Notes under the pieces: generated by a model | What the model saw: only the letters and a program-made list of their open reading frames with translations | What the model was told of the DNA's origin: nothing | The model's database searches: none | Source of the DNA: a virus | Taxonomy: Duplodnaviria > Caudoviricetes | Length of the DNA stretch: 64,000 bases | Direction: 5' to 3' (one strand) | Virus record (IMG/VR): IMGVR_UViG_3300028914_000059 | Span: 116,071-180,070 of that record | Translations under genes and position numbers: made by a program | Shown: piece after piece, positions 1-64,000 of the stretch | Numbering within the stretch: the first letter of the stretch is position 1 | Layout: every line of letters starts with the position of its first letter

Positions 1-9
1 GCAATATGA

Positions 10-105
10 GGACGACAGACCGAGTTGGAGAACGGGGAGGCTATTTAAGCCTCTGCTCATTTGGTAGATGAGCTATAGTGTGGTTCGAATCCACACTGTC
101 GTCCT
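10..105 (+). tRNA. atypical tRNA-like RNA with long variable arm and non-canonical anticodon loop
   Basis: GGACGACA/TGTCGTCC acceptor, GAGGC-TATTTAA-GCCTC arm, GCTCATTT/AGATGAGC variable arm, GTGTGG-TTCGAAT-CCACAC T arm; resembles 2303-2396. Confidence 0.7.
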
Positions 106-391
106 TGACGGGTACAGCGGTACAGCCTAGGCCCTACACTAATGGATAAGAGTGCGCACTCTTGAGTGTATTATGGCCGGACGTAGAGTGGTTATCCTTC
201 CCAATGAAAACGTCCCCTTGAGATTTTCGACGGTTTGCTGGATGTGCCGGCCAGCATCATTTCCAACGCGGAACCCTGATCAGATTGCGTAAGTACGAAA
301 TGCGTTCACACAGAAAGAACACCGTTGGCTGGGTGTATGAGGTAGCGGTTGGCGCTACGTCTCGTGCCCAGCCTTCCTGCCCTGCAGGGAT

Positions 392-448
392 TAGACCTCC
401 ACGCGGGAGCTTAAGCCTTGTAAGCACCGTACCATGTGGAGGCCGCTA
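392..448 (+). ncRNA. repeated structured RNA element, copy 1
   Basis: CCTCCAC-GCGG...CCGT-ACCAT-GTGGAGG hairpin, repeated at 1863-1916 with a compensatory apical stem. Confidence 0.55.
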
Positions 449-449
449 T

Positions 450-534
450 GGGGCGGTAGTTGTAATGGTAGAACGTGCAGATAGATAATTCCGCGGTTGT
501 CTGCAAGGTCGTGGTTCGATTCCACGTCGCCCAT
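450..534 (+). tRNA. tRNA-like RNA with 20-nt expanded anticodon loop
   Basis: GGGCGG/TCGCCC acceptor, D arm, TGCAG/CTGCA stem enclosing 481-500, CGTGG-TTCGATT-CCACG T arm. Confidence 0.7.
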
Positions 535-555
535 TTTCTGAAAAGGAGAATTACT

Positions 556-1185
556 ATGCCTAAACTTTGTGCAAAAATTGGCGGAGAAACATATAAGTTT
601 GGTTTTAACGGGGGGGTACTTCAAGAAAAAACTTTAAACCAAACTGTAAATGATGAAGCCACTGCTTACTTTATAGAGGCTTATAAGGTAACTAGTCATA
701 ATCCATGGCAAGCCATGAGTTATACTATAGCAAAAGATTTAAAGTATAATTGTCCTTGTAAATGTTACTTTAATGACTCAATGCTTATATGGACAGCTGG
801 ATGGAACAGAGACTTCTTTATTAGTGATAAAAATGTAAGCAATACGGTGAGCGAATATAGAGTCTATATAAAAATACCGAAGTTTATTGAAAACTGGGGG
901 AGGCCTGATGCTGACACCTCTTTTATGCTTAGTGAAATATACTCCAGATGTGACAGGAATATAATATGTTCAACAGATGGTGATCCCATGCATGAGTTAG
1001 ATATAGGTGATGATCATATAGCTAGAAGCTTACTGACAGACTGGACTAATTATATATTTGATGGTGACAGGGATTATTACATAGCATTTGTGATAGAGTT
1101 AGATACTACTCACTCCAACATTCACCTGTTTGTACCATCTTTTAAAGCGACATTTTACAGATATACAGGAAACTATATAGCATAA
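556..1185 (+). CDS. hypothetical protein, tandem paralog A
   Basis: AGGAG RBS before ATG 556; highly similar to 1211-1816. Confidence 0.85.
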   Translation: MPKLCAKIGGETYKFGFNGGVLQEKTLNQTVNDEATAYFIEAYKVTSHNPWQAMSYTIAKDLKYNCPCKCYFNDSMLIWTAGWNRDFFISDKNVSNTVSEYRVYIKIPKFIENWGRPDADTSFMLSEIYSRCDRNIICSTDGDPMHELDIGDDHIARSLLTDWTNYIFDGDRDYYIAFVIELDTTHSNIHLFVPSFKATFYRYTGNYIA

Positions 1186-1210
1186 TCTATATAAAGGTAG
1201 GAGAATTACT

Positions 1211-1816
1211 GTGCCTAAACTTTGTGCAAAAATTGGTGGAGAAACATATAAGCTTGATTTTAACAGTGGGGTACTTCAGGAAAAAACTTTAAACCCAACT
1301 GTAAATGATGAAGCCACTGCTTACTTTATAAGGGCTTGGGGGGCGACTACTGGTCGGACTGTAGCAGAAGATTTAAAGTATAATTGTCCTTGTAAATGTT
1401 ACTTTAATGACTCAATGCTTATATGGACAGCTGGATGGAACCAAAACTTCTTTATTAGTAATAAAAAGGTAAGCGATACGGCGCTAAAATATGAAGTTTG
1501 GATAAAAATACCTAAGTTTATTGAAAACTGGGGGAAACCTGATGATAGCACCTCTTTCATGTTTAGTGGAATATATTCCAGATATAATAGGAATATAATA
1601 TGTTCAACAGATGGTGACCCTTTGCATGAGCTAGACATGGGTGATGACCATATAGAGAGAAGCTTAATGATAGACTGGACTAATTTTTTTGATGGAGACC
1701 ATGATTATTACATACTATTCAGAGTAGAGTTAGATGGCACTCACTCCAACATTTACCTGTTTGTGCCATCTTTTAAAGTGACCTTTTATAGATATACAGG
1801 AACCTATCTAGCATAA
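1211..1816 (+). CDS. hypothetical protein, tandem paralog B
   Basis: same RBS context (AGGAGAATTACT) and shared MPKLCAKIGGETYK N-terminus. Confidence 0.85.
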   Translation: MPKLCAKIGGETYKLDFNSGVLQEKTLNPTVNDEATAYFIRAWGATTGRTVAEDLKYNCPCKCYFNDSMLIWTAGWNQNFFISNKKVSDTALKYEVWIKIPKFIENWGKPDDSTSFMFSGIYSRYNRNIICSTDGDPLHELDMGDDHIERSLMIDWTNFFDGDHDYYILFRVELDGTHSNIYLFVPSFKVTFYRYTGTYLA

Positions 1817-1862
1817 TCTATATAAAGGTAGGAGTTCAGCCTTGGAAATAAAGACTGCCAAT

Positions 1863-1916
1863 CAGACCTCCACGCGGGAATCCAGCCTTGGGATCCGTAC
1901 CATGTGGAGGCCGCTA
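1863..1916 (+). ncRNA. repeated structured RNA element, copy 2
   Basis: same outer stems and AGCCTTG loop as 392-448. Confidence 0.55.
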
Positions 1917-2082
1917 AATTAAAAGTGCCAAACGGGAAAGGCACTCTAAACATGGACACATCAACCATGGACCCGGTACCGGGTCCCAATGAAGCACCGC
2001 CAGAAATGGCTACGGCACTGGTTACAAAGCCGTAGTACCTGCCTCTCGAGCGCATGAGACAGGAACAAACTGAAGTAGAGGT

Positions 2083-2196
2083 AGGCTGGTAGCCCAGCTG
2101 GTTAAGGCACCCGGAGGAAAGTTAGCGGGGGATTATATTCCGTCACGCATTAGCTTTCTGCAAGGGAGATCAGGGGTTCGAGTCCCTTCCAGGCGA
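2083..2196 (+). tRNA. tRNA-like RNA with ~50-nt hairpin replacing the anticodon loop
   Basis: TAGCCCAGCTGGTTAAGGCA D arm, AGGGG-TTCGAGT-CCCTT T arm, imperfect acceptor stem. Confidence 0.6.
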
Positions 2197-2228
2197 CAAG
2201 ACCGAAAGGTCCCCTCTACTTCTCTTTA

Positions 2229-2301
2229 GCCCCAATCGTCTAATATAATAGGATAACCGGCTTCTAGCCGGAGATGCGGTGAGAGTCCGCAAGGGGCGCC
2301 A
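2229..2301 (+). tRNA. tRNA-Arg(TCT) with atypical T loop
   Basis: CCGG-CTTCTAG-CCGG arm, GCCCC/GGGGC acceptor, encoded CCA; T loop is TGAGAGT. Confidence 0.65.
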
Positions 2302-2302
2302 A

Positions 2303-2396
2303 GACGATTTATCCGAATTGGAAATAGGGGGAGGCTGTGAGCCTCCGGATATATGTTAATGTATATCCTGTGGTGGTTCGATTCCACCAGTCGTCA
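2303..2396 (+). tRNA. tRNA with GTG (His) anticodon on a long-variable-arm body
   Basis: GACGATT/AGTCGTC acceptor, GGAGG-CTGTGAG-CCTCC arm, long variable hairpin, canonical T arm, A discriminator. Confidence 0.75.
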
Positions 2397-2400
2397 ATCT

Positions 2401-2471
2401 GGGTCGGTAACCAAGCGGTTAGGTGCTGCTCTGCAAAAGCAGCTAGATCAGTTCGACTCTGATCCGGCCCT
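2401..2471 (+). tRNA. tRNA-Cys(GCA)
   Basis: cloverleaf; CTGCT-CTGCAAA-AGCAG arm; U discriminator. Confidence 0.9.
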
Positions 2472-2528
2472 CTCATTTATTCATGAGATAAAATTTCTTT
2501 TCGTTGGCCAGCGCTGGCCAACATTTTT

Positions 2529-2690
2529 GACTGCCTCGTCTAACGGATAAGACACAGGATGGGTTACGTAAAGGGTCATTTCTATCTCCTTAGTTTGATC
2601 TCAGAGTCTCATTCCTTCCTTTCATTAACGGTGTTTTTAGTCAAGTCAAGTTGCTCCGCCTGAATGCCGGTTCGAATCCGGCGGCAGTCT
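2529..2690 (+). tRNA. tRNA-like RNA with ~100 nt in place of the anticodon loop
   Basis: perfect GACTGCC/GGCAGTC acceptor, GTCT/AGAC D stem, CAGG/CCTG stem, GCCGG-TTCGAAT-CCGGC T arm. Confidence 0.75.
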
Positions 2691-2825
2691 CTGGAGCCCG
2701 TATGAAATATGATGGGTTACCAATAAGGCATGCTTCCGCCTGTAATGGGGCAGAGTATGTTTTAATTCGATGTCCTCCTTTTAAAAATTGTCATCGAGCA
2801 TGCTGGGAAACTGGTATGCTCTTAC

Positions 2826-2909
2826 GCCCGGTTGGCGAAACTGGCAGACGCATATGATTCAGGTTCATATGTCCGCAAGGACGTGCGGGTTCGACCCCCG
2901 TGCCGGGTA
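2826..2909 (+). tRNA. tRNA-Leu(CAG)
   Basis: TATGA-TTCAGGT-TCATA arm, long variable arm, A discriminator. Confidence 0.9.
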
Positions 2910-3026
2910 CTGTTGTTTGTAGTAATCATTAAAAAACTCTATGCCTTGGTGCAGCTGTAATATTTTATTGCCGCTGCACTTTTTTTATCTGTACATTTAC
3001 GCTATAATATTAAAGAGGAGAGCACT

Positions 3027-3305
3027 ATGAGCAGAAGTTATAAGAAGACATCATACAGTGGTGATACTAATGATAAGGCTTATAAGAAGGTTTCTAATAA
3101 AAGGATTCGCAGTTACCCGGAAATTCCGGATGGCTCGTTCTTTAAGAAGATAATGTGCTCCTGGTTCATTAAAGACTACTGCTCATATATGACTGAGAAG
3201 GAGTTTATGGAGGATTGGTATGATCCTGAGTCGTACATGAGGAAGTTGTGGCCAACCTATGAAGAAGCCCACCAGAACTATATGAAATATTACAGGAGAA
3301 AATGA
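3027..3305 (+). CDS. basic hypothetical phage protein
   Basis: GAGGAG RBS; MSRSYKK N-terminus. Confidence 0.8.
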   Translation: MSRSYKKTSYSGDTNDKAYKKVSNKRIRSYPEIPDGSFFKKIMCSWFIKDYCSYMTEKEFMEDWYDPESYMRKLWPTYEEAHQNYMKYYRRK

Positions 3306-3308
3306 CCG

Positions 3309-3662
3309 TTGAAAGACATTATAATTGATGATGTTCCAAATGCTGTAACCGTGGCTATAAATACCCTGGCTGATTATTGCAGAAGTATTCAGGGTGATAA
3401 GTATAATCCGTTCAAATGTAGAAAATGTCCTCTGTACGGCAGGAACACAGATAAGAGAGCAACAGCAGTAAGTGGTGACTATGAGGATTGCTTCTTCAGC
3501 ATGTATCATAACAGTGTTCGAAGATGGGATAATATACTAAGAGGCAAGCATCCTGACAGTGGGCATTCAGCATTCGAAGTGATGACATCATCCATGTCTC
3601 CCGACGATAAGGTTCCTGAAGACAGAGGCAGCTTTCAGATTAAAGATAAACCCTTAGAATAG
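3309..3662 (+). CDS. hypothetical protein with Cys motif
   Basis: follows previous ORF; CxxCP motif. Confidence 0.7.
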   Translation: MKDIIIDDVPNAVTVAINTLADYCRSIQGDKYNPFKCRKCPLYGRNTDKRATAVSGDYEDCFFSMYHNSVRRWDNILRGKHPDSGHSAFEVMTSSMSPDDKVPEDRGSFQIKDKPLE

Positions 3663-3694
3663 GTATAAGTAATCTGGAAGGAAGGTGACGTTAA

Positions 3695-3814
3695 ATGGCA
3701 GAAGAAATAATTCTTTTGACAGTTAACGGGATCCTGGAAGACTTGCTTGTCCAGGGTTCCATGGTTGTTTATGCCTTAGCGTTAAGCTATGGCGTAATCA
3801 ACTATAATAAATAA
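3695..3814 (+). CDS. small hydrophobic protein (39 aa, not in ORF track)
   Basis: GGTATAAG at 3662, AAGGTGA RBS, terminator immediately after. Confidence 0.55.
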   Translation: MAEEIILLTVNGILEDLLVQGSMVVYALALSYGVINYNK

Positions 3815-3850
3815 AAAATCCGGCTCTAAATGGGCCGGATTTTTTTACCT
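3813..3850 (+). terminator. intrinsic terminator
   Basis: ATCCGGCTC/GGGCCGGAT hairpin followed by T-run and ACCT. Confidence 0.8.
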
Positions 3851-3868
3851 GTCAGTTCTGTAGAATTA

Positions 3869-3876
3869 GGTATAAG
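3869..3876 (+). promoter_or_regulatory. GGTATAAG putative phage promoter (representative copy)
   Basis: exact copies at ORF boundaries at 3662, 3869, 11724, 12043, 12411, 12718, 13802, 15715, 16219, 16784, 18640, 22969, 29921, 35382, 35526, 39428, 39880, 46860. Confidence 0.8.
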
Positions 3877-3932
3877 ATCTATAGTTATTCCAGGACTAGT
3901 TTCCTGGAAATTTAAGACTAAGGAGATTTTAT

Positions 3933-4253
3933 ATGAATGAAAAAGAAGTGATGTCTAAAAAATTATTACCCGCCAGACCAGAGATGGAATTCATCTCCTA
4001 CACTGGCAGATATCCGACTTTGTGTTCTGGAGCACTCACTATACGTGTTGGTGATGAATATTACCACCTTGATCATATTCTCAGATCCGGTGGCAGTATT
4101 CATGATCCTGTTACTGGTGACTATGATGCTGTAGAAGGTGACTGGTATATTGATGAAGATGACCTGCCGGAAGAACTCAGACCTTATGTAGATGACATTG
4201 TCAGATTGGTGAACGATAATGTTGAGCATGGCTGCTGTGGAGGTTGCATATGA
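3933..4253 (+). CDS. hypothetical protein (C-terminal GCCGGC)
   Basis: AAGGAG RBS; first gene of operon. Confidence 0.8.
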   Translation: MNEKEVMSKKLLPARPEMEFISYTGRYPTLCSGALTIRVGDEYYHLDHILRSGGSIHDPVTGDYDAVEGDWYIDEDDLPEELRPYVDDIVRLVNDNVEHGCCGGCI

Positions 4254-4519
4254 TAGAACCTGATTGGGAATATAATCATCTTTATGATAGAGGTATTCTC
4301 CATCTTGACAAAGATGAGCTGGAGCTGTTAGCCAATCAGATCATTCCAGTAGGTTTTGAGCATCATCATCCTCAGGAGCTTTGCCCGGTATTTTCAGCCA
4401 TTGTAAAGATGGCTGTAGAAGCAGGTGTCATGGATGAAGATGACGATCTGGTCAAGGAATTTCTGGATGATATGGAAAATTATGAAAATACAGAGCCACC
4501 GCAGGAGGATTTAAAATGA
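4250..4519 (+). CDS. acidic hypothetical protein
   Basis: ATGA overlap with previous gene, GGAGG RBS. Confidence 0.75.
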   Translation: MIEPDWEYNHLYDRGILHLDKDELELLANQIIPVGFEHHHPQELCPVFSAIVKMAVEAGVMDEDDDLVKEFLDDMENYENTEPPQEDLK

Positions 4520-4746
4520 CCGAAAAGGATATAGAAGCATATCTGATTAATAATGAGAAGATAGGTGTCATATTTGGATTAATGCCAGCTCCAGTTAGAA
4601 AGTGGCTGAAAGATAAATATGATAATAAGGATTTTTCAGAAAACATATTAGTCTACAGATATTCTGACTGGACTGTATGGAATGAAGATCCCTTCTCAGA
4701 CGATGAAGCTGTTGCTATGATAAGGAGCAAATTCAATGACAAATGA
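4516..4746 (+). CDS. paralog family 'E-I..L..N...G...MP..V..W', member 1
   Basis: N-terminal similarity to 5518, 6027 and 7462. Confidence 0.8.
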   Translation: MTEKDIEAYLINNEKIGVIFGLMPAPVRKWLKDKYDNKDFSENILVYRYSDWTVWNEDPFSDDEAVAMIRSKFNDK

Positions 4747-4875
4747 GGCTTTTGAAGTGTTAAGAGAAATGTACTCTACTTGTGCAACTTACCCTGAGAA
4801 GTATTCTGGAGACTTCTACGAGTTTTACAAGGACTTCATAAATGAAACTTCCAGGAGAATCAAGGAGAAGTCAAA

Positions 4876-5169
4876 ATGAAAGGTAAAGATCTGATAAAAT
4901 GGATCAAGGACAACCATGCCGAAGACCTGGAACTCTACATGGGAATCGACTGGAAATATCATGAACTCAACCCCGCCATAGAAAGAGCCGGGTATGGAAA
5001 GCAAGATTATCCAAAGCTTTGTGTGTTATCGAATAAGGCTTTGGAAGATGGTTTTGGCGATGAAGCCAAGGCAAATCTATATGACGAAAGTAATATAGAT
5101 GAATGTATACGGGAAGGAACCCTGGAAAAGGTTCTGGACGTATGGGTTAATCTTATGTCTGTTCAGTAG
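4876..5169 (+). CDS. hypothetical protein
   Basis: AAGGAG RBS. Confidence 0.75.
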   Translation: MKGKDLIKWIKDNHAEDLELYMGIDWKYHELNPAIERAGYGKQDYPKLCVLSNKALEDGFGDEAKANLYDESNIDECIREGTLEKVLDVWVNLMSVQ

Positions 5170-5178
5170 GAGGACTAA

Positions 5179-5505
5179 ATGGCTGGATTAGATGCTGAAA
5201 AAGAAGAATTTGACCTGATGACTTTATTTGATCACTGCGTGCTGTTTACTACCAATAGGATCGACAGGAAAACAGTCCCCAACAATATGTTCATGTATGA
5301 GACTAGGGACGGTTCTCAGGATGGCCATATCCATGAATTAGCCTACAGGATAATCGCGGATTTCTTTGGAACCGTTATCAGTAAGGAGCCCTTATTACCT
5401 ACGGATGATCTGGACTCCTACAGCTACGTGAGTTTCGATGCTTATGGTTTTGAGCCTTGTGGCTCAATAACTTTGCAGCAGTATGCAGATTCTAATTTGC
5501 ATTAA
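5179..5505 (+). CDS. LPD28-like domain protein
   Basis: LFTxxRIDRxTVPxxxxxYExR pattern recalled for LPD28. Confidence 0.6.
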   Translation: MAGLDAEKEEFDLMTLFDHCVLFTTNRIDRKTVPNNMFMYETRDGSQDGHIHELAYRIIADFFGTVISKEPLLPTDDLDSYSYVSFDAYGFEPCGSITLQQYADSNLH

Positions 5506-5517
5506 GGAGGGAAACAA

Positions 5518-6024
5518 ATGAGTGAAAAGGAAATAGTACAGTGGCTTATGGATAACCAGACAAGAGGCGCAGCTTTTGCCTTTTGTCCTAAAGAGGTGCA
5601 GGACTGGATTCAGAATAACTATAAGAAGTATCCCATTCTCAATCTCAGTTTGAACAAGGTACCTTTGGATGATTCGGTAACCGATTGGCAGATTCCTGCA
5701 CTTCCATTACAGTTCAGACTTCCGGCCCATAAGTCCTGGGTAGAGTTTGAGATAGATGGAGATGGCGTGTTTATCATAAATCCTGCAGAATTCGGTGGAT
5801 ATGGAGCTACAAAAGCATTCATGTGGTGGGAGTATCTGGAAGTACTTAAACACATGGAATACGGCCTTACCAATTTTGGTGGATGGCAGTATGAAGATAG
5901 TAAACGATGGTATCTTTCTCCAGCGGTTAAATTACATAGTGATTTGTGGAACTCGTATGTAATTGAAGAAAGCGAAGACGCAACATCAGTTATACCGGTT
6001 AAGATACGATTCTGGAGGGAATAA
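5518..6024 (+). CDS. paralog family member 2
   Basis: shares WVE..ID.DG, GGW.Y and P.KIRFW with 6027-6596. Confidence 0.8.
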   Translation: MSEKEIVQWLMDNQTRGAAFAFCPKEVQDWIQNNYKKYPILNLSLNKVPLDDSVTDWQIPALPLQFRLPAHKSWVEFEIDGDGVFIINPAEFGGYGATKAFMWWEYLEVLKHMEYGLTNFGGWQYEDSKRWYLSPAVKLHSDLWNSYVIEESEDATSVIPVKIRFWRE

Positions 6025-6026
6025 TT

Positions 6027-6596
6027 ATGATGACGGAAGAAGAAATTGTCACCCAGCTGAAACGAAATTGGAACTGTGGAGTAGTATTGTCTTTCATGCC
6101 TCAGGAAATAAAAGACTGGGTGCGTGAGAACGCCGAGCACTGTTACTACTTTATGGGTCCTGGTGATTGGCGTAGCATGGAACATAGTGAACAGGTAGAT
6201 GAAGAGTATGTCCACGCACTTCCCCCAACATTCACTATGTCTATGTTGCAGAACAGACGTAGGTGGGAGCAGGAAGCATCTAATGATCACTGGGTAGAAT
6301 ATATCATTGATGAAGACGGCTTCTTTACTCTGGGAGATGCTGATTCAACACGCTACCACTGGTCGCAGTGGGAACGGGCTCTGGTCAATAATCTGGATAC
6401 ATTCCTGAGCTGGGGCGGTTGGTATTATATCGAAAGTGGTGATTACTGGTACATGCGTCCACAGCTGATAGATTATGATCCCAAGCATACAGACTCCCCA
6501 AGCACCACAGACTTGGGAACTGTAAATGATGGTGATGAAGATTATTATCCTGATTTGCCAGGTGTTCCTACAAAAATCAGATTCTGGAAGCGGTAA
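6027..6596 (+). CDS. paralog family member 3
   Basis: same motifs as 5518-6024. Confidence 0.8.
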   Translation: MMTEEEIVTQLKRNWNCGVVLSFMPQEIKDWVRENAEHCYYFMGPGDWRSMEHSEQVDEEYVHALPPTFTMSMLQNRRRWEQEASNDHWVEYIIDEDGFFTLGDADSTRYHWSQWERALVNNLDTFLSWGGWYYIESGDYWYMRPQLIDYDPKHTDSPSTTDLGTVNDGDEDYYPDLPGVPTKIRFWKR

Positions 6597-6622
6597 AAAT
6601 GACTGAATAGGAGGAAGTTATA

Positions 6623-7030
6623 ATGAAGATAGATGTAGAAATAAAAAATGCCACGATGGAAGAGGCTAAAAATATAAAATGTCTGGACATAAACTATATA
6701 CGGTTCTATGATCCTAAAGAGCAGGGCATAGATGCCGAGGTGTGTATAGAACCTATCTCAGCCTCTGTGAGTAAAGTAAACGGGCACCCATTTTCGAGGA
6801 AGTATTCCGTAGAAGAATGGGGTATCATACATAAGGATGGGGAAATAGAAGAAATGTATGAGGAAAATGATGAATACCTCATGGATATCGCCAACAAGTA
6901 TAAAAGAGTAGAGTTGGTTCTGGAAGATGATGTATCATATAATCCTGACATAGAAATTGTAGTAGACACTTTATGGTTCAGCTGGCCGGTTACGGAATGG
7001 GAAAACCATAGAAAACGATATTCCTGGTGA
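6623..7030 (+). CDS. hypothetical protein
   Basis: AGGAGG RBS. Confidence 0.8.
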   Translation: MKIDVEIKNATMEEAKNIKCLDINYIRFYDPKEQGIDAEVCIEPISASVSKVNGHPFSRKYSVEEWGIIHKDGEIEEMYEENDEYLMDIANKYKRVELVLEDDVSYNPDIEIVVDTLWFSWPVTEWENHRKRYSW

Positions 7031-7041
7031 GGAGAAATAAA

Positions 7042-7221
7042 ATGAAACGTGGAGATGCTATGAAACTTCACAATGAAGACGAAGTTATAGTTAAAAAAAC
7101 AGGACAGGTTCTTCGGGTCATAAAAGCTTGGGGGCTGAATCTGGATAAACACAGAAATCCCAGCGTAATAGCTTTACTCCTGGATGATGGAATCTGGTAT
7201 ACTCACAAGGAGGTAAAATGA
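7042..7221 (+). CDS. small hypothetical protein
   Basis: GAGGAG RBS, coupled to next gene. Confidence 0.7.
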   Translation: MKRGDAMKLHNEDEVIVKKTGQVLRVIKAWGLNLDKHRNPSVIALLLDDGIWYTHKEVK

Positions 7222-7469
7222 ACAAAACTTATAGAATATTGTTTTATGGTCTGGAAGGGTCTCAGAAATGTCCTGTTGCTTACCGATTGAACAGGAGTAT
7301 ACCGCTTCGAGACGCTAAAAAGATGTTAGGGATCGAAAAGTGGACTGGGGACGGTATCCGCCTGACCTATGATGGTGGAGCCCTTCTCTCAATTGGTAAG
7401 CATGGACTAAGTAACCGTCTGGTATTTGCTTATCACAGCTATCAGATGAAAGGTAGAAAGTATGGCTGA
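7218..7469 (+). CDS. hypothetical protein
   Basis: GGAGGT RBS, ATGA overlap. Confidence 0.75.
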   Translation: MNKTYRILFYGLEGSQKCPVAYRLNRSIPLRDAKKMLGIEKWTGDGIRLTYDGGALLSIGKHGLSNRLVFAYHSYQMKGRKYG

Positions 7470-7710
7470 ACAGGAAATTATTAAATTACTTAAAGAGAAT
7501 GTAGATAAGGGTGTGTGTCTGGGCTTCATGCCTGATGATGTAGTGCGCTGGTGCAATAAGAACAAGGAGAAATTATATTTCTTCTTTGATTATATGATGA
7601 CAGACGATGGAAGTATGGAGCACGAATGGATAGGGTATGCTGATGCTGCTTTCGTGATAGAGGATGACTTCGGTCATTTAAGCGAAAGAAATATTGTTGC
7701 TATATATTAA
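7462..7710 (+). CDS. paralog family member 4
   Basis: MAEQEIIKLLKENVDKGVCLGFMPDDVVRW matches the family pattern. Confidence 0.8.
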   Translation: MAEQEIIKLLKENVDKGVCLGFMPDDVVRWCNKNKEKLYFFFDYMMTDDGSMEHEWIGYADAAFVIEDDFGHLSERNIVAIY

Positions 7711-7722
7711 GGAGGTAAAAAA

Positions 7723-8055
7723 ATGACAGATGTAATGATAGAGCTACAGTTCGCTTTGGATAAGTTCGGTTATAAATGGGAAGATATCGAGTGGGCACAT
7801 TTAAACAATAAAGCCAATGAGAGGGATGCTATAATAAAGCCCAGTTATTCTAAAGATGATATGGATAAATTTAAAGAGGACATCATCAATATGGGTCAAT
7901 ATGACGATGGCTACGGTGGTCAGGAACTCTTCGGAGATGTCGTATTCAAAGACGGAACCTGGTTAAGTAGAGGGGAATACGATGGTTCCGAATGGTGGCA
8001 TTATAACATCAAGCCCACATATGAAGCTTATATAAAAGATTTGGGCAGGGATTAG
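7723..8055 (+). CDS. hypothetical phage protein
   Basis: AAGGAGGT RBS; YDDGYGGQEL...RGEYDGSEWW motif. Confidence 0.8.
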   Translation: MTDVMIELQFALDKFGYKWEDIEWAHLNNKANERDAIIKPSYSKDDMDKFKEDIINMGQYDDGYGGQELFGDVVFKDGTWLSRGEYDGSEWWHYNIKPTYEAYIKDLGRD

Positions 8056-8065
8056 GAGGATAAAT

Positions 8066-8191
8066 ATGAGCAGAGATGAAGATAAAAGCCTGCAGTCAAA
8101 TACAGACCCAGGCTTCACCCTGACTTTCCTCAGCGCCTTAGTTATAATGCTGGCAGTATCTCTCATAGTTATGTATCTGGTAGGTGCATGA
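8066..8191 (+). CDS. small membrane protein (41 aa, not in ORF track)
   Basis: AGGAGG RBS; C-terminal hydrophobic helix. Confidence 0.65.
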   Translation: MSRDEDKSLQSNTDPGFTLTFLSALVIMLAVSLIVMYLVGA

Positions 8192-8460
8192 TGTATAGAT
8201 ACCGCAGAAAAGGAAAAGACGGGCTGCCCCTATATACCTTCACCTGTGACAGATGTGACAAGTGGGTGTGGGATAGTCACGGGGGCAAGGCTGTCGGTAC
8301 TAAGGACGAACTTATCCGCAGGGCCGTTCGGGATCTTGGCTGGCAGATTCTTGAAAATACAGAATCAAAAGCCAATCATGTATTCTGTAAGGAATGCATG
8401 GAAGAGCTCGAACGGCTCAGGCCTGGTATATTTGACGGAGGAGGCGATTCTAATGTTTGA
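8188..8460 (+). CDS. Zn-ribbon protein
   Basis: CDRC...GW...CKEC. Confidence 0.75.
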   Translation: MMYRYRRKGKDGLPLYTFTCDRCDKWVWDSHGGKAVGTKDELIRRAVRDLGWQILENTESKANHVFCKECMEELERLRPGIFDGGGDSNV

Positions 8461-8995
8461 AACTCCCTTGCTACCTATAGTAGATCCGGACAGTGAGAGG
8501 AACGGCTTTATAAGAACATGCGCTGACTTAGCCTATAGGCTGCAGGACCCAAGAACTGTAGCTACAGCGCATTCATTGGAACAGGCAAACAGACTACCCG
8601 ATGGTATAATAGCTACTTTGTTCACACCAGCGACATGCCAGAATGCTACAAGCACTGGTGATACTGATCCAGGAAGGACTTCTCTGAGGATAATACCAAG
8701 ATCTGTAGAAGTATCTACCCTGAAGATGCTGTATGTATATGGCATGATGGCTAAGCCTGTATGTGCATACTGCAAGAAGAAGTATGACGGGTGGAATGAT
8801 AATAATGTTACCGGTGAAGAGCTTGCCAAGCATCTTAAGGAAGATGGGTGGACAGGCATATGTGAGTCCGGCTATTTCATTCCACGTGAACAGGGAATCC
8901 CGTCAGGTATCTTCCTGGCATGTCCTGAATGTGCGAGGCAAAAACAGGAAAAATGCGTGGCTGGAGGGACACTTCTGGCCATATGGGAATTATAG
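8453..8995 (+). CDS. Zn-ribbon protein; start uncertain
   Basis: GGAGG RBS before ATG 8453; CAYC...GW...CPEC. Confidence 0.6.
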   Translation: MFETPLLPIVDPDSERNGFIRTCADLAYRLQDPRTVATAHSLEQANRLPDGIIATLFTPATCQNATSTGDTDPGRTSLRIIPRSVEVSTLKMLYVYGMMAKPVCAYCKKKYDGWNDNNVTGEELAKHLKEDGWTGICESGYFIPREQGIPSGIFLACPECARQKQEKCVAGGTLLAIWEL

Positions 8996-9006
8996 GAGGT
9001 AATAAA

Positions 9007-9141
9007 ATGAGTAAGGTTTTGGAACAACTTCAAAACTATATAGACTATCTGCAGGACGATGATGATCCTGCTGTAGCTAATGAACGCGCTAGCCTGGAAC
9101 GCAAATGGGCTGACATTTATATGAAAGGAGCTAATAACTAA
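9007..9141 (+). CDS. small hypothetical protein
   Basis: GGAGGT RBS before ATG 9007. Confidence 0.65.
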   Translation: MSKVLEQLQNYIDYLQDDDDPAVANERASLERKWADIYMKGANN

Positions 9142-10163
9142 TGGGACGACCAAAAAAGGGAGCAACAACTAAGGAAGGAAAACAGCCACAGGCTCAACCC
9201 TCCAGAAATGAACTGATAACGAAACTAAGAGTTAAGTATTCCAGAGATCTTAATAAACTGGATAAAGTTAAGTCTGAGCAGCTTGAAGAAACTAGGTATG
9301 AAATAGAGAAAGCTTATAAAATTAATCGAGAAAGACTGGAAGATAAGTTCAACAAGAACCTTGCAGCTATTAATGAAAAGTATCCTGCGAAACATAGCTC
9401 ACCCACAGGTAAAATCAGGGACGAAATGCCCAACATATACGAGATGATGTATCTGGGTTATAATAATAACCATCTTAGACATATGAATCCCTGGATAAAG
9501 GAAGTATGTGATGATGAGCATTATGGTGTGTCTGCTAAGTACATGGTTTCACTTCGAGAAGAATTTAAAACTGTGATAGAACCAATGTTCAAACAGTTTC
9601 ATGAAACCGGTATAGGTCCTATTATATTTGGGAGACACATGTCTAACAGGCCTCATGCTAATGGTTGTGGTTATTCTGATGATATGATGGACCCATGTAA
9701 AGAACCCGTAGACTCAGATTACTACGTGGAGTTTACAATCCTGTCTCTCGAGGGTCTGGATAGACTTCTGAATATAATGGACACAGCTTATGTGTATCAC
9801 AACACAGATCAGGCTAAACGTAAAGGTTACATGTGGTATGTTGTCTTCACATATCCTAATGAACGTAATCATATGGTTCTGAGATTGTACTGGAGACCTC
9901 AGTATGATCCAATGTATGTATTAGGCAGGTTTCTACAGATATTGCAGCGTAACAGGACGTTTTTCTCTGAGAGAGTCTGGCAGGAGTTTCTTAAGAGATA
10001 CGAGGATGAAATTCAGTATATCGGTGGGCATGGTTTCGAAGACTATACCTATTATAATGCCTTTTGTCGATACGAGGAAGATTTACATAAAAAATACTGG
10101 GTTACTTTATACAAGGAACCTAGAACAAAACCACTTCAGATGGAGATAAAACCAGAATATTAA
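9141..10163 (+). CDS. hypothetical protein with N-terminal GRPKK basic motif and coiled coil
   Basis: 340-aa ORF, AAGGAG RBS. Confidence 0.85.
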   Translation: MGRPKKGATTKEGKQPQAQPSRNELITKLRVKYSRDLNKLDKVKSEQLEETRYEIEKAYKINRERLEDKFNKNLAAINEKYPAKHSSPTGKIRDEMPNIYEMMYLGYNNNHLRHMNPWIKEVCDDEHYGVSAKYMVSLREEFKTVIEPMFKQFHETGIGPIIFGRHMSNRPHANGCGYSDDMMDPCKEPVDSDYYVEFTILSLEGLDRLLNIMDTAYVYHNTDQAKRKGYMWYVVFTYPNERNHMVLRLYWRPQYDPMYVLGRFLQILQRNRTFFSERVWQEFLKRYEDEIQYIGGHGFEDYTYYNAFCRYEEDLHKKYWVTLYKEPRTKPLQMEIKPEY

Positions 10164-10165
10164 AA

Positions 10166-10205
10166 TAAAATAACCAGGCTGTGATGGCCTGGTTATTTTT
10201 TAGCT
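10166..10205. terminator. bidirectional terminator
   Basis: AAAATAACCAGGC/GCCTGGTTATTTT between convergent genes. Confidence 0.85.
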
Positions 10206-10206
10206 A

Positions 10207-11031
10207 TTATTTGTTCTTTTTATTTTTCTTAGTGTTTCCGCTGTCTGACTGACTTGCGCCGGATCCTCTGAGTGAGCCTAGACCTAAGCCACCAAGTCCA
10301 CCAGCAAGAGCTCCTCCGGCACCAAGAGCATACCCTTTATTTTCAAGACCGGATATAAGCTGTGATAAGTTATCATTAATGCCCGAAGTGCTTCCCTGAA
10401 GTTCTTGTACGATACTTGAAAGATCTTTAATGCGCTTTTGTTTATTAGTATAATTTAACAATGCTTCATTTATGTTGTTAGCTTTTGCACCAGCGCCACC
10501 ATTACCTGTAAGGTTTAATGTATATGCTAAGGTAGCGTCAGATGAGTCTTTAGATAAAGCATCACGAAGTTTACCTAATCCAGTATCTGTTTGAGCTAAA
10601 CTGTTATTAATTCTATCCTGCATTACCGGAACATTTTCAATAGACTGCTTGAAAGCCTTTGCCTGGTCTACTGCAGTATCAATTCCCTGTTTTGTCTTAG
10701 CACCAGCTGCTGACAGTCCTTCCTTGGCTTTAGCACCAGCTGCTGATAATCCTTCCTTGGCTTTAGCACCAGCTGCTGATAATCCTTCCTTGGCTTTAGC
10801 TATATACGGGGCCAATGCTTCAGAAGTTTGTGCTCCAAAGTTTCTTAAACTTTCCCCAGCTGCTGTACCAAAGTTTCTTAAGCCGTCACCCGCCTGTGCC
10901 CCCAAAGCCCTTAAAGTTTCCATAAGGTCTGCCTGCTTTTGCAGTTCTGCCTGTTTTTCCATTTCTGAATTTATCATGACAAGCTTAAGCTGAGCTGCTC
11001 TGGCTATATCATTAGCTAATTTATTAATCAT
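10207..11031 (-). CDS. Gly/Ala-rich KxA-motif protein
   Basis: MINKLANDIARAAQ leader, KQA motifs, AKEGLSAAGAK x3, C-terminal glycine-zipper-like segment. Confidence 0.85.
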   Translation of the reverse strand: MINKLANDIARAAQLKLVMINSEMEKQAELQKQADLMETLRALGAQAGDGLRNFGTAAGESLRNFGAQTSEALAPYIAKAKEGLSAAGAKAKEGLSAAGAKAKEGLSAAGAKTKQGIDTAVDQAKAFKQSIENVPVMQDRINNSLAQTDTGLGKLRDALSKDSSDATLAYTLNLTGNGGAGAKANNINEALLNYTNKQKRIKDLSSIVQELQGSTSGINDNLSQLISGLENKGYALGAGGALAGGLGGLGLGSLRGSGASQSDSGNTKKNKKNK

Positions 11032-11108
11032 TATTACATACCTCCGGAGGTTATATATAGTAATATAGGCTACAATTCTGCGTATGTCAATATAGAACTT
11101 AATTTCTA
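10990..11108. repeat. 119-bp near-identical direct repeat (second copy 11595-11713)
   Basis: covers promoter, RBS and first 14 codons of two minus-strand genes. Confidence 0.9.
11062..11090 (-). promoter_or_regulatory. sigma70-type promoter TTGACA-N17-TATATT
   Basis: reverse complement reads TTGACA tacgcagaattgtagcc TATATT; similar promoters precede genes starting at 11636, 13727, 21183, 22893 and 32945. Confidence 0.8.
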
Positions 11109-11159
11109 TAATTCACCGGGTTATAACAGCCTGGTTATTTTTAGCTATGGTTAGTTAAT

Positions 11160-11636
11160 TTAATTGTCATTGCCTATGAGATATCCAGTACCTAGACCGC
11201 CTAAAGCACCAGCACCGAGCCCAGCTGCGCCTAAAGCAGTGCCTCGATTCCTGAGGCCTTGAACTAAATCAGTCAGTGTATCCCCTGAGGCACCCAAAGT
11301 GTCCTTAAGTGTTTTCCCGGCTTTATCTATATTGTCCAACATTTCATATGTTTGGTTATTTATTAGTCCCGGAGCAGGATTAGCTGTAAGTAATCCTGAC
11401 AGGGAGCTTAAAACACTACTAGTGTGAGCTTGATCTGCGAGATCAAGGATGTTGTCAATTTCGCTAGCCCCACCTTGCAGTGCGGTTCTTAATTTCTGTT
11501 CCAGAGCTTTAGTTTTAGCAATTCCCTTTATAGAGTCTATTATCCCAGCTTGTTTTTCCATATCTGCAGAATATCCCAGACAGGCTAATTTATACTGAGC
11601 TGCTCTGGCTATATCATTAGCTAATTTATTAATCAT
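11160..11636 (-). CDS. Gly/Ala-rich KxA-motif protein
   Basis: same leader, MEKQAG, C-terminal Gly-rich hydrophobic segment ending NDN. Confidence 0.85.
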   Translation of the reverse strand: MINKLANDIARAAQYKLACLGYSADMEKQAGIIDSIKGIAKTKALEQKLRTALQGGASEIDNILDLADQAHTSSVLSSLSGLLTANPAPGLINNQTYEMLDNIDKAGKTLKDTLGASGDTLTDLVQGLRNRGTALGAAGLGAGALGGLGTGYLIGNDN

Positions 11637-11822
11637 TGTTACATACCCCCAGAGGTTATATATAGTAATATAGGCTACAATTCTGCGTATGTCAATATAG
11701 AACTTAATTTCTACAACCCATCAGGTATAAGTATAATGTTCAAAGGAAACTTAGATTAAGCTTGCTGCTGGCTGTGCCGGGCAACTTAACGATGAAGCCC
11801 TTTAGAACAAATGGTGATTAAT

Positions 11823-11963
11823 ATGGTAAAAAATATCGTTAAAGTTATTATTGGATTTGCTGCTATGGTCATTTGCTACAAGAAGTATACAGACCTTACA
11901 GACTGGACTGTTGAAGCTTTTCTAGAACTGATCAATAACAAAAAAGCAGACGATGCTGAATAA
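11823..11963 (+). CDS. small protein with hydrophobic N-terminus (46 aa, not in ORF track)
   Basis: GGTGATTAATATG start context shared with neighbouring cassettes. Confidence 0.7.
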   Translation: MVKNIVKVIIGFAAMVICYKKYTDLTDWTVEAFLELINNKKADDAE

Positions 11964-12069
11964 GAATTTTTGGGCCTAGCAGAGCCCAGGTACTTCAGGT
12001 GCCAAATCTGTTTTTTACCTGTTAATTTTAAATGCTTGTACAGGTATAAGTATGAGCGGAGGTGATATT

Positions 12070-12360
12070 ATGTCAGCATTGTTGTATGTCCAGCAGGTAA
12101 TACTGCTTGTTTTGTTCTCTTTTTCATTCCTCCTTCTTATGGTTGAAATAGTACCAGAAAGAAGCTTGGAACTTGTCTCTGCTCTCGTAGATTTTATTAT
12201 CTTCATTAGCAGCTGGGGAGAATATGATGGCTATAAGGACTTTAGAAACAAGAAAGTTGCTGAACGTCCAGAGCTAGAAGAAGAACTTCCCGAAAGCGTC
12301 ATAGAATTCATTCTATTTTATGAAGATCATGACGACGACAAGAAAGGAGATAAAAAATAG
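12070..12360 (+). CDS. membrane protein
   Basis: GGAGGTGA RBS, hydrophobic N-terminus, own promoter motif and terminator. Confidence 0.7.
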   Translation: MSALLYVQQVILLVLFSFSFLLLMVEIVPERSLELVSALVDFIIFISSWGEYDGYKDFRNKKVAERPELEEELPESVIEFILFYEDHDDDKKGDKK

Positions 12361-12424
12361 AAAAGGAACCTTCAGGTTCTTTTTTACCTGTTAATTTTTA
12401 ACTTTGTATAGGTATAAGTATATT

Positions 12425-12692
12425 AGTAAGGATGAATGTATCTATCTAGATACGGTATCCGGCCGAATGAGGGGAGTAGAAACATCCCGCAGTTATGATG
12501 AATAACTGCTGGAGACCCAAGTTATGGTCATCTTGGTATTGCGTAAATAGGGGTTAATAATGGCCGGGCCCCGTTCCGCCTACTCGGATGTCCAAGATCC
12601 CACCCGCTACGGATCTCTCGAAAGAGGGATTAAAATGGTGCGACCAAGACAGCCAAGGCTCTATCGAAAGATATCCGGAGGGCTGTTTTTTA
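12425..12692 (+). ncRNA. candidate structured ncRNA
   Basis: promoter-to-terminator unit without a convincing ORF; several hairpins, two with GAAA loops. Confidence 0.5.
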
Positions 12693-12811
12693 CCTATTAA
12701 TTTTTTACATACACACGGGTATAAGTACAGTATCAAGAGATCAATGATCTGACATTTCTAGCGTGCTAGGGTGCAGACGTTAAATTAGGTCTCTGATACA
12801 AGGTGATTAAT

Positions 12812-13222
12812 ATGTCAGGACTCAGTAGAACAGAACGTTTTCAACAGTTGTTTAATTTGTTAAATGAACTACAGTTGGTGCCTGGTTCAGAATTTTTTGC
12901 TTTCTTGAAGCGGGAAACTCATTCACCCGCAAGTAACGCCTGCTGGCTGAAGAAAGACAACTTCTGCTACCATATGGTAGTTGATAATCTTCTGGCTCAT
13001 GAAGGATGGGAACCTGGATGCAGTGTTAGTTATGGCTATCTAGATCACGACAGAGGTACTTCTCACTTGGTCAATACTTCTGGTTCTTTGAAGTTTAATC
13101 CTAAAGATGCTGAAGAAGAAGAACTCGAAGGTTACGTTAATGCTGACGATGCAGAAGCCGCTAGAACACTTATGGGGCTGTTGCTAGATTATGAAGCAAA
13201 ATTCAAAATCAGCAAGCTTTGA
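12812..13222 (+). CDS. hypothetical cassette protein
   Basis: AAGGTGATTAATATG start; structured leader. Confidence 0.8.
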   Translation: MSGLSRTERFQQLFNLLNELQLVPGSEFFAFLKRETHSPASNACWLKKDNFCYHMVVDNLLAHEGWEPGCSVSYGYLDHDRGTSHLVNTSGSLKFNPKDAEEEELEGYVNADDAEAARTLMGLLLDYEAKFKISKL

Positions 13223-13292
13223 GTGGTAGTCAAAAAGAGCCTTTTCTCAAGGCTCTTTTTTATCTTATATTTTTAATAATTATATAATGTTG

Positions 13293-13727
13293 TTAATCAT
13301 CAATTTCAGAGTATGCTACTACCATTGGAATTCTACGCATTTTGTCAGCAGTTCTTTTATTGTAGGCATCGTACTCTTTTTTATTTGGTGATAATCCACC
13401 CGCCATTAAACCTAAATTTGTAGTTAATAGTCCAGAAGCTACCCAATCTTTGGGGTTTATAAATCTACCGGTAGCATGTCCGAGCATGCCCATTCCAGCA
13501 CCCCTGAGTATAGCTGGTAAGTATAATCTGTCTTCAGGATCGTTTGCTGCATGTTGGCCCAGGGCCCCCATTAACCCACCTGCAATTCCACCCACACTCA
13601 GAGCTGCTAATAGTTCTGGCAGTCTTGAGGGTGTTTCTATTCCAGCTATTTTTGTCGTTGTTGTGCTTAGAGCAGCTAGTTTAATCTGAGCAGCCCGTGC
13701 TATATCGTTTGCTAATTTATCTATCAT
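13293..13727 (-). CDS. Gly-rich KxA-motif membrane-like protein
   Basis: MIDKLANDIARAAQIKLA...KIAG; three Gly-rich hydrophobic segments. Confidence 0.85.
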   Translation of the reverse strand: MIDKLANDIARAAQIKLAALSTTTTKIAGIETPSRLPELLAALSVGGIAGGLMGALGQHAANDPEDRLYLPAILRGAGMGMLGHATGRFINPKDWVASGLLTTNLGLMAGGLSPNKKEYDAYNKRTADKMRRIPMVVAYSEIDD

Positions 13728-13897
13728 AGGATACAATCCTTTCAGGTATATTTCATATTATATAATATCTCTTAATTTACTTAATATCAAGCCTCTGCAC
13801 AGGTATAAGTACTCTGATAGAGGACAATAGATCTATAATTTCTCGCTGTGCCTGAGTTATAGACGATAAATTAGTCCTTATCAAAAAGGTGATTAAT

Positions 13898-14371
13898 ATG
13901 AAGTATAACGTTAAGAAAGAATTAAACAATTTCGTCAACTTTACTGGTCGCATGGCTACAGATCTTCCAGCATGTGTTCGTCGTGACTTTTTTAAGTCTC
14001 AGGGCGAAAACACCTTTACTGTAGATTTAAATAGTGACGAACTTAAAAGACTTTCTTCTAGAATTGGTGTTCAGCTAATTCAGCTTGTAATTCATTTCAA
14101 CCTCAAGGAAGAAATCGAGCTTATAGCTGAAGAAAAAGGAAGGGGCATGGGGCAGCCCAGGCTCGTCACTGTTGTAAGCAACAAGTTCGAACCAGGTTTA
14201 ACCTGGGAAGATGAACATGAAGAAGCTATCCTTCCTGCTTTGATGGAAGTCAGACAGATATTAGCTGACAGAGTTATCTCTCTAACTAAGAGAGCTCTAA
14301 AGCTCTATCCGGAAGATGAAAAAGAGCAGGAATCCTCTGAAGGCGATGCCTTTTCAGTTTTCAAAAAGTAA
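13898..14371 (+). CDS. hypothetical cassette protein
   Basis: AAGGTGATTAATATG start; structured leader. Confidence 0.8.
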   Translation: MKYNVKKELNNFVNFTGRMATDLPACVRRDFFKSQGENTFTVDLNSDELKRLSSRIGVQLIQLVIHFNLKEEIELIAEEKGRGMGQPRLVTVVSNKFEPGLTWEDEHEEAILPALMEVRQILADRVISLTKRALKLYPEDEKEQESSEGDAFSVFKK

Positions 14372-14445
14372 GTAACTCCTCCAGCTCTTCCCCTCATTCG
14401 GGGATGAGCTGGTTGCCGATTTAATTTTTAACTAAGGAGTACAAA

Positions 14446-14772
14446 ATGACTACTGATAATAACACTCAGGCAGCTCAGCTGCTGGCTGCTGCAAAAGCCC
14501 AGGGAATAAAATTTGGCACTGTGGCAAAAGAACTGGGTGTCCATAGTTATATAATAACGAACTGGTTTACAAGCAGGTCTAGAATTCCAAATGACATGCT
14601 TGTCAAACTTAAATATTTCCTTGCTAAGTTTGGCATACTGTTTAAAGAGCCGGAAGACTGTCTAGAACAGCTTCAGGTAGACGAAGAGATGCTACTGTCT
14701 TTTTATCGTAAGCTGGATTTAAAACATAAATCAATGATGTTAAGTCTAGCCGAAGATTTTAGTAAGCTTTAA
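14446..14772 (+). CDS. XRE-like HTH regulator
   Basis: VAKELGV...ITNW...IP...L.KL pattern. Confidence 0.7.
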   Translation: MTTDNNTQAAQLLAAAKAQGIKFGTVAKELGVHSYIITNWFTSRSRIPNDMLVKLKYFLAKFGILFKEPEDCLEQLQVDEEMLLSFYRKLDLKHKSMMLSLAEDFSKL

Positions 14773-14942
14773 TGCTTTTGATAACTACCGGGGTCTCCCC
14801 GGTATTTTTTTATCTGGCACTTAATTTCATTTCCTTATTTGTTATAAGATATATGCAATGAAGATATAATACCTCTAAGACTTTTGCTACAGGGCTGTGC
14901 CCGGCGGAGTTACTAAAGAAGGTGTTGTATCTGGAGATTAAT

Positions 14943-15416
14943 ATGACAAATTCTACTACTACTACTGAACTCAACCCCGTTACTACTTCTGAAAAAATAC
15001 CTGGATTCTTTACACTTAAAAACGGCCAAAAAGTCGTTCAGACTTCTGGACATCCATGCGCTTTCAATGACGGCACTGTATTTAGACCTGACGAAATAGA
15101 ATCTAAAGCTATTAAGGCCTATTTTTCTTTTCTGACCGTTGAACGCAGCTTCCAGGAAGTCCCCTCTCCTTTTCCAGGCATACGTTACACTCACAGTTCT
15201 CAAAAATTGTCAGAAGCAACTGTAAATAAACTGCATGAACTTGTAAAGGCTAATCCCGATACTATGTTCTTAGTTCCGTTTATGGTTGAAAGTGCTTTGT
15301 GGGAAATGGGTATTCGTGACAAGTTCCCGACTCTTGCTGGTGGCAATGCTACACCTGAAACTTCCAGGGAAACCCCAGATAAGAAGATTTGGAACTTGCA
15401 GAATATGGCTTACTAA
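14943..15416 (+). CDS. hypothetical cassette protein
   Basis: GGAGATTAATATG start; structured leader. Confidence 0.8.
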   Translation: MTNSTTTTELNPVTTSEKIPGFFTLKNGQKVVQTSGHPCAFNDGTVFRPDEIESKAIKAYFSFLTVERSFQEVPSPFPGIRYTHSSQKLSEATVNKLHELVKANPDTMFLVPFMVESALWEMGIRDKFPTLAGGNATPETSRETPDKKIWNLQNMAY

Positions 15417-15501
15417 TTTCGTTTCCTATCGGTTGTGGGTCATCCGTCGAAACCCTCCCGCCTTTGGCGGTGGACTTAAATTTTAATAGGAGATAAATGA
15501 T

Positions 15502-15657
15502 ATGAAAGATATATTGGACCAGGTACTTTACTTGGTCGATTCGGCTAACGACAAGCTTAGCCATGAGATGACCGACACGATCTTCTGTCTGGTTGAAGAC
15601 AAGCTTTGTCAGGCTTCTAGACTAATACAGCAGCTAAGAAATGAAGCTGGTGAATAG
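15502..15657 (+). CDS. small helical protein (51 aa, not in ORF track)
   Basis: AGGAG RBS, followed by terminator. Confidence 0.6.
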   Translation: MKDILDQVLYLVDSANDKLSHEMTDTIFCLVEDKLCQASRLIQQLRNEAGE

Positions 15658-15799
15658 TTAACTCCTCTGGTTCGCCCAGAGTTTTTTTACCTGTAAATTT
15701 TATAAATGTCTATAGGTATAAGTAGTATGTAAAGAGGCAGCTAACTGGCAATAAGTTGTACCGCCAATCAAAAGCTAGCCCCAATCAAAGGTGATTAGT

Positions 15800-16132
15800 A
15801 TGCTAATTTGCTTTATTAAGTGTGAAATAATGGAACAGCAGGAAAAGTTAACTATTAGACTTAGAAGAAGAACCGCTAAGGTTCAGGAATTAGCTCAGCC
15901 ATTACTGGCTGCTTTAGACCGGACGGTTGTTCTAATAAAAGGTGGTAGGTCTGTGCTAGACGAAGATCCGCGCAAGAACCTTCGTCCATGGCTGAGATAT
16001 GGCCTCCAGTTGATTTCTAAAATTAAGCTAGTTGACAAGTTAACAAATACTACTCACAAGCTTTCCGCAGGGAAATTGCCGTATGAACTGTTCCAGCTCC
16101 CGGCAGCTCCTGTGAGAGCTCCACACTATTAA
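15800..16132 (+). CDS. basic hypothetical cassette protein
   Basis: AAGGTGATTAGTATG start. Confidence 0.7.
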   Translation: MLICFIKCEIMEQQEKLTIRLRRRTAKVQELAQPLLAALDRTVVLIKGGRSVLDEDPRKNLRPWLRYGLQLISKIKLVDKLTNTTHKLSAGKLPYELFQLPAAPVRAPHY

Positions 16133-16234
16133 TATCCTCTAGCCGCCCACGCTACACTACTTAGCTATGCTAAGTTATTTTAAGGTGTATGCCTGGGCTA
16201 AATTTTTACCTCACAGTAGGTATAAGATATCCGA

Positions 16235-16580
16235 TGGTTGAAACATACTATATATGCGCCAGCTCAAAGCCACAGGTTGAGTTGGGGCGAGAATTAGCTT
16301 GTGGCGCTACTGTAGAAGCAGGTTACCGAAAGCTACAGATAGCAACCTAGGGTAACTGCCGGCACAAAATCCAGAAACGGCATAAAAATGGCATAGTGTA
16401 TAGGGTTCACGCTCCCATGTGTAACCCTATTGCTATGGTAGAGGTGAAATCAACGAAGTTTCGCTGACCAGTTGGGTTGATTGAGTGATGCGCGACAGAC
16501 TGAGTGAATTCTCAAAAGGCGGAATTCAGTTTTTTCAGATCTAGGCTAGCTCCGCTCGGGCTGGTGGTGAAACTTCCTCT
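16235..16580 (+). ncRNA. candidate structured ncRNA with tandem pseudoknots
   Basis: two H-type pseudoknots and further long stems; no credible ORF; promoter motif at 16219. Confidence 0.6.
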
Positions 16581-16593
16581 TGATTTTTATTTG

Positions 16594-16666
16594 AGCGGGA
16601 TGGAGCAGTTGGTAGCTCGGGAGTCTCATAAGCTCCAGGTCGCAGGTTCGAATCCTGCTCCCGCCA
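16594..16666 (+). tRNA. tRNA-Met(CAT)
   Basis: cloverleaf, CTCATAA loop, A1:C72 mismatch (initiator-like) but lacks the three G-C anticodon-stem pairs. Confidence 0.9.
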
Positions 16667-16823
16667 ATGTTCATACAACGTGCTGGGTTATTAAACTCCT
16701 TTCCCAGCACGTATTTTCTCCTTTTTTGAAATGTCGGGACGGCTGATCACCTAATCCTGGCGTTTCTTTTTTACCTATTAATAGGTATAAGTCTCTTATC
16801 TTATCTAAGGAGGAATAGTCACC

Positions 16824-17114
16824 TTGAAACTTAAAGACATTTCTAAACTTTTTAAGAAGTACGTAGACCAGCTTGACTTTGCTATTGAAGTAGGGGAAAG
16901 CGGCACCAAGGAAGTAGATGATGATATTGCAGCTCCACAATTAAAGGTTCTGAATCTCTGGGTCAGAACCAGGGATCGTGCTCTGAATCGAAAGAACAAG
17001 TCCCAGGCGAGATTTATAGGGGGCTTGATGCGGGACAGCTTTGAGCTGTTAACTGAAAAGAAAAGTCGCTTACTCCAGATTGCGATGGAAAGGGGGCTGA
17101 TTAAAAATGAGTAA
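16824..17114 (+). CDS. hypothetical protein
   Basis: AAGGAGG RBS after promoter motif at 16784. Confidence 0.75.
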   Translation: MKLKDISKLFKKYVDQLDFAIEVGESGTKEVDDDIAAPQLKVLNLWVRTRDRALNRKNKSQARFIGGLMRDSFELLTEKKSRLLQIAMERGLIKNE

Positions 17115-17739
17115 ATCCATAGACAATATAGAGCTGATTCGTAGTCATCTTTCCTTTTCTTCAGACAATGACCTGATTTACTATATCCAGATCATAGCCA
17201 GGAGAAAAGATAATCCCGGAATGAAGGGGGACAACAGGAGCCTGAAGTTTTATACTGTTGACAGCTTTGAGGCCTACGATAAAGTGGCTGAAAGCGTAAG
17301 GCGGCACTGTGAGTTTGAAAAGGCAAGGGGATATATACACCTAACCCCAAGAAGTAAAAAGAACATAGCTGTCAGGACCCTTCAAGATATCGCTAATAAT
17401 ATAGCGATAGGGCAGTTTGATGCCGTTAAGAATTCCTACTCATCCTGCCTGGGAAGATACCCTGCCCCTAGGGCGCAACGTAAATGGGTAGTAGACCTGG
17501 ACTGCCCTTCAGACGAATACCTTACTAGTATTCTCAAAATACTGTTTGAAGTGGAGCCAGTAGATCTACAGAGACTATTAATCCGAGTGCCTACTAAAAA
17601 TGGAATTCATTTGATAACAATTCCATTTAACAGACAGAGGTTCATACAGCTATGTAGGGAATCCAACACTAATATCCCGGATATACACGACAATAACCCG
17701 ACTGTCTTGTATATACCAGAAAGCATAATGGGAGAGTAG
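17107..17739 (+). CDS. possible AEP/prim-pol-fold protein
   Basis: WVVDLD and TKNGIH resemble AEP motifs I and II. Confidence 0.45.
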   Translation: MSKSIDNIELIRSHLSFSSDNDLIYYIQIIARRKDNPGMKGDNRSLKFYTVDSFEAYDKVAESVRRHCEFEKARGYIHLTPRSKKNIAVRTLQDIANNIAIGQFDAVKNSYSSCLGRYPAPRAQRKWVVDLDCPSDEYLTSILKILFEVEPVDLQRLLIRVPTKNGIHLITIPFNRQRFIQLCRESNTNIPDIHDNNPTVLYIPESIMGE

Positions 17740-17741
17740 CT

Positions 17742-18512
17742 ATGCCACAAAAATTCGTCATAGTTCCAGATGTCCATGGCGAGGACTTCTGGGAAGAAGC
17801 CATTGATTTAGTCGCCACTAAACATTACAAGGCTATTTTTCTGGGAGATTATTTTGACAGCTATAATAAGCTTCCACGCGAGAAGGAGCTGAAGAACTTT
17901 CAGGAAATCCTGGATTTCAAGGAAGCTGACCCTGACAAAGTAGCCCTGCTTCTGGGGAACCATGATCTGGCCTATATGCTTCTGAAAGGGTGCTCTCGTC
18001 AGGCTACCGATTCAGATTTTATATCTATTAACAATATCCTTTGGGATAACATCGAGAAGCTGGCTTTGACCTGTAAAATCAAAGTTAATCATGTTGATGG
18101 TAGTTCTCAGAAGGTTCTATGTTCTCACGCCGGGATTACAGACGCCTGGTTAAACTGGATAATCCACACCCTCAACTGGGAGATGGATGAGGAGGACCTG
18201 TTCCATGCCATAACGTCAGGTATGCTGGACCTGATGCTTTTAAGGTCCAGAAGTTCTGACAGAAACAGGGGGCGGCTTGCTACTGTTTTATGGCAGGTTT
18301 CTTCTCTCAGAGGCGGGGACAGTGTCGGTTCACTTATATGGGCAGACAGACATGAGTGGCCTAAGTATGCTCCTGGCAGGGCCGGATGTAAATCCGCTGC
18401 TAAGCGAGGGGTTTATCAATTCGTGGGGCATAGCAGGTGCGGAGTCTGTAAGTTCACAGACGATGTATTCTGCTTCGATGCTCCGGTGAACAAGATACAA
18501 CTTGTAGATTAA
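17742..18512 (+). CDS. calcineurin-like metallophosphoesterase
   Basis: DVHG, GDYFD, GNHD, SHAG, GHS motifs. Confidence 0.9.
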   Translation: MPQKFVIVPDVHGEDFWEEAIDLVATKHYKAIFLGDYFDSYNKLPREKELKNFQEILDFKEADPDKVALLLGNHDLAYMLLKGCSRQATDSDFISINNILWDNIEKLALTCKIKVNHVDGSSQKVLCSHAGITDAWLNWIIHTLNWEMDEEDLFHAITSGMLDLMLLRSRSSDRNRGRLATVLWQVSSLRGGDSVGSLIWADRHEWPKYAPGRAGCKSAAKRGVYQFVGHSRCGVCKFTDDVFCFDAPVNKIQLVD

Positions 18513-18690
18513 AAATAATACAGCTATCAGATGACAAATCTGGTAGCTGTATTTTCTTTAATTAAGGAGGCAAACAAATACTATTATTTATATAGCATTT
18601 TTGGGGATAGATCGTCAAGTAAATTATCGAGGGGTAATAGGTATAAGTATAGTAGACTAAGGAAAATTAAATGAAAGGAGGACCTATACA

Positions 18691-19227
18691 ATGTATAACG
18701 GTCCAGTTAGTTACAACGAATCAGTGTCTCCAGCACAGGTAGCAGGTACCGGTGCTGCTCTCGGCTTTGGAATATTCACTTCCAAGCTAGCAATAGATGG
18801 AGTTAAATCCCTAGTAAGCAACGCTTGTCAGGCCTCTCCAGTTGTTATCGAACCTTCTGCTATGGATCAGGTCGTAGAGACCTGTTCGAAAGCAGTGCCA
18901 GTAGTTACTGTTATGGTGGCAGGCGTAACTCTGACCGCCGCTGCAGGTAAGGCTATAAAAGCAGGCTGGGAATGCACCAAGTCTGCAGGCATCTGGGCCT
19001 GCGATTTGGCAACTGGGTGCTTCAAGAAAGCCACTGGTTGGTTTACTAAGAAGCCTTCTACCCCAGCTCCAGCAGCAGCTCCCGTAGCATCTACCCCAGC
19101 TCCAGCAGCATCTACCCCAGCTCCAGCAGCAGCTCCCGTAGCATCTACCCCAGCTCCAGCAGCAGCTCCCGTAGCATCTACCCTAGCTCCAGCAGCATCT
19201 ACCCCAGCTCCAGTTCAAAAAAACTGA
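18691..19227 (+). CDS. membrane-like protein with Ala/Pro-rich repeat tail
   Basis: hydrophobic segments; STPAPAAAPVA repeats. Confidence 0.8.
   Translation: MYNGPVSYNESVSPAQVAGTGAALGFGIFTSKLAIDGVKSLVSNACQASPVVIEPSAMDQVVETCSKAVPVVTVMVAGVTLTAAAGKAIKAGWECTKSAGIWACDLATGCFKKATGWFTKKPSTPAPAAAPVASTPAPAASTPAPAAAPVASTPAPAAAPVASTLAPAASTPAPVQKN
19057..19213 (+). repeat. in-frame tandem repeats (33- and 21-bp units)
   Basis: six TCTACCC(C/T)AGCTCCAG units. Confidence 0.9.
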
Positions 19228-19333
19228 AAAAAGCAGCCTATCGTGGCCGTAAAAAACACGGTTTCTGATAAGGTTGCTTTTTAAGAAATAACCCAGGATC
19301 TCTACAATCCTGGGTTATTTTTTTATTTATATA

Positions 19334-20230
19334 TTAATAAGAGACTAGATTACCTAGGTTTCGTATACCCTGTTCGGAGTATTCTCTAGCCTGGTTTACT
19401 GAATCATTAATATAACGTAGTGGTAAGGAAGTGTGCTGTTCCAGATTATTCGACAAACTTCCTACAGTACTTAACCAGTTGCCCATTTCATTTTGTATAT
19501 TGTTCAGATTGTTGTAGTGGCCTTTAGCATCACTATAAGCTTGACTACCCATCTGGTTTATCTGTCTAAAAGCGTCCTCGGCATTGGCCTTCGTTTTTTC
19601 TTTTATTCTAGCATTCTGTCCTACACCAAATAACTTGCCAAAGAAGTTTTGATTTTTATTTGCATCAGCATAACCTTGCTGATTGGTGGCCATCCTTTGC
19701 TTTTGAACATCCATTTGGCCTTTTACTTTTTGGTATTGTTGATCAGCCTGAGTTCTAACATCTCGCATCCTATTTATAATATTCATCGCCTGCTGGTCTT
19801 TTTTATGCACCCCAACTGTTTGTTTAGCTATTTGACCCATATACGGAGCAGTAGCACCGATAGCTCCTGCCCCGGCACCGCCAACAGCACCTACTCCAGC
19901 ACCTATTGCGCCTCCCATGGCGCCCTGGCCAGCCATATTCTTAGCATACTGACCAAAAGAGGCATTTCTCCACCCACCAGCCTGCTGCGCAGTCTGCCGT
20001 GCTCCTCGGATCATTCCGGCTGCAGCACCAATTCCTGCACCTACACCGGTTCCCATTTTACCACCTTTAAGAGCCCAATCTTTTGTCTTTTGAACCATCT
20101 CAGGTGTAAATGGATTGCGTTGTCTAACGTAATTAAATGCTGATGCCCAACTGGCGGGTGCAGCAGCACCTTGTTTAACCATACTTATCACTATGGCATC
20201 AGCCATTTTATCTATTAATTGATCATCCAT
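19334..20230 (-). CDS. glycine-zipper KxA-family protein
   Basis: IDKMADAI...KQG leader; GTGVGAGIGAAAG and GAMGGAIGAGVGAVGG; coiled coil. Confidence 0.85.
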   Translation of the reverse strand: MDDQLIDKMADAIVISMVKQGAAAPASWASAFNYVRQRNPFTPEMVQKTKDWALKGGKMGTGVGAGIGAAAGMIRGARQTAQQAGGWRNASFGQYAKNMAGQGAMGGAIGAGVGAVGGAGAGAIGATAPYMGQIAKQTVGVHKKDQQAMNIINRMRDVRTQADQQYQKVKGQMDVQKQRMATNQQGYADANKNQNFFGKLFGVGQNARIKEKTKANAEDAFRQINQMGSQAYSDAKGHYNNLNNIQNEMGNWLSTVGSLSNNLEQHTSLPLRYINDSVNQAREYSEQGIRNLGNLVSY

Positions 20231-20244
20231 TTGTCTAATCCTGA

Positions 20245-20538
20245 TTATTTGATGTGATTTGTCCAGTTCTTAAGCACATTTAATATAGCTAAAGGAGTAC
20301 TGATAACCCCAGGTGCAAGCATAGCAACACTGCCAGCAATATTAGCCAGTGCTTTTGGAAGAGGTTTTTGTATAGCTTTTCCAGCAAAAGAACCCATGCC
20401 GTCTTTAAGTACGCTGTCCCTGACACCTTTAAACATAGCTGGAACGGACTGGGCAGAGACATTCATAGCGTCATTTAGCATCCCTGGTGGTAAATTTGGA
20501 ATGTTGCTCCCACCAATATAAATACTTTGTTTTTTCAT
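20245..20538 (-). CDS. small hydrophobic protein
   Basis: in operon; hydrophobic C-terminus. Confidence 0.7.
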   Translation of the reverse strand: MKKQSIYIGGSNIPNLPPGMLNDAMNVSAQSVPAMFKGVRDSVLKDGMGSFAGKAIQKPLPKALANIAGSVAMLAPGVISTPLAILNVLKNWTNHIK

Positions 20539-20595
20539 TGCTATTCTCTCAATATAAAAATGGCGTGACTTCACTGAGTCACGCCTGGCTTAATC

Positions 20596-21183
20596 TTAAT
20601 TATCTCTGTTAAGTAGGGCATTCAGGCCAAGACCACCAGCCAGACCCATACCAGCACCACCCAAGCCAGCATAGAATCTTGGATCATTATATATCTGCTG
20701 ACCTAAAGCTTTAGCCTTAGCTGCACCAGCATCTATATAGGAGCCAAGATTGTTAATTCCGGCTTCTGCATATGGCTGAGCAGCAGCAGCAACTTGATCT
20801 ATACCTGCTTTTCCTTTACCAAGTACTTTTTTTATGACATCTGCAGCACCGGCTTGTTTAATAAGTTTCAAAAGCTTCTTTTGAGCAGCCTTTTTAACGA
20901 GGTCCTGTTTAGCGGCTGCCTGTTTAGCTGCTGCTTGCTTAGCTGCAGCATTCTTATTGGCTTCGGCTTGTTTAATGATATTTAAGAGCTTTTGTTGAGC
21001 AGCTTGTTTAATTAAAGCTTGATTAGATTCCATTTCTACCTGCTGAGCTTTTGCAAGTTCTGCTTGTTTTTCCTGCTGTTCCTGTATTTCAGCAGCAGCA
21101 GCTAGTTGAGCCTGATATTCCTGAAGTTGAGCTAGTTTAATTATTATTCTATCAGCGACAGCATCGGCTAATTTAGTAAACAT
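20596..21183 (-). CDS. KQA-repeat protein
   Basis: MFTKLADAVA leader, many KQA motifs, C-terminal Gly-rich segment ending RDN. Confidence 0.85.
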   Translation of the reverse strand: MFTKLADAVADRIIIKLAQLQEYQAQLAAAAEIQEQQEKQAELAKAQQVEMESNQALIKQAAQQKLLNIIKQAEANKNAAAKQAAAKQAAAKQDLVKKAAQKKLLKLIKQAGAADVIKKVLGKGKAGIDQVAAAAQPYAEAGINNLGSYIDAGAAKAKALGQQIYNDPRFYAGLGGAGMGLAGGLGLNALLNRDN

Positions 21184-21257
21184 AGTTGGAGATCTCCTTA
21201 ATATTAAAAATTCCAGACGCTATATAATATACTACATTGTAATTATAGCGTCAATGC

Positions 21258-22034
21258 TTAATTATCGTTATTAAGCCTGTTATATAAGCCATAGCCACCC
21301 AAGCCTAAACCTGTAGCGGCTCCAGCACCTATTAAAGCGTTTTTATGCTGTGATACAAATGGGTTTATGGTGTTTATTCTATAGTTATTAATCCCCTGTC
21401 CAAGCTGATTTAATTTGTCTTTAGCCATATTATATGCCTGAGAACCCAGCTGGCCTAGACCTTCACCTGCACCAAGAACCAGGTCACGCCCGAATTGTCT
21501 CCCGTTTATACTGTTAGAGATGTTTTGAAGCTGTGCATTTATGGCATCTGCTGAAGTCTGTAAATTACCGCCAAGACCTTTAATCTGCTGCACAATATTT
21601 TTAGCTGGTGCTTCAGCTAACTCCACTGCTTTCTGATGCGCCAGGTTGGCAGCTCTTCTTTTTAAATAATATTTAAGACCTTTATATCCACCATATAGAC
21701 CTGCAGCAGCAGCAGCTCCGCCGCCAATCTTACCACCATGGGCTTTAAGAAATGGGTTGATAGTATTATTCCAGGCATTCTGGCCCATTTCTCCAATACC
21801 AGCCCCCACCCCTTTAGCTAGACTCTTACCAAAGTCTCCTGCGAAGCCTAAGGCGTCCTTAGTTAAATTTTTTGCTAGATTCTGTCCCTGTGCAGTTATA
21901 TTCTCCGGGCTAAGAAAATTCACTAGTTTAGCCAGATACCCTTGCAGTTCTGGTATAGCATCAGCTGCAGCTTTGCTTCCATGTTTTATATCGAATAAAA
22001 CACCACCACATTTTTCTCTGAATGGATTGCTCAT
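21258..22034 (-). CDS. Gly/Ala-rich protein with internal duplication
   Basis: GGGAGG RBS; NTINPF...GAAA..G..GGY.G occurs twice; ends NDN. Confidence 0.85.
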   Translation of the reverse strand: MSNPFREKCGGVLFDIKHGSKAAADAIPELQGYLAKLVNFLSPENITAQGQNLAKNLTKDALGFAGDFGKSLAKGVGAGIGEMGQNAWNNTINPFLKAHGGKIGGGAAAAAGLYGGYKGLKYYLKRRAANLAHQKAVELAEAPAKNIVQQIKGLGGNLQTSADAINAQLQNISNSINGRQFGRDLVLGAGEGLGQLGSQAYNMAKDKLNQLGQGINNYRINTINPFVSQHKNALIGAGAATGLGLGGYGLYNRLNNDN

Positions 22035-22035
22035 A

Positions 22036-22893
22036 TTAGTATCCCTCCCGGCTTTTTCTATAATTATCATACGCAAGAGCGCCAATTCCGGCACTACCTA
22101 ATCCTATAGTACCAACAGTGAGGGCTTTTTCCCAGTCACTCATTTTACCAACCAGACTGGTTGCTTTATCGGCCAGAGTAGCTTTCATTTCAGCGGGGCT
22201 TATCCAAGAGGGATCTATAGATTTACGTATGGATTCATAAGCTTTCGTTCCGTAGTTTTTGACTCCGCGCATAACTTCTCCTGGATTCAGGCCAGCGGCA
22301 ACAGCTGCAGGCACTAAGCTTAAAGCAATAGCTTTTGCACCTAGACCTCTAGCAAATGATCTACCTTCATTAAAACCAGGGGATCCTGCAGTCTTAGTCC
22401 AGCTGCCATATTTTGGGTAGTACTGATAGTTATAGCTGTACTGACTGTTATCGTTTTGTTTATATTTATTATATAAACCCATACCTAAAGCACCGGCACC
22501 CAAGCCGCCGAGAGACAGGAGAGCACCCTGTTGCATAGGATTGAGATTGCCAAATAAAGTTTTAACCGGAGCAGCTGCTGGCTTACTTAAAGCCTGATGC
22601 AGCAGGATACCCCCAGTTATAGCTGCAGCGGGGCCGCCATACTTTGTAGCATCTTTAAACCCTTGAATCATGCCGGCTCCACCGCCTGGCTTACCCAAGG
22701 TATTTATAGCTTTAGCCCCAGCTTGAAATGGTGCAGTAATTGCTTTTTTTAATAGTCCAGGGCCATATCCCAAAGCAGTTAATAAGGCTCCCATGCCTAA
22801 CATTCCTGCTCCTGCCGTCCCGGCAACTACTTTCCCATACCCTGCGGTTTTCATAAATTCTCCGCTTTCAAATGGGTTATTATAGTAAGACAT
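22036..22893 (-). CDS. Gly-rich multi-hydrophobic-segment protein with two KTAG motifs
   Basis: FMKTAG and WTKTAG. Confidence 0.85.
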   Translation of the reverse strand: MSYYNNPFESGEFMKTAGYGKVVAGTAGAGMLGMGALLTALGYGPGLLKKAITAPFQAGAKAINTLGKPGGGAGMIQGFKDATKYGGPAAAITGGILLHQALSKPAAAPVKTLFGNLNPMQQGALLSLGGLGAGALGMGLYNKYKQNDNSQYSYNYQYYPKYGSWTKTAGSPGFNEGRSFARGLGAKAIALSLVPAAVAAGLNPGEVMRGVKNYGTKAYESIRKSIDPSWISPAEMKATLADKATSLVGKMSDWEKALTVGTIGLGSAGIGALAYDNYRKSREGY

Positions 22894-23030
22894 AATTGCA
22901 ATTATCCTTAATTATAAAATTGGAATTCCTGTATGTAATATAACATTTTAGGTGCTTGATGTCCATAGGGTATAAGTTCCTTGATAACTCGAGCACTATT
23001 GCTCATTAAATTCCAAGGAGGTAAAATATT

Positions 23031-23942
23031 ATGGATTTAGGTCCAGCAGAAGTCCAGTCTGTTCCCGGTAAACTTGTCCGGGACTTGAATTTTACAGAAT
23101 ATGATGTATATGATTCTGTGGAGCTTGTCGGCACTATAGTGGCTGTTGACAAGTCGTTTGACGGGATATCCAGGTCAGCGTGCCAGGAGGTAGCCACAAG
23201 GAAGTACTACCCTGTAGTATTGGAAACTATTACTACTAGTCAGCGGGCTAACTGGCCTGACCAGGAAGGTGTCGTAGTAATGATTCCGGAGAACCTGTTC
23301 GACGATGAAAAGCTTATTAATCCAAAAGCCACTGTACATGTCTGTGGCTATCTGGTTCCTAGTTCTTTGTTCTGTTTAAGCTGCAGATCAGTTATAGGAA
23401 TAAACAGGGCTGTACATCATAACTTTGAAGGGATGAGAACCATAGATTATACGGTAGTTGTAGTAGCAACCAGAGTAGATATTGTCAGTGAGGAATCTAT
23501 TGCACCAGACGAGTGTGATTCCATGGTGGTCCTGAAAGGCTATATAGGTATGCATGAAGATTCCTACTATGCTCCCACTGAAGAAAATAAACGGGAGAAG
23601 AGTTTCTTCGGCCGCCCGAATTTTCCATTGACCTTTAAGTTTATGTCTTGCACAGGTATTCCAGACATAGATTACAGGTTTAAGAAATCGGCCGAACATA
23701 CTGAATATAATCCTAAGATCTGGTCAGCAACGGTGTTAACATCAGCGGTTGGTAATCTGGGATATGCTATTAAGACATTGCCGGTTGGCACAGAAGTAGT
23801 GATTGGTGGCAGGCTGATGCCAACCTTTAATAGGACGAGTTTTAACCCGTCATACTTTCCGGCCGTAAGAAATGAGCCACGTATAGAAGGCGCACTGGGT
23901 ATTCTAGTATATAGTATAGATATAATAGGAGATGTTAAATGA
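23031..23942 (+). CDS. possible tandem OB-fold (SSB-like) protein
   Basis: two repeats of V.L.G.I ... V.(V/I).G.L. Confidence 0.45.
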   Translation: MDLGPAEVQSVPGKLVRDLNFTEYDVYDSVELVGTIVAVDKSFDGISRSACQEVATRKYYPVVLETITTSQRANWPDQEGVVVMIPENLFDDEKLINPKATVHVCGYLVPSSLFCLSCRSVIGINRAVHHNFEGMRTIDYTVVVVATRVDIVSEESIAPDECDSMVVLKGYIGMHEDSYYAPTEENKREKSFFGRPNFPLTFKFMSCTGIPDIDYRFKKSAEHTEYNPKIWSATVLTSAVGNLGYAIKTLPVGTEVVIGGRLMPTFNRTSFNPSYFPAVRNEPRIEGALGILVYSIDIIGDVK

Positions 23943-24496
23943 TTAAAACACGCCAGGATTTATTAAATTTTCTCAAAGAAAACAACAAACTGGTTCCAGT
24001 AACTATGGTTATCTTCATTGAAGATATGCTTCAAAGTGCTAAGGAATTTACGAAAATCCTTCTGTCTAAGATGGATATGCCCGAGGATCTTCACGATGAA
24101 ACCAAAAAGAGCATTCTTATAGAAGCTCTTCGTGGCCATTATCAGAGTCTTCTGGTAAACCTGGCTGTCGTGCTTGAGTTGCCTGAAGACGATCTGGATA
24201 TGGAAGTAAATCCGGAAGTAGGATTTACTGAAGAAGGTATCAGTCTTAACCAGGGCTTGCCCGATTGGGTATTTCTCTTCATCAGCGGTTATGTATCTTT
24301 CCAGGAATGTGAAAACAGTAACAAAGTAGCTGGTATAGTCAGCGAAGAAAAGGGACGGATAATCACCGAAAGGATAGAGGCTATCCAGAAACGTCAAAGG
24401 GAACTGATTGAAACCCTCATAGAAAAATTAGACAACAAGCAGAAGCTTCTTAAGGAAGTTTTCACAGGCCTGGGTGGAGGCACAACCATAAACTGA
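23939..24496 (+). CDS. helical hypothetical protein, paralog of next gene
   Basis: MI.T...L.N.LK start and LP.W motif shared. Confidence 0.8.
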   Translation: MIKTRQDLLNFLKENNKLVPVTMVIFIEDMLQSAKEFTKILLSKMDMPEDLHDETKKSILIEALRGHYQSLLVNLAVVLELPEDDLDMEVNPEVGFTEEGISLNQGLPDWVFLFISGYVSFQECENSNKVAGIVSEEKGRIITERIEAIQKRQRELIETLIEKLDNKQKLLKEVFTGLGGGTTIN

Positions 24497-25035
24497 TGAT
24501 AAGAACCGAGAAACAACTGTTCAATGAATTAAAGGGCAAATGGCTCAGCAAATATCATCTTGACCAGATAAATTCTCTGATGCTCAGCTTTAACAGTCAG
24601 TATGACAAGTACCGGCATAAGATATTTCAGTGTGCTGATGATAGAGAGCGTGAAGCTATCCGCAGGGAATTTGACGGGCTACGTCAGGCTCTTATCGGTT
24701 ACACACTTCGTGTATTCAGAATAGAGCCTGACAGGATAGACCAGGGTGAAGTAAAGATAGAGCTTGAAACAGATGGGAATTACTATCTGACGTATAGATT
24801 ACCACAATGGTATCGAGCGCTTAACTTTGCTGTCTGTAACCTTGTTGAGCCAGATGGTACTACTCTTTCCTCTATGGAAGACCAGTTTCAGGATATGATG
24901 CTGGATACTATAAAGGAAATAACGGACACTGCCGGTGGGGACGACATGACCCCCCGTAGTGTCAGGGAACTGCGTGGTGCGTTGTATCTTAGAAAAGGTA
25001 TGACGAAACTCGTAGCTAAAAAAGTTAATAAATGA
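24496..25035 (+). CDS. helical hypothetical protein
   Basis: TGATG coupling; same motifs as 23939-24496. Confidence 0.8.
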   Translation: MIRTEKQLFNELKGKWLSKYHLDQINSLMLSFNSQYDKYRHKIFQCADDREREAIRREFDGLRQALIGYTLRVFRIEPDRIDQGEVKIELETDGNYYLTYRLPQWYRALNFAVCNLVEPDGTTLSSMEDQFQDMMLDTIKEITDTAGGDDMTPRSVRELRGALYLRKGMTKLVAKKVNK

Positions 25036-25111
25036 AATATGCGGGATATTATTGTAACATAATATCCCGCTAATTTTAATCCTTAAGATTTCAAGAAGGA
25101 GGACTATAAGA

Positions 25112-25693
25112 ATGTCAGAAAATAAATGTGATCCTGTTGGGATGTCTAAGTGTTCATCTTCACATGCATCTGCTTGGGGTAGATATTTAGACATGTTAAA
25201 GGATGACTTTTTGCTGAGTTTCACAGTGTTGTCTACACAAGTAGACAACAAGAATAATGACTACTGGTTCACGGAACTTCCAGAGGGTGTACAGGCAAAG
25301 TTGGTTCCGGCTTTAAATAATGTATTACTTGGTTTGTATGACTACTCGGTTGTGCACTCCACTCCTGAGCAATTACCCACTGCCATTGGAAACTTATTGT
25401 ATTTAGCTCAGCTGGATCCTGAATTTATAAGTATATCAGGGCTAACTGCAGCTATAAAAAAATTTATTAAAAAGGTAGTGGCTCCATATTTGTTTGGAGA
25501 CAAAAAAATTAATATTGCGCGGTGTAAAGAGTGTGGGCAGCTATTTGCACAAAAAAGGGTTAATCAGGTATTTTGCTGTACCAAGTGCAATAATAACTAT
25601 AAAGGTAAAGTTTACAGAGAAAAGCATTTGAGAGTTAAAAGAAAGGAGCATGAACATGACCAAAAGAGCTCTGCCATTATCACCAATAACTAA
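25112..25693 (+). CDS. C-terminal CGNR-like Zn-finger protein
   Basis: CKECGQLF...FCCTKC followed by basic helix. Confidence 0.7.
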   Translation: MSENKCDPVGMSKCSSSHASAWGRYLDMLKDDFLLSFTVLSTQVDNKNNDYWFTELPEGVQAKLVPALNNVLLGLYDYSVVHSTPEQLPTAIGNLLYLAQLDPEFISISGLTAAIKKFIKKVVAPYLFGDKKINIARCKECGQLFAQKRVNQVFCCTKCNNNYKGKVYREKHLRVKRKEHEHDQKSSAIITNN

Positions 25694-26189
25694 ACTTATG
25701 CATAAATATTTGGACACAAGCACATTGAGCTTGATGGCTCTTTCTGCTGTGCGATGTAATGCTACGAGTGAGTTGTCCGTATTAACTTTGAAAGATATAG
25801 CGACAGATATAGGCTTACATGTAAAAAATTCTGATATATCTCAAATCGCCAAGTATGTGTCTATGCTGTTGGCCAGGCTGGCCAGCTATCAGTGTGACCC
25901 ATCATCAACTAATAGCTCTGTACTGCTTCTAGCTATGAATGCCTTTACTGGGGAGGGTATGAATAGACATGACTGTAGTGATAAGAATAAATTTATCAGA
26001 GGCTTCCTTATCTATATCTACCCTTATGTTTTAGGAGAAAAAGAGTTATTTGTAGGCAAGTGTTTACACTGTGGGAAAATGTTTTATAAAGGTAGCAAAA
26101 ATAAAACTTTCTGCAGCGATTCCTGCGCAAGTGTACTTAGAGGTAGAAAATACAGGGAGAGAAAAAGAGCATTAGAGGCTACTGTATAA
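25650..26189 (+). CDS. C-terminal CGNR-like Zn-finger protein (paralog)
   Basis: CLHCGKMF...FCSDSC followed by basic helix. Confidence 0.7.
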   Translation: MNMTKRALPLSPITKLMHKYLDTSTLSLMALSAVRCNATSELSVLTLKDIATDIGLHVKNSDISQIAKYVSMLLARLASYQCDPSSTNSSVLLLAMNAFTGEGMNRHDCSDKNKFIRGFLIYIYPYVLGEKELFVGKCLHCGKMFYKGSKNKTFCSDSCASVLRGRKYRERKRALEATV

Positions 26190-26300
26190 AACAGGTTGAA
26201 ATTCAGGCCAGACGCTTACCGCACTGGCCTGATAAATTTGATAAAGCTGGGAATTTGTGATATTATACTCCCGGCTTTATTTTACATAGAAAGGTGCAAT

Positions 26301-29249
26301 ATGAACGATAATTACTTAAAAGAACTGGGTGACCAGATTGCGATTGCCCACTGGGGCCAAACTGGTGAAAATACATATGAAGAGATATGCGACCGGGTTG
26401 TTAATTATTTATGTGATGATCCTTCTGATGAAGGTAGACGATATAATCACAGAATGAAAGAACTTCTGAAGAATAAGAAGTTCATCCCTAATTCTCCCTG
26501 CTGGATCAACGCAGGAACAGACATGAAAAATCTGTTCGCCTGTTACGTCATAGACCTGCAGGATAATATGAGTAGTATCATGGACACAGCCAAACGAATG
26601 GCCATGATAATGAAAGAGGGTGGTGGAGTTGGAGTATCTCTAGCCCCGATCAGGGCAGAAGGTTCCAGAGTCGGACCGGAAGGAAGCAAAAGAACCGCCA
26701 GTGGTCCTGTGAGCTTCCTCAAAGTATTTGACGCTGTTACTGGTGCTGTTAAGGCAGCAGGTGTCCGCAGAGGTGCTGCGCTTGCCAATCTGAAGACCGG
26801 CCATCCCGATATCATTAAGTTTATAAGATGTAAGGAAGATCAGAATCAGATAAATAACTTCAATCTTTCTGTGGCCGTTACCGATGAGTTTATGGATGAT
26901 GTCATAAATGGCTCTGACAAGGTCTGGGCTGAGGAAGAGGGCGTAAAATACGCTGCTTCCGATATCTATGACATGATTGTTGAACATATGTGGAGAAACG
27001 GGGAACCTGGTGTCCAGTTTATAGATACTGTCAATAATGTTGATGGTAAATATACAGGCAGGCCGGAGTTCCGGGAATTTAACACTGGTATAGAAGTATC
27101 TAATCCTTGTGTTACTGGTGATACTCTGGTTCAGACTCCGGATGGTCTGTTTCCCATAAAGGGGTTGGTAGGCAGGGAAATAGAAGTGTGGAATGGTAAC
27201 AAGTGGAGTAGAGTTACGCCTTTTTCTACAGGTAAAAATAAAATAATGGAAGTAGAGGTATCTGCAGAAGTTATTTCTAGAGCGCCTGGTTTTCCTTTTG
27301 AAAATAATAGGATTGAAAAAGGCAAAATAAGATGCACACTCTATCATAAATTCATTATGGAAAACGGACAGAGGGCTGAAGCCAGACTTTTGCGATTAGG
27401 AGATAAATTAATGTCTCCAAATATGGAACGCTGTGCAAACATGGATGATTGCGGTCCTTGTGAAAACTATACCATAACCGGACTGAGACTGTTGGATTCG
27501 GAAGAAGAAACTTTCTGCCTCAATGAGCCGGAAAATCATGCGTTCACTATAAGTACCAAGGACAGATATACCTTTGGAATACCTGTATTGATCGGAAATT
27601 GTGGAGAAAGCTTCTTAAAACCTAACGAAGCATGTAATCTAGGCTCTATCAACCTCTATCACTTTGTTCACCCTTTCTGGAAAGGCGAGGATAAGAAGGC
27701 TGATATGGCTCTTCGTCAGGAACTGAAACAGACAGTCGAAGATGCTGTAGACTTCCTGAATTTGATGATAGATAAGTCAGAAACCCCGTTCGACGAAGTC
27801 AATGCTGCTGTAAGAGCCTCCAGGAAGACTGGCCTGGGTGTTATGGGCCTGGCTGATTATCTGTCTGCTAAAGGTTTGACCTACGGAAGCCCTGAAGCCA
27901 TTCATGAAGCTGCAGATGTATTTGCATTCATAACCAAAACTGCTGAAGAATATTCTTTGCGTAAAGGTTACAAGAACGCCTGTCTGACCATCCAGGCTCC
28001 TACTGGAACTACTGGTCTGGTTGGTGAAGTCAGCACCGGTATTGAACCTCATTTCCTCAGATGCTGGAACAGACATTCTCTTAAGATGGGTGATCTGCTT
28101 ATGTATCCGAAGTCTTTGAGGGACTATATCAATGCCAGATACGACAGCACCAAGACCGATTCTCCGGAAATGCTTGTATGGATATCACTTAGTCAGGCTA
28201 TGGAAAATAACGACCTGGAAAGATTCTCTGATATAATAGAATGTAAACAAACCACTGTTACAGAAGCCGCAAAAATTATATCAGATGAAATAAAAAGGTA
28301 CTGGCCTACTGCTCATGAAGTGACTCCGAAGCAGCATCTGGCTATGCTGGCAGCTATTCAGAGACATGTTCATAATTCAGTATCTAAAACCATCAACCTT
28401 TCTCATGACGCTACCGTTGATGATGTAAGAGAGCTTATCACTACTGCATGGCGCTCCGGCTGTAAAGGATTTACATGTTATAGAGATGGAAGCAGAGATA
28501 GTCAACCTCTTAAAGCTGTAGACAGCAAGGAAGAAGATATTGAAGAAATAGCTGATTCAGACAGAGAAATTCTTGCAAAAGTTCATAGCAATGAGTGGAT
28601 GGTGATTAAGCATGAGAGATTTGAGAAGCTGGTAGAAAAGATGAAATCCTTTGAAAGGATATTAGATGAGGCAGCTCTTGCTAAGGACATTAATGTCCCT
28701 TGCAAACGACCAAGACCTAATGTTACTTTCGGGGAAACTGTTAAAACCAAGATAGGTTGTGGAGCCATGTATATTACTGTTAACTCAGACGAGCACGGTA
28801 TATGTGAAGTCTTTACCAGTCTTGGAAGAAACGGTGGCTGTCCATCTCAGTCAGAAGCAACTAGCAGGCTTATCTCTCTTGCCCTCAGATCAGGTGTAAG
28901 TGTTGAAGATGTCATTGACCAGCTCAAAGGTATTAGATGTATGAATACTATGAGACAGGGGGGTATTAAGCAGGCTGATGGTTCCGTAGTTCTAAGCTGC
29001 CCGGATGCCATAGGTAAGACTATGGAAAGGGTGTATAAGGACAAGAGCGGGGAAGGACTCTTCATCTCCAAGATGAGGGATGCTACACCAGAGGAAAACG
29101 CATCAATGGATAAATTCATTGAGAGCATATCAGTACCTACTGCTGTGAACATCTTTGATGCGCTGGAGTGTCCTGAATGTGGTGAAAAGTTAACTCGTGA
29201 TGGTGGGTGCATAATCTGTCGTCACTGCGGATATAGTAAGTGTGGGTGA
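26301..29249 (+). CDS. nrdJ: class II (B12-dependent) ribonucleotide reductase with intein, TSCPD domain and Zn ribbon
   Basis: PNSP..NAG, ACYV, GGGVG, RRGA, GEPG, NP[intein]CGE, CNLGS, APTGT, SKTIN, LSCPDA, CPECG..C..CG. Confidence 0.92.
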   Translation: MNDNYLKELGDQIAIAHWGQTGENTYEEICDRVVNYLCDDPSDEGRRYNHRMKELLKNKKFIPNSPCWINAGTDMKNLFACYVIDLQDNMSSIMDTAKRMAMIMKEGGGVGVSLAPIRAEGSRVGPEGSKRTASGPVSFLKVFDAVTGAVKAAGVRRGAALANLKTGHPDIIKFIRCKEDQNQINNFNLSVAVTDEFMDDVINGSDKVWAEEEGVKYAASDIYDMIVEHMWRNGEPGVQFIDTVNNVDGKYTGRPEFREFNTGIEVSNPCVTGDTLVQTPDGLFPIKGLVGREIEVWNGNKWSRVTPFSTGKNKIMEVEVSAEVISRAPGFPFENNRIEKGKIRCTLYHKFIMENGQRAEARLLRLGDKLMSPNMERCANMDDCGPCENYTITGLRLLDSEEETFCLNEPENHAFTISTKDRYTFGIPVLIGNCGESFLKPNEACNLGSINLYHFVHPFWKGEDKKADMALRQELKQTVEDAVDFLNLMIDKSETPFDEVNAAVRASRKTGLGVMGLADYLSAKGLTYGSPEAIHEAADVFAFITKTAEEYSLRKGYKNACLTIQAPTGTTGLVGEVSTGIEPHFLRCWNRHSLKMGDLLMYPKSLRDYINARYDSTKTDSPEMLVWISLSQAMENNDLERFSDIIECKQTTVTEAAKIISDEIKRYWPTAHEVTPKQHLAMLAAIQRHVHNSVSKTINLSHDATVDDVRELITTAWRSGCKGFTCYRDGSRDSQPLKAVDSKEEDIEEIADSDREILAKVHSNEWMVIKHERFEKLVEKMKSFERILDEAALAKDINVPCKRPRPNVTFGETVKTKIGCGAMYITVNSDEHGICEVFTSLGRNGGCPSQSEATSRLISLALRSGVSVEDVIDQLKGIRCMNTMRQGGIKQADGSVVLSCPDAIGKTMERVYKDKSGEGLFISKMRDATPEENASMDKFIESISVPTAVNIFDALECPECGEKLTRDGGCIICRHCGYSKCG
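27108..27599 (+). mobile_element. mini-intein (164 aa, no homing endonuclease)
   Basis: starts CVTGDT, block B TLYH, ends IGN followed by Cys+1; splits NPCGE. Confidence 0.9.
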
Positions 29250-29253
29250 TAAT

Positions 29254-29496
29254 ATGCAAGGATATGTCTATATAGATCATACTGGTGCGGATAAAGTATA
29301 TGGCTTTCATTTCACTAAGACTGAAATGAAAGAGCTATATGAAGAAGCTAAGAAGGTAGTAAAGGGTGAACCAGGCGGCCTGGAAAAACTCTTGGCTAAC
29401 TATCTTGTCTTCATGTTTGATTATGATTTTCATAAGGAGGAAAATAAGGATGTTAACAAATTATGTAGGGACATACACGATCAATATTATGAATGA
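29254..29496 (+). CDS. hypothetical protein
   Basis: GGTGA RBS. Confidence 0.7.
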   Translation: MQGYVYIDHTGADKVYGFHFTKTEMKELYEEAKKVVKGEPGGLEKLLANYLVFMFDYDFHKEENKDVNKLCRDIHDQYYE

Positions 29497-29653
29497 ATTG
29501 GCACAAACATACATGAGAAATAAACTCATCATAGATATGCAATCTAACTTTAACTGGACGGTATTCATACTAGTAATTGCCTTTGTGGTATATTGGTTTT
29601 TCAAGTCTTGTATAGAGGCTTCGAAAAATGACAATGACAAATACAGATATTAA
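29489..29653 (+). CDS. small membrane protein; start uncertain
   Basis: WTVFILVIAFVVYWFF helix. Confidence 0.6.
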   Translation: MNELAQTYMRNKLIIDMQSNFNWTVFILVIAFVVYWFFKSCIEASKNDNDKYRY

Positions 29654-29667
29654 AGGAGAAGTTCAAA

Positions 29668-29907
29668 ATGTTTATTACGGTAACTAGTTTTTATTCTGGC
29701 GAGTATGTAATTGTTAATTCGGATTATATAATAAGAGTTGATTCCGATATACTTGAGGATGGCGGCTCAAAAGTGAACGTCGGTAAAATACTTCTAGCAG
29801 ATCCAAGAAAAATGTTGCCTTCTAAAGATTTAGACCCAAATGTTATATATACGGTCGAACAGTTTTCAGAACTGGAAAGAGCACTGCGTTCTGTACCTGC
29901 TGCTTAA
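29668..29907 (+). CDS. hypothetical protein
   Basis: AAGGAG RBS. Confidence 0.75.
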   Translation: MFITVTSFYSGEYVIVNSDYIIRVDSDILEDGGSKVNVGKILLADPRKMLPSKDLDPNVIYTVEQFSELERALRSVPAA

Positions 29908-29998
29908 TAAGTGGAATACAGGTATAAGTTAAAGTGTTAACTCGGGCCGGGACTTATTGTTCCCGGCCTTATTTTTTATCAAATTAAGGAGATAATAT

Positions 29999-32206
29999 AT
30001 GTTGAAGTCATTATTGACAGAATCTGTACCTATGGGACAGGAGTGGAATGACTTTTTTAAGCGTTCCATAAATCAGGATTGTAGTGATGATATAGAAAAC
30101 GAAACAACAGCGGATGTTCTGGAATGGGAAGACATGGTGAAATTACTCGGTAAGCATAAAGCTGTAAGTATTAATTCATTTGACAAGAGTAATTTTGGTA
30201 AAGACCTGGGAAATATAATAGAAGACACCCTGGACTCACTGAATGAATTTACTGATAGAAATGTTGAGAACATTTCAAAAGCTGGCCCAGAAGTTAAAAC
30301 TGCTGAATTCCTATTTGGTCCGGCATATAGTCAATTTATTCAAGGCAAGGCATCAGAGGGTTTTAAACTGCTTAGCTTATGCGACAACTGGGAAGATGCT
30401 CAGATTTGGATAAACAAGTTATCTGAAGCATTGAAACCAATTATACTGAACGCCCCGGATATAATGGCTAGATTAGTTTCTACTTTTGTCTCTACTAAAA
30501 TAGGTTTAGCAGAAGCACAGGCAATATTTATATATAGACAGCTTGTAATGCTGTTAACTTCAAATGATTTCTGGGATGCTATACTGCACAAAAATACTAC
30601 CGTAACAGTCGAGACTGCAGTTAAGCTTTTAACGGTATACTGCATGGATGCTACATTATGGATGAGCTCGCCGTTTGGCACTTCGCGTGAAAAGTGTGGT
30701 AAAATTGCTTCTATGCCGCAGGAAGGTCTAAGTAATCTTAGAGATGTGAGATTTGTGTTTGCTGGTCTTACTAAGTGCTGTAGTAACGTTGAACAGTTAC
30801 TAAGGGAAAAAAATGTAGTTATTCCGGATATAAATGATCTTAAATATGCCCCAAAAAACCAGGTGGCCAGAGCGGGTAAATATTTAGTAAAATTAGCTGG
30901 TGGAGAATATACAGGTAATTTAGCGGCATTGGACTCTGAAGACACGTTAGTAGATATTACGAAATTTGATTCTAGTACCACTGATCTGGCTGTTTTTGCC
31001 CTATCTGATGACTATTTAAAGCTGGAAGAATTAACAGATAAGATGATTCATGGTCGAGTGCCCCCTGCTACTATAGATCTGGGTTTACTGGCAACAGCTG
31101 CTGATGTATTTCTGGATGCGGGTAACGGTAAGGGTTTGGGAGCAGATATAATGCGTGAATTTATGCCCACCAGAACTGTGGTGACTATACTGGAATATAC
31201 AATGGTGTGGTTGGCACACGTAGTAAGATTTAATACTTTGTGGAAATCTTTCGGCTTTAGGATAGTTAAACAGTATCTTAAAGATAATGTTCCTGAGTTT
31301 GAACAGTATAGTAAAAATCCGGTAATGCTTCTAAAGAAAGCAGTAGGACAATGGCAGGTAGAAGAAAAACGACAGCAGGAAGAAAAAGAGCGTGAAATTG
31401 CTGAAAGAGCTGCTCGAATGAAAGAGGCTGCTGAAAAGCTGGAAAGAGAACGATTGGAGGCGATAGAAAAAATGGAATCAGAAAGAAAGGGCAAACTCAA
31501 GGCTGAGGGTTTTCAGCTGGCATCTGATTCAGGCAGATACGAGAAATGGTTTAAGGACAATACCTGCAGGATATTCTTCAAGACCACGTCCCCTGAAGAA
31601 AAGAAAAGTGTCCTGATTGGTCTGGAAGAACTCGGTATTTCTGCCAGCAAGGTCAGGAACATCAAGAACCCTGCGGGTATTATCCGAACCCTCACTATTG
31701 GAGAGGATGAAATATACTCTGATTCTCTTATAGAGAAGGCTTTGCATAAAGCTGCCCGTTTCAAGCCCGAGGGCCCCGTGTTCAACATCGAGGTAGTCAG
31801 CACTGCTTTTGATCTTGTCTTCGACAAGACATTCTTTGAGTTGGAATGGTTGGACAAAGCAATAGTACGTGCTATGGATGATAAGGTACCCATTCAGGAT
31901 GCCAGATACTGCACTAAGGTGATGCGTGACCGAGGTATCATAGGACAGATCAAGGGTAAGAAGAACGGACCCAAGATATTTGCTCTGACCCCGGAAGGTT
32001 ATTCATTATATCAGATTCAGAAGGATTACCCGAACCTGCCTATACTGGCTGTCCCATGGGAAAAATACATAGGGGAAGAAGTAGCAGAAAGGTTAGGAAC
32101 ACTTCCGTACTTTGATATAACTACTCGTCCTGTAAAGGACATTGACAAGATGATAGCAGGCAAGACTCCCAGATTTCTGGATAAGTACTATGTAACCGCT
32201 ATCTAA
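29999..32206 (+). CDS. large hypothetical protein with central coiled coil
   Basis: 735 aa, RBS, promoter motif at 29921. Confidence 0.85.
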   Translation: MLKSLLTESVPMGQEWNDFFKRSINQDCSDDIENETTADVLEWEDMVKLLGKHKAVSINSFDKSNFGKDLGNIIEDTLDSLNEFTDRNVENISKAGPEVKTAEFLFGPAYSQFIQGKASEGFKLLSLCDNWEDAQIWINKLSEALKPIILNAPDIMARLVSTFVSTKIGLAEAQAIFIYRQLVMLLTSNDFWDAILHKNTTVTVETAVKLLTVYCMDATLWMSSPFGTSREKCGKIASMPQEGLSNLRDVRFVFAGLTKCCSNVEQLLREKNVVIPDINDLKYAPKNQVARAGKYLVKLAGGEYTGNLAALDSEDTLVDITKFDSSTTDLAVFALSDDYLKLEELTDKMIHGRVPPATIDLGLLATAADVFLDAGNGKGLGADIMREFMPTRTVVTILEYTMVWLAHVVRFNTLWKSFGFRIVKQYLKDNVPEFEQYSKNPVMLLKKAVGQWQVEEKRQQEEKEREIAERAARMKEAAEKLERERLEAIEKMESERKGKLKAEGFQLASDSGRYEKWFKDNTCRIFFKTTSPEEKKSVLIGLEELGISASKVRNIKNPAGIIRTLTIGEDEIYSDSLIEKALHKAARFKPEGPVFNIEVVSTAFDLVFDKTFFELEWLDKAIVRAMDDKVPIQDARYCTKVMRDRGIIGQIKGKKNGPKIFALTPEGYSLYQIQKDYPNLPILAVPWEKYIGEEVAERLGTLPYFDITTRPVKDIDKMIAGKTPRFLDKYYVTAI

Positions 32207-32216
32207 GGAGGAAACT

Positions 32217-32663
32217 ATGCGACCAGTAGAGTATTTTTACGATAATAAAATAAGCTGCAAGACCTGTGGCTTATGTGTACCTAATAATGCCCCAGGCTAT
32301 AAAAGAGCCTGTGCTGCTCTGAAATATGCTCCGATTCCTGATACTGAAAAGATCAGACTAACCAGATGTCCCGCCCTGCTTGCACCAGACGCCACATACT
32401 ACTGTGACGACTGCGACGAAGACATCCTTATGGAACGGGAACTGGCTATGGAAAAGATATCAGAAGCTTTCAAGGAAGCTAATAAAGGTAACGACGGAAA
32501 GGACAAAGAGCATCCCATCATAACCAGAACAGAAATAGCTGAAAGACTGCATATTACTGTCCCGGAAATACCGCACCGCAAAGGTATGAGAGTATACTTG
32601 CACGGGCAGCGGGGCATAACACTATGCCCAGAATGCTATTTGAAGCGCTACGGTAAGAAGTAG
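32217..32663 (+). CDS. Cys-rich Zn-binding protein
   Basis: CKTCGLC, CDDC, CPEC. Confidence 0.8.
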   Translation: MRPVEYFYDNKISCKTCGLCVPNNAPGYKRACAALKYAPIPDTEKIRLTRCPALLAPDATYYCDDCDEDILMERELAMEKISEAFKEANKGNDGKDKEHPIITRTEIAERLHITVPEIPHRKGMRVYLHGQRGITLCPECYLKRYGKK

Positions 32664-32666
32664 GAC

Positions 32667-32704
32667 AAATAACCGGCTCCTGATGGGCCGGTTATTTTTT
32701 ACCT
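32667..32704. terminator. bidirectional terminator
   Basis: AAATAACCGGCTC/GGGCCGGTTATTT. Confidence 0.85.
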
Positions 32705-32705
32705 G

Positions 32706-32945
32706 TTAACTTATCCAGGCTGGGATTGTGTCGTTAATAGCTGCTACAGTCTTTGCTGTATTGAAGAGGAGTTGATTTCTCTTGGTAATAAGGCCTGCTA
32801 TTATATTTTCTACAGTAGTTATTTCAGCAGAAGTGGCTGTCATATTGCCGTGCCTGCTGGCTCTTTCTCTATACTGAGTATCCAGCGCTTTCTGCATTTC
32901 AGCTATAGCTCTGTCCAGAAGCATTATCTTTTCATATTCATTCAT
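32706..32945 (-). CDS. small helical protein
   Basis: AGGTGG RBS and TGGAAA-N17-TATAGT promoter. Confidence 0.7.
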   Translation of the reverse strand: MNEYEKIMLLDRAIAEMQKALDTQYRERASRHGNMTATSAEITTVENIIAGLITKRNQLLFNTAKTVAAINDTIPAWIS

Positions 32946-33127
32946 ATTATTTACCACCTTTTAAAACGAAGTATATCTTACTATAACATATTTTGGTCTC
33001 TTTTTCCAGTACTGGTGCCAGCTTCCGTCAGCTTGACTTTTAGGGCATTTTCTCTTATATGTATTATAGAGTGAAGATAATTTTAATAGAGTAAAACAAA
33101 TTCTCAAGAGTGAAGTGAGACATCCAT

Positions 33128-33583
33128 ATGATAGGACAGACTTACTATCCTCCTGCAGGTTATGTTCCTGTAGGATATCCTGCTGTACAGAATAATCCTC
33201 CACAGCCCCAGCAGGTTCAGGCCCCGCCTGTATCAGCTAAAACTATAACGGAATCTAATGTGATATGGGCTAAAGGAGAAGAGGGCGCCAAGGCTATAAA
33301 TGCCATCCCGTCTATCCCGGTTATTATTCTGGACAGCGAGACAGACGGTGTTATGTATATAAAGACATGTGACTCTGCATGGAAACCCAGTCTCCGCATT
33401 TTCGACTACAAGGAAAGACTGCCTAAAGCAGTGGTCTCTCCCAGTAATTCGGACTATGTTTCCAAGAAAGAGTTCGAAGCATTTAGAGATGAAGTGAAGA
33501 AGTATCTGGAGGAAAAGAAAAATGAATCAACTATTTCAACAACTGGCAGCACCGACATCCCCTATGGCATCAGGGAACGCTAA
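33128..33583 (+). CDS. five-gene module, gene 1
   Basis: Pro/Gln N-terminus; GEEGAKA...ILDSE..MYIK...LRIFDY. Confidence 0.8.
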   Translation: MIGQTYYPPAGYVPVGYPAVQNNPPQPQQVQAPPVSAKTITESNVIWAKGEEGAKAINAIPSIPVIILDSETDGVMYIKTCDSAWKPSLRIFDYKERLPKAVVSPSNSDYVSKKEFEAFRDEVKKYLEEKKNESTISTTGSTDIPYGIRER

Positions 33584-33758
33584 TGGTTTACCCCCAATGT
33601 TCGGAATGTTACAGAAGTTTATGGATTTTAAGAACAGTTTCAAGGGAAATGCAAAAGAACAGGTGCAGGAGCTGCTCAAATCGGGGAAGATGTCACAGGA
33701 ACAATTCCAACAGCTCAGCAAAATGGCTGAGGGATTCCAGGGAATGTTCAACAAGTAA
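33522..33758 (+). CDS. five-gene module, gene 2 (Met/Gln-rich)
   Basis: VQELLKSGKMSQEQFQQL. Confidence 0.8.
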   Translation: MNQLFQQLAAPTSPMASGNANGLPPMFGMLQKFMDFKNSFKGNAKEQVQELLKSGKMSQEQFQQLSKMAEGFQGMFNK

Positions 33759-33848
33759 TTCCAAGTAATATAGAAGTATAGCCACTTCAGGCGGGATATG
33801 CCCACCAGTGGTTTCCTATACTAATTTTATGAGTGAGAGGTAAAAATT

Positions 33849-34574
33849 ATGGCAGTAGTAAGTGATGGCACAACTACAATGATGGGCGGGAACGAATGGT
33901 TCTGGATCGTCGTTCTCTTCTTGTTCGGATTCGGCAACGGTGGATTCGGTGGCTGGGGCGGAAATAACGCTGCTAACCTGAATGGAATGTTAACACGAGC
34001 CGAAATGAGTGATGGTTTCAATACAAACCAGATACTTAACAATCAGAATGTAACTGAGCGAATGTTAGCAGACAATGCCTATAATATCAGAAATGATATA
34101 GGCAATCACTTTTCACAGTCTGAACAGAATGCAGCACTGCGTGCAGCATCTCAAGTTGATAGGCTTTACGGTTTATCCAGTAATATAGCTGAAGGTTTCG
34201 CAGGAACTAATGCTAATATATCCGCTGGATTTGCAGGTGTAAACGCTAGTATAGCAGCTAACAGAAACAATCTGGATCTTGCAGCCTGTGGTATCAACAG
34301 AAATATTGATGCTCTCCGCTATGAAACAGCTAAACAGACCTGTGATATAGTAAATGCTATCAAGGAAGATGGTGAAGCTACAAGAGCTATGTTCACAGCT
34401 AATACTATCCAGGATCTTAGAGATAAGCTTCAGGATACCCGCGCTGCTCTTAGCAACACTATCCAGACTCAGCAGATTCTTGGGCAGGTTCTCCCAACTC
34501 CTCGCCCAGCCTACAGTGTTATGAGTCCTTATCAGACTTATAATCCAACCGGCTGCGGATGCCCTAACGCATAA
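33849..34574 (+). CDS. five-gene module, gene 3 (TM segment, Gly tract, coiled coil, GCGC tail)
   Basis: WFWIVVLFLFGFGNGGFGGWGG...PTPRPAY...GCGC. Confidence 0.85.
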   Translation: MAVVSDGTTTMMGGNEWFWIVVLFLFGFGNGGFGGWGGNNAANLNGMLTRAEMSDGFNTNQILNNQNVTERMLADNAYNIRNDIGNHFSQSEQNAALRAASQVDRLYGLSSNIAEGFAGTNANISAGFAGVNASIAANRNNLDLAACGINRNIDALRYETAKQTCDIVNAIKEDGEATRAMFTANTIQDLRDKLQDTRAALSNTIQTQQILGQVLPTPRPAYSVMSPYQTYNPTGCGCPNA

Positions 34575-34618
34575 GGATAAGGGGCTGGGGAGCAATCTCC
34601 GGCCCCGGGAGGTCTACT

Positions 34619-35053
34619 ATGATTAAAGCTATTAATGTAGGTCAGCAGACATTGACTCCTGAGTCTCCGGTACTTTTCGGATCAAATGTCCTGCAATACT
34701 CTAATGATGTGGGTCATGCAGCTTCTTCAGGAGCTTTCTCCCTGAGACGCTGCGGACTTTACGATGTAAGTTTCAATGGAACAATTTCAAACCCAGGCGA
34801 AGCTGGTACTGCAGTAACTTTACAGCTCTCTCTGGAACTGGACGGGGAAAATATCCCAGGGAGTGAGGTTACTTTAGATGTTGATGACGTGAGTGAGCGT
34901 CCAGTTTCATTCTCTACTATAGTGAGAGCTTATCGGGACTGCAGTCCATGCTACTGGGCCGATAACGGACCTGTAGAACTGAGAGTGGTAAATTCCGGGA
35001 CAGCACCATTGACACTGTCCAACGCCACTATCTCTGTTGCCAGGAGGGTATGA
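34619..35053 (+). CDS. five-gene module, gene 4 (beta-sandwich, BclA-C/C1q-like)
   Basis: F.L...G.Y.V.F.G.I...L.LDG..IPG pattern. Confidence 0.65.
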   Translation: MIKAINVGQQTLTPESPVLFGSNVLQYSNDVGHAASSGAFSLRRCGLYDVSFNGTISNPGEAGTAVTLQLSLELDGENIPGSEVTLDVDDVSERPVSFSTIVRAYRDCSPCYWADNGPVELRVVNSGTAPLTLSNATISVARRV

Positions 35054-35054
35054 T

Positions 35055-35372
35055 ATGAACAGTGAACAATTAGAAAAACTGAAACATATGCGATGCAAAC
35101 TTATGGGTATGCTGTGTGATCTTGATGACACCCTTGAGGAAGAATCCAAGACCGGTAGCGTATCTATGGTTACAATAAAGGCTGTCAGTAAGATTCTTGC
35201 TTCTATACATTATATAGAAGAAATGCAGGAAATACATGACACACGTGAGGAAGATGCCGAAATAGCTGTAAGCGTGGCTGCTGTAAAGGCAGCCGGTATA
35301 GCTGATGTTGAAGCACCTATGGAAGACAAGAAGGACACATCTCACGTAAAGCGTATTGTTGTAAATAAGTAA
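35055..35372 (+). CDS. five-gene module, gene 5 (helical)
   Basis: GGAGGG RBS. Confidence 0.75.
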   Translation: MNSEQLEKLKHMRCKLMGMLCDLDDTLEEESKTGSVSMVTIKAVSKILASIHYIEEMQEIHDTREEDAEIAVSVAAVKAAGIADVEAPMEDKKDTSHVKRIVVNK

Positions 35373-35393
35373 CAAGTATTCGGTATAAGTTAT

Positions 35394-35490
35394 ATGTGCA
35401 GGAAAGATTAACCATCTTTTCTGCACATTCTGTTTTACTCTTTTAGGGAGAAAAGATTATGAATTTCTCATAAGCTTTCTCCCTTTTTTT
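35394..35490 (+). ncRNA. candidate small RNA
   Basis: promoter motif at 35382, two long hairpins, T-run, no ORF. Confidence 0.45.
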
Positions 35491-35632
35491 AACTTCGAAT
35501 TTTAAGATATTTTTTAGCTGGTAATGGTATAAGATTTGTATTATTATATAGCCTGGCCTCAGGATTTTCCGGACATTTAAGGAGGCTGTCCACACTAACC
35601 GGAGACCAGGTAATCCAACTAAGGAGATTATA

Positions 35633-35905
35633 ATGTTTGTGAAAACCGAGGAGCCACCAAAAAAGTGCTCCAGATGTGATAAGTATGAAGCATTGTTTCA
35701 CGATGATACATACTATGGATTCAAATGCAACTCCCTGACTTCAGGGCGTGGCACTTTAGACAAAAATCTTGGTAGATTGAAAGAATGCCCGATGATTGCC
35801 GGTAGGGCCTACAGCAAGGATGGCCCCAGACCTAAGAAGGAAGATTTGGAATGGCATAAGCTCAGACCTACCAGAAGTCCATACAAGCCGAGGAGGCCGA
35901 GATGA
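35633..35905 (+). CDS. small Cys-rich protein
   Basis: P..C..C...C...CP pattern shared with 36974-37249. Confidence 0.75.
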   Translation: MFVKTEEPPKKCSRCDKYEALFHDDTYYGFKCNSLTSGRGTLDKNLGRLKECPMIAGRAYSKDGPRPKKEDLEWHKLRPTRSPYKPRRPR

Positions 35906-36501
35906 AAAAGAAACTTGTTAAAATCTATGTAGTCATAGATGTGCAGAATGACTATATAGCTGAAAGCACAGCTGCGGAACATGCTTATAAATCTATATTG
36001 CGCAGGCTTAACAGAATTGAAGAAAAGCGAAAAGCTGATACCTATGTAGTGCTGGTTAATACTGCAGCTTTTCCGGAAGAGCCTGAAGACGAAGATGCAG
36101 AAGTTATAATGCCTAAGTGTGCATATGGCACAGAAGGCCAGGATATCCCGAAAGCCCTCGACAGAGTTATCAGGAACTTCAATTCCAATCAGAGGTTATT
36201 GAATATAATAACCAAGATGACTCATGGAAGTCCTATGGTAGCAGCCACAGTAAAGGATCTCTGCACTGACAAGGATGCTTCTGTGGAAATAGAACTCATG
36301 GGTCTGAACGCAGAGACTTCTCTGGTTGCCAATGCAATAATGTTAGGTGCAGCTTTCCCATGGGTGCCCATATACGTAGAAAATCACAGAATATGTGGCA
36401 AGGATCCGGAACATCTGGAAGCAGCAATTAAAGTTATGGAAAGCTGTGGTGTTCAGTGGCGTGATGAAGTGGAGAGTGAAGAATGTCCAAACGAGGAATA
36501 A
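35902..36501 (+). CDS. isochorismatase/nicotinamidase-fold protein with degenerate active site
   Basis: VIDVQNDY, C..GT.G, IELMG motifs. Confidence 0.75.
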   Translation: MKKKLVKIYVVIDVQNDYIAESTAAEHAYKSILRRLNRIEEKRKADTYVVLVNTAAFPEEPEDEDAEVIMPKCAYGTEGQDIPKALDRVIRNFNSNQRLLNIITKMTHGSPMVAATVKDLCTDKDASVEIELMGLNAETSLVANAIMLGAAFPWVPIYVENHRICGKDPEHLEAAIKVMESCGVQWRDEVESEECPNEE

Positions 36502-36977
36502 TCACAGATATTGATGCCTTCAGCAGGAAGCTGAGACATATTATCAGCATTCACAAGGAAAAGACCGGTAAGTCTGCATTTCAGATGTCTAAGGACATCT
36601 ATATGGATCCGGCCTACTTTAACAGGCTCAAGAACGGTAAAGTCAGGCCGGGCAGCGAAATAATCAAGAGACTGGCTACTTACTTCGGAGTTTCCGAAGA
36701 TGTATTTCTGGAAAAGGAGAATGAATCCATGGGTAGAAATGTTGTGTTGAGCGAAGCTGACCTGAAAACTCTGGTTCAGAACTTCAGAGAAGCTCTAAGA
36801 AAGAAGCAGGACAAGTTCACTTCCCCATACTCCAAAGATCCGGATCATCCTCTGGAATTCGTAACAGGTTACTGCTATTATCTGCTTAAGTATCTTGAAA
36901 GTCAGTATGGTATCAAGCTGCTTACAGCAGAAGATGACGATATGTACAAGAAAAGGATTGGAGCTGATAAACAGTGA
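36483..36977 (+). CDS. XRE-family HTH protein
   Basis: NRLKNGKVRP..EIIKRLATYFGVS. Confidence 0.8.
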   Translation: MSKRGIITDIDAFSRKLRHIISIHKEKTGKSAFQMSKDIYMDPAYFNRLKNGKVRPGSEIIKRLATYFGVSEDVFLEKENESMGRNVVLSEADLKTLVQNFREALRKKQDKFTSPYSKDPDHPLEFVTGYCYYLLKYLESQYGIKLLTAEDDDMYKKRIGADKQ

Positions 36978-37249
36978 CTAGAGTCAAACAGATATATGTT
37001 CATCCTTTTCCGGCCAACTGTAAGTGCTGTCCCTTTTATGAAGATGAAGCCTACTTCTTTGGCCTTCTGAAAACAGGAAGATACTTCTGTCACGCACAGG
37101 ATCATGAGTTTGCTTTCAGATATACTCCAAATGCGGATTACGATTGGCAGATAGGTCATCCTGAATATGATGATTCAAGGTTGCCCAGTTGTCCATTGAA
37201 AAAGTGGGACTGGAAATTATTAAAAGAAAGGGAGGTAGAACAACAATGA
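36974..37249 (+). CDS. small Cys-rich protein
   Basis: PANCKCCPF...C...R...CPL. Confidence 0.75.
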   Translation: MTRVKQIYVHPFPANCKCCPFYEDEAYFFGLLKTGRYFCHAQDHEFAFRYTPNADYDWQIGHPEYDDSRLPSCPLKKWDWKLLKEREVEQQ

Positions 37250-37458
37250 AACGCTGGGTAACAGTATTGTGTTATAATAAAAACGGTCAACCAGCATTCG
37301 AGCGCACAAATGTGTTTGCAGCAGATGACTATGACGATGCTTGTCACAAAGGCGAAGCACTGCTGGATGAAAACTATCCATTGGCAGTCAGAGACGGTTA
37401 TAATAACTGGACTCTGGATGTAGATGCTTTGATGACAGAAGCAGCCAGAATAGGTTGA
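37246..37458 (+). CDS. hypothetical protein
   Basis: GGAGGT RBS. Confidence 0.7.
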   Translation: MKRWVTVLCYNKNGQPAFERTNVFAADDYDDACHKGEALLDENYPLAVRDGYNNWTLDVDALMTEAARIG

Positions 37459-37511
37459 TAGGTGGTGGGGAGAGTTATTTTCTCCCCATTATTTTTAATT
37501 GGAGATATAAT

Positions 37512-38123
37512 ATGGAAAAAGAGAATTCTGTAACTAAGGTGTTAAAACCTAGTGGCTGGTGTATAACACCTGTGCATGATAATGACTACATTGATTGCTT
37601 ACGGGTTACTGTAACAGATGTTATGGGACTTAAGTATTTTAAGAAAGCCTGCGAAGCAACTTCCGGTAAACCTATTCCTGAAGACAGAGTACTTCCCCTG
37701 CTCAGGAAAATGTATAAAGCTGAGCATTCTCCTATAAGGGAACGGAAGTTCTGGGTAGAGGTAAAGAACTGCCCAACTTTTGTAGCTAACCACTTCAGAA
37801 CACATAATGTGGGCGTGGAACATTTCCACCTGAGTCACAGGAGTGATAGAACAGGAGTTAAAGATCAGGAAAGCAACAGACTTACTCCCACGTCCTTCAG
37901 TTTCATGTGTAATGCTCAGAGCCTTATCAATATGGCCAGAAAAAGGTTGTGCCATAAAGCCAGCCCGGAAACCAGAGATGTAATGTGGCTGATAAAGCAA
38001 TGCCTGCTGGATGGAGTAGATTTCCCTCTTGGAGAATTGCTGGTACCGGAGTGTGACTATCGTAAAGGATGTAATGAATTGAAATCCTGTGGTAGATATG
38101 ATAATAATGGAGGCAGAAATTAA
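37512..38123 (+). CDS. thyX: ThyX-like flavin-dependent thymidylate synthase
   Basis: EHSP.RE, HFRTH...S.R, N...L......RLC..A..E.R, P.C....C.E..SCG. Confidence 0.75.
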   Translation: MEKENSVTKVLKPSGWCITPVHDNDYIDCLRVTVTDVMGLKYFKKACEATSGKPIPEDRVLPLLRKMYKAEHSPIRERKFWVEVKNCPTFVANHFRTHNVGVEHFHLSHRSDRTGVKDQESNRLTPTSFSFMCNAQSLINMARKRLCHKASPETRDVMWLIKQCLLDGVDFPLGELLVPECDYRKGCNELKSCGRYDNNGGRN

Positions 38124-38282
38124 TGGAAACCGTGCTTAGTAATTTCGTGAATATGTTGAACAATAACATGCAATCTTATATAACATATCTGTATGTGCAT
38201 GAACTTTGTGAGACTTTCGTAATACTGATGTTTGTAGGGCCGTTAATGTATTTTGCATGCAAACTGCTGAACAAAGCAATTA

Positions 38283-38543
38283 ATGAGTTTAAATAAGGAG
38301 TTTATTATGGATAGCTATGAAAAACTGGAAGGCAGAATTAAGGATGTTATTCGCAGTATAGATGTTATGCTGGGTGATAACATCAACTACGTAGGAGAAG
38401 GTGGCAATCCAGGCTATCCTACACCTTATGAAGCAGGTGCCATATGTGCCTGCAGAAATATTCAACGAATGCTTAAACAGGTATTAGAAGGAGACACAAC
38501 AAATGCAGGCAAAGATAGTCAAAAGACCGATATCAGGTCCTAG
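38283..38543 (+). CDS. hypothetical protein
   Basis: ORF within operon. Confidence 0.65.
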   Translation: MSLNKEFIMDSYEKLEGRIKDVIRSIDVMLGDNINYVGEGGNPGYPTPYEAGAICACRNIQRMLKQVLEGDTTNAGKDSQKTDIRS

Positions 38544-38772
38544 TCAGATAAGCACGGACGGATTCATCTGTCCGTATTGTCATTCTATCGAGGGAGAATA
38601 TCCTGAAGATTTCGGACACGGACGTAAGTTTACAGAACTCGACACCGTCGGAACAGCTACACATAAGTGTTCCTGCTGCGGCGGTTCTTATCAGGTCATC
38701 ATGGCCAGAACTATGACTATACATACATATGGCGTGGAGGAAGGCGATGGGAAGACTGAAAATATACGCTAA
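38503..38772 (+). CDS. Zn-ribbon protein
   Basis: CPYC...CSCCG. Confidence 0.75.
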   Translation: MQAKIVKRPISGPSQISTDGFICPYCHSIEGEYPEDFGHGRKFTELDTVGTATHKCSCCGGSYQVIMARTMTIHTYGVEEGDGKTENIR

Positions 38773-39409
38773 TCGTGTTCGGTGCAAAAAGTGTGGCGAA
38801 GTTATAGAAAGCAGATCAGTACATGACTTTAAACAGTGTCGCTGTGGAGCTATCTATACAGATGGCGGACTCGATTATATCCGCAGAGGCGGTGACCCTG
38901 ACCAGATGGAAGACTACAGTCTGACTACCGAAGGTAAGAAATTAGGTGCTTACCCATCAGAGTACTGGTATGATTTTAAACCTGTGCATACATGGGAGTA
39001 CAAGGTGAAACTACAGCCTGGAAAAAATGACTGTCACCCATTTACTGATGAGGGCGAAAACCCTTATCTGATGGTAAAGATAGAGTCTTACGACAGGGAC
39101 GCAATGCCTCGGGCTGTGGAATTGAAGTCCATAATATTAGATAACATCAGATGCGAAGATGGGAAATATCATGAGACTAAAAAAGAGAACTGGAAAATGG
39201 AAAAACAGTTCAAGAATGATATCAGAGTATATCCCACATGTCATTACCCAGCCAGAATAAGAGTCTGGGGAGCTGATGACGAATCATACACAGCAACAAA
39301 ACCCTGTCCTGATGAATGTCTGGTTATGCTATATAATATGAGAGACATAGTAGCAGAAGGCGGGAATCTCTGGGATTATCTCATAGACAATATGGTACAC
39401 ACTAACTAA
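38747..39409 (+). CDS. Zn-binding hypothetical protein
   Basis: CKKCGEVIES...HDF..C.CG...DGG. Confidence 0.8.
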   Translation: MGRLKIYANRVRCKKCGEVIESRSVHDFKQCRCGAIYTDGGLDYIRRGGDPDQMEDYSLTTEGKKLGAYPSEYWYDFKPVHTWEYKVKLQPGKNDCHPFTDEGENPYLMVKIESYDRDAMPRAVELKSIILDNIRCEDGKYHETKKENWKMEKQFKNDIRVYPTCHYPARIRVWGADDESYTATKPCPDECLVMLYNMRDIVAEGGNLWDYLIDNMVHTN

Positions 39410-39481
39410 AGTTAAGGCCCTCCTTTCGGTATAAGTTATCTGTAGGCAAACAGATACACTTTATTTAAAGGAGGGGCTATT

Positions 39482-39724
39482 ATGAGACGCAGCCCAGAAG
39501 TGTATCCATTCAAGCTCAGCGATATGGGAATGCCCTTGGAGGGCAAGCCCAAAGAAATTGTTGAGCTATTTATTAGCTTTGCCAACAAAATAGGTAAAGC
39601 TATAGAGAGGGAGTTGACAGAATCAGCTCCTTCTAAGAAAGAGTTCTTTCAGAATTGGGAAAGAGCCCGTAAATGGTATAGAGAAGCCAGGCGAGCTAAA
39701 AAGTTTTTGAAAGAACATTACTGA
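39482..39724 (+). CDS. small basic protein
   Basis: promoter motif at 39428, AAGGAGG RBS. Confidence 0.7.
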   Translation: MRRSPEVYPFKLSDMGMPLEGKPKEIVELFISFANKIGKAIERELTESAPSKKEFFQNWERARKWYREARRAKKFLKEHY

Positions 39725-39926
39725 TGCATGCCTGGGGAGCAGCTCCTTTAGAGTGACCTCTACAAGCGGTCGGAACTCTGGACAAGGAACTGCTCCCTTG
39801 TCATATTTAATCACCTTCATTAGAGGGGGCCAATAGAGATATCTCTATCGGTCTCCTCTCTTTTTATTTCATATTTTTAGGTATAAGTGAATTGTTCCGG
39901 AACTTAAATATATAAAGGAGGCAAAA

Positions 39927-40118
39927 ATGGAAGGAACAATAATAAACAAGGCCTTGGCCAAGAGATTTGAAAATAGTACTCTGGGGGATATTCTATTCAG
40001 TAACGCGAAGTCTGTAAAAAAACATATCAGCTCAGAATATAGACCTAAGGCACCCAGATGGTTTCAACGCCATCAAAGTAAACGAATAGCTGAAGGCTTT
40101 AAAGTTCCCAACGAATAA
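39927..40118 (+). CDS. small basic protein, first gene after the Ubl-operon promoter
   Basis: AAGGAGG RBS after promoter motif at 39880. Confidence 0.7.
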   Translation: MEGTIINKALAKRFENSTLGDILFSNAKSVKKHISSEYRPKAPRWFQRHQSKRIAEGFKVPNE

Positions 40119-40174
40119 GGACGTCAGGGCGGGAGTTTATTTCCTGCCCTTATTTTTTACATAAGGAGTGACAT

Positions 40175-40720
40175 ATGTCAGCAATAGTTAGTACTAATCC
40201 ATGTGCGACAGAGCGATGCCCACGTTGTGGTGCAGGTCCCGAGAATATTTTTATTACCTCGGTAGAATTGGAAGAGACCGACCCACTGGTCTCATATTTT
40301 AAACATTTTGTAGATTTACATGGCTGCAAGAAATGTAAATTTACATGGGCAGAAAATGAAGCTTGTTATACGACAAGTCAGGTAGCCCAGTTTCTTATGA
40401 ACAGCTTTGTATCTCAGGTTAAGGAAGAGCTTAGTAATCGAGTTCAGACGCAGGTGTGGTTTGATGAAGTTACGAAATTGCTAAAGAAAGAAAAAGTATT
40501 ACCGGCCACATATGCTTTTGATAAAGCTAAAGGCTATGCTGAAAATTACCTGGATCTGCTTATAAAAGTCAATGACTTTATAACCAGTTCCAGTAGAGAA
40601 GAGTTGCTCGACCTGTATCAGGCATGGGCAATATATATGGAAGAACCACCAGAAGTGGTACCGGATGTTGATTCATTATCGGATCCATCTACTACTGACA
40701 AGGTTCTAATCGACGATTAA
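40175..40720 (+). CDS. Zn-ribbon protein
   Basis: CPRCG...CKKCKFTW. Confidence 0.8.
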   Translation: MSAIVSTNPCATERCPRCGAGPENIFITSVELEETDPLVSYFKHFVDLHGCKKCKFTWAENEACYTTSQVAQFLMNSFVSQVKEELSNRVQTQVWFDEVTKLLKKEKVLPATYAFDKAKGYAENYLDLLIKVNDFITSSSREELLDLYQAWAIYMEEPPEVVPDVDSLSDPSTTDKVLIDD

Positions 40721-40732
40721 GGAGGAAAACTG

Positions 40733-43700
40733 ATGGATTCAAATGAATTCATGGATAGGTGGAATAACAGACCTAATATAGAGTCAGACTCAGTAATTAG
40801 TCTGGCAAAATTTATGTCAGAAATGGATAACAAGACAGAAGAAGTAGTTACGGCGATAGATCCTAAGGTAACAACACTTCAGTCATCAAAGGCTGTAGCT
40901 GATTTTGTCCTGGACGTTAAGGCTTCAGACAGTTGGATAGAACCTATAGGGATAGCTTTATCCAAAGGTCGTGACAAGTTCATAGAAACCTGGAGAGCTT
41001 ACGTATCAGCCTGTTCTGATATAACAGAAGAAATATCTGATATATTACCGGACAGTGCTGCTGATAATCTTAACGCTACTATAGCTGCCCTGATGGAAAA
41101 ACATGGTCAGGCTAAAAAAGATACACCGGTTACTGATAATCTGTGTACTCTGTTCATTAAGAACTGCTGGGCTGGCTGTTCCCCTGAAATATGTAAAGCC
41201 GTAGATAAGATATATCTTAGCACTGGTAATATGACCAAGACAGCTTTCAAAGCATTGAACCGGGCAGTATATGATGCATTTCTGGCAGCCTCAAATATGC
41301 CATCTGAAAGCATAGTCAAGAGAATAGACTTTGGCAATGCAAACTGTAGGAGGGGCATCATAAACCAGACTCCGGTAGATATTCCAGGAGTAGGTTCTGT
41401 GAAGACTGTTGCAGCTTACAGACATACAATAAGTAATCTCGGAATGGATGAGGTTCAAAAAAATATCCATAATGCTACTGTCCATGACGGTTATCTTGTG
41501 TGGCTGGAAGACAGCAGATGCAAAGCACACACTTTACTGCATCTAGGGAAAGCCCCGGACAGTGGCATAATAGTTCATACGACTTCTGACTATTATCACG
41601 CCTCGACAGCTTCCAGCAGTATTACAAAACCTCAGAAAAGCAAAAAAGAGCTTGAGGAACGTATGAAGGAAGTACGAGCTGAGATAACCGGCCAGGTCGC
41701 AGGAGTAAACTGGGATAAGATGTCCACTATACTGAATGTTCTGGAAGAAATGGTGGATGATACTCTCACCAGCATAATTCGTGAGGTTATCAGACCTGAC
41801 CATGCAATAGAAGATCTAGTCAGTATATTCTTCCATCTATATGCTGATGGGACTATTCTTCGTGCTGGCTATATGCCAACTAACAAGAGAAAAATACCGG
41901 ATCTGGAAAAGAACCCATTCTGTGAACTGTTCCAGAGAGGTCTCTGCATTCCAATAAACTCCAACGGTCAGCAGATAGACAGAAACAGTATAGTAAAATC
42001 TATTATAGGTCTGTTGATAACTCCTGTTGATAAACTCAGAGTTGGTGCCGGTGACGTTATAGGACTGAAGCATATCGAAGATGTGGCTGAGCTTGTGAAG
42101 GTTCCAGTCAATACTGTAAGAGCTGCAGCTTTCCTGTTCGGTGTGACATATTATGATTCACTGGTGTGTTCCAGAGATACCGACACAGAAGGTGGCTCAT
42201 GGGGTGCAGACAGTAAATATAAATATTCACAGGCAGTAAAATTCAATGTCGGGCTTACCAATGTAATAAAAAGTAGTGGCTTCATGGATTTGATAGCTGA
42301 AGGTATAGAAAAATCCTTTAACCTGCTGATAGCTGCATTGAATCAGGTAATATTCCTTCCGGAAAAGTTACCAAGATCTCATGGTATAGCTCTCAGAAGA
42401 ACCCTGATGTCATTTCCTGAACTGTTGATGTTTAATGTTCCTGAACTGCTCAAGACTACTCTTCATAGTGTAATATCTCCAGCAATGGGTATATTGAAGG
42501 ATATAGGATTAAAGGCAGCAGCTGAAATTGCAGCTTCTGATATGGCGGCTACTTCAAGAAAGTACAGAATCTTGTTCGGACTCAGTAATGAGCTTGTTCA
42601 TCTAGTAATCCGTCAGAACAGAAGGGATGCCGGCTGGGAAGAATCTATGAATGCAGCGATTCCATATGCAAGTATGGCAGCACAATTCAAGCACGGTACT
42701 TCATTTCCTATAAACTTCAAGATATATGAAGATGAACCAAGTAAAAACCTGTCTTTGTTACGAGGGACAAGATACCCGGATCAGGAGCAGGAAACAACTG
42801 ATTCAGTCATAGATCAGATGGCTCGCCATGACACACCACCTAAGCTGGAATTTACCAATGCATCCAACACAGCTTTGAATATGTTCGGTATGGTGTCCAA
42901 GATTGCGTCTAACCTCAAAGCATTCTATACTAAGGTTGAAAGCGAAATAGTCAAGAATGTTGAGGATGAACAGCAGAAAAAGGCCTTCCACGAAAGGATA
43001 TGGAGTATGTATCCTGCAATGGAAACAAAACCGGTACTTATCATAAACGATACTATTGGGAATCTGATGTTCAGTACTCACTATGGTGGTATTATCCAGA
43101 AGGCTGATAGGCTTGTTCTTGAAAAAGAATACTGCAGAGCAAGAGCTGCTTTGGAAAGTGCATACTATATAGTAGCAAACAGCAGACCTCTGGTTCCAGC
43201 GGAATTACCTGACAAGGACAAGCTCTGGGAAGACTTTATTGATGATAGATGTGTTGTAACGGATGCTATGCGTAATGCCATCAACAGTAACAAGAAGATG
43301 GTAAAGCCAAGTCTGGAATCAGGCTTTGGATGCAAAACATTCATTGCACGCAGAAGAAATCATCAGACATTCAACCAGGCAGCTAATCGTTTCTGCACGG
43401 AACTGGCAAGGGCTTACGGACATCTTCCCCGATTAGGCTTCCCGTTCCAGGTTGTAAATGATCCGATTGTTGAACTGGATAAAATATATAGTCGGATGAC
43501 GGATTCATATTCTGCTGTAATGACTATAGCCGGACCTGATGCTACCAGCCTAGGCAGACTTCCGGAAATATGGGCTCAGGAAGAAGGGGGTCCTCGTGTT
43601 GCTATGATTCCTGATCTTGAAATAGTAGATATGACATATAGCAACGAAATACTAGAAGGCAGAATAAATGCTGAATCACACATAGAATCTCCCAGAACAC

Positions 43701-45805
43701 AGAACAGGGACACTATACTTGTAGGTCTGAGTCAGACTGAAATAGTAGAAGATACTACTCTGTTGTGGAAAATATCAGCTGCCGGCAACTCTGCTTCTCA
43801 CGGGTATCCTGCGCGTTCATTCTGGTCTATGGAGAAGATAGCCCGAACACCGGATGCCTATGATGGTTATGCAGTTTCAGGATATGTAGCCTCTCAGGCA
43901 GAAAATACGTATCTGAACGGGAATTGTGAAACAGCTATCGAAGAAGCAAACAATGCAGTGTCAATTACATATGCTGTTCTTGAGCCTTGTCTGGACCTGC
44001 CCAAAGTATACGATAAATACTGTGGGTTGCTGAAAGATGAGGAAGAAAAGAAAGCAGAAACTATCTCCACCATTAATATGGCTTCCTGGCCGGAATGGAA
44101 AGATATAGCAGACAGCAGATATACAAGAAGGGAATATGATGAGCAGGTAATGCGAAATGTCATGGACCCTAAAACCCGATTGTTGAAACGTCCGTGCCTG
44201 CTCCCATATGCAGAAACATTTGATATACACTCACATGTATATTTGTATGTAGATATGGGCAGAAGTGGTAGAAACGAAAGGGCGGCATTCTATACTATGG
44301 CTATTCTGGGCCTGAGCAATGTAAAGGAAATGTTCAGAAAAGCTGAGGAGCATGCCAAGGAAACTGAAGAACGCATGAAGCAGAGCAAGTCAGCTGCAGC
44401 CACTGTAAAGACGGATCCTGAGTCCTATATAGAAGGTGAAGTCACCAGAAGAATCAGTGATGTTAAGCTGTCTGCTGCCAAACGTCAGATAGAAGAAAAG
44501 ATGGAACAGCTTCGCAGGATGAAGGATGACTATATCAAGTACTATAACAAGTACAAACCCGAAATCCAGAAATATCGACATACAATGGCTGAGGGACGCG
44601 AACTCAAGGCCAGTGGTGCTATAATGGGAGCTGATGAAGAAAAGCTGAAAGCTATGATAGCTAAGGGAACGCTCCGTGGAGTAAGAATCTATGGAACATA
44701 TCCTAAGCTGAAAGCAATAGCTTATCTGCCATCCACATATATCTGGGTCGGTCCGTTCATCTATAACATAGGTGAAATAGCAGTCAAGATAGACAACTGG
44801 GGCACACCTAACGCTCAGGTCAGGTTCTACGGCAAGTTCTCACCGAAAGGTATGCTGCTGACAGCTCTGGAAGGATGTTCTACATTGCAGGAGGGCGCTA
44901 TGCAATGGATACAGGATGATATAGGAGATTATATAGATGCACCTCACGTAAGAAACAATACTGCCTGTCTAGGTAATATTGATACTGCTCTTCGTCAGGC
45001 CAGCAACGATCTTAGTCTCTCGCAATATATCCAGTACTGTTCCAGATATCTGCATACTGTAAATCTGGGTGACCATTATGGCAAATCCATAGTCAAGTGG
45101 CCAGCTGTCCCAGCTACATTCCACAATCTGGTCAAGTATGGTGCTCTGTGCAGTGGTAGAATAACAGATAGAATAGCAGTAATGACCGGTGCTCCATATA
45201 AGAATGATAATACCGGGTGGGCTATGTTCCTGCGACCTATGAACTGGGATAAGGAATTCGGAGGTAATGATGCTGTAGTCAAGGCTCTATGGGCTCATGC
45301 CAAGAGGGATCTTGATGAAGAAAAGTATGTTACTTCCGACCTTAGTGCAGCTCAGTTGTATGAAATGTATCCTAAATTAAGGGACGCATCTAACCAGTGG
45401 GTGTATGGTACTGTTGTAAGGCCAGCCGTTGACAGTCACGGTTTTGACATAACCTGCTGCCAGGCTGGGGAACGAATCATGCCGGACGTAAGACCAGGAG
45501 TTCCCCAGTACTGTTATGCAGAAATGGAAAGAATATGTGCCAGCGAACATCCGGGGTATGAGTTCTCACGTATGTTTGCACCTGATGCTGGAGTAGCCCG
45601 GAATCAGCTGGCCTGGCAGGACAGAGGGTATACAGACTCTGCTTCTATAAAGCTGGAAATGTTAAAGGGCTCACCTTTGATAGATTATCCAAAAGAAGTA
45701 GATGATGTCGACCCTAAACATCCACCGTTACCAGCATCAGCACTTCTTAAACAGGAAGCGGAATTGGCTGAATGGGAAGATGCTGACGAGCTGCCGTTCG
45801 AGTAA
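40733..45805 (+). CDS. 1690-aa protein with C-terminal prokaryotic E2-like domain
   Basis: coiled coil then PHVRNNTACLGN (Cys1412)...YL.TVN..D.YG....WP; next to JAB, E1 and Ubl genes. Confidence 0.65.
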   Translation: MDSNEFMDRWNNRPNIESDSVISLAKFMSEMDNKTEEVVTAIDPKVTTLQSSKAVADFVLDVKASDSWIEPIGIALSKGRDKFIETWRAYVSACSDITEEISDILPDSAADNLNATIAALMEKHGQAKKDTPVTDNLCTLFIKNCWAGCSPEICKAVDKIYLSTGNMTKTAFKALNRAVYDAFLAASNMPSESIVKRIDFGNANCRRGIINQTPVDIPGVGSVKTVAAYRHTISNLGMDEVQKNIHNATVHDGYLVWLEDSRCKAHTLLHLGKAPDSGIIVHTTSDYYHASTASSSITKPQKSKKELEERMKEVRAEITGQVAGVNWDKMSTILNVLEEMVDDTLTSIIREVIRPDHAIEDLVSIFFHLYADGTILRAGYMPTNKRKIPDLEKNPFCELFQRGLCIPINSNGQQIDRNSIVKSIIGLLITPVDKLRVGAGDVIGLKHIEDVAELVKVPVNTVRAAAFLFGVTYYDSLVCSRDTDTEGGSWGADSKYKYSQAVKFNVGLTNVIKSSGFMDLIAEGIEKSFNLLIAALNQVIFLPEKLPRSHGIALRRTLMSFPELLMFNVPELLKTTLHSVISPAMGILKDIGLKAAAEIAASDMAATSRKYRILFGLSNELVHLVIRQNRRDAGWEESMNAAIPYASMAAQFKHGTSFPINFKIYEDEPSKNLSLLRGTRYPDQEQETTDSVIDQMARHDTPPKLEFTNASNTALNMFGMVSKIASNLKAFYTKVESEIVKNVEDEQQKKAFHERIWSMYPAMETKPVLIINDTIGNLMFSTHYGGIIQKADRLVLEKEYCRARAALESAYYIVANSRPLVPAELPDKDKLWEDFIDDRCVVTDAMRNAINSNKKMVKPSLESGFGCKTFIARRRNHQTFNQAANRFCTELARAYGHLPRLGFPFQVVNDPIVELDKIYSRMTDSYSAVMTIAGPDATSLGRLPEIWAQEEGGPRVAMIPDLEIVDMTYSNEILEGRINAESHIESPRTQNRDTILVGLSQTEIVEDTTLLWKISAAGNSASHGYPARSFWSMEKIARTPDAYDGYAVSGYVASQAENTYLNGNCETAIEEANNAVSITYAVLEPCLDLPKVYDKYCGLLKDEEEKKAETISTINMASWPEWKDIADSRYTRREYDEQVMRNVMDPKTRLLKRPCLLPYAETFDIHSHVYLYVDMGRSGRNERAAFYTMAILGLSNVKEMFRKAEEHAKETEERMKQSKSAAATVKTDPESYIEGEVTRRISDVKLSAAKRQIEEKMEQLRRMKDDYIKYYNKYKPEIQKYRHTMAEGRELKASGAIMGADEEKLKAMIAKGTLRGVRIYGTYPKLKAIAYLPSTYIWVGPFIYNIGEIAVKIDNWGTPNAQVRFYGKFSPKGMLLTALEGCSTLQEGAMQWIQDDIGDYIDAPHVRNNTACLGNIDTALRQASNDLSLSQYIQYCSRYLHTVNLGDHYGKSIVKWPAVPATFHNLVKYGALCSGRITDRIAVMTGAPYKNDNTGWAMFLRPMNWDKEFGGNDAVVKALWAHAKRDLDEEKYVTSDLSAAQLYEMYPKLRDASNQWVYGTVVRPAVDSHGFDITCCQAGERIMPDVRPGVPQYCYAEMERICASEHPGYEFSRMFAPDAGVARNQLAWQDRGYTDSASIKLEMLKGSPLIDYPKEVDDVDPKHPPLPASALLKQEAELAEWEDADELPFE

Positions 45806-45869
45806 TAATGTGATGTAAAGCCTGGGGAGAAATCTCCAGGCTATTCTTAATAAACTAAGGAGTAAAACA

Positions 45870-46853
45870 ATGTCGATGGATTTCGAGTTTGGAAACAAGT
45901 CATTCTGTCCTAGAATTGATGTATCATACATGGCTCAGATGAAAATGGACATGTATGTTGAAATCGCCCAGAAAGAGGTGGGCTGGTATGGTCTCGTCGA
46001 AAGGACGGGTGAGAGTACGTTCTACATACACGATGTATATATGATAGAACAGGAAGTAAATGCTGCAACTACTGAAATAGATCCTATGGGTCTGGCTAAG
46101 CTGAAAACCACTCTGTGGAAGAGTGGCATCATAAACGCTGAAAACCAGTCAAAGATAGGATTGTATCTCTGGGGTCACAGTCATGTCAACATGGGCACAG
46201 GCCCCTCTGGTCAGGATAACAGCCAGCTGGAGAGTATAATAACTACCAGTAATCCACCATTCTTCATCCGATTAATTCAAAACAAGAAGGGTGAGAAGAA
46301 TATCGTGCTGTTCATCAACAATATCCCGATGTTACAGAGTATGACCATCAAGCAGCCCATATGGTCTCCGGAACCTAATCCTGCGGTGGCTGAACTTATG
46401 GAACAGCTGAAAGTTGAAATGAAGGAAAAGGTTAAGGACAAGGCCGTATATACAACACCTGCTTATGGTAACTACTATAGTGGCAAAGGCTATAAAGCAT
46501 ATGACAGTGTCTATGGAACATATGGTCTGTATGATGATGAGTATGATGCCTATGACGCTGGCATAACCACAGCCGAAGACGGTGTCCCTGAAATAACCGG
46601 AACTAAGACTCTTGGTAAGGTAGCCAGAAAGGCCGCTCCAGTCAATAGTTATAAAAGACCAGTTGGCCGCCCACCAAAGGCAGCCGCAGCAGCTAAGAAA
46701 GTTCCCGCAGAAGTTATCCCGCCGGCACCAGCGCTACCTTCACTGGCCAGTGCACGCAAGACTACTGAAGAAATACTAGCGAGGTATTCCCAACAAGCAG
46801 ACTTTCCTAATGTTACTAAAGACGATCTGGGAATACCTGATAAGGTGGTCTAA
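45870..46853 (+). CDS. JAB/JAMM metallopeptidase (deubiquitinase-like)
   Basis: EVGW...HSHVNMGTGPSGQD fits E...HxHx7Sx2D exactly. Confidence 0.9.
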   Translation: MSMDFEFGNKSFCPRIDVSYMAQMKMDMYVEIAQKEVGWYGLVERTGESTFYIHDVYMIEQEVNAATTEIDPMGLAKLKTTLWKSGIINAENQSKIGLYLWGHSHVNMGTGPSGQDNSQLESIITTSNPPFFIRLIQNKKGEKNIVLFINNIPMLQSMTIKQPIWSPEPNPAVAELMEQLKVEMKEKVKDKAVYTTPAYGNYYSGKGYKAYDSVYGTYGLYDDEYDAYDAGITTAEDGVPEITGTKTLGKVARKAAPVNSYKRPVGRPPKAAAAAKKVPAEVIPPAPALPSLASARKTTEEILARYSQQADFPNVTKDDLGIPDKVV

Positions 46854-46892
46854 AATTCTGGTATAAGTGAATTGTTTGAAAGGAGATTTATC

Positions 46893-47603
46893 ATGGCTGA
46901 AATGACTGAAATCTCCGCCCAAGGTCTTTGGAGACAGATGGGGTTCTTCACCCCTGACTGGCTCGGAGATAACAAAGTTCACATTGTAGGAGTCGGCGCC
47001 ACAGGCTCCCACATTGCAGATACTCTAGCCTCCATGGGTATCAGAAACCTTGAGGTCTATGATTTCGATAAGGTAGAGGAACATAATCTACCGAATCAGA
47101 TTTATGAGCTGCGTGATATCGACACCCTCAAAGTAGATGCTCTTAAGCGTCATATAAAAGAAAAGATGGGTTATGATATCATCACGCATAATGAGAAGGT
47201 CGAAAAAATAGAAAACCTCAAGGGCTACCTGGTTCTCTGTACTGACAGCATGGCTGTCCAGAAGCAGATACTGTTAAGCAGTGGAGCCAGAAACCCGGAC
47301 TGCCTCGGGGTGATCGAAACTCGCATGGGTATAGATCAGGGCAGAGTATACTTTTTTGACCCCCGCCTAAAAGGACACTTGAAAAAGTGGGGTGAAAGAT
47401 GGTATAGTGATGAAGAAGCAGGAGAATCTCCATGTACGTTGAGAGCAATATCAATGACAGCAAAAATGATAGCAGGTATTGCCTCAGCGAGGATTATCCT
47501 GGATCAGCGGCGTCTCCACGAAGAAAATTCTGGAGATGTCATAATTTACAATGAAACAATCATTCATTGTAATGGGAAGTCCTTAAACTATGTTTGGGAC
47601 TGA
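46893..47603 (+). CDS. ThiF/E1-like adenylyltransferase
   Basis: GVGATGS, DFDKVEEHNLPNQ, LCTDS; distal SPC candidate catalytic Cys. Confidence 0.92.
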   Translation: MAEMTEISAQGLWRQMGFFTPDWLGDNKVHIVGVGATGSHIADTLASMGIRNLEVYDFDKVEEHNLPNQIYELRDIDTLKVDALKRHIKEKMGYDIITHNEKVEKIENLKGYLVLCTDSMAVQKQILLSSGARNPDCLGVIETRMGIDQGRVYFFDPRLKGHLKKWGERWYSDEEAGESPCTLRAISMTAKMIAGIASARIILDQRRLHEENSGDVIIYNETIIHCNGKSLNYVWD

Positions 47604-47641
47604 GTTCGAAAAAAATAAAATAGTAAAACAGGAGTAAAACA

Positions 47642-47851
47642 ATGAAACATGTTGAAGTAGGTCGCGTTAGTGGTCAAACCGTAGGAATTTATTTGCAGGA
47701 TGGCGAAACTGTAGGAACAGCTTTAGAAAGAGCCGGTATTGAACTTCAAGACAAGGAAGAAATAAGTATCGACGGTAATAAAGTTTCTACTTCCTATGTT
47801 CCTGACGATCACGACAACATCGTTATAACCATGCAGGTAAAAGGTAACTGA
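47642..47851 (+). CDS. ubiquitin-like (beta-grasp) protein
   Basis: 69 aa, GETVGTAL...IDG...DNIVI pattern, ends VKGN. Confidence 0.8.
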   Translation: MKHVEVGRVSGQTVGIYLQDGETVGTALERAGIELQDKEEISIDGNKVSTSYVPDDHDNIVITMQVKGN

Positions 47852-47910
47852 TAATCCTTTCAAACAGCTAGAATAAAAGCCCGGGCTAAATGCCTGGGCC
47901 TCTAAATTGA

Positions 47911-47944
47911 GAAGGGTCCCTGAGAAGGACCCTTTTCTTTACCT
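47911..47944. terminator. terminator between convergent operons
   Basis: GAAGGGTCC/GGACCCTTTTC hairpin followed by TTTACCT. Confidence 0.75.
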
Positions 47945-47949
47945 GGTAA

Positions 47950-50778
47950 TTATTTTTCCTGATTTACTCCGGCGCCTAGATATGCACATGAAACATTATC
48001 TGGCAGGTAACAGGCTATACCGGATATTTCCAGGTAGTCATCCGAAGATCTGGATACTGAAGTTCCATCCACTTTGTACCAGGTATATGACATCTGGAAC
48101 GGGTTGACTACATGAGTAGCACCTAAACTGTGCAGATATTCTATCAGTTCGGATTCTTTAAGAACCCCATCTCCTGTTATATTAAAGATGAAATTTCTTA
48201 CCATAGCAACCAGACCCGGTATTTCAGCATCAGCATAATAACCGAAGCTTAAGGAAACATAAACTGGTTCGTAGTGCTTTATTATTATGTCTGTGCAGAT
48301 TACACGGTTAGCATCATCCAGAACGAATCTCTGAATATCTGCCATTTCCGGGACATATTCATAATTAACCTGGAGAGTCTGCCCGACATAAGCCGGATCT
48401 ATATGCAAATTTAATGATTCATATGTAGAGAATCTGGTGTTAGCTGATTCACTCTGGAGCTCCCACTTATTTTTAGGTAAATATATTCCAGTAGTATCCT
48501 GAGTCAGTTTGTCAATAAGTTCTATTGATGTTATCCTCAGTACCGGGATATCACCCCAGGTAATACCGTTAATAGGTGTATTTTCTGCGGCATCTTCTAT
48601 AACCATGGAACCGTTAGTAATATTACCTGATTTAATGTAAGTATCGACTTTACCCCCTATGTGATAACCCATTACGGTGTCTCTAAGCATTTCCGGATCA
48701 CCGAAACCTATAGAGACTATATCCTTTATAGAAGAGAACTGTTCTGTAAGAACGTAAGCTATCGAACGCTTGGTAACCAGATCTCTGGTCGTAATAGCCA
48801 TTTTTATTCTTTCATAAAGTTCAGCATTAGATTCAGAAGTGCTTCCACCAGTAAACTGTGTCGGGTTAGTAACAGAAACAACACCTGAAGGCAAGCTCAT
48901 AGTACTTTTAGTTATTTCTCCAGATCTTATATTGTATAAAATACCTTCAGCTCCAGCAGCTGCTGGTATATCCATATAATAAAGTCCATTCTCATAATTA
49001 AGAGACATTTCTTCTGCTGTAATATAAGTACCTATGGTAGTATAGAATTTAAGATTGGCGTTAGTCACAAATTCTATATCAGCAGGAACCATTACTTCCT
49101 GTGGATCATTAAAATATAAGCGAACTACACCAGAGGCATATGAACCAGCTCGTCTGTTAACGAACAAGTTTGCTGCCAACGCATCTGCAGCGTCATTACT
49201 CAACTCAGCCAGATTAGCGAAGCTGAGATTCTTTCTCATTTCTTCCAATTCTGTTACAAAAGGTTTTAGTAGTCCGACAAGAGGTTTAACTGCTATATCC
49301 AGAACAGCAGAACCTTCACGTCCGATATTCATGCTTGGGTCACAAGTTTCCAGCCCTCTACGAATCATACCTTCAATATCTATGTTAGTCATTGGAATAA
49401 ATCTGGATGTTCTTGAAGCTCTGTGCAGCAGTGAGGGTAAATCTGTTGCCTGAATAGTTCTGCTACGTTCGTAAGCACCCACATCCGGGGCGGCGCCTAA
49501 ATATTCTTCACCATAAGTCCTGCCAGCATCTATGCAGGGGGACGTACCAGAAATCATGAAATTACCCCATGGATAGTCATGAAGACCTTCGTACTCAGGA
49601 TTAATTGCTCTTACATATTCTACAACATTTACCTGCCCACCACTCAGAGTGCCGGATAATTCCTCACAGGAATACCATATAATATGATCAAGATATATAA
49701 TTGAAGTCCCGGCAGCATAAAAAGCATAATAACAGTCAGTAACCAGGGTATTTACAACATTGACATTGGCAGATCCGGTAGTCCCGATACCTCTGGTTCG
49801 GCTAGTAACAAATGTTCCCGGGGGATACTCATAGGTATATGTAGTTCCACTGGCAGATATAGAACAGGAATATATGTCGATATCACTGTCTACGACCCTG
49901 ATTCCAGTTCTACATTTATAGAAAGTAGAGTGGGTTATTTTATGTTCCTTAGAGGTATCCTTAACGCCTCGTACTTCTATCCCGATATGACTTTTTGATA
50001 ATTGACAACTATTAAACACAAAGGACGGTACGTAATCACCCTCCCCCTCAACATATATACCTACGGCATTTCCGTCAATATCGTCTGTAAGCACATGGGC
50101 TAGAAACCCATCTATAGTTACTTTTTTTACGTCAGGATATATATGAATAGCATTTAATCTATAGTTGTTAGCCTGGATATCTTTGAATTCACAGGAAAAT
50201 ACTTCGTAATCAGCATTACCCTTTAAAGCTATAATGTCATAATCAGTGTTAAATGAATTGTGCAGCGAAGATGCTATAACAGAAGATACCGAAGATTTAA
50301 CACAGCCATCTAATAAAAACATAGAACCGGTAGAGCCTTCTGGAGCATTAGCCACAGACCATGAAGAATCTATATGACAACCACCGATGGAAAATTTATT
50401 GCAGCTTTCAGCCTTTACAGCATGAAGTATTACGCCACTATCATCTTTACAGGAAGTAAAATTTGCACCCACTAGCCTGCAGTCAGTGCATTCAGAGAAA
50501 GATACAATACTATCAGAAGTCCCAACATTGACTGGTTCCCATACAGCCCTGCTATAAGGTTCTGAACTGGTTGTAAGAAATCTTAAGGTAAGATTGGTCC
50601 TACCTTCAAATACTACAGGGGTATCCTGGAATACTGTTCTGGTATCCGGATTATTCACACGTATTTCGTCACCATCCCCAGCTACGGCAGCTACAAAACT
50701 TAATGTTCTGTAGGGATTGCTGGCAGTGCCGTCACCATTCTGATTGTCACCATGTATAACATCTACATATATATTCAT
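47950..50778 (-). CDS. baseplate J-like wedge protein with N-terminal beta-helix
   Basis: YVD...GD...GDGT...PY.T and SPCIDAG...APDVGAYE flank a beta-helix; C-half has GG...ES..EL..R and G.VD.YI. Confidence 0.8.
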   Translation of the reverse strand: MNIYVDVIHGDNQNGDGTASNPYRTLSFVAAVAGDGDEIRVNNPDTRTVFQDTPVVFEGRTNLTLRFLTTSSEPYSRAVWEPVNVGTSDSIVSFSECTDCRLVGANFTSCKDDSGVILHAVKAESCNKFSIGGCHIDSSWSVANAPEGSTGSMFLLDGCVKSSVSSVIASSLHNSFNTDYDIIALKGNADYEVFSCEFKDIQANNYRLNAIHIYPDVKKVTIDGFLAHVLTDDIDGNAVGIYVEGEGDYVPSFVFNSCQLSKSHIGIEVRGVKDTSKEHKITHSTFYKCRTGIRVVDSDIDIYSCSISASGTTYTYEYPPGTFVTSRTRGIGTTGSANVNVVNTLVTDCYYAFYAAGTSIIYLDHIIWYSCEELSGTLSGGQVNVVEYVRAINPEYEGLHDYPWGNFMISGTSPCIDAGRTYGEEYLGAAPDVGAYERSRTIQATDLPSLLHRASRTSRFIPMTNIDIEGMIRRGLETCDPSMNIGREGSAVLDIAVKPLVGLLKPFVTELEEMRKNLSFANLAELSNDAADALAANLFVNRRAGSYASGVVRLYFNDPQEVMVPADIEFVTNANLKFYTTIGTYITAEEMSLNYENGLYYMDIPAAAGAEGILYNIRSGEITKSTMSLPSGVVSVTNPTQFTGGSTSESNAELYERIKMAITTRDLVTKRSIAYVLTEQFSSIKDIVSIGFGDPEMLRDTVMGYHIGGKVDTYIKSGNITNGSMVIEDAAENTPINGITWGDIPVLRITSIELIDKLTQDTTGIYLPKNKWELQSESANTRFSTYESLNLHIDPAYVGQTLQVNYEYVPEMADIQRFVLDDANRVICTDIIIKHYEPVYVSLSFGYYADAEIPGLVAMVRNFIFNITGDGVLKESELIEYLHSLGATHVVNPFQMSYTWYKVDGTSVSRSSDDYLEISGIACYLPDNVSCAYLGAGVNQEK

Positions 50779-50779
50779 A

Positions 50780-51232
50780 TCATCTTATCCTGATTTGATT
50801 TGCTAGATTTACATCGGCACTTTCTCCAGCTACCGAAGTTACCAATATTCTGGCATCTATTCTCTGATCAACATTATTCCAGTTTACAGAGAGGAGAGTC
50901 ATAGATTTAAGACGCTCATCCGCCGGAATGGACTTCCCCGCGGTTTCAGCTTCCTGATTCTGGAAGATATCCTTCTCAGCCTTTCTAACCACCTGTGACA
51001 GGTCAGAAGCTACTCTAGGCATATCTGAAATATAAAGTCCTGATCTGATGTATGCTCTGGCTCCGCCACCATAATTAGGGGCGAAAATATCACTGCCGGC
51101 AGTAGTCAGCACCGTCTTTACGCATAACTGTAAGAGTGCTTCCATCCCCTCTGCCTTTGCAGGCACGGTATTAAATGAAAAAGTAACTCTTCTGGTTATC
51201 GGATGAATAGCTATAACATTAAGATCGGACAT
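50780..51232 (-). CDS. gp25-like baseplate wedge subunit
   Basis: LT..GS..F.P.YG motif; adjacent to baseplate J-like gene. Confidence 0.75.
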   Translation of the reverse strand: MSDLNVIAIHPITRRVTFSFNTVPAKAEGMEALLQLCVKTVLTTAGSDIFAPNYGGGARAYIRSGLYISDMPRVASDLSQVVRKAEKDIFQNQEAETAGKSIPADERLKSMTLLSVNWNNVDQRIDARILVTSVAGESADVNLANQIRIR

Positions 51233-51234
51233 AG

Positions 51235-53202
51235 TTAACTCCCTAAAGCTCTACTCTTATTTATAGCTTTATCTTTATTCTTTTTCAACTCTGCCTCGGT
51301 CTTAGCTTCCTGAATACTTTTATCATTAGCCTCCTGCTTAGCCAGTTCTTTAGTTTCTGCACCATCTAAATAAGACATAATAGCATGTAGTGTAGCACTC
51401 TCCTTCAGGGTCATATTCTGCATCTGAGGAATAGTAGAAGCCACGGACTTCCTGAAAATACCGGAAAGGGTTAGTTGCTCTCTATCTAGAACACAATTAA
51501 GATATTGGTTAAGATCAGCATTACCTAGAGCTTTAGCTGCAGATGGGGATACTGATTTTATAACATCCATTATAGTGCCTACATCACTAGGTATCTTAGG
51601 GTTAAATACACCTAACAAACCATCCACATCTGTAATAGCTTTATTAGTTGCATTTCTCTGGGCATCAACAATGCCTCTGACCTGAGCTAGAACATTGCTG
51701 GTATCACGACAGAAATTCCGTATACTGTCTACCTTACTCATATCTGGCATGGGGAGCACAGACCTTATAGAGGCCAGTGAAGTATCTATACCTGAAGTAA
51801 CCCTGTCAAGAATCCAGTTCTGCCATTCCAGCTGCGGTTGCTGACTTGCAGGATGCTCATAGGACATAGAATCTTTATTAGGCATATTAGAAGTATCTTT
51901 GACATATTTACCTGGATTAAGTACGAAAGCATCAAGTACTAATGATTTTATAGCTGAGGCTACCTTTGCCCCATTTTCCACTTTCCCCCACCCGGCATAC
52001 ATAGTATCTTTCAAATCCGTTATGGCTTTAGTAAAATTATCCAGACGCTTATTTTCTGGTAAAGCTTTATCCAACAACTGAGCAGGAACTCCATCAAGTT
52101 TAACTTTTCCAAGAATAACTATAGAAGCTACCAGAGTATCACGTATTTTTCTGTAGCATCTCTGAAACTCACTGGAGTTGGATTTAGCAGATCTGAGTTT
52201 TTCTGCATAAGTATCTATAATATTAAGATTATCATAAAGTTCCTGCCATTGAATATTCCTGGTCTCTTCAGTATATTTTTCAACACAGTCGATAAATCCA
52301 TCACACATAGTTACCATGCGATCAATATTTTCATCCAGAGATCTGAGATAATCTCCTACCTGCTCTGATCTGGCCTGTATAGTTGCTCCATAGGTCCCAT
52401 CATTTACACCAAATACAGGAGTAAGCTCTATCGGTGGATCTACTATAGTATCTTCTGTGCCAAAAAATGTAGCTGCTAAACCTGATTCCATGGCTACTGC
52501 ATATTTAGCTTCCAATGGATCAGTAAATAGGGATAACAACCTCTTCAATCTTGCGTCTGACGGTTGTTTAACATGCTCACTTAAAGCAGTTTGTAGAGCC
52601 GAAAGTTCTTCTTTGCCAGATACTACACAGGTGTTTACTTTACCTAACCACTCATTCAGATACTTATCGGCTTTATCCCTGGTTAAATATTTTGCTGTAG
52701 AAAGCAGGAACTGTTCGGTATCAAAAGTAGTGTTATAAATCAAATCACATACAAGATTTACTGCTTTGTTTGCTGCTGTAAGTTTACCTAAAAGACCTTC
52801 CTTGCCGGAGCACATGAACGCTTCTCTAAACTGATGGGCCTGGTCAGATAACATAACCAGTTCATTAGCAGATAAAAATCTTTTATATAAGATGTCCTTA
52901 CCTTCTTTTCTAGAGGCTGGGGCCCCCAGCTCTAGGAAAGTAGCAGCGAAGTCGTCTTTAAGAGAGCCAAAATCATCAATAAGGCTCTTAGCCATATTTA
53001 AGGTATCTGTGATACCTAATTTCTGTAAAGCTTTGGCAGCAGTACTCTTAGCAAGTTCTTTGGCCTTATCCTTTAACAAAGAGACACCCTTGCTTAAAGA
53101 AATGGATTTAGTTACTTCTTTAACTTTATCCATTCTGGTGATGTCTAGCTGAACTGCCTGTTTAAATGCCGATTTAGCCTGGGCTATAGCTTCATTAGCC
53201 AT
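51235..53202 (-). CDS. helical protein of unknown function, probably virion-associated
   Basis: 655 aa within tail operon. Confidence 0.75.
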   Translation of the reverse strand: MANEAIAQAKSAFKQAVQLDITRMDKVKEVTKSISLSKGVSLLKDKAKELAKSTAAKALQKLGITDTLNMAKSLIDDFGSLKDDFAATFLELGAPASRKEGKDILYKRFLSANELVMLSDQAHQFREAFMCSGKEGLLGKLTAANKAVNLVCDLIYNTTFDTEQFLLSTAKYLTRDKADKYLNEWLGKVNTCVVSGKEELSALQTALSEHVKQPSDARLKRLLSLFTDPLEAKYAVAMESGLAATFFGTEDTIVDPPIELTPVFGVNDGTYGATIQARSEQVGDYLRSLDENIDRMVTMCDGFIDCVEKYTEETRNIQWQELYDNLNIIDTYAEKLRSAKSNSSEFQRCYRKIRDTLVASIVILGKVKLDGVPAQLLDKALPENKRLDNFTKAITDLKDTMYAGWGKVENGAKVASAIKSLVLDAFVLNPGKYVKDTSNMPNKDSMSYEHPASQQPQLEWQNWILDRVTSGIDTSLASIRSVLPMPDMSKVDSIRNFCRDTSNVLAQVRGIVDAQRNATNKAITDVDGLLGVFNPKIPSDVGTIMDVIKSVSPSAAKALGNADLNQYLNCVLDREQLTLSGIFRKSVASTIPQMQNMTLKESATLHAIMSYLDGAETKELAKQEANDKSIQEAKTEAELKKNKDKAINKSRALGS

Positions 53203-53910
53203 TTAATACCCCCTCAAAGCACCGCTGCTTTTAAGCCTACCAGCTATCTTATTTTTTACCTGTACAACATAACTTGGACTGACATGAAGCTTCATTGCTA
53301 TTTCCTGGTTAGATAAAGAGGGCTTACCTTCAAGACCATAAATATACTCCATAACTTCCTTTTCGGTACCGGCTAATTCGGCATGAAGAAGGATAATGTT
53401 ATCATCTAGTTCTGAAGCATTACTATCAAAAATATTAGTATAGTTACTATCCTGAATGAGATCCTGGCGCAATTCTTTACTCAGCAATTTAAGCTGTTTA
53501 ACTGGAACTTTCATTTCATCAGCTATCTCATTATATGTAGGCGGTCTGCCAAGTTCATTTTCAAGATTATCCTTTATACGATTAAACTTACCTATCTGGA
53601 TAATTCTAGGTTCTGGTATAGTCCCCATGTTCTGATGGTTATAGACATATCTATGGAGCTTCTGACCGGCGGTGTTATATATGAATGTATTCAACTGAGA
53701 CTTATCAGGGTCATAGTTTGGCAGATTGTCTATAGTAAGCTTTATCATCTGGGCCTTGATAGCAGAACGCGGTAGGTTACCAGTCATTTTGTTAACATGA
53801 GTTTCTATAATAGGATTAAGTGAAGTCAATAATGGCTTCAGAGTGTTGTTACCAGGGTTGGCTTTCCAAGCTTTCCAGAGCTCTACTTCTTTTTGTTTAT
53901 TTTCATCCAT
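53203..53910 (-). CDS. sigma-70 family sigma factor
   Basis: YDP.K...TF (region 2), LENELGRPPT..EIA (region 3), E..V....YGL.....S..EIA..L.VS (region 4). Confidence 0.85.
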   Translation of the reverse strand: MDENKQKEVELWKAWKANPGNNTLKPLLTSLNPIIETHVNKMTGNLPRSAIKAQMIKLTIDNLPNYDPDKSQLNTFIYNTAGQKLHRYVYNHQNMGTIPEPRIIQIGKFNRIKDNLENELGRPPTYNEIADEMKVPVKQLKLLSKELRQDLIQDSNYTNIFDSNASELDDNIILLHAELAGTEKEVMEYIYGLEGKPSLSNQEIAMKLHVSPSYVVQVKNKIAGRLKSSGALRGY

Positions 53911-53930
53911 TATTGAATTTCTCCTTTATA

Positions 53931-56900
53931 TTAAAAAGACACTGCATGGTTGTAACTCGTTGGTGATTCCTCATTAACCTCTGCTTTAGTGAGAGCGGCG
54001 TGTACTTCTGGCTCTAATTCCCATAAAACTGATAGTGGAGAATAACATCGTTTACCATCATTAATTTCAAAATGTAAATGGGGGCTTGAACTGCGTCCAG
54101 TATTACCCAGCTCCGCAATGACCTGACCCTTAGTAACCTGAGTACCTACTGTGATATTAGGCTTTATTGTCCTTAAATGAGCATATATATAAACAAGTTT
54201 ACCTGTTTTTATATATAATCTTAAACCATAACCCTCGCCATAATTTTTTGGGTTCTGATACCCCATTCTAACTACAATACCTGAGGTTGCACTAGTTATT
54301 TGCATACCCGGATCTCCCCCAATGTCTACTCCATGGTGGGTTGGGCTCTTAGCATAATTTCTAGGACCAAAGGCAGACGATATATGGCCCCCCTTCACTA
54401 GAACAGTAGTGCGTTTCTTCATAATCTTCTTCCAGGGTATCTTGCCTTCAGCAAAGCCGCTACTTGTTGACGGTGTACTGGATGTATCAGTATTTGTAGC
54501 ACTATAATTTTCTACCCCAGAAGCCACTCCCATATCTGGTATATCTTCTCTAGGACTAACCACCAAATCTTCATCTCTACCATCTTCTACAAGAATACCG
54601 CCGATAAGACCACTAACTGTTCCTCTATATACAGCTTGGACATAATCCAATACTATTTTTTGTTTATCTATAGTGGTATGCAGCATGGTGACACCGTCTG
54701 CATTTACTTCCCCAACACTATCCTTACCGTTTCCACCGTTATATGGAGCAAACACTCCACCTGTAGTGGCTGCTTTCCACACTTTAATGGCGGAGCTGTC
54801 CCATGTCTGAAATTCCGGAGTACATTCATATATATTCTGAAAATAGTCTTCCATAGATATATGTGATTTCCTGGAGCGGTAGTCATTCACAAATAAGAGT
54901 TTATCTGGAGCTTTGTTATATCTATTAACTATAGCGGCTGTTAATTTTGCTGTTTTATATGTTATTTCATTTACACCATCAAAAGTTACATTTTCATCAT
55001 CATATATAGAACCACATCCAAATAGTTCCTGATAGACCATGGGGCCAATGTTTTCAACGCTGATATTATCGGCATTAATCCAAGTTGGGGGTTGTGGAAT
55101 AGTATCCATTCCGTTAAATATCATCTTAGGGTAAGCAATAGAGGCTTGACACCCTACTTGACCATCCGGGGTTACTGAATACGTATAGTTTTCCAGAATA
55201 CCGTGGATAGAAAATACATCATCAACTAAAAGTATAGGCATACCGACAGCCATATCGTCAGTGAGAGAACAAGTAACAGTACAACTTCTAGTCCCGAATT
55301 TAGACATCGAATGTATAAAATTAGCTAAAGAAGCCTGGACCTCAACTGAAGCAAATGACAATGGGTAAAACGGTATCTGAGCCACGTTAGGTACTACACC
55401 GCACATAGCTTCTTCTTCAGTAAGAACATTGAAAGCCTTCTCTGAATTTTCTATAGCTTCAGTTATAGCATTTTTCAGAGCATCACCCTTCTTTGGCTCA
55501 TCCTTACTATAGCTATCTTCATGAAACAGCAAGGCAGTTGTCTGAGCCAGAAATGGGTCTGTAGTATCTGCTATATAAGCAGCCGAAGATGCCATTGCTA
55601 CATTAGGATCACTTAATTCCGCTTCTGGATTCATAAGAACACTTGGTCGTTCCAGAGCTGGTGGGTAGGAAACAATACTTCTTGTTGGTTCTGTCCAGGC
55701 ATTAAAATTTAATGATATCCCATTGTACATATTAGGAAACAGGACATTGCACTTCGGTGGAATGCAGGAAGTCATCTCAGGGTGGAAGCAGATAGATCTA
55801 TCAACTTTTAATGGGTCTACAGATACTTTACAGAAAAACATATCCATCATCTTAGATATAAGGCCATATAAAGGGAACGAAGCGTGCTGCTGTCCAATCA
55901 TATCTTCTGCCATTCTTAAAATAGCCTGTCCGAAATTATATTCTGTCCCCTGTTGTTCGGAGGGCTTCATTTCCTTAGTATCTGTTTTAGTATTTTCATA
56001 GGCATATATTTTAAACTGATCTGTTCTAAAGACTGGCATAGCATACATCTGTTGATATACATGCAACTGCTCATATTCACGTTTTAAATAATCATCGGAG
56101 TTTTCATATGCAGTAGCTAACACTTCCTTAAAAGCGGACAGCGGATTAGGTTCTCCCTCAGCTGTTGTTATATTTTTTCCGGCGTCTATCCCAGCCAGAG
56201 CTCGTTGAAATACACCGTAAATAGTAGTGTAGGAACGTTCTGAATCCTTGATAAATTCTCTGGACATATCTGCCTGCTGATTTCTGGTAGCAGACAACAT
56301 AACGCTAGGAGCAGTATAACCACGCAGCCTTGTGCTGGACGCTATAAACTGAGCAGAAGCAGCATTAATTGCTTTAGTGGTTGCTTCCTGCTGCTGTTTA
56401 TCAATATAATCTTTTTGAGCTTTCTTAGCCTCTGCCATGGCGTCTTGACTTTTCTTGAGATTTTCAGCGCTGTCGGAAGAAGCGTATTCATTCAAAGCCT
56501 CTAAATATTTATCTCTCTTTTCTTTAAATTCTTTTTTAGCATTTGAGACTTCTTTATCTGTTTTTGGAGATCTTAAAGTAGAAGAAACTACCGTAGCAGT
56601 AAATGAATTTCTGTTAACTTCTGAACAGATCATAGTGGCCCATCGGCAATCAACAGAAGCACAATCTATAGATAAATGCCGCTCGCCCATTATTTTAGAA
56701 TAATTTTTAGTAATTAATAGACCGTGAAATCTAAGGAAAGGTTTATCATTATCCTGTTTTTTAAATAAGGCTACTTTCATTCCACGCACTAACAATAAGC
56801 CCTGTGGTAGTGGCGGAATAGTTGCATGCAGTCTGGCGCCGGCATTTACAGACACAGAAACCTGGAGTGAAGATAAGGGAACCCTCACCCCTTCTATAAA

Positions 56901-56936
56901 TAAGAAATATTCTAATAAACTACCTGTTATTCTCAT
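53931..56936 (-). CDS. baseplate hub-like protein with C-terminal M23 peptidase
   Basis: ISS.FG.R, HHGVD, YAHL, G.TG.S..PHLHFE. Confidence 0.8.
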   Translation of the reverse strand: MRITGSLLEYFLFIEGVRVPLSSLQVSVSVNAGARLHATIPPLPQGLLLVRGMKVALFKKQDNDKPFLRFHGLLITKNYSKIMGERHLSIDCASVDCRWATMICSEVNRNSFTATVVSSTLRSPKTDKEVSNAKKEFKEKRDKYLEALNEYASSDSAENLKKSQDAMAEAKKAQKDYIDKQQQEATTKAINAASAQFIASSTRLRGYTAPSVMLSATRNQQADMSREFIKDSERSYTTIYGVFQRALAGIDAGKNITTAEGEPNPLSAFKEVLATAYENSDDYLKREYEQLHVYQQMYAMPVFRTDQFKIYAYENTKTDTKEMKPSEQQGTEYNFGQAILRMAEDMIGQQHASFPLYGLISKMMDMFFCKVSVDPLKVDRSICFHPEMTSCIPPKCNVLFPNMYNGISLNFNAWTEPTRSIVSYPPALERPSVLMNPEAELSDPNVAMASSAAYIADTTDPFLAQTTALLFHEDSYSKDEPKKGDALKNAITEAIENSEKAFNVLTEEEAMCGVVPNVAQIPFYPLSFASVEVQASLANFIHSMSKFGTRSCTVTCSLTDDMAVGMPILLVDDVFSIHGILENYTYSVTPDGQVGCQASIAYPKMIFNGMDTIPQPPTWINADNISVENIGPMVYQELFGCGSIYDDENVTFDGVNEITYKTAKLTAAIVNRYNKAPDKLLFVNDYRSRKSHISMEDYFQNIYECTPEFQTWDSSAIKVWKAATTGGVFAPYNGGNGKDSVGEVNADGVTMLHTTIDKQKIVLDYVQAVYRGTVSGLIGGILVEDGRDEDLVVSPREDIPDMGVASGVENYSATNTDTSSTPSTSSGFAEGKIPWKKIMKKRTTVLVKGGHISSAFGPRNYAKSPTHHGVDIGGDPGMQITSATSGIVVRMGYQNPKNYGEGYGLRLYIKTGKLVYIYAHLRTIKPNITVGTQVTKGQVIAELGNTGRSSSPHLHFEINDGKRCYSPLSVLWELEPEVHAALTKAEVNEESPTSYNHAVSF

Positions 56937-56967
56937 GTCTATATAATATACCTGAAATAATTATGCG

Positions 56968-59919
56968 TCAAGAAAGTATTCTATAACTGACTTGATCTAA
57001 AATAGATTTTTCCTGCATATTTCTGTAGTTTCTAGCACCATTTTCAGCATTAAGTGTCAGCTTAAAATCCGACATTTTAATGCCAGATGACTCCTCAGAA
57101 TTAACAGCATTTGATAAATTACCACCGGTACTGGATTGCACCTTTGCAGAAGCTATCAATGACGGATTCACTTCTGAAAGAGAAATGTCTAACTTTGGAT
57201 CGAACAGTCTAGAGTTAAACGCCTGGGATTGTATTGTACTACCGGATGAATAATCAAGTACACCGTATAGTTTTGTCTTTTTAACTTCTTTATCTATCGC
57301 GGCATCCTTCTTAGCTGCTACATCTTCAAGTGCAGCATCTGAAATCAAGTCCCCACTGACTGTTTCCATAAAAGCAGCGAATCTGCTTTCTGCATCAGGA
57401 TCTACATCTGGATGCGCCTGAGTTCTGTGATAACCTCTGTCTATTTCGCTATGTTCGGGGTCAGTCCACTCAGTAGCTAATGGAGTGTGACTAACAACAA
57501 GCATGGTAAAATTAACCTGGACGGACATGTTAGTAGTTGAGTTTTTCTGAACATTCATACTCAGAACAAATCCTTCAATAATTTGATCGGTATATACAAG
57601 AACTATTCTGCTGTCATTTTTTATCGCAGCACTACCCCGCAGGTAATTATCATACCAGTATTTAAAGTCGTTGTACCACTGCTGGTTTTTAGTATCCATT
57701 AAAATACCAGATAAATTTAAAGTAGTTGGTCTACGACCAAAAAACTGTACCAGAGTATCACCGTTCAATGACTGGAATATAGAGTACTTTTCTTCATCTA
57801 CTTCCTGAACATCGGTAAGCAGGAAGCAATCTACATATATCTGATCTATCCCATTAGAGCCAGCAGTAGTATTGTCCTGTCTATATATTCTAAGAGATGC
57901 GGGGGAGTCTACCTTCTCAACTAAACCTAATGGCCCCAAAGCACCATACTCATTACGCTCTCTTTTATCTATGTTCATAGACGCATCCACATCTAACTTC
58001 TCCATCTTAGAAGAAAACGTAGTTGCTGGATTTCTCATAGTAGTATGATACTGCAGGCTGTCTACCTTATTTCTAGCCTGAGCCAGTTTATTCTGTTTAA
58101 CCTTTTCAGATATCGCAGTCATTACCTTATCTTTATCAGTCAATCCTCCAAGCACTTCATTCGGTATCCCAGCAAACTGACCAACTATCCCAGCCTGGCT
58201 CATCGCTGCCGCCATTATGTTATTAACATTGTCTTTTATGTTTTGCCCGGATATTTTATAATTAGCATCATTAAAAGCATCTTTTAGTTCTTTAGAATCG
58301 AATTTGGACCCTTGACACTCTGAAAAGGAAGCTATAATATCTTCTGGTGTTATAAGCGATTCTATGGTTGTTATATAATCAGAGCCGGTTTGTTCAGCAG
58401 ACACTTTAACTGTACCATATTTTTTAGTTAACACTGATTCTTTTTTTAATGGGGCCAGCCAGTTATCCACAGCTTTTAAAAATTCTTCAGATATGTCTTT
58501 ACCTGTAAAAGTGACAACACTGAGATTAGAAGACAATGCACTATCTCCGACTCCAGTAAACGCAACAGCGTATGGGGAACTGGAAGTAATTATAGATACA
58601 TTTGGTTTAGTTTTACTATAAACAGCCCTAGTAACATACTCAGCAGGAACATCATAAAACCCTATATACTCACAAAGCTTTACTAGATCTAATGAAATAC
58701 TTGAAATGATGCTGCTTGTAGCGTCTTCTAAGGGGGTTCTATCTCCACTGGCAAATTTTTCTTCAGCTGCAGCTACAGCATTTTTTCCCAGGTCAAAAAA
58801 TTCAGTGTCGCAATAAGCTACTTTTCTACCAGTTAAACCAAGATAATCGTTATTAAAAAAGCCACTGCTCCAACTTGTTGTATTTATATTAACAGCACCA
58901 ATTAATTCCAAAGCATGTTTCCATGTTGTATTATAGTTATCTGATCCAGAAGTAATATTCACCGACTCTTGACATCCCAATAAACTCAATAAATGAATGG
59001 GATCTCTTAAGCTTTCCTTTGCCTCATAACCTTTATTATAATCTGAAGCATATAGTTTAACCTTTATTGTAGCTTTGCCTGTTATATGATAAGTAGTAAA
59101 AAAGTCCTTCTTATCTACCCACCACTGAGAAACTTTATTTTTGCTTTCATAGTAATCTACTGCTTGACTTAAGTATGTAGTAGAAGCTATTTCTTCCGCA
59201 GAAAGTGCTTCTTTTATATAGTAAATATAAGAAGATACATCATTAAACTCTATATCCTTTATCAGTGCACCATCAGGTCTGGTTATCTCTGTAATATATT
59301 GATTATCTATAATATTATTGTTATATAAAGGTCGATCTAACGTGACTATATATTTTGGACTACTATATTTAAACTCAATGGATGGCTGATTCATAGCTTT
59401 AGATAAAAAAGTAAGTTTAAATTTAATAATAATATCTAATGTTATCTCAAGTTTAGTACTATCTCCGGCCACAATGGATATCTTTATAGGAATAGAGTGG
59501 TTGGGTATACCATCTCCAGCAAAAATTAATGAACCTGTATTTTTATCATAAAAAGATATATCTACAACCATATCTTCCAATTCTTTATCTGCAAAATAAT
59601 CGGAAGATCTATAATAAATACTGCCATAGTCATTTTTATTTAAACTAGTCAGTACTTGGCTCAAACTTTTAATAGGGTTATTAGAGAAAAACGAAGCCAT
59701 ATGTTCATATAATAGTTCTTTAGTGATTGTTGATATAACTCTACCACAGGGCATTGTAAATGGCGCAAACCAGGTTTTTAGTTCTTTTTCTATTAAAAAT
59801 TTACAAATACTTTCATCCTTATACGTAGGATCCTTAGTATGATCAGATTTAATTTGAGTAATTAAATCACTTTTACTTCTAGGTATTATATTATTCCCAC
59901 CGTCTCTTTTGATACCCAT
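56968..59919 (-). CDS. tail/baseplate structural protein
   Basis: 983 aa; FFG.RP....SG.L tail-tube-like segment; operon context. Confidence 0.6.
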   Translation of the reverse strand: MGIKRDGGNNIIPRSKSDLITQIKSDHTKDPTYKDESICKFLIEKELKTWFAPFTMPCGRVISTITKELLYEHMASFFSNNPIKSLSQVLTSLNKNDYGSIYYRSSDYFADKELEDMVVDISFYDKNTGSLIFAGDGIPNHSIPIKISIVAGDSTKLEITLDIIIKFKLTFLSKAMNQPSIEFKYSSPKYIVTLDRPLYNNNIIDNQYITEITRPDGALIKDIEFNDVSSYIYYIKEALSAEEIASTTYLSQAVDYYESKNKVSQWWVDKKDFFTTYHITGKATIKVKLYASDYNKGYEAKESLRDPIHLLSLLGCQESVNITSGSDNYNTTWKHALELIGAVNINTTSWSSGFFNNDYLGLTGRKVAYCDTEFFDLGKNAVAAAEEKFASGDRTPLEDATSSIISSISLDLVKLCEYIGFYDVPAEYVTRAVYSKTKPNVSIITSSSPYAVAFTGVGDSALSSNLSVVTFTGKDISEEFLKAVDNWLAPLKKESVLTKKYGTVKVSAEQTGSDYITTIESLITPEDIIASFSECQGSKFDSKELKDAFNDANYKISGQNIKDNVNNIMAAAMSQAGIVGQFAGIPNEVLGGLTDKDKVMTAISEKVKQNKLAQARNKVDSLQYHTTMRNPATTFSSKMEKLDVDASMNIDKRERNEYGALGPLGLVEKVDSPASLRIYRQDNTTAGSNGIDQIYVDCFLLTDVQEVDEEKYSIFQSLNGDTLVQFFGRRPTTLNLSGILMDTKNQQWYNDFKYWYDNYLRGSAAIKNDSRIVLVYTDQIIEGFVLSMNVQKNSTTNMSVQVNFTMLVVSHTPLATEWTDPEHSEIDRGYHRTQAHPDVDPDAESRFAAFMETVSGDLISDAALEDVAAKKDAAIDKEVKKTKLYGVLDYSSGSTIQSQAFNSRLFDPKLDISLSEVNPSLIASAKVQSSTGGNLSNAVNSEESSGIKMSDFKLTLNAENGARNYRNMQEKSILDQVSYRILS

Positions 59920-59931
59920 GATCTGCCTCCA

Positions 59932-62900
59932 TTATAACCCCATTAGCTTAACTGTTACATTATTCAACAATAAACTGCCTTGATAGAATTTTTCCATAGC
60001 GGCGGCTGTTAATTTTTCTCCGCCCTTACCGTCTTTAGTAGTGGCTGCTACATCGCTTCCGGATTCTGGAGCCCCTTCTTTCATAATAGAATTAGCCCAT
60101 TTTTCAAAATGAATATCTTTTCTAATCTGTTCAAGATTTTTATCCTTGATAGCCTCACTATTTAAACCATAATCCTGGGCATGTTCCTTTATGTAATCCA
60201 GATCCACATCATCCTTTAAGAATATATCTGCCACTGCGGAATCCTGAATACCCAAACGAGACATTAAAGCACGTTTTGATCTTTCATCAGCACTGCCAGC
60301 TAATGCTTTACTGAAAGTAGCATAGGCTTCATCGGCACTTACCATGTAGTAGTTATCGAAAGCCTTCCCGCCTCCCGCACTATACCAATCCAGGAAACCT
60401 TTTTCATCTTCAGTCAAATCTTCAGCCTTCTTATCTTTTAAAGCATCTATTTTCTTAAAGAAAGAAGCCTGTGCTGCCTGCCTTACTTTTTCAGTAGATT
60501 TACTAAAGAACTGGAAAAAGCCACCAAGAGCAGTTGCGTTCTTCCTACCAGCATCAGATAGTTTCCTACGCAACATATCCTTGAGATAGCTTCTTGTACC
60601 CTTAGCACCAATCTTATCGGCTATAAGAAGCGCCTTATCACGTTCTTCATAGCTTAAAGCATTCTCGCCATGTTCACCTATTCTTTTAAAGGCATCCGCT
60701 AAAATATCTTTTTCCTCTTCAGAAATACCGTTATTTGCATCTTTCATGAAATTAATAAGATCCTTGGTTTCATCCCAGTCATAACCAGAACCTTCTCCAT
60801 CATCAAATAACTGCATATCTGCACCAAACCAGTCATACCCTAACGATGTACTAGCCGCAGCATCACTAGAGAGTATAAGATTTTCTATAGGATTGTTGAC
60901 ATCTAAAGCTAAATTAGAACCTAAAGCTCTACCTATATTTTTAGCACCTTTATATAAACCAACAACAAGTCCAGACAGGCCACCAATAACTCCACCAGCT
61001 TTTGTAGTTCTTTGGGTTACCCAGGTGCTAGCATCGAATAACCATGAGACAGTATTTTTTACAGCATTTACACGGCCTAGATTAGATAGGACACCCCCAC
61101 CAATCTTGAGTGCCCCACCTATATAACCGTGTCCAGCTGCCGTAAGGCCAGTACCTATGTCATTCATTAACGAACCAGCAAAGCCCACAAAGCCCTTTTT
61201 GCCGATTCTATCGTCCGTTAAAGCTATATTAGTTCCAAATAACGCATTTACTCCTTGGACCCAATAATTAGCTGTAGACTTAGCTAATTCGGCCTCTAAT
61301 ACTTTTCCAGTCAGATATCCAGCGGCAGTACCTCCAGCTGCTCCGGCACCAGTATACCCAAGAACTGTTACAGCTGCTTTAGTTGCATTACCCCAAAAAC
61401 CATAATCACTGTCTGCTATTTTCGCTAGCCTATCCCTATCATTCATAAATTTAGCAGTATCACCGGACTGCAGTGATTTTATAGTTTCTCCCTTATATGT
61501 TACATTTCCAGTAATCTTTTTTATGAAATTAGTAGCATCGACAGACCCATCAGCATTACTCATCACCTGACCTAAAACATAGCTATAATTCTTAAGATCT
61601 TCTTCACTGGTTAAATTTATAGATTCACCTTTACCCGCTTTGTACATTATATCTAGCATATCTTTGTATTTAGCGGTGTCCTTATCAAAAGACATAAATG
61701 AGGTATTAACCAGAGCCTCCATGCTGCCTTCTTCTTTAGCGTTAGCTCTACTTGCCTGAGCCATAACCTTTTGGAGACCAGAATCTTTCTTAGTGGCAGC
61801 ATCCATAGATCCTCTGTTTATCCAATTCTGAACAGAAGCCATGTCATTTATATTATCACTGACAAAACCTTTTTCTTTGCGTAATCTATATTTTATATCA
61901 GCAGAAGTCAAACTCAATTTCTGGATGTCTATATCAGCATCGCTATAACCTTTAAAGAATTTATCAACTGCAGCACGGCTATGTCCTCTGCGAACAAGAT
62001 AATCTTCTATACTGCGTGGACCCTCAGTATTAAATAATGTATTAAAACCTATAGTAGCTATACCAAGAGTATAACCCTCGAAAGCTTCAGTAAAGCTGAT
62101 ACGTTGGTCGGCAACTTTCTGTCTGGCCGAACGAGCCGCAGCAGCTTTTTCATCATATTCCATAGCATCATAGCCACCATTTAACCCTTTAGCCAGAATA
62201 GCCCTTATTTTTGGATCAAAACCATACTGCGCCATAGCCTCTCTTAAAGCACCATCCCTAGTCAAGGCTCGTGCACCTGGATTAAATCTATTATGCCTGT
62301 TCTGCACCTGGGAGATCAATACAGAATACAGGTCTGAATCGGATATTTCGCCATTTTGAATCATTTCCTGAACATCTGGCATGGCCGCCTGAAAAGCGCC
62401 ACCACGCATTATTCTACCATTCTGTCTCCAGTTACGAGAGAAATTATTGACGAAATTAGTTCTGCTCTGTTCCTGTTCTGCTAATACTGCACTGTCTCCA
62501 GAGGCAGCAGCACGGAGTCTTGATCGGTCAAAATGTTTTACACCATTGTCATCATAATAAACGCCCATGGCAAGTTCTGCCTGGACAGCCTGATCACCGA
62601 ACATCTGCATTCTGGCATTGGCCAATGCTGTAACAGCTCCGGGTTCCCCACCGAGTCTGAACAAATCTTCGCGACTGAGTTCTCCAGAACGTATGGCCCT
62701 ACCCATCAGAAGTCTGCTATCTGTCATAGCTCGTGAACTGAATACAGAGTTAAAGCCATACTGCTGACCTAACTTGACACCTGCCTGGCTCTCCATCATA
62801 ACAGTACTTAAATCTGTTCCTGTAGCTGCAGCAGCCCTGTATTTATGCATAATATTATCTGAGATTGTCCCTAGATTATATATGCCCTCATTCTGTTGAA

Positions 62901-63945
62901 TACTGCCTACAAGAGCCATTACTTCGCCTTTGGATTTCTGTATCAGCTTACTAAGCTTTTCTACGACTTTAACAGTTTCTTTGAACTTCTTTTCAAAGTC
63001 ATCTATGGACTTGCTCATGTCGAACATACCCATATCGGTACCTACACTGAGCATTGATTTTAGTTCCTTAATTCTCTCAGTATAAGCAGTCCTGCCATAG
63101 AAAGAATATTTACCACCACCCATGACAGAAGATCTGCGAGCATAATCTTCTGCCATTCTATCTATCATATCAACAGTACGATCTCTTTGGGCAGCTGTCA
63201 TGCCACCCTCTATCCCCATACCACTGGAAGCAGAACCAAATCTTAATATTCTATCAGATTTAGCGATCATCTCACGTCTGATATCGTTATTAAGTTTATA
63301 TTCATCCCAGAAAGATCTAACGTAGTTCTGGCCCTGCCCGGATAATTCTCCAGCCAGCATAAAGGAAGGCAGTGTAAACATACCGGAGATATTTCCTATG
63401 GTGCCGCCAGCTTTTGGTAATAGATAATTAATGCCCCCTGAAATGGAGGCCCCTGCCTGCTTCCAGTCAATACCTGTTGATCGTCCAGTCAGACCTGTGG
63501 ATATTGTGTCTATCAGACCCCCACCTATTCTGGTGGCTGTATTAGCGGCAAACCCAAACAACTTACCACCACCCCAACCAACAGCCTTGCCTGCAGTAGT
63601 AAAGCCCTTACTCCACATGTCATTTACTAACCCCATACCAGGCAATCTCGGCAAGAGTTCGTAGCCTACATGCCAACCAGCGATGCCAGAGACTAATTCA
63701 CCAACACTTTCAAGTGGAGATAGCAGCATTTCCTGCGCTGCCATAGCTCGTTCCTCGTTATATTGTTTACGGGTATACCCCGCGGGCAATATAGCATTAG
63801 TATTAAGATAATGACCTAAAACGTCACCGTATCCCCAAGTAGCCTGATAGGCACTACTTCCTGCATTAGCCATCATAAGCTGACTTACTTCACCAGCTCC
63901 CGGTGGCATCCATTCTGACTGTGGGTATTGAATAGGGGGTATCAT
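59932..63945 (-). CDS. tape-measure-like protein
   Basis: 1337 aa, helical, Ala/Gly-rich with hydrophobic segments; upstream of baseplate genes. Confidence 0.65.
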   Translation of the reverse strand: MIPPIQYPQSEWMPPGAGEVSQLMMANAGSSAYQATWGYGDVLGHYLNTNAILPAGYTRKQYNEERAMAAQEMLLSPLESVGELVSGIAGWHVGYELLPRLPGMGLVNDMWSKGFTTAGKAVGWGGGKLFGFAANTATRIGGGLIDTISTGLTGRSTGIDWKQAGASISGGINYLLPKAGGTIGNISGMFTLPSFMLAGELSGQGQNYVRSFWDEYKLNNDIRREMIAKSDRILRFGSASSGMGIEGGMTAAQRDRTVDMIDRMAEDYARRSSVMGGGKYSFYGRTAYTERIKELKSMLSVGTDMGMFDMSKSIDDFEKKFKETVKVVEKLSKLIQKSKGEVMALVGSIQQNEGIYNLGTISDNIMHKYRAAAATGTDLSTVMMESQAGVKLGQQYGFNSVFSSRAMTDSRLLMGRAIRSGELSREDLFRLGGEPGAVTALANARMQMFGDQAVQAELAMGVYYDDNGVKHFDRSRLRAAASGDSAVLAEQEQSRTNFVNNFSRNWRQNGRIMRGGAFQAAMPDVQEMIQNGEISDSDLYSVLISQVQNRHNRFNPGARALTRDGALREAMAQYGFDPKIRAILAKGLNGGYDAMEYDEKAAAARSARQKVADQRISFTEAFEGYTLGIATIGFNTLFNTEGPRSIEDYLVRRGHSRAAVDKFFKGYSDADIDIQKLSLTSADIKYRLRKEKGFVSDNINDMASVQNWINRGSMDAATKKDSGLQKVMAQASRANAKEEGSMEALVNTSFMSFDKDTAKYKDMLDIMYKAGKGESINLTSEEDLKNYSYVLGQVMSNADGSVDATNFIKKITGNVTYKGETIKSLQSGDTAKFMNDRDRLAKIADSDYGFWGNATKAAVTVLGYTGAGAAGGTAAGYLTGKVLEAELAKSTANYWVQGVNALFGTNIALTDDRIGKKGFVGFAGSLMNDIGTGLTAAGHGYIGGALKIGGGVLSNLGRVNAVKNTVSWLFDASTWVTQRTTKAGGVIGGLSGLVVGLYKGAKNIGRALGSNLALDVNNPIENLILSSDAAASTSLGYDWFGADMQLFDDGEGSGYDWDETKDLINFMKDANNGISEEEKDILADAFKRIGEHGENALSYEERDKALLIADKIGAKGTRSYLKDMLRRKLSDAGRKNATALGGFFQFFSKSTEKVRQAAQASFFKKIDALKDKKAEDLTEDEKGFLDWYSAGGGKAFDNYYMVSADEAYATFSKALAGSADERSKRALMSRLGIQDSAVADIFLKDDVDLDYIKEHAQDYGLNSEAIKDKNLEQIRKDIHFEKWANSIMKEGAPESGSDVAATTKDGKGGEKLTAAAMEKFYQGSLLLNNVTVKLMGL

Positions 63946-64000
63946 AGATCTTTAGTTAAATCCTTAGATTAGAATTCTTTAGTTGAGATTTGAGAATAAG

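Follow-up and report, generated by a model that had tools for sequence, protein, structure and literature searches.

A portable leader hairpin, apparently undescribed, between promoter and start site in the ORFan cassettes of an uncultured phage

Introduction

Five gene cassettes (A to E) of an uncultured phage carry, between a promoter motif and a common ribosome-binding and start block, a hairpin of 49-73 nt that we regard as a real, selected cis-acting RNA, apparently undescribed and so far limited to one small phage lineage. The phage is of gut or rumen origin, with a genome of about 180 kb and few relatives, and the order promoter motif, hairpin, start block holds at 5/5 sites in the stretch of 64,000 nt that was analysed (the window, in which positions are given below). 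The genes of the cassettes are small ORFans whose function is unassigned to any family, and they are sited in one hyperplastic region. Early ORFan cassettes of phages are where host-takeover and anti-defence genes evolve and, to our knowledge, little is known of how newly acquired phage genes are controlled. A portable module of promoter, leader and start block would account for the instant co-regulation of unrelated genes, and the leader itself would serve as a compact expression part that is independent of context, a significance that rests on experiments in the host or a surrogate system.

Promoters, start blocks and cassette genes

The promoter core GGTATAAGTA is exact in cassettes A (11724-11733), B (12718-12727), C (13802-13811) and E (15715-15724), all on the + strand, and at 14841 in cassette D it is replaced by a variant, GTTATAAG (GTTATAAGAT over 14841-14850, + strand). 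A -35-like TTAATT is spaced 16-17 nt from the GGTATAAGTA core. With at most one mismatch the core has 17 matches, where 5.5 are expected, and 17/17 are on the + strand. The start block GGTGATTAATATG, also on the + strand, is exact in A (11813-11825), B (12802-12814) and C (13888-13900) and has one mismatch in D (GGAGATTAATATG, 14933-14945) and E (GGTGATTAGTATG, 15790-15802). Between promoter core and hairpin start there are 5-12 nt, and between hairpin end and start block 0-7 nt. Terminators at 12373, 14786 and 15665 precede a junction of T-run, TTAATT and GGTATAAGTA; the promoter of B follows a terminator and the junction TTTTTTACCTATTAATTTT, and those of D and E lie downstream of the terminators at 14786-14804 and 15665-15681, respectively. 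The promoter of cassette A has no upstream terminator and stands back-to-back with a sigma-70-like promoter on the minus strand. Searches of the cassette proteins against Pfam and PHROG gave no matches, and BLASTP among them found no mutual similarity (every E-value >0.6). The original prediction, a promoter motif at five sites with a variant at 14841, a common start block downstream of each hairpin and unrelated proteins behind it, is therefore borne out by the core matches, by the three exact and two one-mismatch blocks and by the protein searches.

The leader hairpins

The predicted fold of A to E is a three-tier hairpin, and the six genomic copies are alike, including F, a type-1 member that lies outside the window at genome positions 98836-98908. 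The predicted tiers are P1 of 9-13 bp (plus P1a), a loop of 3 nt on one side versus 5-10 nt on the other, and P2 with P3 of 10-13 bp, together giving a rod of some 22-27 pairs that has a UGU apex and an asymmetric internal loop rich in A. All five hairpins in the window are on the + strand. Hairpin A (11738-11808), a marginal type-1 member, has P1, a 3-bp P1a, a P2 of TTAAG/CTTAA and the apex GGCTGTGCC, with an MFE of -22 kcal/mol and a z of -2.7 against shuffles. Hairpins B (12730-12799, z -4.4) and C (13816-13882, z -1.9) are type-1 members, C being the reference copy. Hairpin D (14862-14932, z -3.6), with a 13-bp P1 and the apex GGGCTGTGCCC, and the short hairpin E (15734-15782), with the apex GTTGTAC, are of divergent type; E has a z of -0.8, the sole non-significant value among A to E, and its minus strand folds better.

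The apex motif GCTGTGCC is found in A, C and D, as had been claimed for three copies, B having GCGTGCT and E GTTGTACC; in the internal loop, GA...CG(A/T)T(A/G)AA does recur in three (A, B and C), and the stems quoted originally (TTAAG/CTTAA, TCTG/CAGA, TCTATAA/TTATAGA) are present. Hairpins do stand at all five sites, the fold of E not being significant, but they measure 49-73 nt, against the ~70-90 nt first proposed.

Homology and selection on structure

The five copies do not make up a single homogeneous element: homology is clear for B and C, and likewise for F, it is marginal for A, and D and E diverge. The model R1, built from the single sequence of C, finds B (30.9 bits, E 5e-4 in 67 kb), F and three copies elsewhere, with E-values from 1e-12 to 0.1, and the type-1 family comprises B, C, F and three members in related metagenomic phage contigs. 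A covariance model unites only B and C (plus F). With the model R2, hairpin A scores 10.3 bits (E 0.026 in a 141-nt search) and D a low 6.7 bits, hairpin E does not score with the type-1 covariance model, and in ~190 kb of other phage DNA (genome and relatives) R2 has zero matches at E<=1. What stands of one conserved leader on five cassettes is thus a selected structure, and not a single homogeneous element.

In the type-1 alignment 89% of cells pair, versus 34-42% with slid partners, which 0/500 shuffles reach, and double changes preserving pairing are seen at 13/21 base pairs. P1, the 3-bp P1a and the base of P2 were recovered independently with MAFFT and RNAalifold. An orthologue of C (C2, at L074:791-857) keeps the fold by replacing A-U with G-C and G-C with G-U and by shifting a bulge. 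Hairpins D and E each keep their own form in relatives: in L124 the outer stem of D is rebuilt from different sequence, with four double changes, and for E the copies in L117 and L124 show one double change and pairing in 90% of cells, versus 19-42% with the partners slid. The G-U pairs of the stems fall mostly on the coding strand, which has 39 in all. Because of the compensatory changes and the mainly coding-strand G-U pairs, we conclude that the hairpins are RNA-level structures under selection, and we grade the support for the structure as strong. Scanning the window with Rfam 15 at gathering thresholds returned tRNAs only, and a permissive scan of 11650-16700 returned nothing overlapping any hairpin, which upholds the view that the RNA is undescribed.

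Identity is 0.83 in the 5' internal loop, 0.62 in the 3' loop and 0.57 in the stems, so the loops are only modestly more conserved than the stems. Conservation is highest in the AAUAGA of the 5' internal loop and in the UCU/AGA at the base of P2. Of 13 distinct copies, 9 have a UGU triloop, whose closing pair is G-C or C-G and, in the E type, U-A; the apex is instead CGUG in B, GUU in F and AGUA in H. This conserved 5' internal loop and recurrent apex exceed the needs of a simple stabiliser. Among copies the length of the 3' loop ranges over 5 nt, and its GA is lost in C2, B and G. A 5'-strand GA precedes P2 in most copies; a kink-turn, which needs a bulge of three nucleotides and then tandem sheared G.A pairs on both strands, was rejected on the 3' strand, where the bulge of C, A and H is of 1 nt and C2, B and G are without GA, and a gene of the L7Ae family is absent.

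Exchange of leaders between relatives

In L074, L117 and L125 the leader of D has 98-100% identity and the coding sequence only 62-66%, and this leader forms a sharply bounded island of identity between flanks of 62-75%. In L124, the D protein is 91% identical and the leader only 71%. The E-type leader of L124 (E3) is followed by a gene whose first codons are unlike those of E, L117 has a member (G) with no counterpart in the present genome, and in L120 a D-family gene is driven from a short unstructured leader. Gene content differs at the terminator-promoter junctions in L074, L117, L124 and L125, and the apparent recombination joints are this junction and the start block, outside the hairpin. 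On the strength of these alignments, promoter, hairpin and start block are a portable expression module that recombines separately from the gene it drives. The unstructured leader of L120, the absent or low scores of D and E with the type-1 model and a fold of E no stabler than shuffles speak against the mechanism proposed below.

Start-site exposure and a candidate small RNA

The effect of the hairpin on start-site exposure is small, the mean unpaired probability of the start block being 0.57 in the native RNA, 0.48 with the hairpin shuffled and 0.61 with the upstream RNA removed, and the start sites of A and F are poorly exposed. A candidate trans-acting partner, a small-RNA-like 3' tail, lies at 39725-39870 on the + strand (fold z -5.6) and combines a long hairpin on its 5' side with an unpaired seed (39798-39818) and an intrinsic terminator. 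In antisense orientation to the common start block, the seed spans the Shine-Dalgarno through codon 2-3 of the leader genes and is invariant in relatives L161-L167, where the terminator stem varies. Start block B is its top predicted target genome-wide (-23.3 kcal/mol), and among 392 start-like sites C ranks 7, E 20, D 22 and A 25; since a single sequence is copied in all the leader start blocks, they count as roughly one seed match. The 11-nt exact match of the seed is not significant alone, 50% of shuffled targets reaching 11. Because the seed is complementary to the common start block, the idea of a regulon gains a candidate trans-regulator, and the start block is the probable handle by which this phage small RNA would repress the set.

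Discussion

The leader probably sets message lifetime and translation efficiency. The most likely role, which we propose tentatively and at a little short of even chances, is that of a rod at the 5' terminus that serves stabilisation or processing and keeps the start block free. From the transcription start predicted by the promoter, the hairpin would be placed at the extreme 5' end of the mRNA, where the rod would close that end and stabilise the message, and may be a processing site for a host double-strand RNase of the RNase III type, as in the early mRNAs of T7 and SP82. With the 5' UTR kept folded on itself, the strong start block 0-7 nt downstream would be free, and the small RNA could then shut the set off through it. 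No recognisable RNase III, dsRBD or L7Ae protein is found among the phage genes, so any nuclease or binder would be host-derived or novel.

It is possible, but we think it doubtful, that hairpin, start block and small RNA together form a phage-encoded post-transcriptional regulon, which unrelated ORFans would join simply on gaining the portable leader. The small RNA, paired next to the hairpin base, would block ribosomes, and may also lengthen the duplex into a substrate for a double-strand RNase, giving a coordinated shut-off.

Equally doubtful is a role of the hairpin as operator, in which an RNA-binding protein of phage or host would act sequence-specifically, reading the UGU apex and the AGA/C-A-rich internal loop. 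That such a protein represses or activates translation of the whole set, as at coat-protein or RegA-type operators, has a similarly low likelihood. The conservation of AAUAGA and UCU/AGA above that of the stems, the recurrence of the UGU triloop and the position of the element's end beside the start block would suit an operator, but the apex deviates in B, F and H, the 3' loop is variable in length and in its GA, and a candidate binder was not found, the cassette and neighbouring proteins being without family matches.

We consider it unlikely that the leader is a processive antitermination signal of put or nut type, through which the RNA would modify polymerase to read through terminator-like hairpins. 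Strong terminators bound the cassettes, terminator-like hairpins lie between the first and second genes of C (~14385-14412) and D (~15458-15473), and the element is directly promoter-proximal. However, each of the cassettes is served by a promoter of its own, the element is also present in cassettes that hold one gene only (A, B and E), and there is no Rfam match. The HK022 put and lambda nut class was rejected, the leader being one unbranched rod, versus the two stems of put, with no boxA-like sequence in the leaders, whereas nut pairs boxA with a short boxB hairpin.

Marginally less likely is the view that a promoter-leader segment was duplicated and that its hairpin has no specific function, being left over passively or representing generic structure at the 5' end. 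The copies do lie within one hyperplastic region, and promoters of the same class at 12043, 3662 and 18640, as well as the one in L120, have short unstructured leaders; against this stand the compensatory changes at 13/21 pairs, the P1 rebuilt from different sequence in L124 and the identity island of the D leader in its diverged surroundings.

That the element acts in DNA, as an operator, a cruciform or a site of cassette-shuffling recombination whose RNA fold is a by-product, is improbable. Cassette shuffling among relatives is real, the conserved AGATCT is palindromic as DNA, and the minus strand folds equally well or better in C and E. Yet the summed MFE is -275 kcal/mol for the plus strand versus -241 for the minus, the plus strand being better in 9/13 copies, the stems have many G-U pairs (39) on the coding strand, AGATCT is common genome-wide (78 copies, 57-73 expected), the attC-like core GTTRRRY is absent and the recombination joints apparently lie outside the hairpin. 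An integron attC, an imperfect inverted repeat sited at the 3' end of cassettes, was rejected since RYYYAAC/GTTRRRY cores are absent and the element precedes the gene, lying past the promoter and ahead of the start site.

Least probable is a riboswitch or other ligand-sensing leader controlling the start site, which would fit a 5' UTR that is structured and has a conserved internal loop adjoining the ribosome-binding site, but no alternative pairing of hairpin and start block was found, P3 and the 3' loop are of varying length, the leaders serve ORFans that are unrelated and have no metabolic theme, Rfam gives no match, and an expression platform was rejected because both a U-tract after the hairpin and a start-block complement within it are absent.

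Comparison with known systems

The processing part of the proposed stabilising rod has its closest parallel in the RNase III hairpins of phage early mRNAs, described for T7 (R0.3-R1.3) and for SP82 (Panganiban & Whiteley 1983; Mitra & Bechhofer 1994; PMC4838370, PMC1935012), where the substrates are stems with internal loops that receive a single cut on the downstream (3') side (PMC1935012). Like the leaders here, these hairpins are repeated at several early genes of one phage, and the predicted leader would likewise be an irregular hairpin of ~20+ pairs with an internal loop between two helical tiers. The T7 and SP82 sites lie between genes of one long transcript, whereas each copy here follows its own promoter, and neither the UGU apex nor the AAUAGA loop is known to be a determinant for RNase III; cleavage of the leaders is putative.

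As 5'-terminal stabilisers, one review (PMC7509114) gives the ompA 5' hairpin and the leader ribosome-binding-site stabilisers of aprE and SP82, and states that the ribosome-binding site of the SP82 leader stabilises mRNA (citing Hue et al. 1995). In these a strong Shine-Dalgarno comes after a stable hairpin that lies at the 5' end or close to it, an arrangement that the present leaders would share from their predicted 5' end; unlike the leaders, they are single-gene and without conserved loop sequences.

Some base-pairing small RNAs derive from 3'UTRs and occlude ribosome-binding sites. The candidate at 39725-39870 similarly has a hairpin, a single-stranded seed and a terminator, but it is phage-encoded and, from its predicted expression and pairing, would be aimed at a family of portable leaders.

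The cassettes themselves resemble the promoter-early/stem-loop (PeSL) cassettes of T4-type phages (PMC2839356, PMC4122927). In both, conserved terminator-plus-promoter junctions flank ORFans in a hyperplastic region, and the gene content of close relatives diverges exactly at these junctions. The likeness lies in the junctions only (terminators 12373, 14786 and 15665), and the promoter consensus TTAATT-N16-17-TATAAGTA sets the present cassettes apart. The PeSL stem-loop is a terminator upstream of the promoter; the hairpin described here lies downstream of it, has no U-tract and ends at the Shine-Dalgarno, and is therefore not a PeSL stem-loop but an additional module, carried in the leader.

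Hairpin leaders and their families

The 10-mer GGTATAAGTA occurs exactly at 3662, 11724, 12043, 12411, 12718, 13802, 15715 and 18640. The original prediction held that a promoter motif, a structured leader and a shared start sequence recur in front of five gene cassettes (A to E) encoding unrelated proteins, and the motif was confirmed at all five, being exact at 11724, 12718, 13802 and 15715 and, in cassette D, the variant GTTATAAG at 14841. The start block, a shared ribosome-binding/start sequence (GGTGATTAATATG), is matched perfectly at 11813, 12802 and 13888, and with a single mismatch at 14933 and 15790. Between promoter core and start block lies a hairpin (A, 11738-11808; B, 12730-12799; C, 13816-13882; D, 14862-14932; E, 15734-15782), predicted at each site to adopt an unbranched three-tier fold in which an asymmetric A-rich internal loop separates the outer stem (P1) from a middle stem (P2), and a short apical stem follows; A, C, D and E end in a UGU apical loop and B in CGUG. 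Compared with dinucleotide shuffles, A has a fold z-score of -2.7, B of -4.4, C of -1.9, D of -3.6 and E of -0.8. Every stem, apex word and loop word quoted in the prediction is found in the sequence, and the downstream proteins are indeed unrelated, being assigned to neither a Pfam nor a PHROG family and showing no mutual similarity. Surveying the promoter motif across the genome revealed a sixth leader, built in the same way but lying beyond the window (F; core at genome position 98822, hairpin at genome 98836-98908), which precedes a 100-aa membrane-like ORF.

As MAFFT did not bring the six hairpins into register, a covariance model was seeded from one copy. This model (R1, from hairpin C alone) recovers B (30.9 bits, E-value 5e-4 in 67 kb) and F (19.5 bits), and did not recover A, D or E. 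A second model from six aligned members (R2) found nothing at an E-value of <=0.3 beyond its own six training copies in the 180-kb genome and about 74 kb of related contigs; in a local search it scored A at 10.3 bits (E-value 0.026 in 141 nt) and D at 6.7 bits, and gave hairpin E no score. These scores distinguish three groups: type-1, a D type and a short E type. B, C and F make up the type-1 family, of which A is a borderline member, having UAGA, CGAU and GCUGUGCC in common with it. The D and E types share with type-1 their position, general build and a G-Y-UGU-R-C apex, and, in relatives of E, also a UCUGG/CCAGA P2.

Relatives and modularity

The IMG/VR record is 180,070 bp long, with an estimated completeness of 93%, and the window is its final 64 kb. 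No near relative was found among deposited phages, and the baseplate protein is about 21-31% identical to those of the nearest cultured phages. IMG/VR scans for promoter plus start block, for the internal-loop motif, for one neighbouring protein and for the small-RNA seed discussed below returned chance matches only, and a JGI metagenome scan gave 45 hits, one of them a true relative (L117). Related short contigs were recovered by protein look-ups and one metagenome scan: L074 carries an orthologue of C (C2) and the D leader; L117, the D leader, an orthologue of E (E2) and a further type-1 member (G); L124, a D leader that has diverged strongly (D3) alongside a variant of E (E3); and L125, a D leader (D4) together with another additional type-1 member (H). 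Genome and relatives together hold 13 distinct leaders, all with the same fold, and the known carriers so far are one small, uncultured phage lineage. The D-family gene in L120, L126 and more distant contigs is preceded by a short unstructured leader. A 27-kb contig labelled Patescibacteria (GCA_028703545.1) encodes a homologue that is 40% identical to the D-cassette protein, without a hairpin leader and among cellular genes (TyrRS, penicillin-binding protein, SpoU methylase).

In L074, L117 and L125 the D leader is conserved at 98-100% identity, against 72-75% for the upstream 60 nt and 62-66% for the coding sequence. The relation is reversed in L124, where the D protein is 91% and the leader 71% identical; between E and E2, identity is 98% for the genes and 89% for the leaders. 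In L124 the E3 leader heads a gene with opening codons unlike those of E, and the 108-aa gene at 14446-14772 is absent from L074. These contrasts and differences in gene content indicate that promoter, leader and start block move together, apart from the ORF; on the sequence comparisons, they appear to be one moving unit that is independent of it. The recombination joints appear to lie at the terminator-promoter junction and at the start block.

Selection for structure

In a model-fitted alignment of six type-1 members, 89.4% of cells are standard pairs; sliding the 3' partners by 1-3 columns lowers this to 34-42%. Both sides have changed in 13 of 21 pairs. None of 500 shuffles matched this alignment on any of five measures, although fitting to the structure biases it in the structure's favour; as an independent check, plain MAFFT with RNAalifold recovered P1, the base of P2 and a 3-bp inner helix in the internal loop (AAU/AUU, CAU/AUG). 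Pairing is likewise kept in the D family (91.5% of cells, against 42-45% when slid), in which D3 has its four outermost P1 pairs rebuilt (AU>GC, GC>AU, AU>CG, UA>GC). By our reading, with a shift of one base, P2 of D3 (GUAUC/GAUGU) replaces that of D (GACUU/GAGUU), which would add two more double changes. Compensatory changes support selected RNA structure in the type-1 and D families. The E family is little varied, with 90% of cells pairing and one double change.

Promoter class and cassette junctions

With up to one mismatch, GGTATAAGTA has 17 sites where 5.5 are expected, every one of them on the + strand, and cores of this type lie on the + strand only across the whole genome. Promoters of the same class at 12043, 3662, 18640 and 16784 have short, unstructured leaders, so the hairpin marks a subset and not the whole class. 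The T4 late promoter TATAAATA and the 8-mer TATAAGTA differ at a single base, and it is therefore possible that these cores constitute a phage-specific promoter class. Two complete 182-kb phages with terminal repeats (those behind L006 and L024) carry GGTATAAGTA 15-16 times on one strand only; no type-1 hairpin and no homologue of a neighbouring protein was found in them, nor any tested protein or leader in common.

A short inverted repeat, TACCT ... AGGTA, brackets the -35/-10 interval at the junctions at 12020-12052, 12385-12420, 12690-12727, 15682-15724 and 16766-16793; the A and C junctions, which have no upstream terminator, also lack the TACCT arm. Terminator-like hairpins with weak U-tracts lie between genes 1 and 2 of cassettes C (14385-14412) and D (15458-15473). 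In L074 the D promoter comes immediately after the counterpart of the cassette C hairpin, and on this arrangement both look like former cassette ends. The array is broken up by two paralogous minus-strand genes (11160-11636 and 13293-13736), whose glycine-rich proteins have the N-terminus MI(N/D)KLANDIARAAQ in common and whose near-consensus sigma-70-type promoters (TTGACA-17-TATATT and TTGATA-17-TATTAT) stand back-to-back with leader promoters A and C. At 12411-12696, GGTATAAGTA drives about 270 nt without a convincing ORF, ending in a terminator; this structured stretch (z -2.5) has no Rfam match and is a candidate non-coding RNA within the array. The stretch at 16218-16593, about 360 nt under the promoter variant GGTATAAGAT, is structured non-coding RNA (z -3.8) continuing into tRNA-Met at 16594, and its first 40 nt are seen again at the end of L117.

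A candidate small-RNA partner

A search for antisense copies of the start block led to CATATTTAATCACCTT at 39802-39817, within the non-coding 3' tail (39725-39870) of an 80-aa gene. The tail's predicted fold (z -5.6) consists of a long hairpin followed by an unpaired stretch and then an intrinsic terminator. The unpaired stretch (the seed, 39798-39818) is identical in seven related contigs; the terminator stem and hairpin tip vary. An 11-nt exact seed match alone is not significant. More telling are the + strand matches to the 18-nt complement of the seed within 3 edits (7 against 1.2 expected, leaders A-D being four of the seven), the best genome-wide predicted duplex outside the locus itself (the start region of B, -23.3 kcal/mol), and the leaders' ranks of 1, 7, 20, 22 and 25 among 392 start-like sites, which amount to effectively one good hit rather than five since a single sequence is copied in all the start blocks. 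In relatives, D, D3, D4 and E3 have start blocks that run on as ATGACAA, which matches the seed in full beyond the start codon, and those of G and H run on as ATGACTAA, with one mismatch. This element looks like a small RNA antisense to the leaders' Shine-Dalgarno/start block, and a link between the module and a phage small RNA is plausible.

Proposed mechanism and alternatives

We consider the finding itself to be real: the leader is a selected RNA rod at the message start and a portable module, and the seed complementary to it is conserved. A -35-like TTAATT lies 16-17 nt upstream of TATAAG, a spacing from which transcription is predicted to start at the first bases of P1, and the mRNA would thus have a closed 5' end. 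The hairpin may then serve as a substrate of RNase III type. It would also prevent pairing between the 5' UTR and the start block, a small effect (mean unpaired probability of the start block 0.57 in the native sequence, 0.48 with the hairpin shuffled and 0.61 without upstream RNA).

The main rival is a sequence-specific protein that reads the UGU apex and AAUAGA loop. Conservation is 0.83 in the 5' loop, 0.62 in the 3' loop and 0.57 in the stems, the loops being only moderately above the stems. Among the phage's own genes, none for a recognisable RNase III, dsRBD or L7Ae protein was found. An antitermination signal is less likely. So is a riboswitch: the leader hairpins have no U-tract, and no pairing between hairpin and start block was found, the complement of the start block being absent from the hairpin. 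A DNA-level role is also less likely: the coding strand carries 39 G-U pairs and gives the better fold in 9 of 13 copies (summed -275 against -241 kcal/mol), which fits RNA rather than DNA structure, but in C and E the other strand folds equally well or better, and the strand evidence is suggestive rather than decisive. A hairpin without function is less likely too, given the compensatory changes.

Comparison with known elements

An Rfam scan of the hairpins gave no match at gathering or permissive thresholds, as the original prediction of a new element implied, and within Rfam and the literature searched the hairpin is undescribed. We rejected a kink-turn (the internal loop is not consistently one), attC (no attC-like cores), a put/nut signal, an N4-type promoter hairpin, a leader peptide (A, B and F alone contain short ORFs, which lack conservation) and AGATCT as a special DNA site (the word is not special in this genome).

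The junctions match those of PeSL elements in T4-type phages (PMC4122927), but the PeSL stem-loop is an upstream terminator whereas the hairpin here is a leader, a different element. The closed 5' end proposed for the leader RNA is that of known stabiliser hairpins. Its predicted fold matches the RNase III substrates of T7 and SP82, with two helical tiers round an asymmetric loop and about two turns; these are cut once, on the 3' side (PMC1935012), and in SP82 a ribosome-binding site that stabilises downstream RNA is left (PMC7509114). The leader hairpin would be best filed as a variant of phage early-leader processing/stability elements, one with an unusual modular spread.

What the first reader, a model, noticed from the sequence alone, without database searches (positions are those of the whole stretch)
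39880..47851. Phage-encoded complete ubiquitin-like conjugation operon (giant E2 fusion, JAB, E1, Ubl)
Seen: four consecutive co-oriented genes encode a 1690-aa protein with PHV....CLGN, a JAB peptidase with an exact JAMM motif, a ThiF/E1 enzyme, and a 69-aa beta-grasp-like protein. A Zn-ribbon gene precedes them and a terminator follows. Established: Ubl+E1+E2+JAB is the parts list of bacterial ubiquitination-like operons such as Bil antiphage systems and the related Bub operons, which are mostly studied as host genes. Inference: here a phage carries its own protein-tagging pathway, to modify host or phage proteins or to counter host Ubl or CBASS-type defences. No sulfur-acceptor or cofactor gene is adjacent, which argues against a ThiS/MoaD sulfur relay.
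Basis: partly seen in the sequence, partly recalled or inferred. Interest (0 to 1): 0.93.

Follow-up and report, generated by a model that had tools for sequence, protein, structure and literature searches.

The report
Phage ubiquitin-like tagging operon, giant E2
A 180-kb uncultured phage from cattle gut carries a complete ubiquitin-style protein-tagging kit (tag, activating enzyme, trimming protease, and a carrier-enzyme domain at the end of a 1690-residue protein) that belongs to a widespread cassette family in phages and bacteria which no paper or family library I could search describes.

Summary

- **JAB.** It keeps the full JAMM motif. Its nearest solved relative is Rpn11.
- **E1.** It is a minimal 236-aa ThiF/UBA5-like adenylase. 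Its invariant Cys aligns with ThiF Cys184.
- **Ubl.** It is ThiS-like and ends in KGN.
- **Family.** Of 45 phage and bacterial loci with this type of E1, 19 carry all four parts. The order E2-JAB-E1 is nearly universal.

It is not Bil, Bub or CBASS. The E1 has no IAD/CYS domains, both catalytic cysteines are kept, and E2 is not fused to E1.

The most likely mechanism is that JAB trims the tag, E1 activates it, it passes to Cys1412, and the giant N-terminus selects targets like an E2/E3 hybrid. The targets and the biological role are unknown, and no biochemistry exists.

This scan had already noted related phage Ubl cassettes joined to a retron-type RT on other DNA.

Verdict: real, a new variant of a known kind, high interest.

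The parts
39880..39896 (+). Promoter-like 17-mer GGTATAAGTGAATTGTT at the head of the unit
   Evidence: Read. The GGTATAAG core occurs 18 times in the window against 2.25 expected, and 29 times on the + strand versus 0 on the - strand genome-wide, mostly intergenic. Promoter function is inferred.
39927..40118 (+). 63-aa ORF followed by a hairpin and T-run (40126-40150); probably not part of the system
   Evidence: ORF, hairpin. No family hit. A goat-gut relative's contig replaces 39907-40134 with 229 other letters.
40175..40720 (+). 181-aa Zn-ribbon protein (CPRC ... CKKC), 12 nt upstream of the giant gene; possible accessory
   Evidence: Homologues occur only in close relatives (66-97% identity). 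No family hit.
40733..45805 (+). 1690-aa giant protein: about 1200 aa of unknown N-terminal region, a charged coiled-coil linker (about 1200-1300), an E2-like domain, and an acidic tail
   Evidence: The exhaustive HMMER search finds 24 representative clusters, mostly 1262-1731 aa. No Pfam, PHROG or PDB sequence hit for the N-terminal part.
44630..45127 (+). UBC/E2-like domain (aa 1300-1465). Invariant Pro1404-His1405 (44945-44947) and Cys1412 (44966-44968), Gly1414 and Asp1447. A two-helix insert lies between strand 4 and the active-site loop.
45870..46853 (+). 327-aa JAB/JAMM metalloprotease (domain about aa 1-175) with a Tyr/Asp-rich and basic C-terminal tail
   Evidence: Invariant E36, H103, H105, S113, D116. 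Profile against the PDB: Rpn11 3e-9, then CSN5, JAMM1 and BRCC36. PADLOC JAB 0.013.
46860..46876 (+). Second copy of the identical promoter-like 17-mer, in front of E1-Ubl
46893..47603 (+). 236-aa minimal E1 (ThiF/MoeB/UBA5-like single adenylation domain). GxGxxG at 46989-47006; invariant Cys181 at 47433-47435.
   Evidence: Pfam ThiF 4.4e-18. Invariant Arg14, G33/G35/G38, D57, D59, N65, K80, D118, C181. C181 aligns with E. coli ThiF Cys184. Best PDB relatives are UBA5 3.7e-18, then MoeB and ThiF.
47642..47851 (+). 69-aa ThiS-like beta-grasp Ubl ending Lys67-Gly68-Asn69
   Evidence: Aligns end to end with E. coli ThiS and with family Ubls. K67 and G68 are invariant in family alignment A4, and G68 stays invariant when ThiS is added. 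Weak Pfam hit to Ub-Mut7C, 0.0018. A relative hits ThiS and TGS weakly.
47879..47937 (+). Two hairpins after the Ubl gene, the second followed by a U-run: a terminator shared with the convergent baseplate gene
   Evidence: MFE -38.7 kcal/mol, z = -4.2.

Best explanation
This is a phage-borne, four-enzyme ubiquitin-like conjugation cassette. Proposed cycle, all steps inferred from sequence and fold: (1) the 69-aa ThiS-like tag is made with a C-terminal Lys-Gly-Asn, and the JAMM protease removes the residue(s) after Gly68, as it must also cut the tandem and extended tags of relatives; (2) the minimal, probably homodimeric ThiF/UBA5-like E1 adenylates the freed C-terminus with ATP-Mg and takes it onto its invariant Cys181; (3) the tag moves to Cys1412 of the UBC-fold domain at the end of the 1690-aa protein; (4) that protein's roughly 1200-aa N-terminal region and coiled coil act as a built-in substrate adaptor (an E2/E3 hybrid, in the manner of UBE2O or BIRC6), and the tag is attached to lysines of target proteins; (5) the JAB can also remove it. 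The cassette is driven by the same promoter-like motif as the phage's non-structural genes, with a second copy in front of E1-Ubl. It therefore probably acts inside the infected cell during replication, on host proteins or on a competitor's proteins, rather than as a virion part. Targets and role are open.
For: E2 fold and active site. Full JAMM motif, closest to Rpn11. E1 with all adenylation residues and a Cys aligned on ThiF Cys184. Tag aligned with ThiS, with an invariant C-terminal Gly followed by 1-5 variable residues or further repeats in relatives. In Type II Bil a single residue after the reactive Gly is removed by the JAB before conjugation (PMC10557695). Co-occurrence: 19 of 45 loci have all four parts, with order E2-JAB-E1 nearly universal, and the E2 domain is standalone (132 aa) or fused to N-termini of 200-1700 aa. 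Bil E2s are proposed to recognise targets directly without an E3, through a loop between strand 4 and the Cys; the giants have a two-helix insert at that very place. No sulfur-relay genes nearby. Promoter-like motif shared with the block that holds ribonucleotide reductase. An RNA-library contig spans E1-Ubl (a weak hint only).
Confidence: 0.7

Rival explanations
1. The biochemistry is the same, but the cassette is a defence or exclusion module that the phage carries as cargo. It would tag proteins of competing phages, as Bil tags a tail protein, or act with an abortive-infection partner, rather than attack the host.
For: The same cassette family sits in bacterial chromosomes with a sporadic distribution: Saccharibacteria between MurJ and LepA, near RpoB, and beside a T4SS coupling protein in a Bacteroidota chromosome. 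In phage loci L005 and L006 it is joined to a reverse transcriptase with a YADD motif. Known bacterial Ubl operons are antiphage (PMC11601596).
Against: No CapH/CapP or WYL-type regulator was seen next to it. It uses the phage's own abundant promoter-like motif. The giant N-terminal fusion was found only in the phage-like contigs examined.
Confidence: 0.3
2. The reactive end of the tag is the conserved C-terminal Asn, not Gly. The E1 adenylates Asn69, as MccB does with the C-terminal Asn of MccA, giving a succinimide or another non-canonical linkage, and the JAB only removes what lies beyond the Asn.
For: Most family tags end exactly in [KR]-G-N, and the N is kept when extra residues or repeats follow. 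N69 aligns with the terminal Gly of ThiS and with the second Gly of the GG-type members. MccB and PaaA are among the E1's PDB relatives.
Against: Members with KGA and with GG plus an extension exist in the same family. Type II BilA likewise has one residue after the reactive Gly. The E1 lacks MccB's N-terminal peptide clamp (it is only 236 aa). The invariant E1 and E2 cysteines argue for a thioester relay.
Confidence: 0.12
3. The cassette serves virion assembly. The giant protein would be a structural or assembly factor next to the baseplate genes, and the Ubl/JAB pair would work like lambda tail-assembly proteins I and K.
For: The cassette abuts a convergent block of baseplate and tail genes (Baseplate_J 2.2e-9, phrog_6 1.9e-21, an M23 peptidase protein). 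The same neighbourhood layout recurs in relative L019, although its neighbouring genes were not identified. Lambdoid phages pair a Ubl with a JAB in tail assembly (PMC1779556).
Against: The cassette lies on the other strand with the non-structural promoter-like motif. Lambda I/K has no E1 or E2. Bacterial copies lie among housekeeping genes with no phage genes nearby. The giant has no hit to any structural PHROG.
Confidence: 0.08
4. It is a sulfur-carrier or cofactor pathway of the ThiS/MoaD type, and the E2-like domain is non-catalytic.
For: The E1 and the tag are closest in sequence to ThiF/MoeB and ThiS.
Against: There is no ThiG/ThiH/MoaE, rhodanese or desulfurase gene nearby. The tag does not end in GG. 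A JAB and a Cys-bearing UBC domain are conserved partners in 24 loci.
Confidence: 0.04

Closest known systems
Type I/II BilABCD (bacterial ISG15-like) operons (PMC10557695; PMC11601596)
   Same: Separate Ubl, E2, JAB and E1 genes. E2-JAB-E1 come in the same relative order, and some family members even have the Ubl first, as in bilABCD. In Type II Bil, the tag has one capping residue after the reactive Gly. There is an extra element between E2 strand 4 and the catalytic Cys. No E3 gene.
   Different: The Bil E1 has tandem IAD-AAD domains plus a mobile CYS domain and a Zn site; here the E1 is a single 205-260-aa ThiF-like domain. The Bil E2 has its conserved His after the Cys; here Pro-His comes before it, as in the classical HPN. 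BilD and BilC are not among the listed PDB profile hits. In this phage the E2 is fused to 1300 extra residues.
UBA5-UFC1 (UFM1 pathway) and ThiF/MoeB
   Same: A minimal E1 with a single adenylation domain. UBA5 is the best solved relative (3.7e-18). The family's invariant Cys aligns with ThiF Cys184. UFC1 is among the fold hits of the E2 domain.
   Different: There is no UBA5-type C-terminal E2-binding tail, and none of the Zn-binding CxxC pairs of ThiF/MoeB. The cassette has its own JAB protease.
Eukaryotic E2/E3 hybrid giants UBE2O and BIRC6 (from my own knowledge; UBE2O's UBC domain is among the fold hits)
   Same: A UBC domain is embedded near the C-terminus of a very large protein whose remainder would select substrates.
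   Different: No sequence similarity outside the UBC fold. The adaptor role of the phage N-terminus is untested.
Bub (6E/DUF6527) and Type II CBASS Cap2/Cap3
   Same: They are prokaryotic E1/E2/peptidase conjugation systems. Cap2 and BubCD are detectable E1 relatives.
   Different: Bub works through Ser/Tyr oxyesters and has a DUF6527 protease. CBASS fuses E2 to E1 and uses a CD-NTase as its 'tag'. Here both cysteines are invariant, the genes are separate, and a true beta-grasp tag is present.
Lambda/T1 tail-assembly proteins I (Ubl) and K (JAB+NlpC/P60) (PMC1779556)
   Same: A phage-encoded Ubl paired with a JAB.
   Different: Lambda has no E1 and no E2, and its JAB is fused to NlpC/P60.

Membership tests
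E2/UBC superfamily | UBC fold: helix 1, a four-strand meander, an active-site loop, then helices | tested here: met
E2/UBC superfamily | Catalytic Cys in the loop after strand 4, preceded by an HPN-type motif | tested here: met
   Cys1412, His1405 and Pro1404 are invariant in 17-25 sequences. The profile alignment puts Cys on the UbcH7 catalytic Cys and Pro-His on the Pro-Asn of HPN (E 0.018). His replaces the Asn.
E2/UBC superfamily | Forms a thioester with a Ubl handed over by an E1 | not testable with these tools
   This needs biochemistry.
BilABCD | [quoted passage not shown] | tested here: not met
   The E1 is 236 aa with one adenylation domain, and 205-265 aa in nearly all of the 45 loci. 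Definition taken.
BilABCD | E2 with a catalytic Cys and a conserved His downstream of it | tested here: not met
   The only invariant His lies 7-8 residues upstream of the Cys. Bil definition.
BilABCD | Separate Ubl, E2, JAB and E1 genes, with JAB pre-processing of the tag | tested here: inconclusive
   The four separate genes are present. Processing is inferred only from the KGN, KGA and GG+extension ends and from tandem tags.
Bub (6E/DUF6527) | E1 and E2 lack a catalytic Cys (oxyester chemistry); DUF6527 serine protease present | tested here: not met
   Both cysteines are invariant. There is no DUF6527 hit on any cassette protein. Definition.
Type II CBASS | E2-E1 fusion (Cap2) acting on a CD-NTase | tested here: not met
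   E2 and E1 are separate genes, with the JAB between them. The E1 hits Cap2 models only over its adenylation core. No CD-NTase was seen among the flanking ORFs scanned.
ThiS/MoaD sulfur relay | Tag ending in Gly-Gly, with sulfur-transfer and cofactor-synthesis genes alongside | tested here: not met
   The tag ends in KGN. No such genes appear in the flanks. The E1 scores far below the ThiF/MoeB equivalog cut-offs.
JAMM/MPN+ metalloproteases | E ... HxH x7 S xx D zinc site | tested here: met
   All five residues are invariant in 8 sequences. Rpn11 3e-9.
E1/ThiF adenylating enzymes | GxGxxG loop, Arg finger, and Mg/ATP-binding Asp and Lys residues | tested here: met
   Pfam ThiF 65.8 bits against a cut-off of 28.1. 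The residues are invariant and shared with E. coli ThiF.

The most novel reading that the evidence does not exclude
A virus of bacteria runs its own complete ubiquitin-like conjugation cascade as a weapon. A 1690-residue E2/E3 hybrid, made with the replication genes, would tag chosen host proteins (for example defence or proteostasis factors) in the infected cell. It would use a previously undescribed cassette family with a UBA5-like minimal E1, an Rpn11-like protease, a classical-type E2 active site and a tag ending in Gly-Asn. That family is shared with CPR bacteria and could bear on how E1-E2 cascades arose.
Probability: 0.25. Interest if true: 0.9.

Novelty: new variant of a known kind. 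Interest (0 to 1): 0.74.

Why it matters
Bacterial E1-E2-Ubl pathways (CBASS, Bil, Bub) are known so far as host defences against phages. Here the complete machinery sits on the phage side, fused to a giant putative targeting region. It belongs to a cassette family, found in phages, Saccharibacteria, Bacteroidota and Ignavibacteriota, whose E2 domain and tag no Pfam, NCBIfam, PHROG or PADLOC model recognises.

Its parts look closer to the eukaryotic and archaeal type than Bil's do: an HPN-like motif before the Cys, an Rpn11-like JAB and a UBA5-like E1. If it is active, it gives a compact, easily expressed system for asking what a virus of bacteria gains from tagging proteins. It also adds a lineage for tracing the origin of ubiquitin cascades.

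Tried and rejected
- **Single-sequence AF2 of aa 1300-1690:** failed (pLDDT 36.6).
- **Foldseek against the PDB:** no hit at E <= 0.001, although the list was dominated by E2s. BFVD gave only unnamed phage proteins, best E 3.5e-3.
- **Complex prediction (E1 x2 + Ubl + E2 domain):** no verdict, score 0.03. This is not evidence either way.
- **Family libraries:** Pfam, PHROGs, NCBIfam and PADLOC found nothing for the giant protein, the Zn-ribbon protein or the 63-aa ORF. The full-length profile A1 and the N-terminal 1200 aa found nothing in the PDB.
- **Protein atlas:** no usable hit for the N-terminus. For the E2 part, only sub-0.9 leads, one cluster with Prok-E2_D in 11% of its members.
- **Phage and viral-contig searches:** blastn against GenBank phages found no match. 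The search for related loci with the giant protein or with A2 found nothing in viral contigs.
- **Word-index searches:** short E2 forms and the Zn-ribbon protein gave only close relatives.
- **Literature:** five searches found no paper on a phage-encoded E1-E2-JAB-Ubl cassette. PDB entries 9EGB-9EGD, a ThiF-type protein among the E1 hits, could not be traced.
- **RNA run X24:** it covers only patches. The depth difference between E1-Ubl and the rest cannot be read as an expression level.
- **Membership:** Bil, Bub and CBASS were considered and rejected on defining features.
Full report
**What the window is.** The window is positions 116071-180070 of a 180,070-bp IMG/VR virus record judged 93% complete. 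Near-identical DNA occurs in bovine, goat and sheep gut metagenomes. On the + strand a long block of non-structural genes, which includes a ribonucleotide reductase, ends with the cassette. Immediately downstream, on the - strand, lies a convergent block of baseplate and tail genes: Baseplate_J/phrog_6 and an M23-peptidase protein.

**Checking the observation.** The ORFs are as described:
- a 1690-aa protein (40733-45805) with PHV at residue 1404 and CLGN at 1412;
- a 327-aa protein with an exact HxHx7SxxD motif;
- a ThiF-family protein (Pfam 4.4e-18);
- a 69-aa protein ending VKGN.

A 181-aa Zn-ribbon gene lies 12 nt upstream of the giant gene. Two hairpins follow the Ubl gene, the second with a U-run (z = -4.2).

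Two refinements:
- A 63-aa ORF with its own hairpin sits between the promoter-like site at 39880 and the Zn-ribbon gene. A related goat-gut contig replaces it with 229 unrelated letters, so it is probably not part of the system.
- The same 17-mer, GGTATAAGTGAATTGTT, stands at 39880 and at 46860. This places the likely E1 start at ATG 46893. The GGTATAAG core occurs 29 times on the + strand and never on the - strand of the genome, mostly between genes and often just after terminators. It looks like this phage's promoter for non-structural genes, though that is inferred.

**The E2 question.**
- An exhaustive HMMER search with residues 1300-1690 found only 24 representative clusters, nearly all proteins of 1262-1731 aa.
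- With these as the alignment, AlphaFold2 gave a confident model of residues 1300-1510 (pLDDT 88, pTM 0.81). The model has helix 1, a four-strand meander, a two-helix insert, a loop carrying His1405 and Cys1412, and then helices.
- Foldseek found nothing at E <= 0.001, but its list was almost entirely E2 enzymes.
- A domain-only alignment of 17 diverse family members (A6) used as a profile against all PDB sequences returned E2s as its ten best hits: nine UBE2L3/UbcH7 sequences at E 0.018-0.042 and UBE2L6 at 0.43. The alignment runs from helix 1 to the active site. It puts the family's invariant Cys on the catalytic Cys of UbcH7 and its invariant Pro-His on the Pro-Asn of the HPN motif.

Pro1404, His1405, Cys1412, Gly1414 and Asp1447 are invariant. 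I rate the E2 assignment at about 85%. Pfam's Prok-E2 models do not detect the domain in any of 35 members scanned.

**The other three parts.**
- *JAB.* The family keeps Glu36, His103, His105, Ser113 and Asp116 without exception. Its profile hits Rpn11 at 3e-9, followed by archaeal Rpn11-like proteins, CSN5, JAMM1 and BRCC36.
- *E1.* It is a single adenylation domain of 236 aa. It has the GxGxxG loop, the Arg finger and the Asp and Lys residues shared with E. coli ThiF, and an invariant Cys181 that aligns with ThiF Cys184. From my own knowledge, that is the cysteine which forms a covalent link with ThiS. The Zn-binding CxxC pairs of ThiF are absent. The nearest solved relatives are UBA5 (3.7e-18), MoeB and ThiF; BubCD and Cap2 are more distant.
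- *Tag.* It aligns over its full length with E. coli ThiS and with family members.

**The family.** I searched with the E1 in viral contigs, with a degenerate DNA pattern for the E2 motif in metagenomes, and with the E1 alignment in one genome per prokaryotic species. I then scanned the ORFs with profiles built from my alignments.
- 45 loci have this type of E1.
- 19 carry all four parts within 6 kb on one strand. Many of the remainder are truncated contigs.
- The order E2-JAB-E1 is almost universal. The tag comes after the E1 (as here), or first (the Bil order), or once before the JAB.
- The E2 domain stands alone (132 aa in phage locus L002) or ends proteins of 160-1700 aa.
- One 187-kb phage contig (L003) has two cassettes.
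- Tags occur as single, double or triple repeats.

Relatives L019, L013 and L014 keep the layout giant-JAB-E1-Ubl with 55% identical E1s.

The family is not confined to phages. In Saccharibacteria the cassette lies between MurJ and LepA and close to RpoB. In other MAG chromosomes it lies beside a TonB receptor or a T4SS coupling protein.

**The end of the tag.** Lys67 and Gly68 are invariant in the family alignment. Most members end in [KR]-G-N. Others end in K-G-A, or in G-G followed by 1-5 variable residues, and in extended or tandem forms the sequence continues after the N.

Type II BilA likewise has one residue (Ala98) after the reactive Gly97, and the JAB BilC must remove it before conjugation (PMC10557695). 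That is the simplest reading here.

However, the Asn is unusually conserved, and it aligns with the terminal Gly of ThiS and with the second Gly of the GG members. The alternative, that the Asn is the reactive end as in MccA/MccB, therefore stays open at about 12%.

**How it most likely works.** The JAB trims the tag, E1 adenylates it and takes it onto Cys181, and it then passes to Cys1412. With no E3 gene, the large and variable region in front of the E2 domain selects targets.
- Bil E2s are proposed to recognise targets directly through a loop between strand 4 and the catalytic Cys. The giants have a two-helix insert at exactly that place, which the shorter family members lack.
- The closest functional analogy is a eukaryotic E2/E3 hybrid such as UBE2O or BIRC6 (from my own knowledge).
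- The fold, motifs and synteny are shown. Every chemical step, and the adaptor role, is inferred.

**Biological role.**
- The shared promoter-like motif and the strand place the cassette with the replication-phase genes, not the virion genes.
- A contig from an RNA library of a sheep-gut sample spans the 3' part of E1 and the whole Ubl gene. That is only a weak hint of transcription.
- I favour action on proteins in the infected cell.
- A defence or exclusion role against competing phages is a serious rival (0.3), because the family also sits in bacterial chromosomes and, in some phages, next to a reverse transcriptase.
- Tail assembly (0.08) and sulfur transfer (0.04) are unlikely.

**Comparison with what is known.** The cassette works like Bil but fails two of Bil's defining features: the architecture of the E1 and the position of the conserved His in the E2. 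It fails Bub (both cysteines are kept, and there is no DUF6527) and CBASS (no E2-E1 fusion). None of the five operon types of Iyer et al. 2006 fits it.

Five literature searches found no description of a phage-encoded version. That does not prove none exists.

Earlier notes of this scan report related phage Ubl cassettes joined to retron-type RTs on other DNA. I saw the same arrangement independently in L005 and L006.

**Verdict.** The cassette is a new variant of a known kind, and the interest is high.

Noticed in passing
window 3662-46867 (18 sites); whole genome 29 sites: GGTATAAG occurs only on the + strand (29 versus 0 genome-wide, 2.25 expected in the window). The sites are mostly intergenic and often lie right after terminator-like T-runs. 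It is probably the phage's own promoter class for non-structural genes.
   Followed up: partly
window 39907-40134: The 63-aa ORF between the promoter-like site and a hairpin is swapped for 229 unrelated letters in a goat-gut relative. Another relative shows loose ends at the same two borders. It behaves like a small replaceable gene slot.
   Followed up: partly
L003:1050-4899 and L003:8276-11674: A 187-kb IMG/VR phage contig carries two cassettes of this family: E2dom(675 aa)-JAB-like(218 aa)-E1-tandem di-Ubl, and E2dom(532 aa)-JAB-E1 with no adjacent tag.
   Followed up: partly
L005:7267-12010 and L006:2552-7302: Layout: Ubl, then a 477-481-aa protein, JAB, E1, followed directly by a 367-aa reverse transcriptase (YADD motif). 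This matches earlier scan notes on retron-coupled phage Ubl cassettes.
   Followed up: partly
L031:6576-7283 and L032:6560-7303: In Ignavibacteria and Bacteroidota copies, the E2-like domain is followed by a Cys-rich extension (about 10 Cys in 60 residues). This may be a zinc-binding, E3-like module.
   Followed up: no
window 46440-46853 (JAB residues about 190-327): The JAB tail is low-complexity (Tyr/Gly/Asp-rich), followed by a basic K-R-x-[VF]-G-x-P motif. The motif is also present in L019 and L013. It may be a docking or nucleic-acid-binding element.
   Followed up: no
L021, L030 (Saccharibacteria MAG contigs): The cassette sits among housekeeping genes (MurJ, LepA, RpoB) in CPR bacteria with small genomes, with no phage genes among the neighbours scanned.
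   Followed up: partly
window 47950-56936 (- strand): A 942-aa protein combines a beta-helix with a Baseplate_J region. A 1001-aa protein ends in an M23-type peptidase domain like those of tail lysins and tape-measure proteins.
   Followed up: no
window 44398-44401, 45740-45744, 45870: Related strains (93-95% identical) differ by compensating or in-frame indels only. The giant and JAB reading frames are therefore kept open across strains.
   Followed up: no

Follow-up and report, generated by a model that had tools for sequence, protein, structure and literature searches.

A large tailed phage encodes a 1690-residue giant protein whose C-terminal part contains what its modelled fold suggests is best read as a new, divergent E2-like family. 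The gene lies beside those for a Zn-ribbon protein, a JAMM metallopeptidase-like protein (JAB), a ThiF-type E1 and a ubiquitin-like protein (Ubl). Together these genes probably form a phage-borne Ubl conjugation pathway, in which, after trimming by the JAB and activation by the E1, the Ubl would be carried on Cys1412 in the UBC-like domain.

The stretch of DNA that we analysed, referred to here as the window, is the final 64 kb of a 180,070-bp virus record with a CheckV completeness estimate of 93%. The window encodes five tRNAs, a class-II-like ribonucleotide reductase (RNR) with a TSCPD domain, and ThyX, while its minus strand carries a sigma-like factor, a baseplate-J/wedge protein, an M23-peptidase tail protein and several proteins of 650-1340 aa. 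From this gene content (tRNAs, RNR, ThyX, baseplate and tail proteins), we assign the record to a large tailed phage. The operon of the giant gene is on the plus strand, opposite the baseplate and structural genes, and a convergent baseplate module comes after the cassette. Its features are as follows.

39879..39896, plus strand: phage promoter-like motif AGGTATAAGTGAATTGTT, heading the operon
40175..40720, plus strand: Zn-ribbon protein, 181 aa, with CxxC...CxxC at the N-terminus and a conserved acidic L-x-D-D tail; directly 5' of the giant gene
40733..45805, plus strand: giant ORF (P0001), 1690 aa, ATG start
45819..45842, plus strand: terminator-like or attenuator hairpin between the giant and JAB genes; 10-bp stem with 6 GC pairs
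45870..46853, plus strand: JAMM/MPN+ (JAB) metallopeptidase-like protein, 327 aa, with a JAMM motif and a low-complexity C-terminal tail
46860..46876, plus strand: second 17-nt promoter-like copy, ahead of E1-Ubl
46893..47603, plus strand: ThiF/MoeB-type E1-like adenylyltransferase, 236 aa (Pfam ThiF 4.4e-18)
47642..47851, plus strand: beta-grasp ubiquitin-like protein (Ubl), 69 aa, ending V-K-G-N

The E2-like domain and the giant protein around it

The giant ORF has AGGAGG 7 nt 5' of its start, and its product is without a TM-like segment. No part of the protein gave a significant match in Pfam, PHROG, PADLOC, NCBIfam or PDB sequences, which agrees with the sequence-only reading that everything outside the proposed E2 domain is free of recognisable motifs. 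A Pfam DUF413 match (E 0.01) fell below the cut-off and was set aside. Nothing matched in a tblastn search of 50,697 GenBank phages, and an ESM Atlas feature search returned no usable match. The protein can be divided as follows.

40733..44332, plus strand: N-terminal region, residues 1-1200; soluble, mostly alpha-helical, fast-evolving
44438..44614, plus strand: long single helix or coiled-coil stalk, residues 1236-1294; AF2 pLDDT 82-92
44618..45262, plus strand: UBC/E2-like domain, residues 1296-1510; helix, four-strand meander, two-helix insert, H..C loop, helices
44945..44947, plus strand: His1405 codon (CAC); invariant, assigned to the position of the E2 'HPN' histidine
44966..44968, plus strand: Cys1412 codon (TGT); invariant, candidate thioester cysteine
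45263..45802, plus strand: C-terminal tail, residues 1511-1690; acidic (pI 4.6), with Cys1575, 1576, 1594 and 1602; low model confidence

An AF2 model of residues 1220-1690, built with a 22-sequence alignment, had a mean pLDDT of 67, with values of 80-92 across residues 1240-1470. The chain runs from a 59-residue helix and a short helix through four antiparallel strands, a two-helix insert and the His/Cys loop into further helices, and the model thereby contains the N-terminal helix, four-stranded antiparallel meander and C-terminal helices of the UBC/E2 superfamily. A VIA structural scan, independent of Foldseek and covering 48,161 PDB representatives, returned two distinct kinds of match. 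The stalk (AF2 helix 17-75 of model m4c0c8464b148), which carries a conserved LRR-x-R-E-x-Y motif, matched coiled coils only, whereas the globular part (model 80-241) matched sixteen PDB entries, every one a UBC or RWD fold, including LTN1 RWD, T. cruzi E2, UBE2O, UbcH10, UBE2E1, UbcH5c, Ubc9 and Pex4. Cys1412 (model residue 193) falls in a candidate catalytic loop between strand 4 with its insert and helix 197-206. The same codon had been singled out from the letters alone as encoding a candidate catalytic Cys after a coiled coil near the C-terminus, and the helix at 1236-1294 does precede it. We rejected a papain-like Cys/His peptidase as an alternative, because the His lies 7 residues before the Cys within one loop and the fold matches UBC/RWD.

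E2 domains are usually about 150 aa. The sequence-only reading had expected that size, and on this point it does not hold: the motif is conserved and the modelled fold matches UBC/RWD, but the E2-like unit spans about 215 aa (1296-1510) because of two insertions. Across the 180-kb genome, the UQ_con and Prok-E2 HMMs (PF00179, PF14457, PF14459, PF14460, PF14461, PF14462) gave no match even at E <= 10, and a Pfam scan of the E2-like domain alone was blank at the same threshold. PADLOC, including its Bil and CBASS models, matched neither the whole giant protein nor the domain. Given the lack of a UQ_con or Prok-E2 profile match, the domain is not filed in those families.

Homologues were sought in two ways. 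Word-index searches with the whole giant protein, a 20-member full-length profile and a short variant (described below) all gave just two close relatives, P0002 (96%) and P0003 (71% identity). An exhaustive HMMER search of residues 491-1690 against 1.84 billion representatives gave 21 clusters, all 1260-1731 aa long except three entries of 75, 308 and 452 aa, which may represent fragments or proteins of a shorter form. Confident alignment among the 21 clusters lies mainly over residues 1225-1550, and the homologues have in common the motif D-x-P-H-V-R-x4-C-x-G-N. Failure of the PHV/CLGN motif to be conserved had been named beforehand as what would overturn the E2 proposal; H1405, C1412 and G1414 are invariant in the 21 sequences. 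Also invariant in the alignments are Y1439, D1447, G1450, T1462, N1465 and G1470, and D1402, P1404, V1406, R1407 and N1415 are kept in at least 90% of these sequences, which are otherwise 15-29% identical. Within this motif, the invariant His of P-H-V-R is 7 residues ahead of the Cys and is not followed by Asn, while the Asn kept in at least 90% is that of C-x-G-N. Cys1412 is invariant in the short variant as well.

Conservation is distributed very unevenly along the protein. Residues 1401-1450 are its most conserved 50-residue block, with 45% identity to distant homologues, against only 6-19% over the first 1200 residues; this is the comparison of N-terminal variability that the sequence-only reading had proposed. 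Constraint falls on the C-terminal domain, and the alignments indicate that the N-terminus evolves very fast. Islands within the N-terminal 1200 aa (Y161, H623, D773, Y812, P819, W1119 and D1164) can still be recognised, which makes the giant protein orthologous over its whole length across the clade. The C-terminal tail is conserved only within the subgroup of 1670-1731 aa.

The AF2 model of residues 1-1200 (pLDDT 48) is largely helical, and the stretches modelled with confidence lie at about 60-190, 330-370, 500-650 and 710-825. VIA and Foldseek with this N-terminal model found generic helical bundles only, and no RING, HECT, RBR or other E3-type module was recognised in the region. The family profile gave a single short, weak match to PDB sequences, placing residues 808-827 on the structural-genomics protein All0216 (3jsr) at E 0.007. 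A conserved stretch, Y-Y-(I/V)-V-x-x-(S/R)-R-P-L-x-x-E-(E/L), occupies window positions 43154-43213, about residues 808-827.

Neighbouring genes, synteny and a short variant

A ThiF-type E1, a JAMM peptidase and a beta-grasp Ubl with a C-terminal Gly are encoded as neighbours of the giant gene. In the JAB, E36 and the series H103-S-H105-x7-S113-x2-D116 (codons 46176-46217) are invariant in 6 homologues. The gene is the sole match of the Prok-JAB HMM in the genome (E 0.009), and it matches the PADLOC JAB model at E 0.013; its PDB profile matches are to archaeal JAMM1 only, at E 0.4, with the alignment centred on the motif. The C-terminal third of the JAB (46650-46853) is low in complexity, with Tyr/Gly-rich repeats and an AT-hook-like K-R-P-V-G-R-P-P-K (Pfam AT_hook E 0.1), and orthologues differ widely in this tail, with long acidic repeats in L005, for example.

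The E1 matches the NCBIfam ThiF, MoeB and cap2 models, ThiF and MoeB being the best, and PADLOC CBASS Cap2 E1-E2 models down to 2.5e-15. Its invariant elements are a Gly-rich loop, a D-F-D..N-x-P-N-Q block and S-P-C188. We place its start at ATG 46893, with AGGAG 5' of it, as likelier than the listed TTG 46872, because that TTG lies inside the promoter-like motif. Homologues of the Ubl end in IKGN, IKGN and IKGA, with K67 and G68 invariant, and the protein has weak matches to Ub-Mut7C, ThiS and SAMP2 (E 3e-4 to 0.1). Homologues of the Zn-ribbon protein are found immediately 5' of the giant gene in L001, L003, L004 and L007 (blastp E 1e-94 to 5e-5). Family-model searches with the protein found no match. 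As an adaptor, an E3-like factor or a substrate, it may belong to the cassette as its fifth member.

Wherever a related contig extends far enough, the gene order is kept. The series Zn-ribbon, giant protein, JAB, E1, Ubl is repeated in L004, L005 and L007, and the same order holds up to the contig end in L001, L002 and L003. L005 has an extra 195-aa protein between E1 and Ubl (7148-7735) that is nearly all acidic repeats of the G-E-E-D-F type. Elsewhere, ThiF-like genes about 27% identical to the E1 occur in 82 GenBank phage records, mainly Flavobacterium FpV4-like and Bacteroides crAss-like phages. The FpV4 gene (KT876724.1 63878-64564) lies amid replication genes (toprim, UDG), and neither an E2-like gene nor a JAB gene is annotated close to it; plasmid ThiF relatives of the E1 adjoin MFS transporters or ATPases, with no E2 nearby.

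An alignment-based scan of IMG/VR (alignment A10) yielded no confirmed locus. A degenerate-motif scan of the same collection gave 4 loci, only one of them a true relative (L014/G001), and this contig carries a cassette in short form.

L016 6528-10447 (G001, a 25-kb IMG/VR contig), minus strand: short cassette of Ubl, 84-aa ORF, 555-aa E2-like protein, JAMM protein and 237-aa ThiF

Here the Ubl ends in EGG-C, and the 555-aa variant is encoded between the Ubl and the JAB-E1 genes. It has a coiled coil, a compact form of the E2-like domain with the motif D-H-P-H-V-S-x4-C-W-G-N, and a Cys-rich C-terminus. As this variant also resides in a cassette, the E2-like core travels with the cassette whatever the size of the N-terminal extension, which ranges from about 400 to about 1400 aa among cassettes. 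The Cys-rich tail of the L016 variant is fused to the E2-like protein in place of a separate Zn-ribbon protein.

Transcription signals bear on when the cassette is used. The element AGGTATAAG has 12 copies in the window, from 3661 to 39879 and on the plus strand only, where 0.9 would be expected. Its 17-nt core GGTATAAGTGAATTGTT, at 39880 ahead of the operon, recurs at 46860, and AGGTATAAG also precedes a neighbouring uncharacterised gene just 3' of the RNR gene. We regard AGGTATAAG as a candidate phage-specific promoter element that may mark one temporal gene class. From this shared element and the position opposite the baseplate genes, we infer a non-structural, intracellular role during infection, and the cassette would then stand outside the late structural class. 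The hairpin at 45819-45842 is GC-rich, with a T-poor tail after the stem, and could attenuate read-through into the JAB gene.

A proposed conjugation pathway and its rivals

The analysis shows that the motif and the synteny are conserved, and it gives the predicted class of fold and the identities of the neighbouring genes. For the thioester chemistry, the direction of transfer, the specificity role of the N-terminal region and the target, we propose the following scheme. The JAMM peptidase would cut the 69-aa Ubl behind Gly68 and so release its one terminal residue (Asn), and the ThiF-type E1 would adenylate Gly68. The Ubl would pass to a thioester on Cys1412, within a divergent UBC-fold domain (1296-1510) held on a helical stalk of about 60 residues, with His1405 acting as the E2 'HPN' histidine, and would be discharged from Cys1412 onto a target lysine. 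The target would be chosen by the fast-evolving helical N-terminal region of about 1200 aa, possibly with the upstream Zn-ribbon protein. This last step, which would make the giant protein an E2/E3 hybrid, is a tentative part of the proposal. The sequence-only reading had offered target recognition, a scaffold or a self-modified substrate as possible roles of the large N-terminal region, and it is in part supported. Similarly tentative is the full picture of a large-phage clade with self-contained Ubl tagging, in which an undescribed UBC-like E2 family fused to a hypervariable targeting region of about 1200 aa would tag host proteins (in defence or proteostasis, for example) or the phage's own, with the variable N-terminus following its host targets in an arms race.

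The giant protein might instead be mainly a substrate or carrier that is loaded with the Ubl at its UBC-like domain and accepts it in cis on lysines in the N-terminal region or the tail. The functional product would then be the modified protein, for instance an assembly factor or a packaged protein. It has 110 lysines and a long stalk that sets the domain apart from the rest, the cassette always adjoins the tail/baseplate module, and self-contained conjugation that dispenses with an E3 is known for CBASS Cap2, as PMC11601603 describes. We nevertheless consider this unlikely, given that this gene and the structural genes occupy opposite strands, that the promoter motif ahead of it is one common to non-structural genes, and that the N-terminal region is too variable for evident conserved acceptor sites. 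Conservation weighs against the suggestion that the resemblance to E2 enzymes is superficial, or that the domain is a non-catalytic module like those of RWD and UEV proteins, its His and Cys serving in metal binding or structure and its linkage to the Ubl genes reflecting Ubl or E1 binding. In non-catalytic UEV and RWD domains the active-site Cys is gone, whereas here no other residues are conserved as strictly as the Cys and the His before it, and both sit at the position of the E2 active-site loop, which makes such a module improbable.

A relay of the ThiS/MoaD type presents a different case. The E1, Ubl and JAB could carry sulfur for cofactor, tRNA or DNA thiolation, with the giant protein an unrelated enzyme or scaffold whose His and Cys have another thiol reaction to perform, persulfide handling for example. 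In favour, ThiF and MoeB are the best NCBIfam models of the E1, a minimal ThiF, the Ubl weakly resembles ThiS and Ub-Mut7C, JAB-ThiS-E1 sulfur clusters are known (Iyer et al. 2006, PMC1779556), and ThiF-like genes of other phages stand in DNA-metabolism contexts, as in FpV4. Against this, a sulfurtransferase, a rhodanese and a cysteine desulfurase are all absent from the cassette genes examined, the fold matches of the globular domain that holds the invariant Cys are confined to UBC/RWD, and the E1 also matches CBASS Cap2 E1 models at 2.5e-15. We give the sulfur relay little credence and retain the conjugation pathway as our preferred reading.

Relation to known systems

In bacteria, E1, E2, JAB and Ubl are known as separate genes (Iyer 2006 classes, PMC1779556; Bil and Bub, PMC11601603), and the Bil and Bub systems serve in anti-phage defence (PMC11601603; 10.1101/2023.09.04.556158). 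The present cassette resembles Bil (BilABCD) and Bub/6E in having the four activities as separate adjacent genes, with a JAMM peptidase, a ThiF-derived E1 and a Ubl with a conserved C-terminal Gly that is at times masked by a short overhang; some BilA Ubls have overhangs of 2-9 aa past the conserved glycine (Hör et al. preprint 10.1101/2023.09.04.556158). It differs in setting, as Bil and Bub lie in bacterial defence islands and this cassette lies in a lytic-type 180-kb phage genome. Its E2-like domain matches none of the Bil, Bub or Prok-E2 profiles and is fused behind about 1300 aa of unrecognised sequence, its Ubl is a single 69-aa ThiS-like beta-grasp, and its E1 has just 236 aa. With type II CBASS Cap2/Cap3 the cassette shares an E1 that matches 'E1-E2' models (2.5e-15), a JAB partner and no need for a separate E3. 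However, Cap2 is an E2-E1 fusion, whereas E2 and E1 are separate genes here, and the cassette has no CD-NTase, a free Ubl and an E2-like domain without a Prok-E2_B match.

Among phages, a precedent is the Ubl-JAB pair of lambda-like phages, which acts in tail assembly (lambda/T1 TAPI/TAPK; Iyer et al. 2006, PMC1779556). As in the present cassette, a phage beta-grasp Ubl with a terminal Gly is combined with a JAB near tail genes. The lambda system, however, lacks both an E1 and an E2-like protein and has a JAB with an NlpC/P60 fusion, while the present cassette is a putative full activation and transfer set.

A literature search, limited in reach, found no account of a phage-encoded complete set or of a giant E2-like family. 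We rate the E2-like sequence family, its architecture and its carrier, a phage, as new; conjugation cassettes of E1, E2, JAB and Ubl are known. UBE2O and BIRC6 are giant eukaryotic E2/E3 hybrids, and the giant protein, with its E2-like domain and large helical region, would be comparable to them in logic if it is likewise a hybrid. The two sides have no detectable sequence relationship, and the N-terminal region of the giant protein is without a recognisable fold.

No current E2 sequence profile detects the E2-like domain, and virus annotation is therefore probably missing similar enzymes. Because the Ubl ends in K-G, trypsin should leave a mono-Gly remnant on modified lysines, and targets are therefore directly searchable. 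The fusion of the domain to a huge, fast-diverging region would provide a natural system for learning how an E2 gains substrate specificity without a separate E3. To our knowledge, bacterial ubiquitin-like conjugation has so far been studied as host anti-phage defence (CBASS Cap2, Bil, Bub), and many eukaryotic viruses use protein tagging for their own ends. If true, a complete phage set of E1, E2-like protein, JAB and Ubl would reverse the defence picture, and bacterial viruses may exploit tagging themselves.
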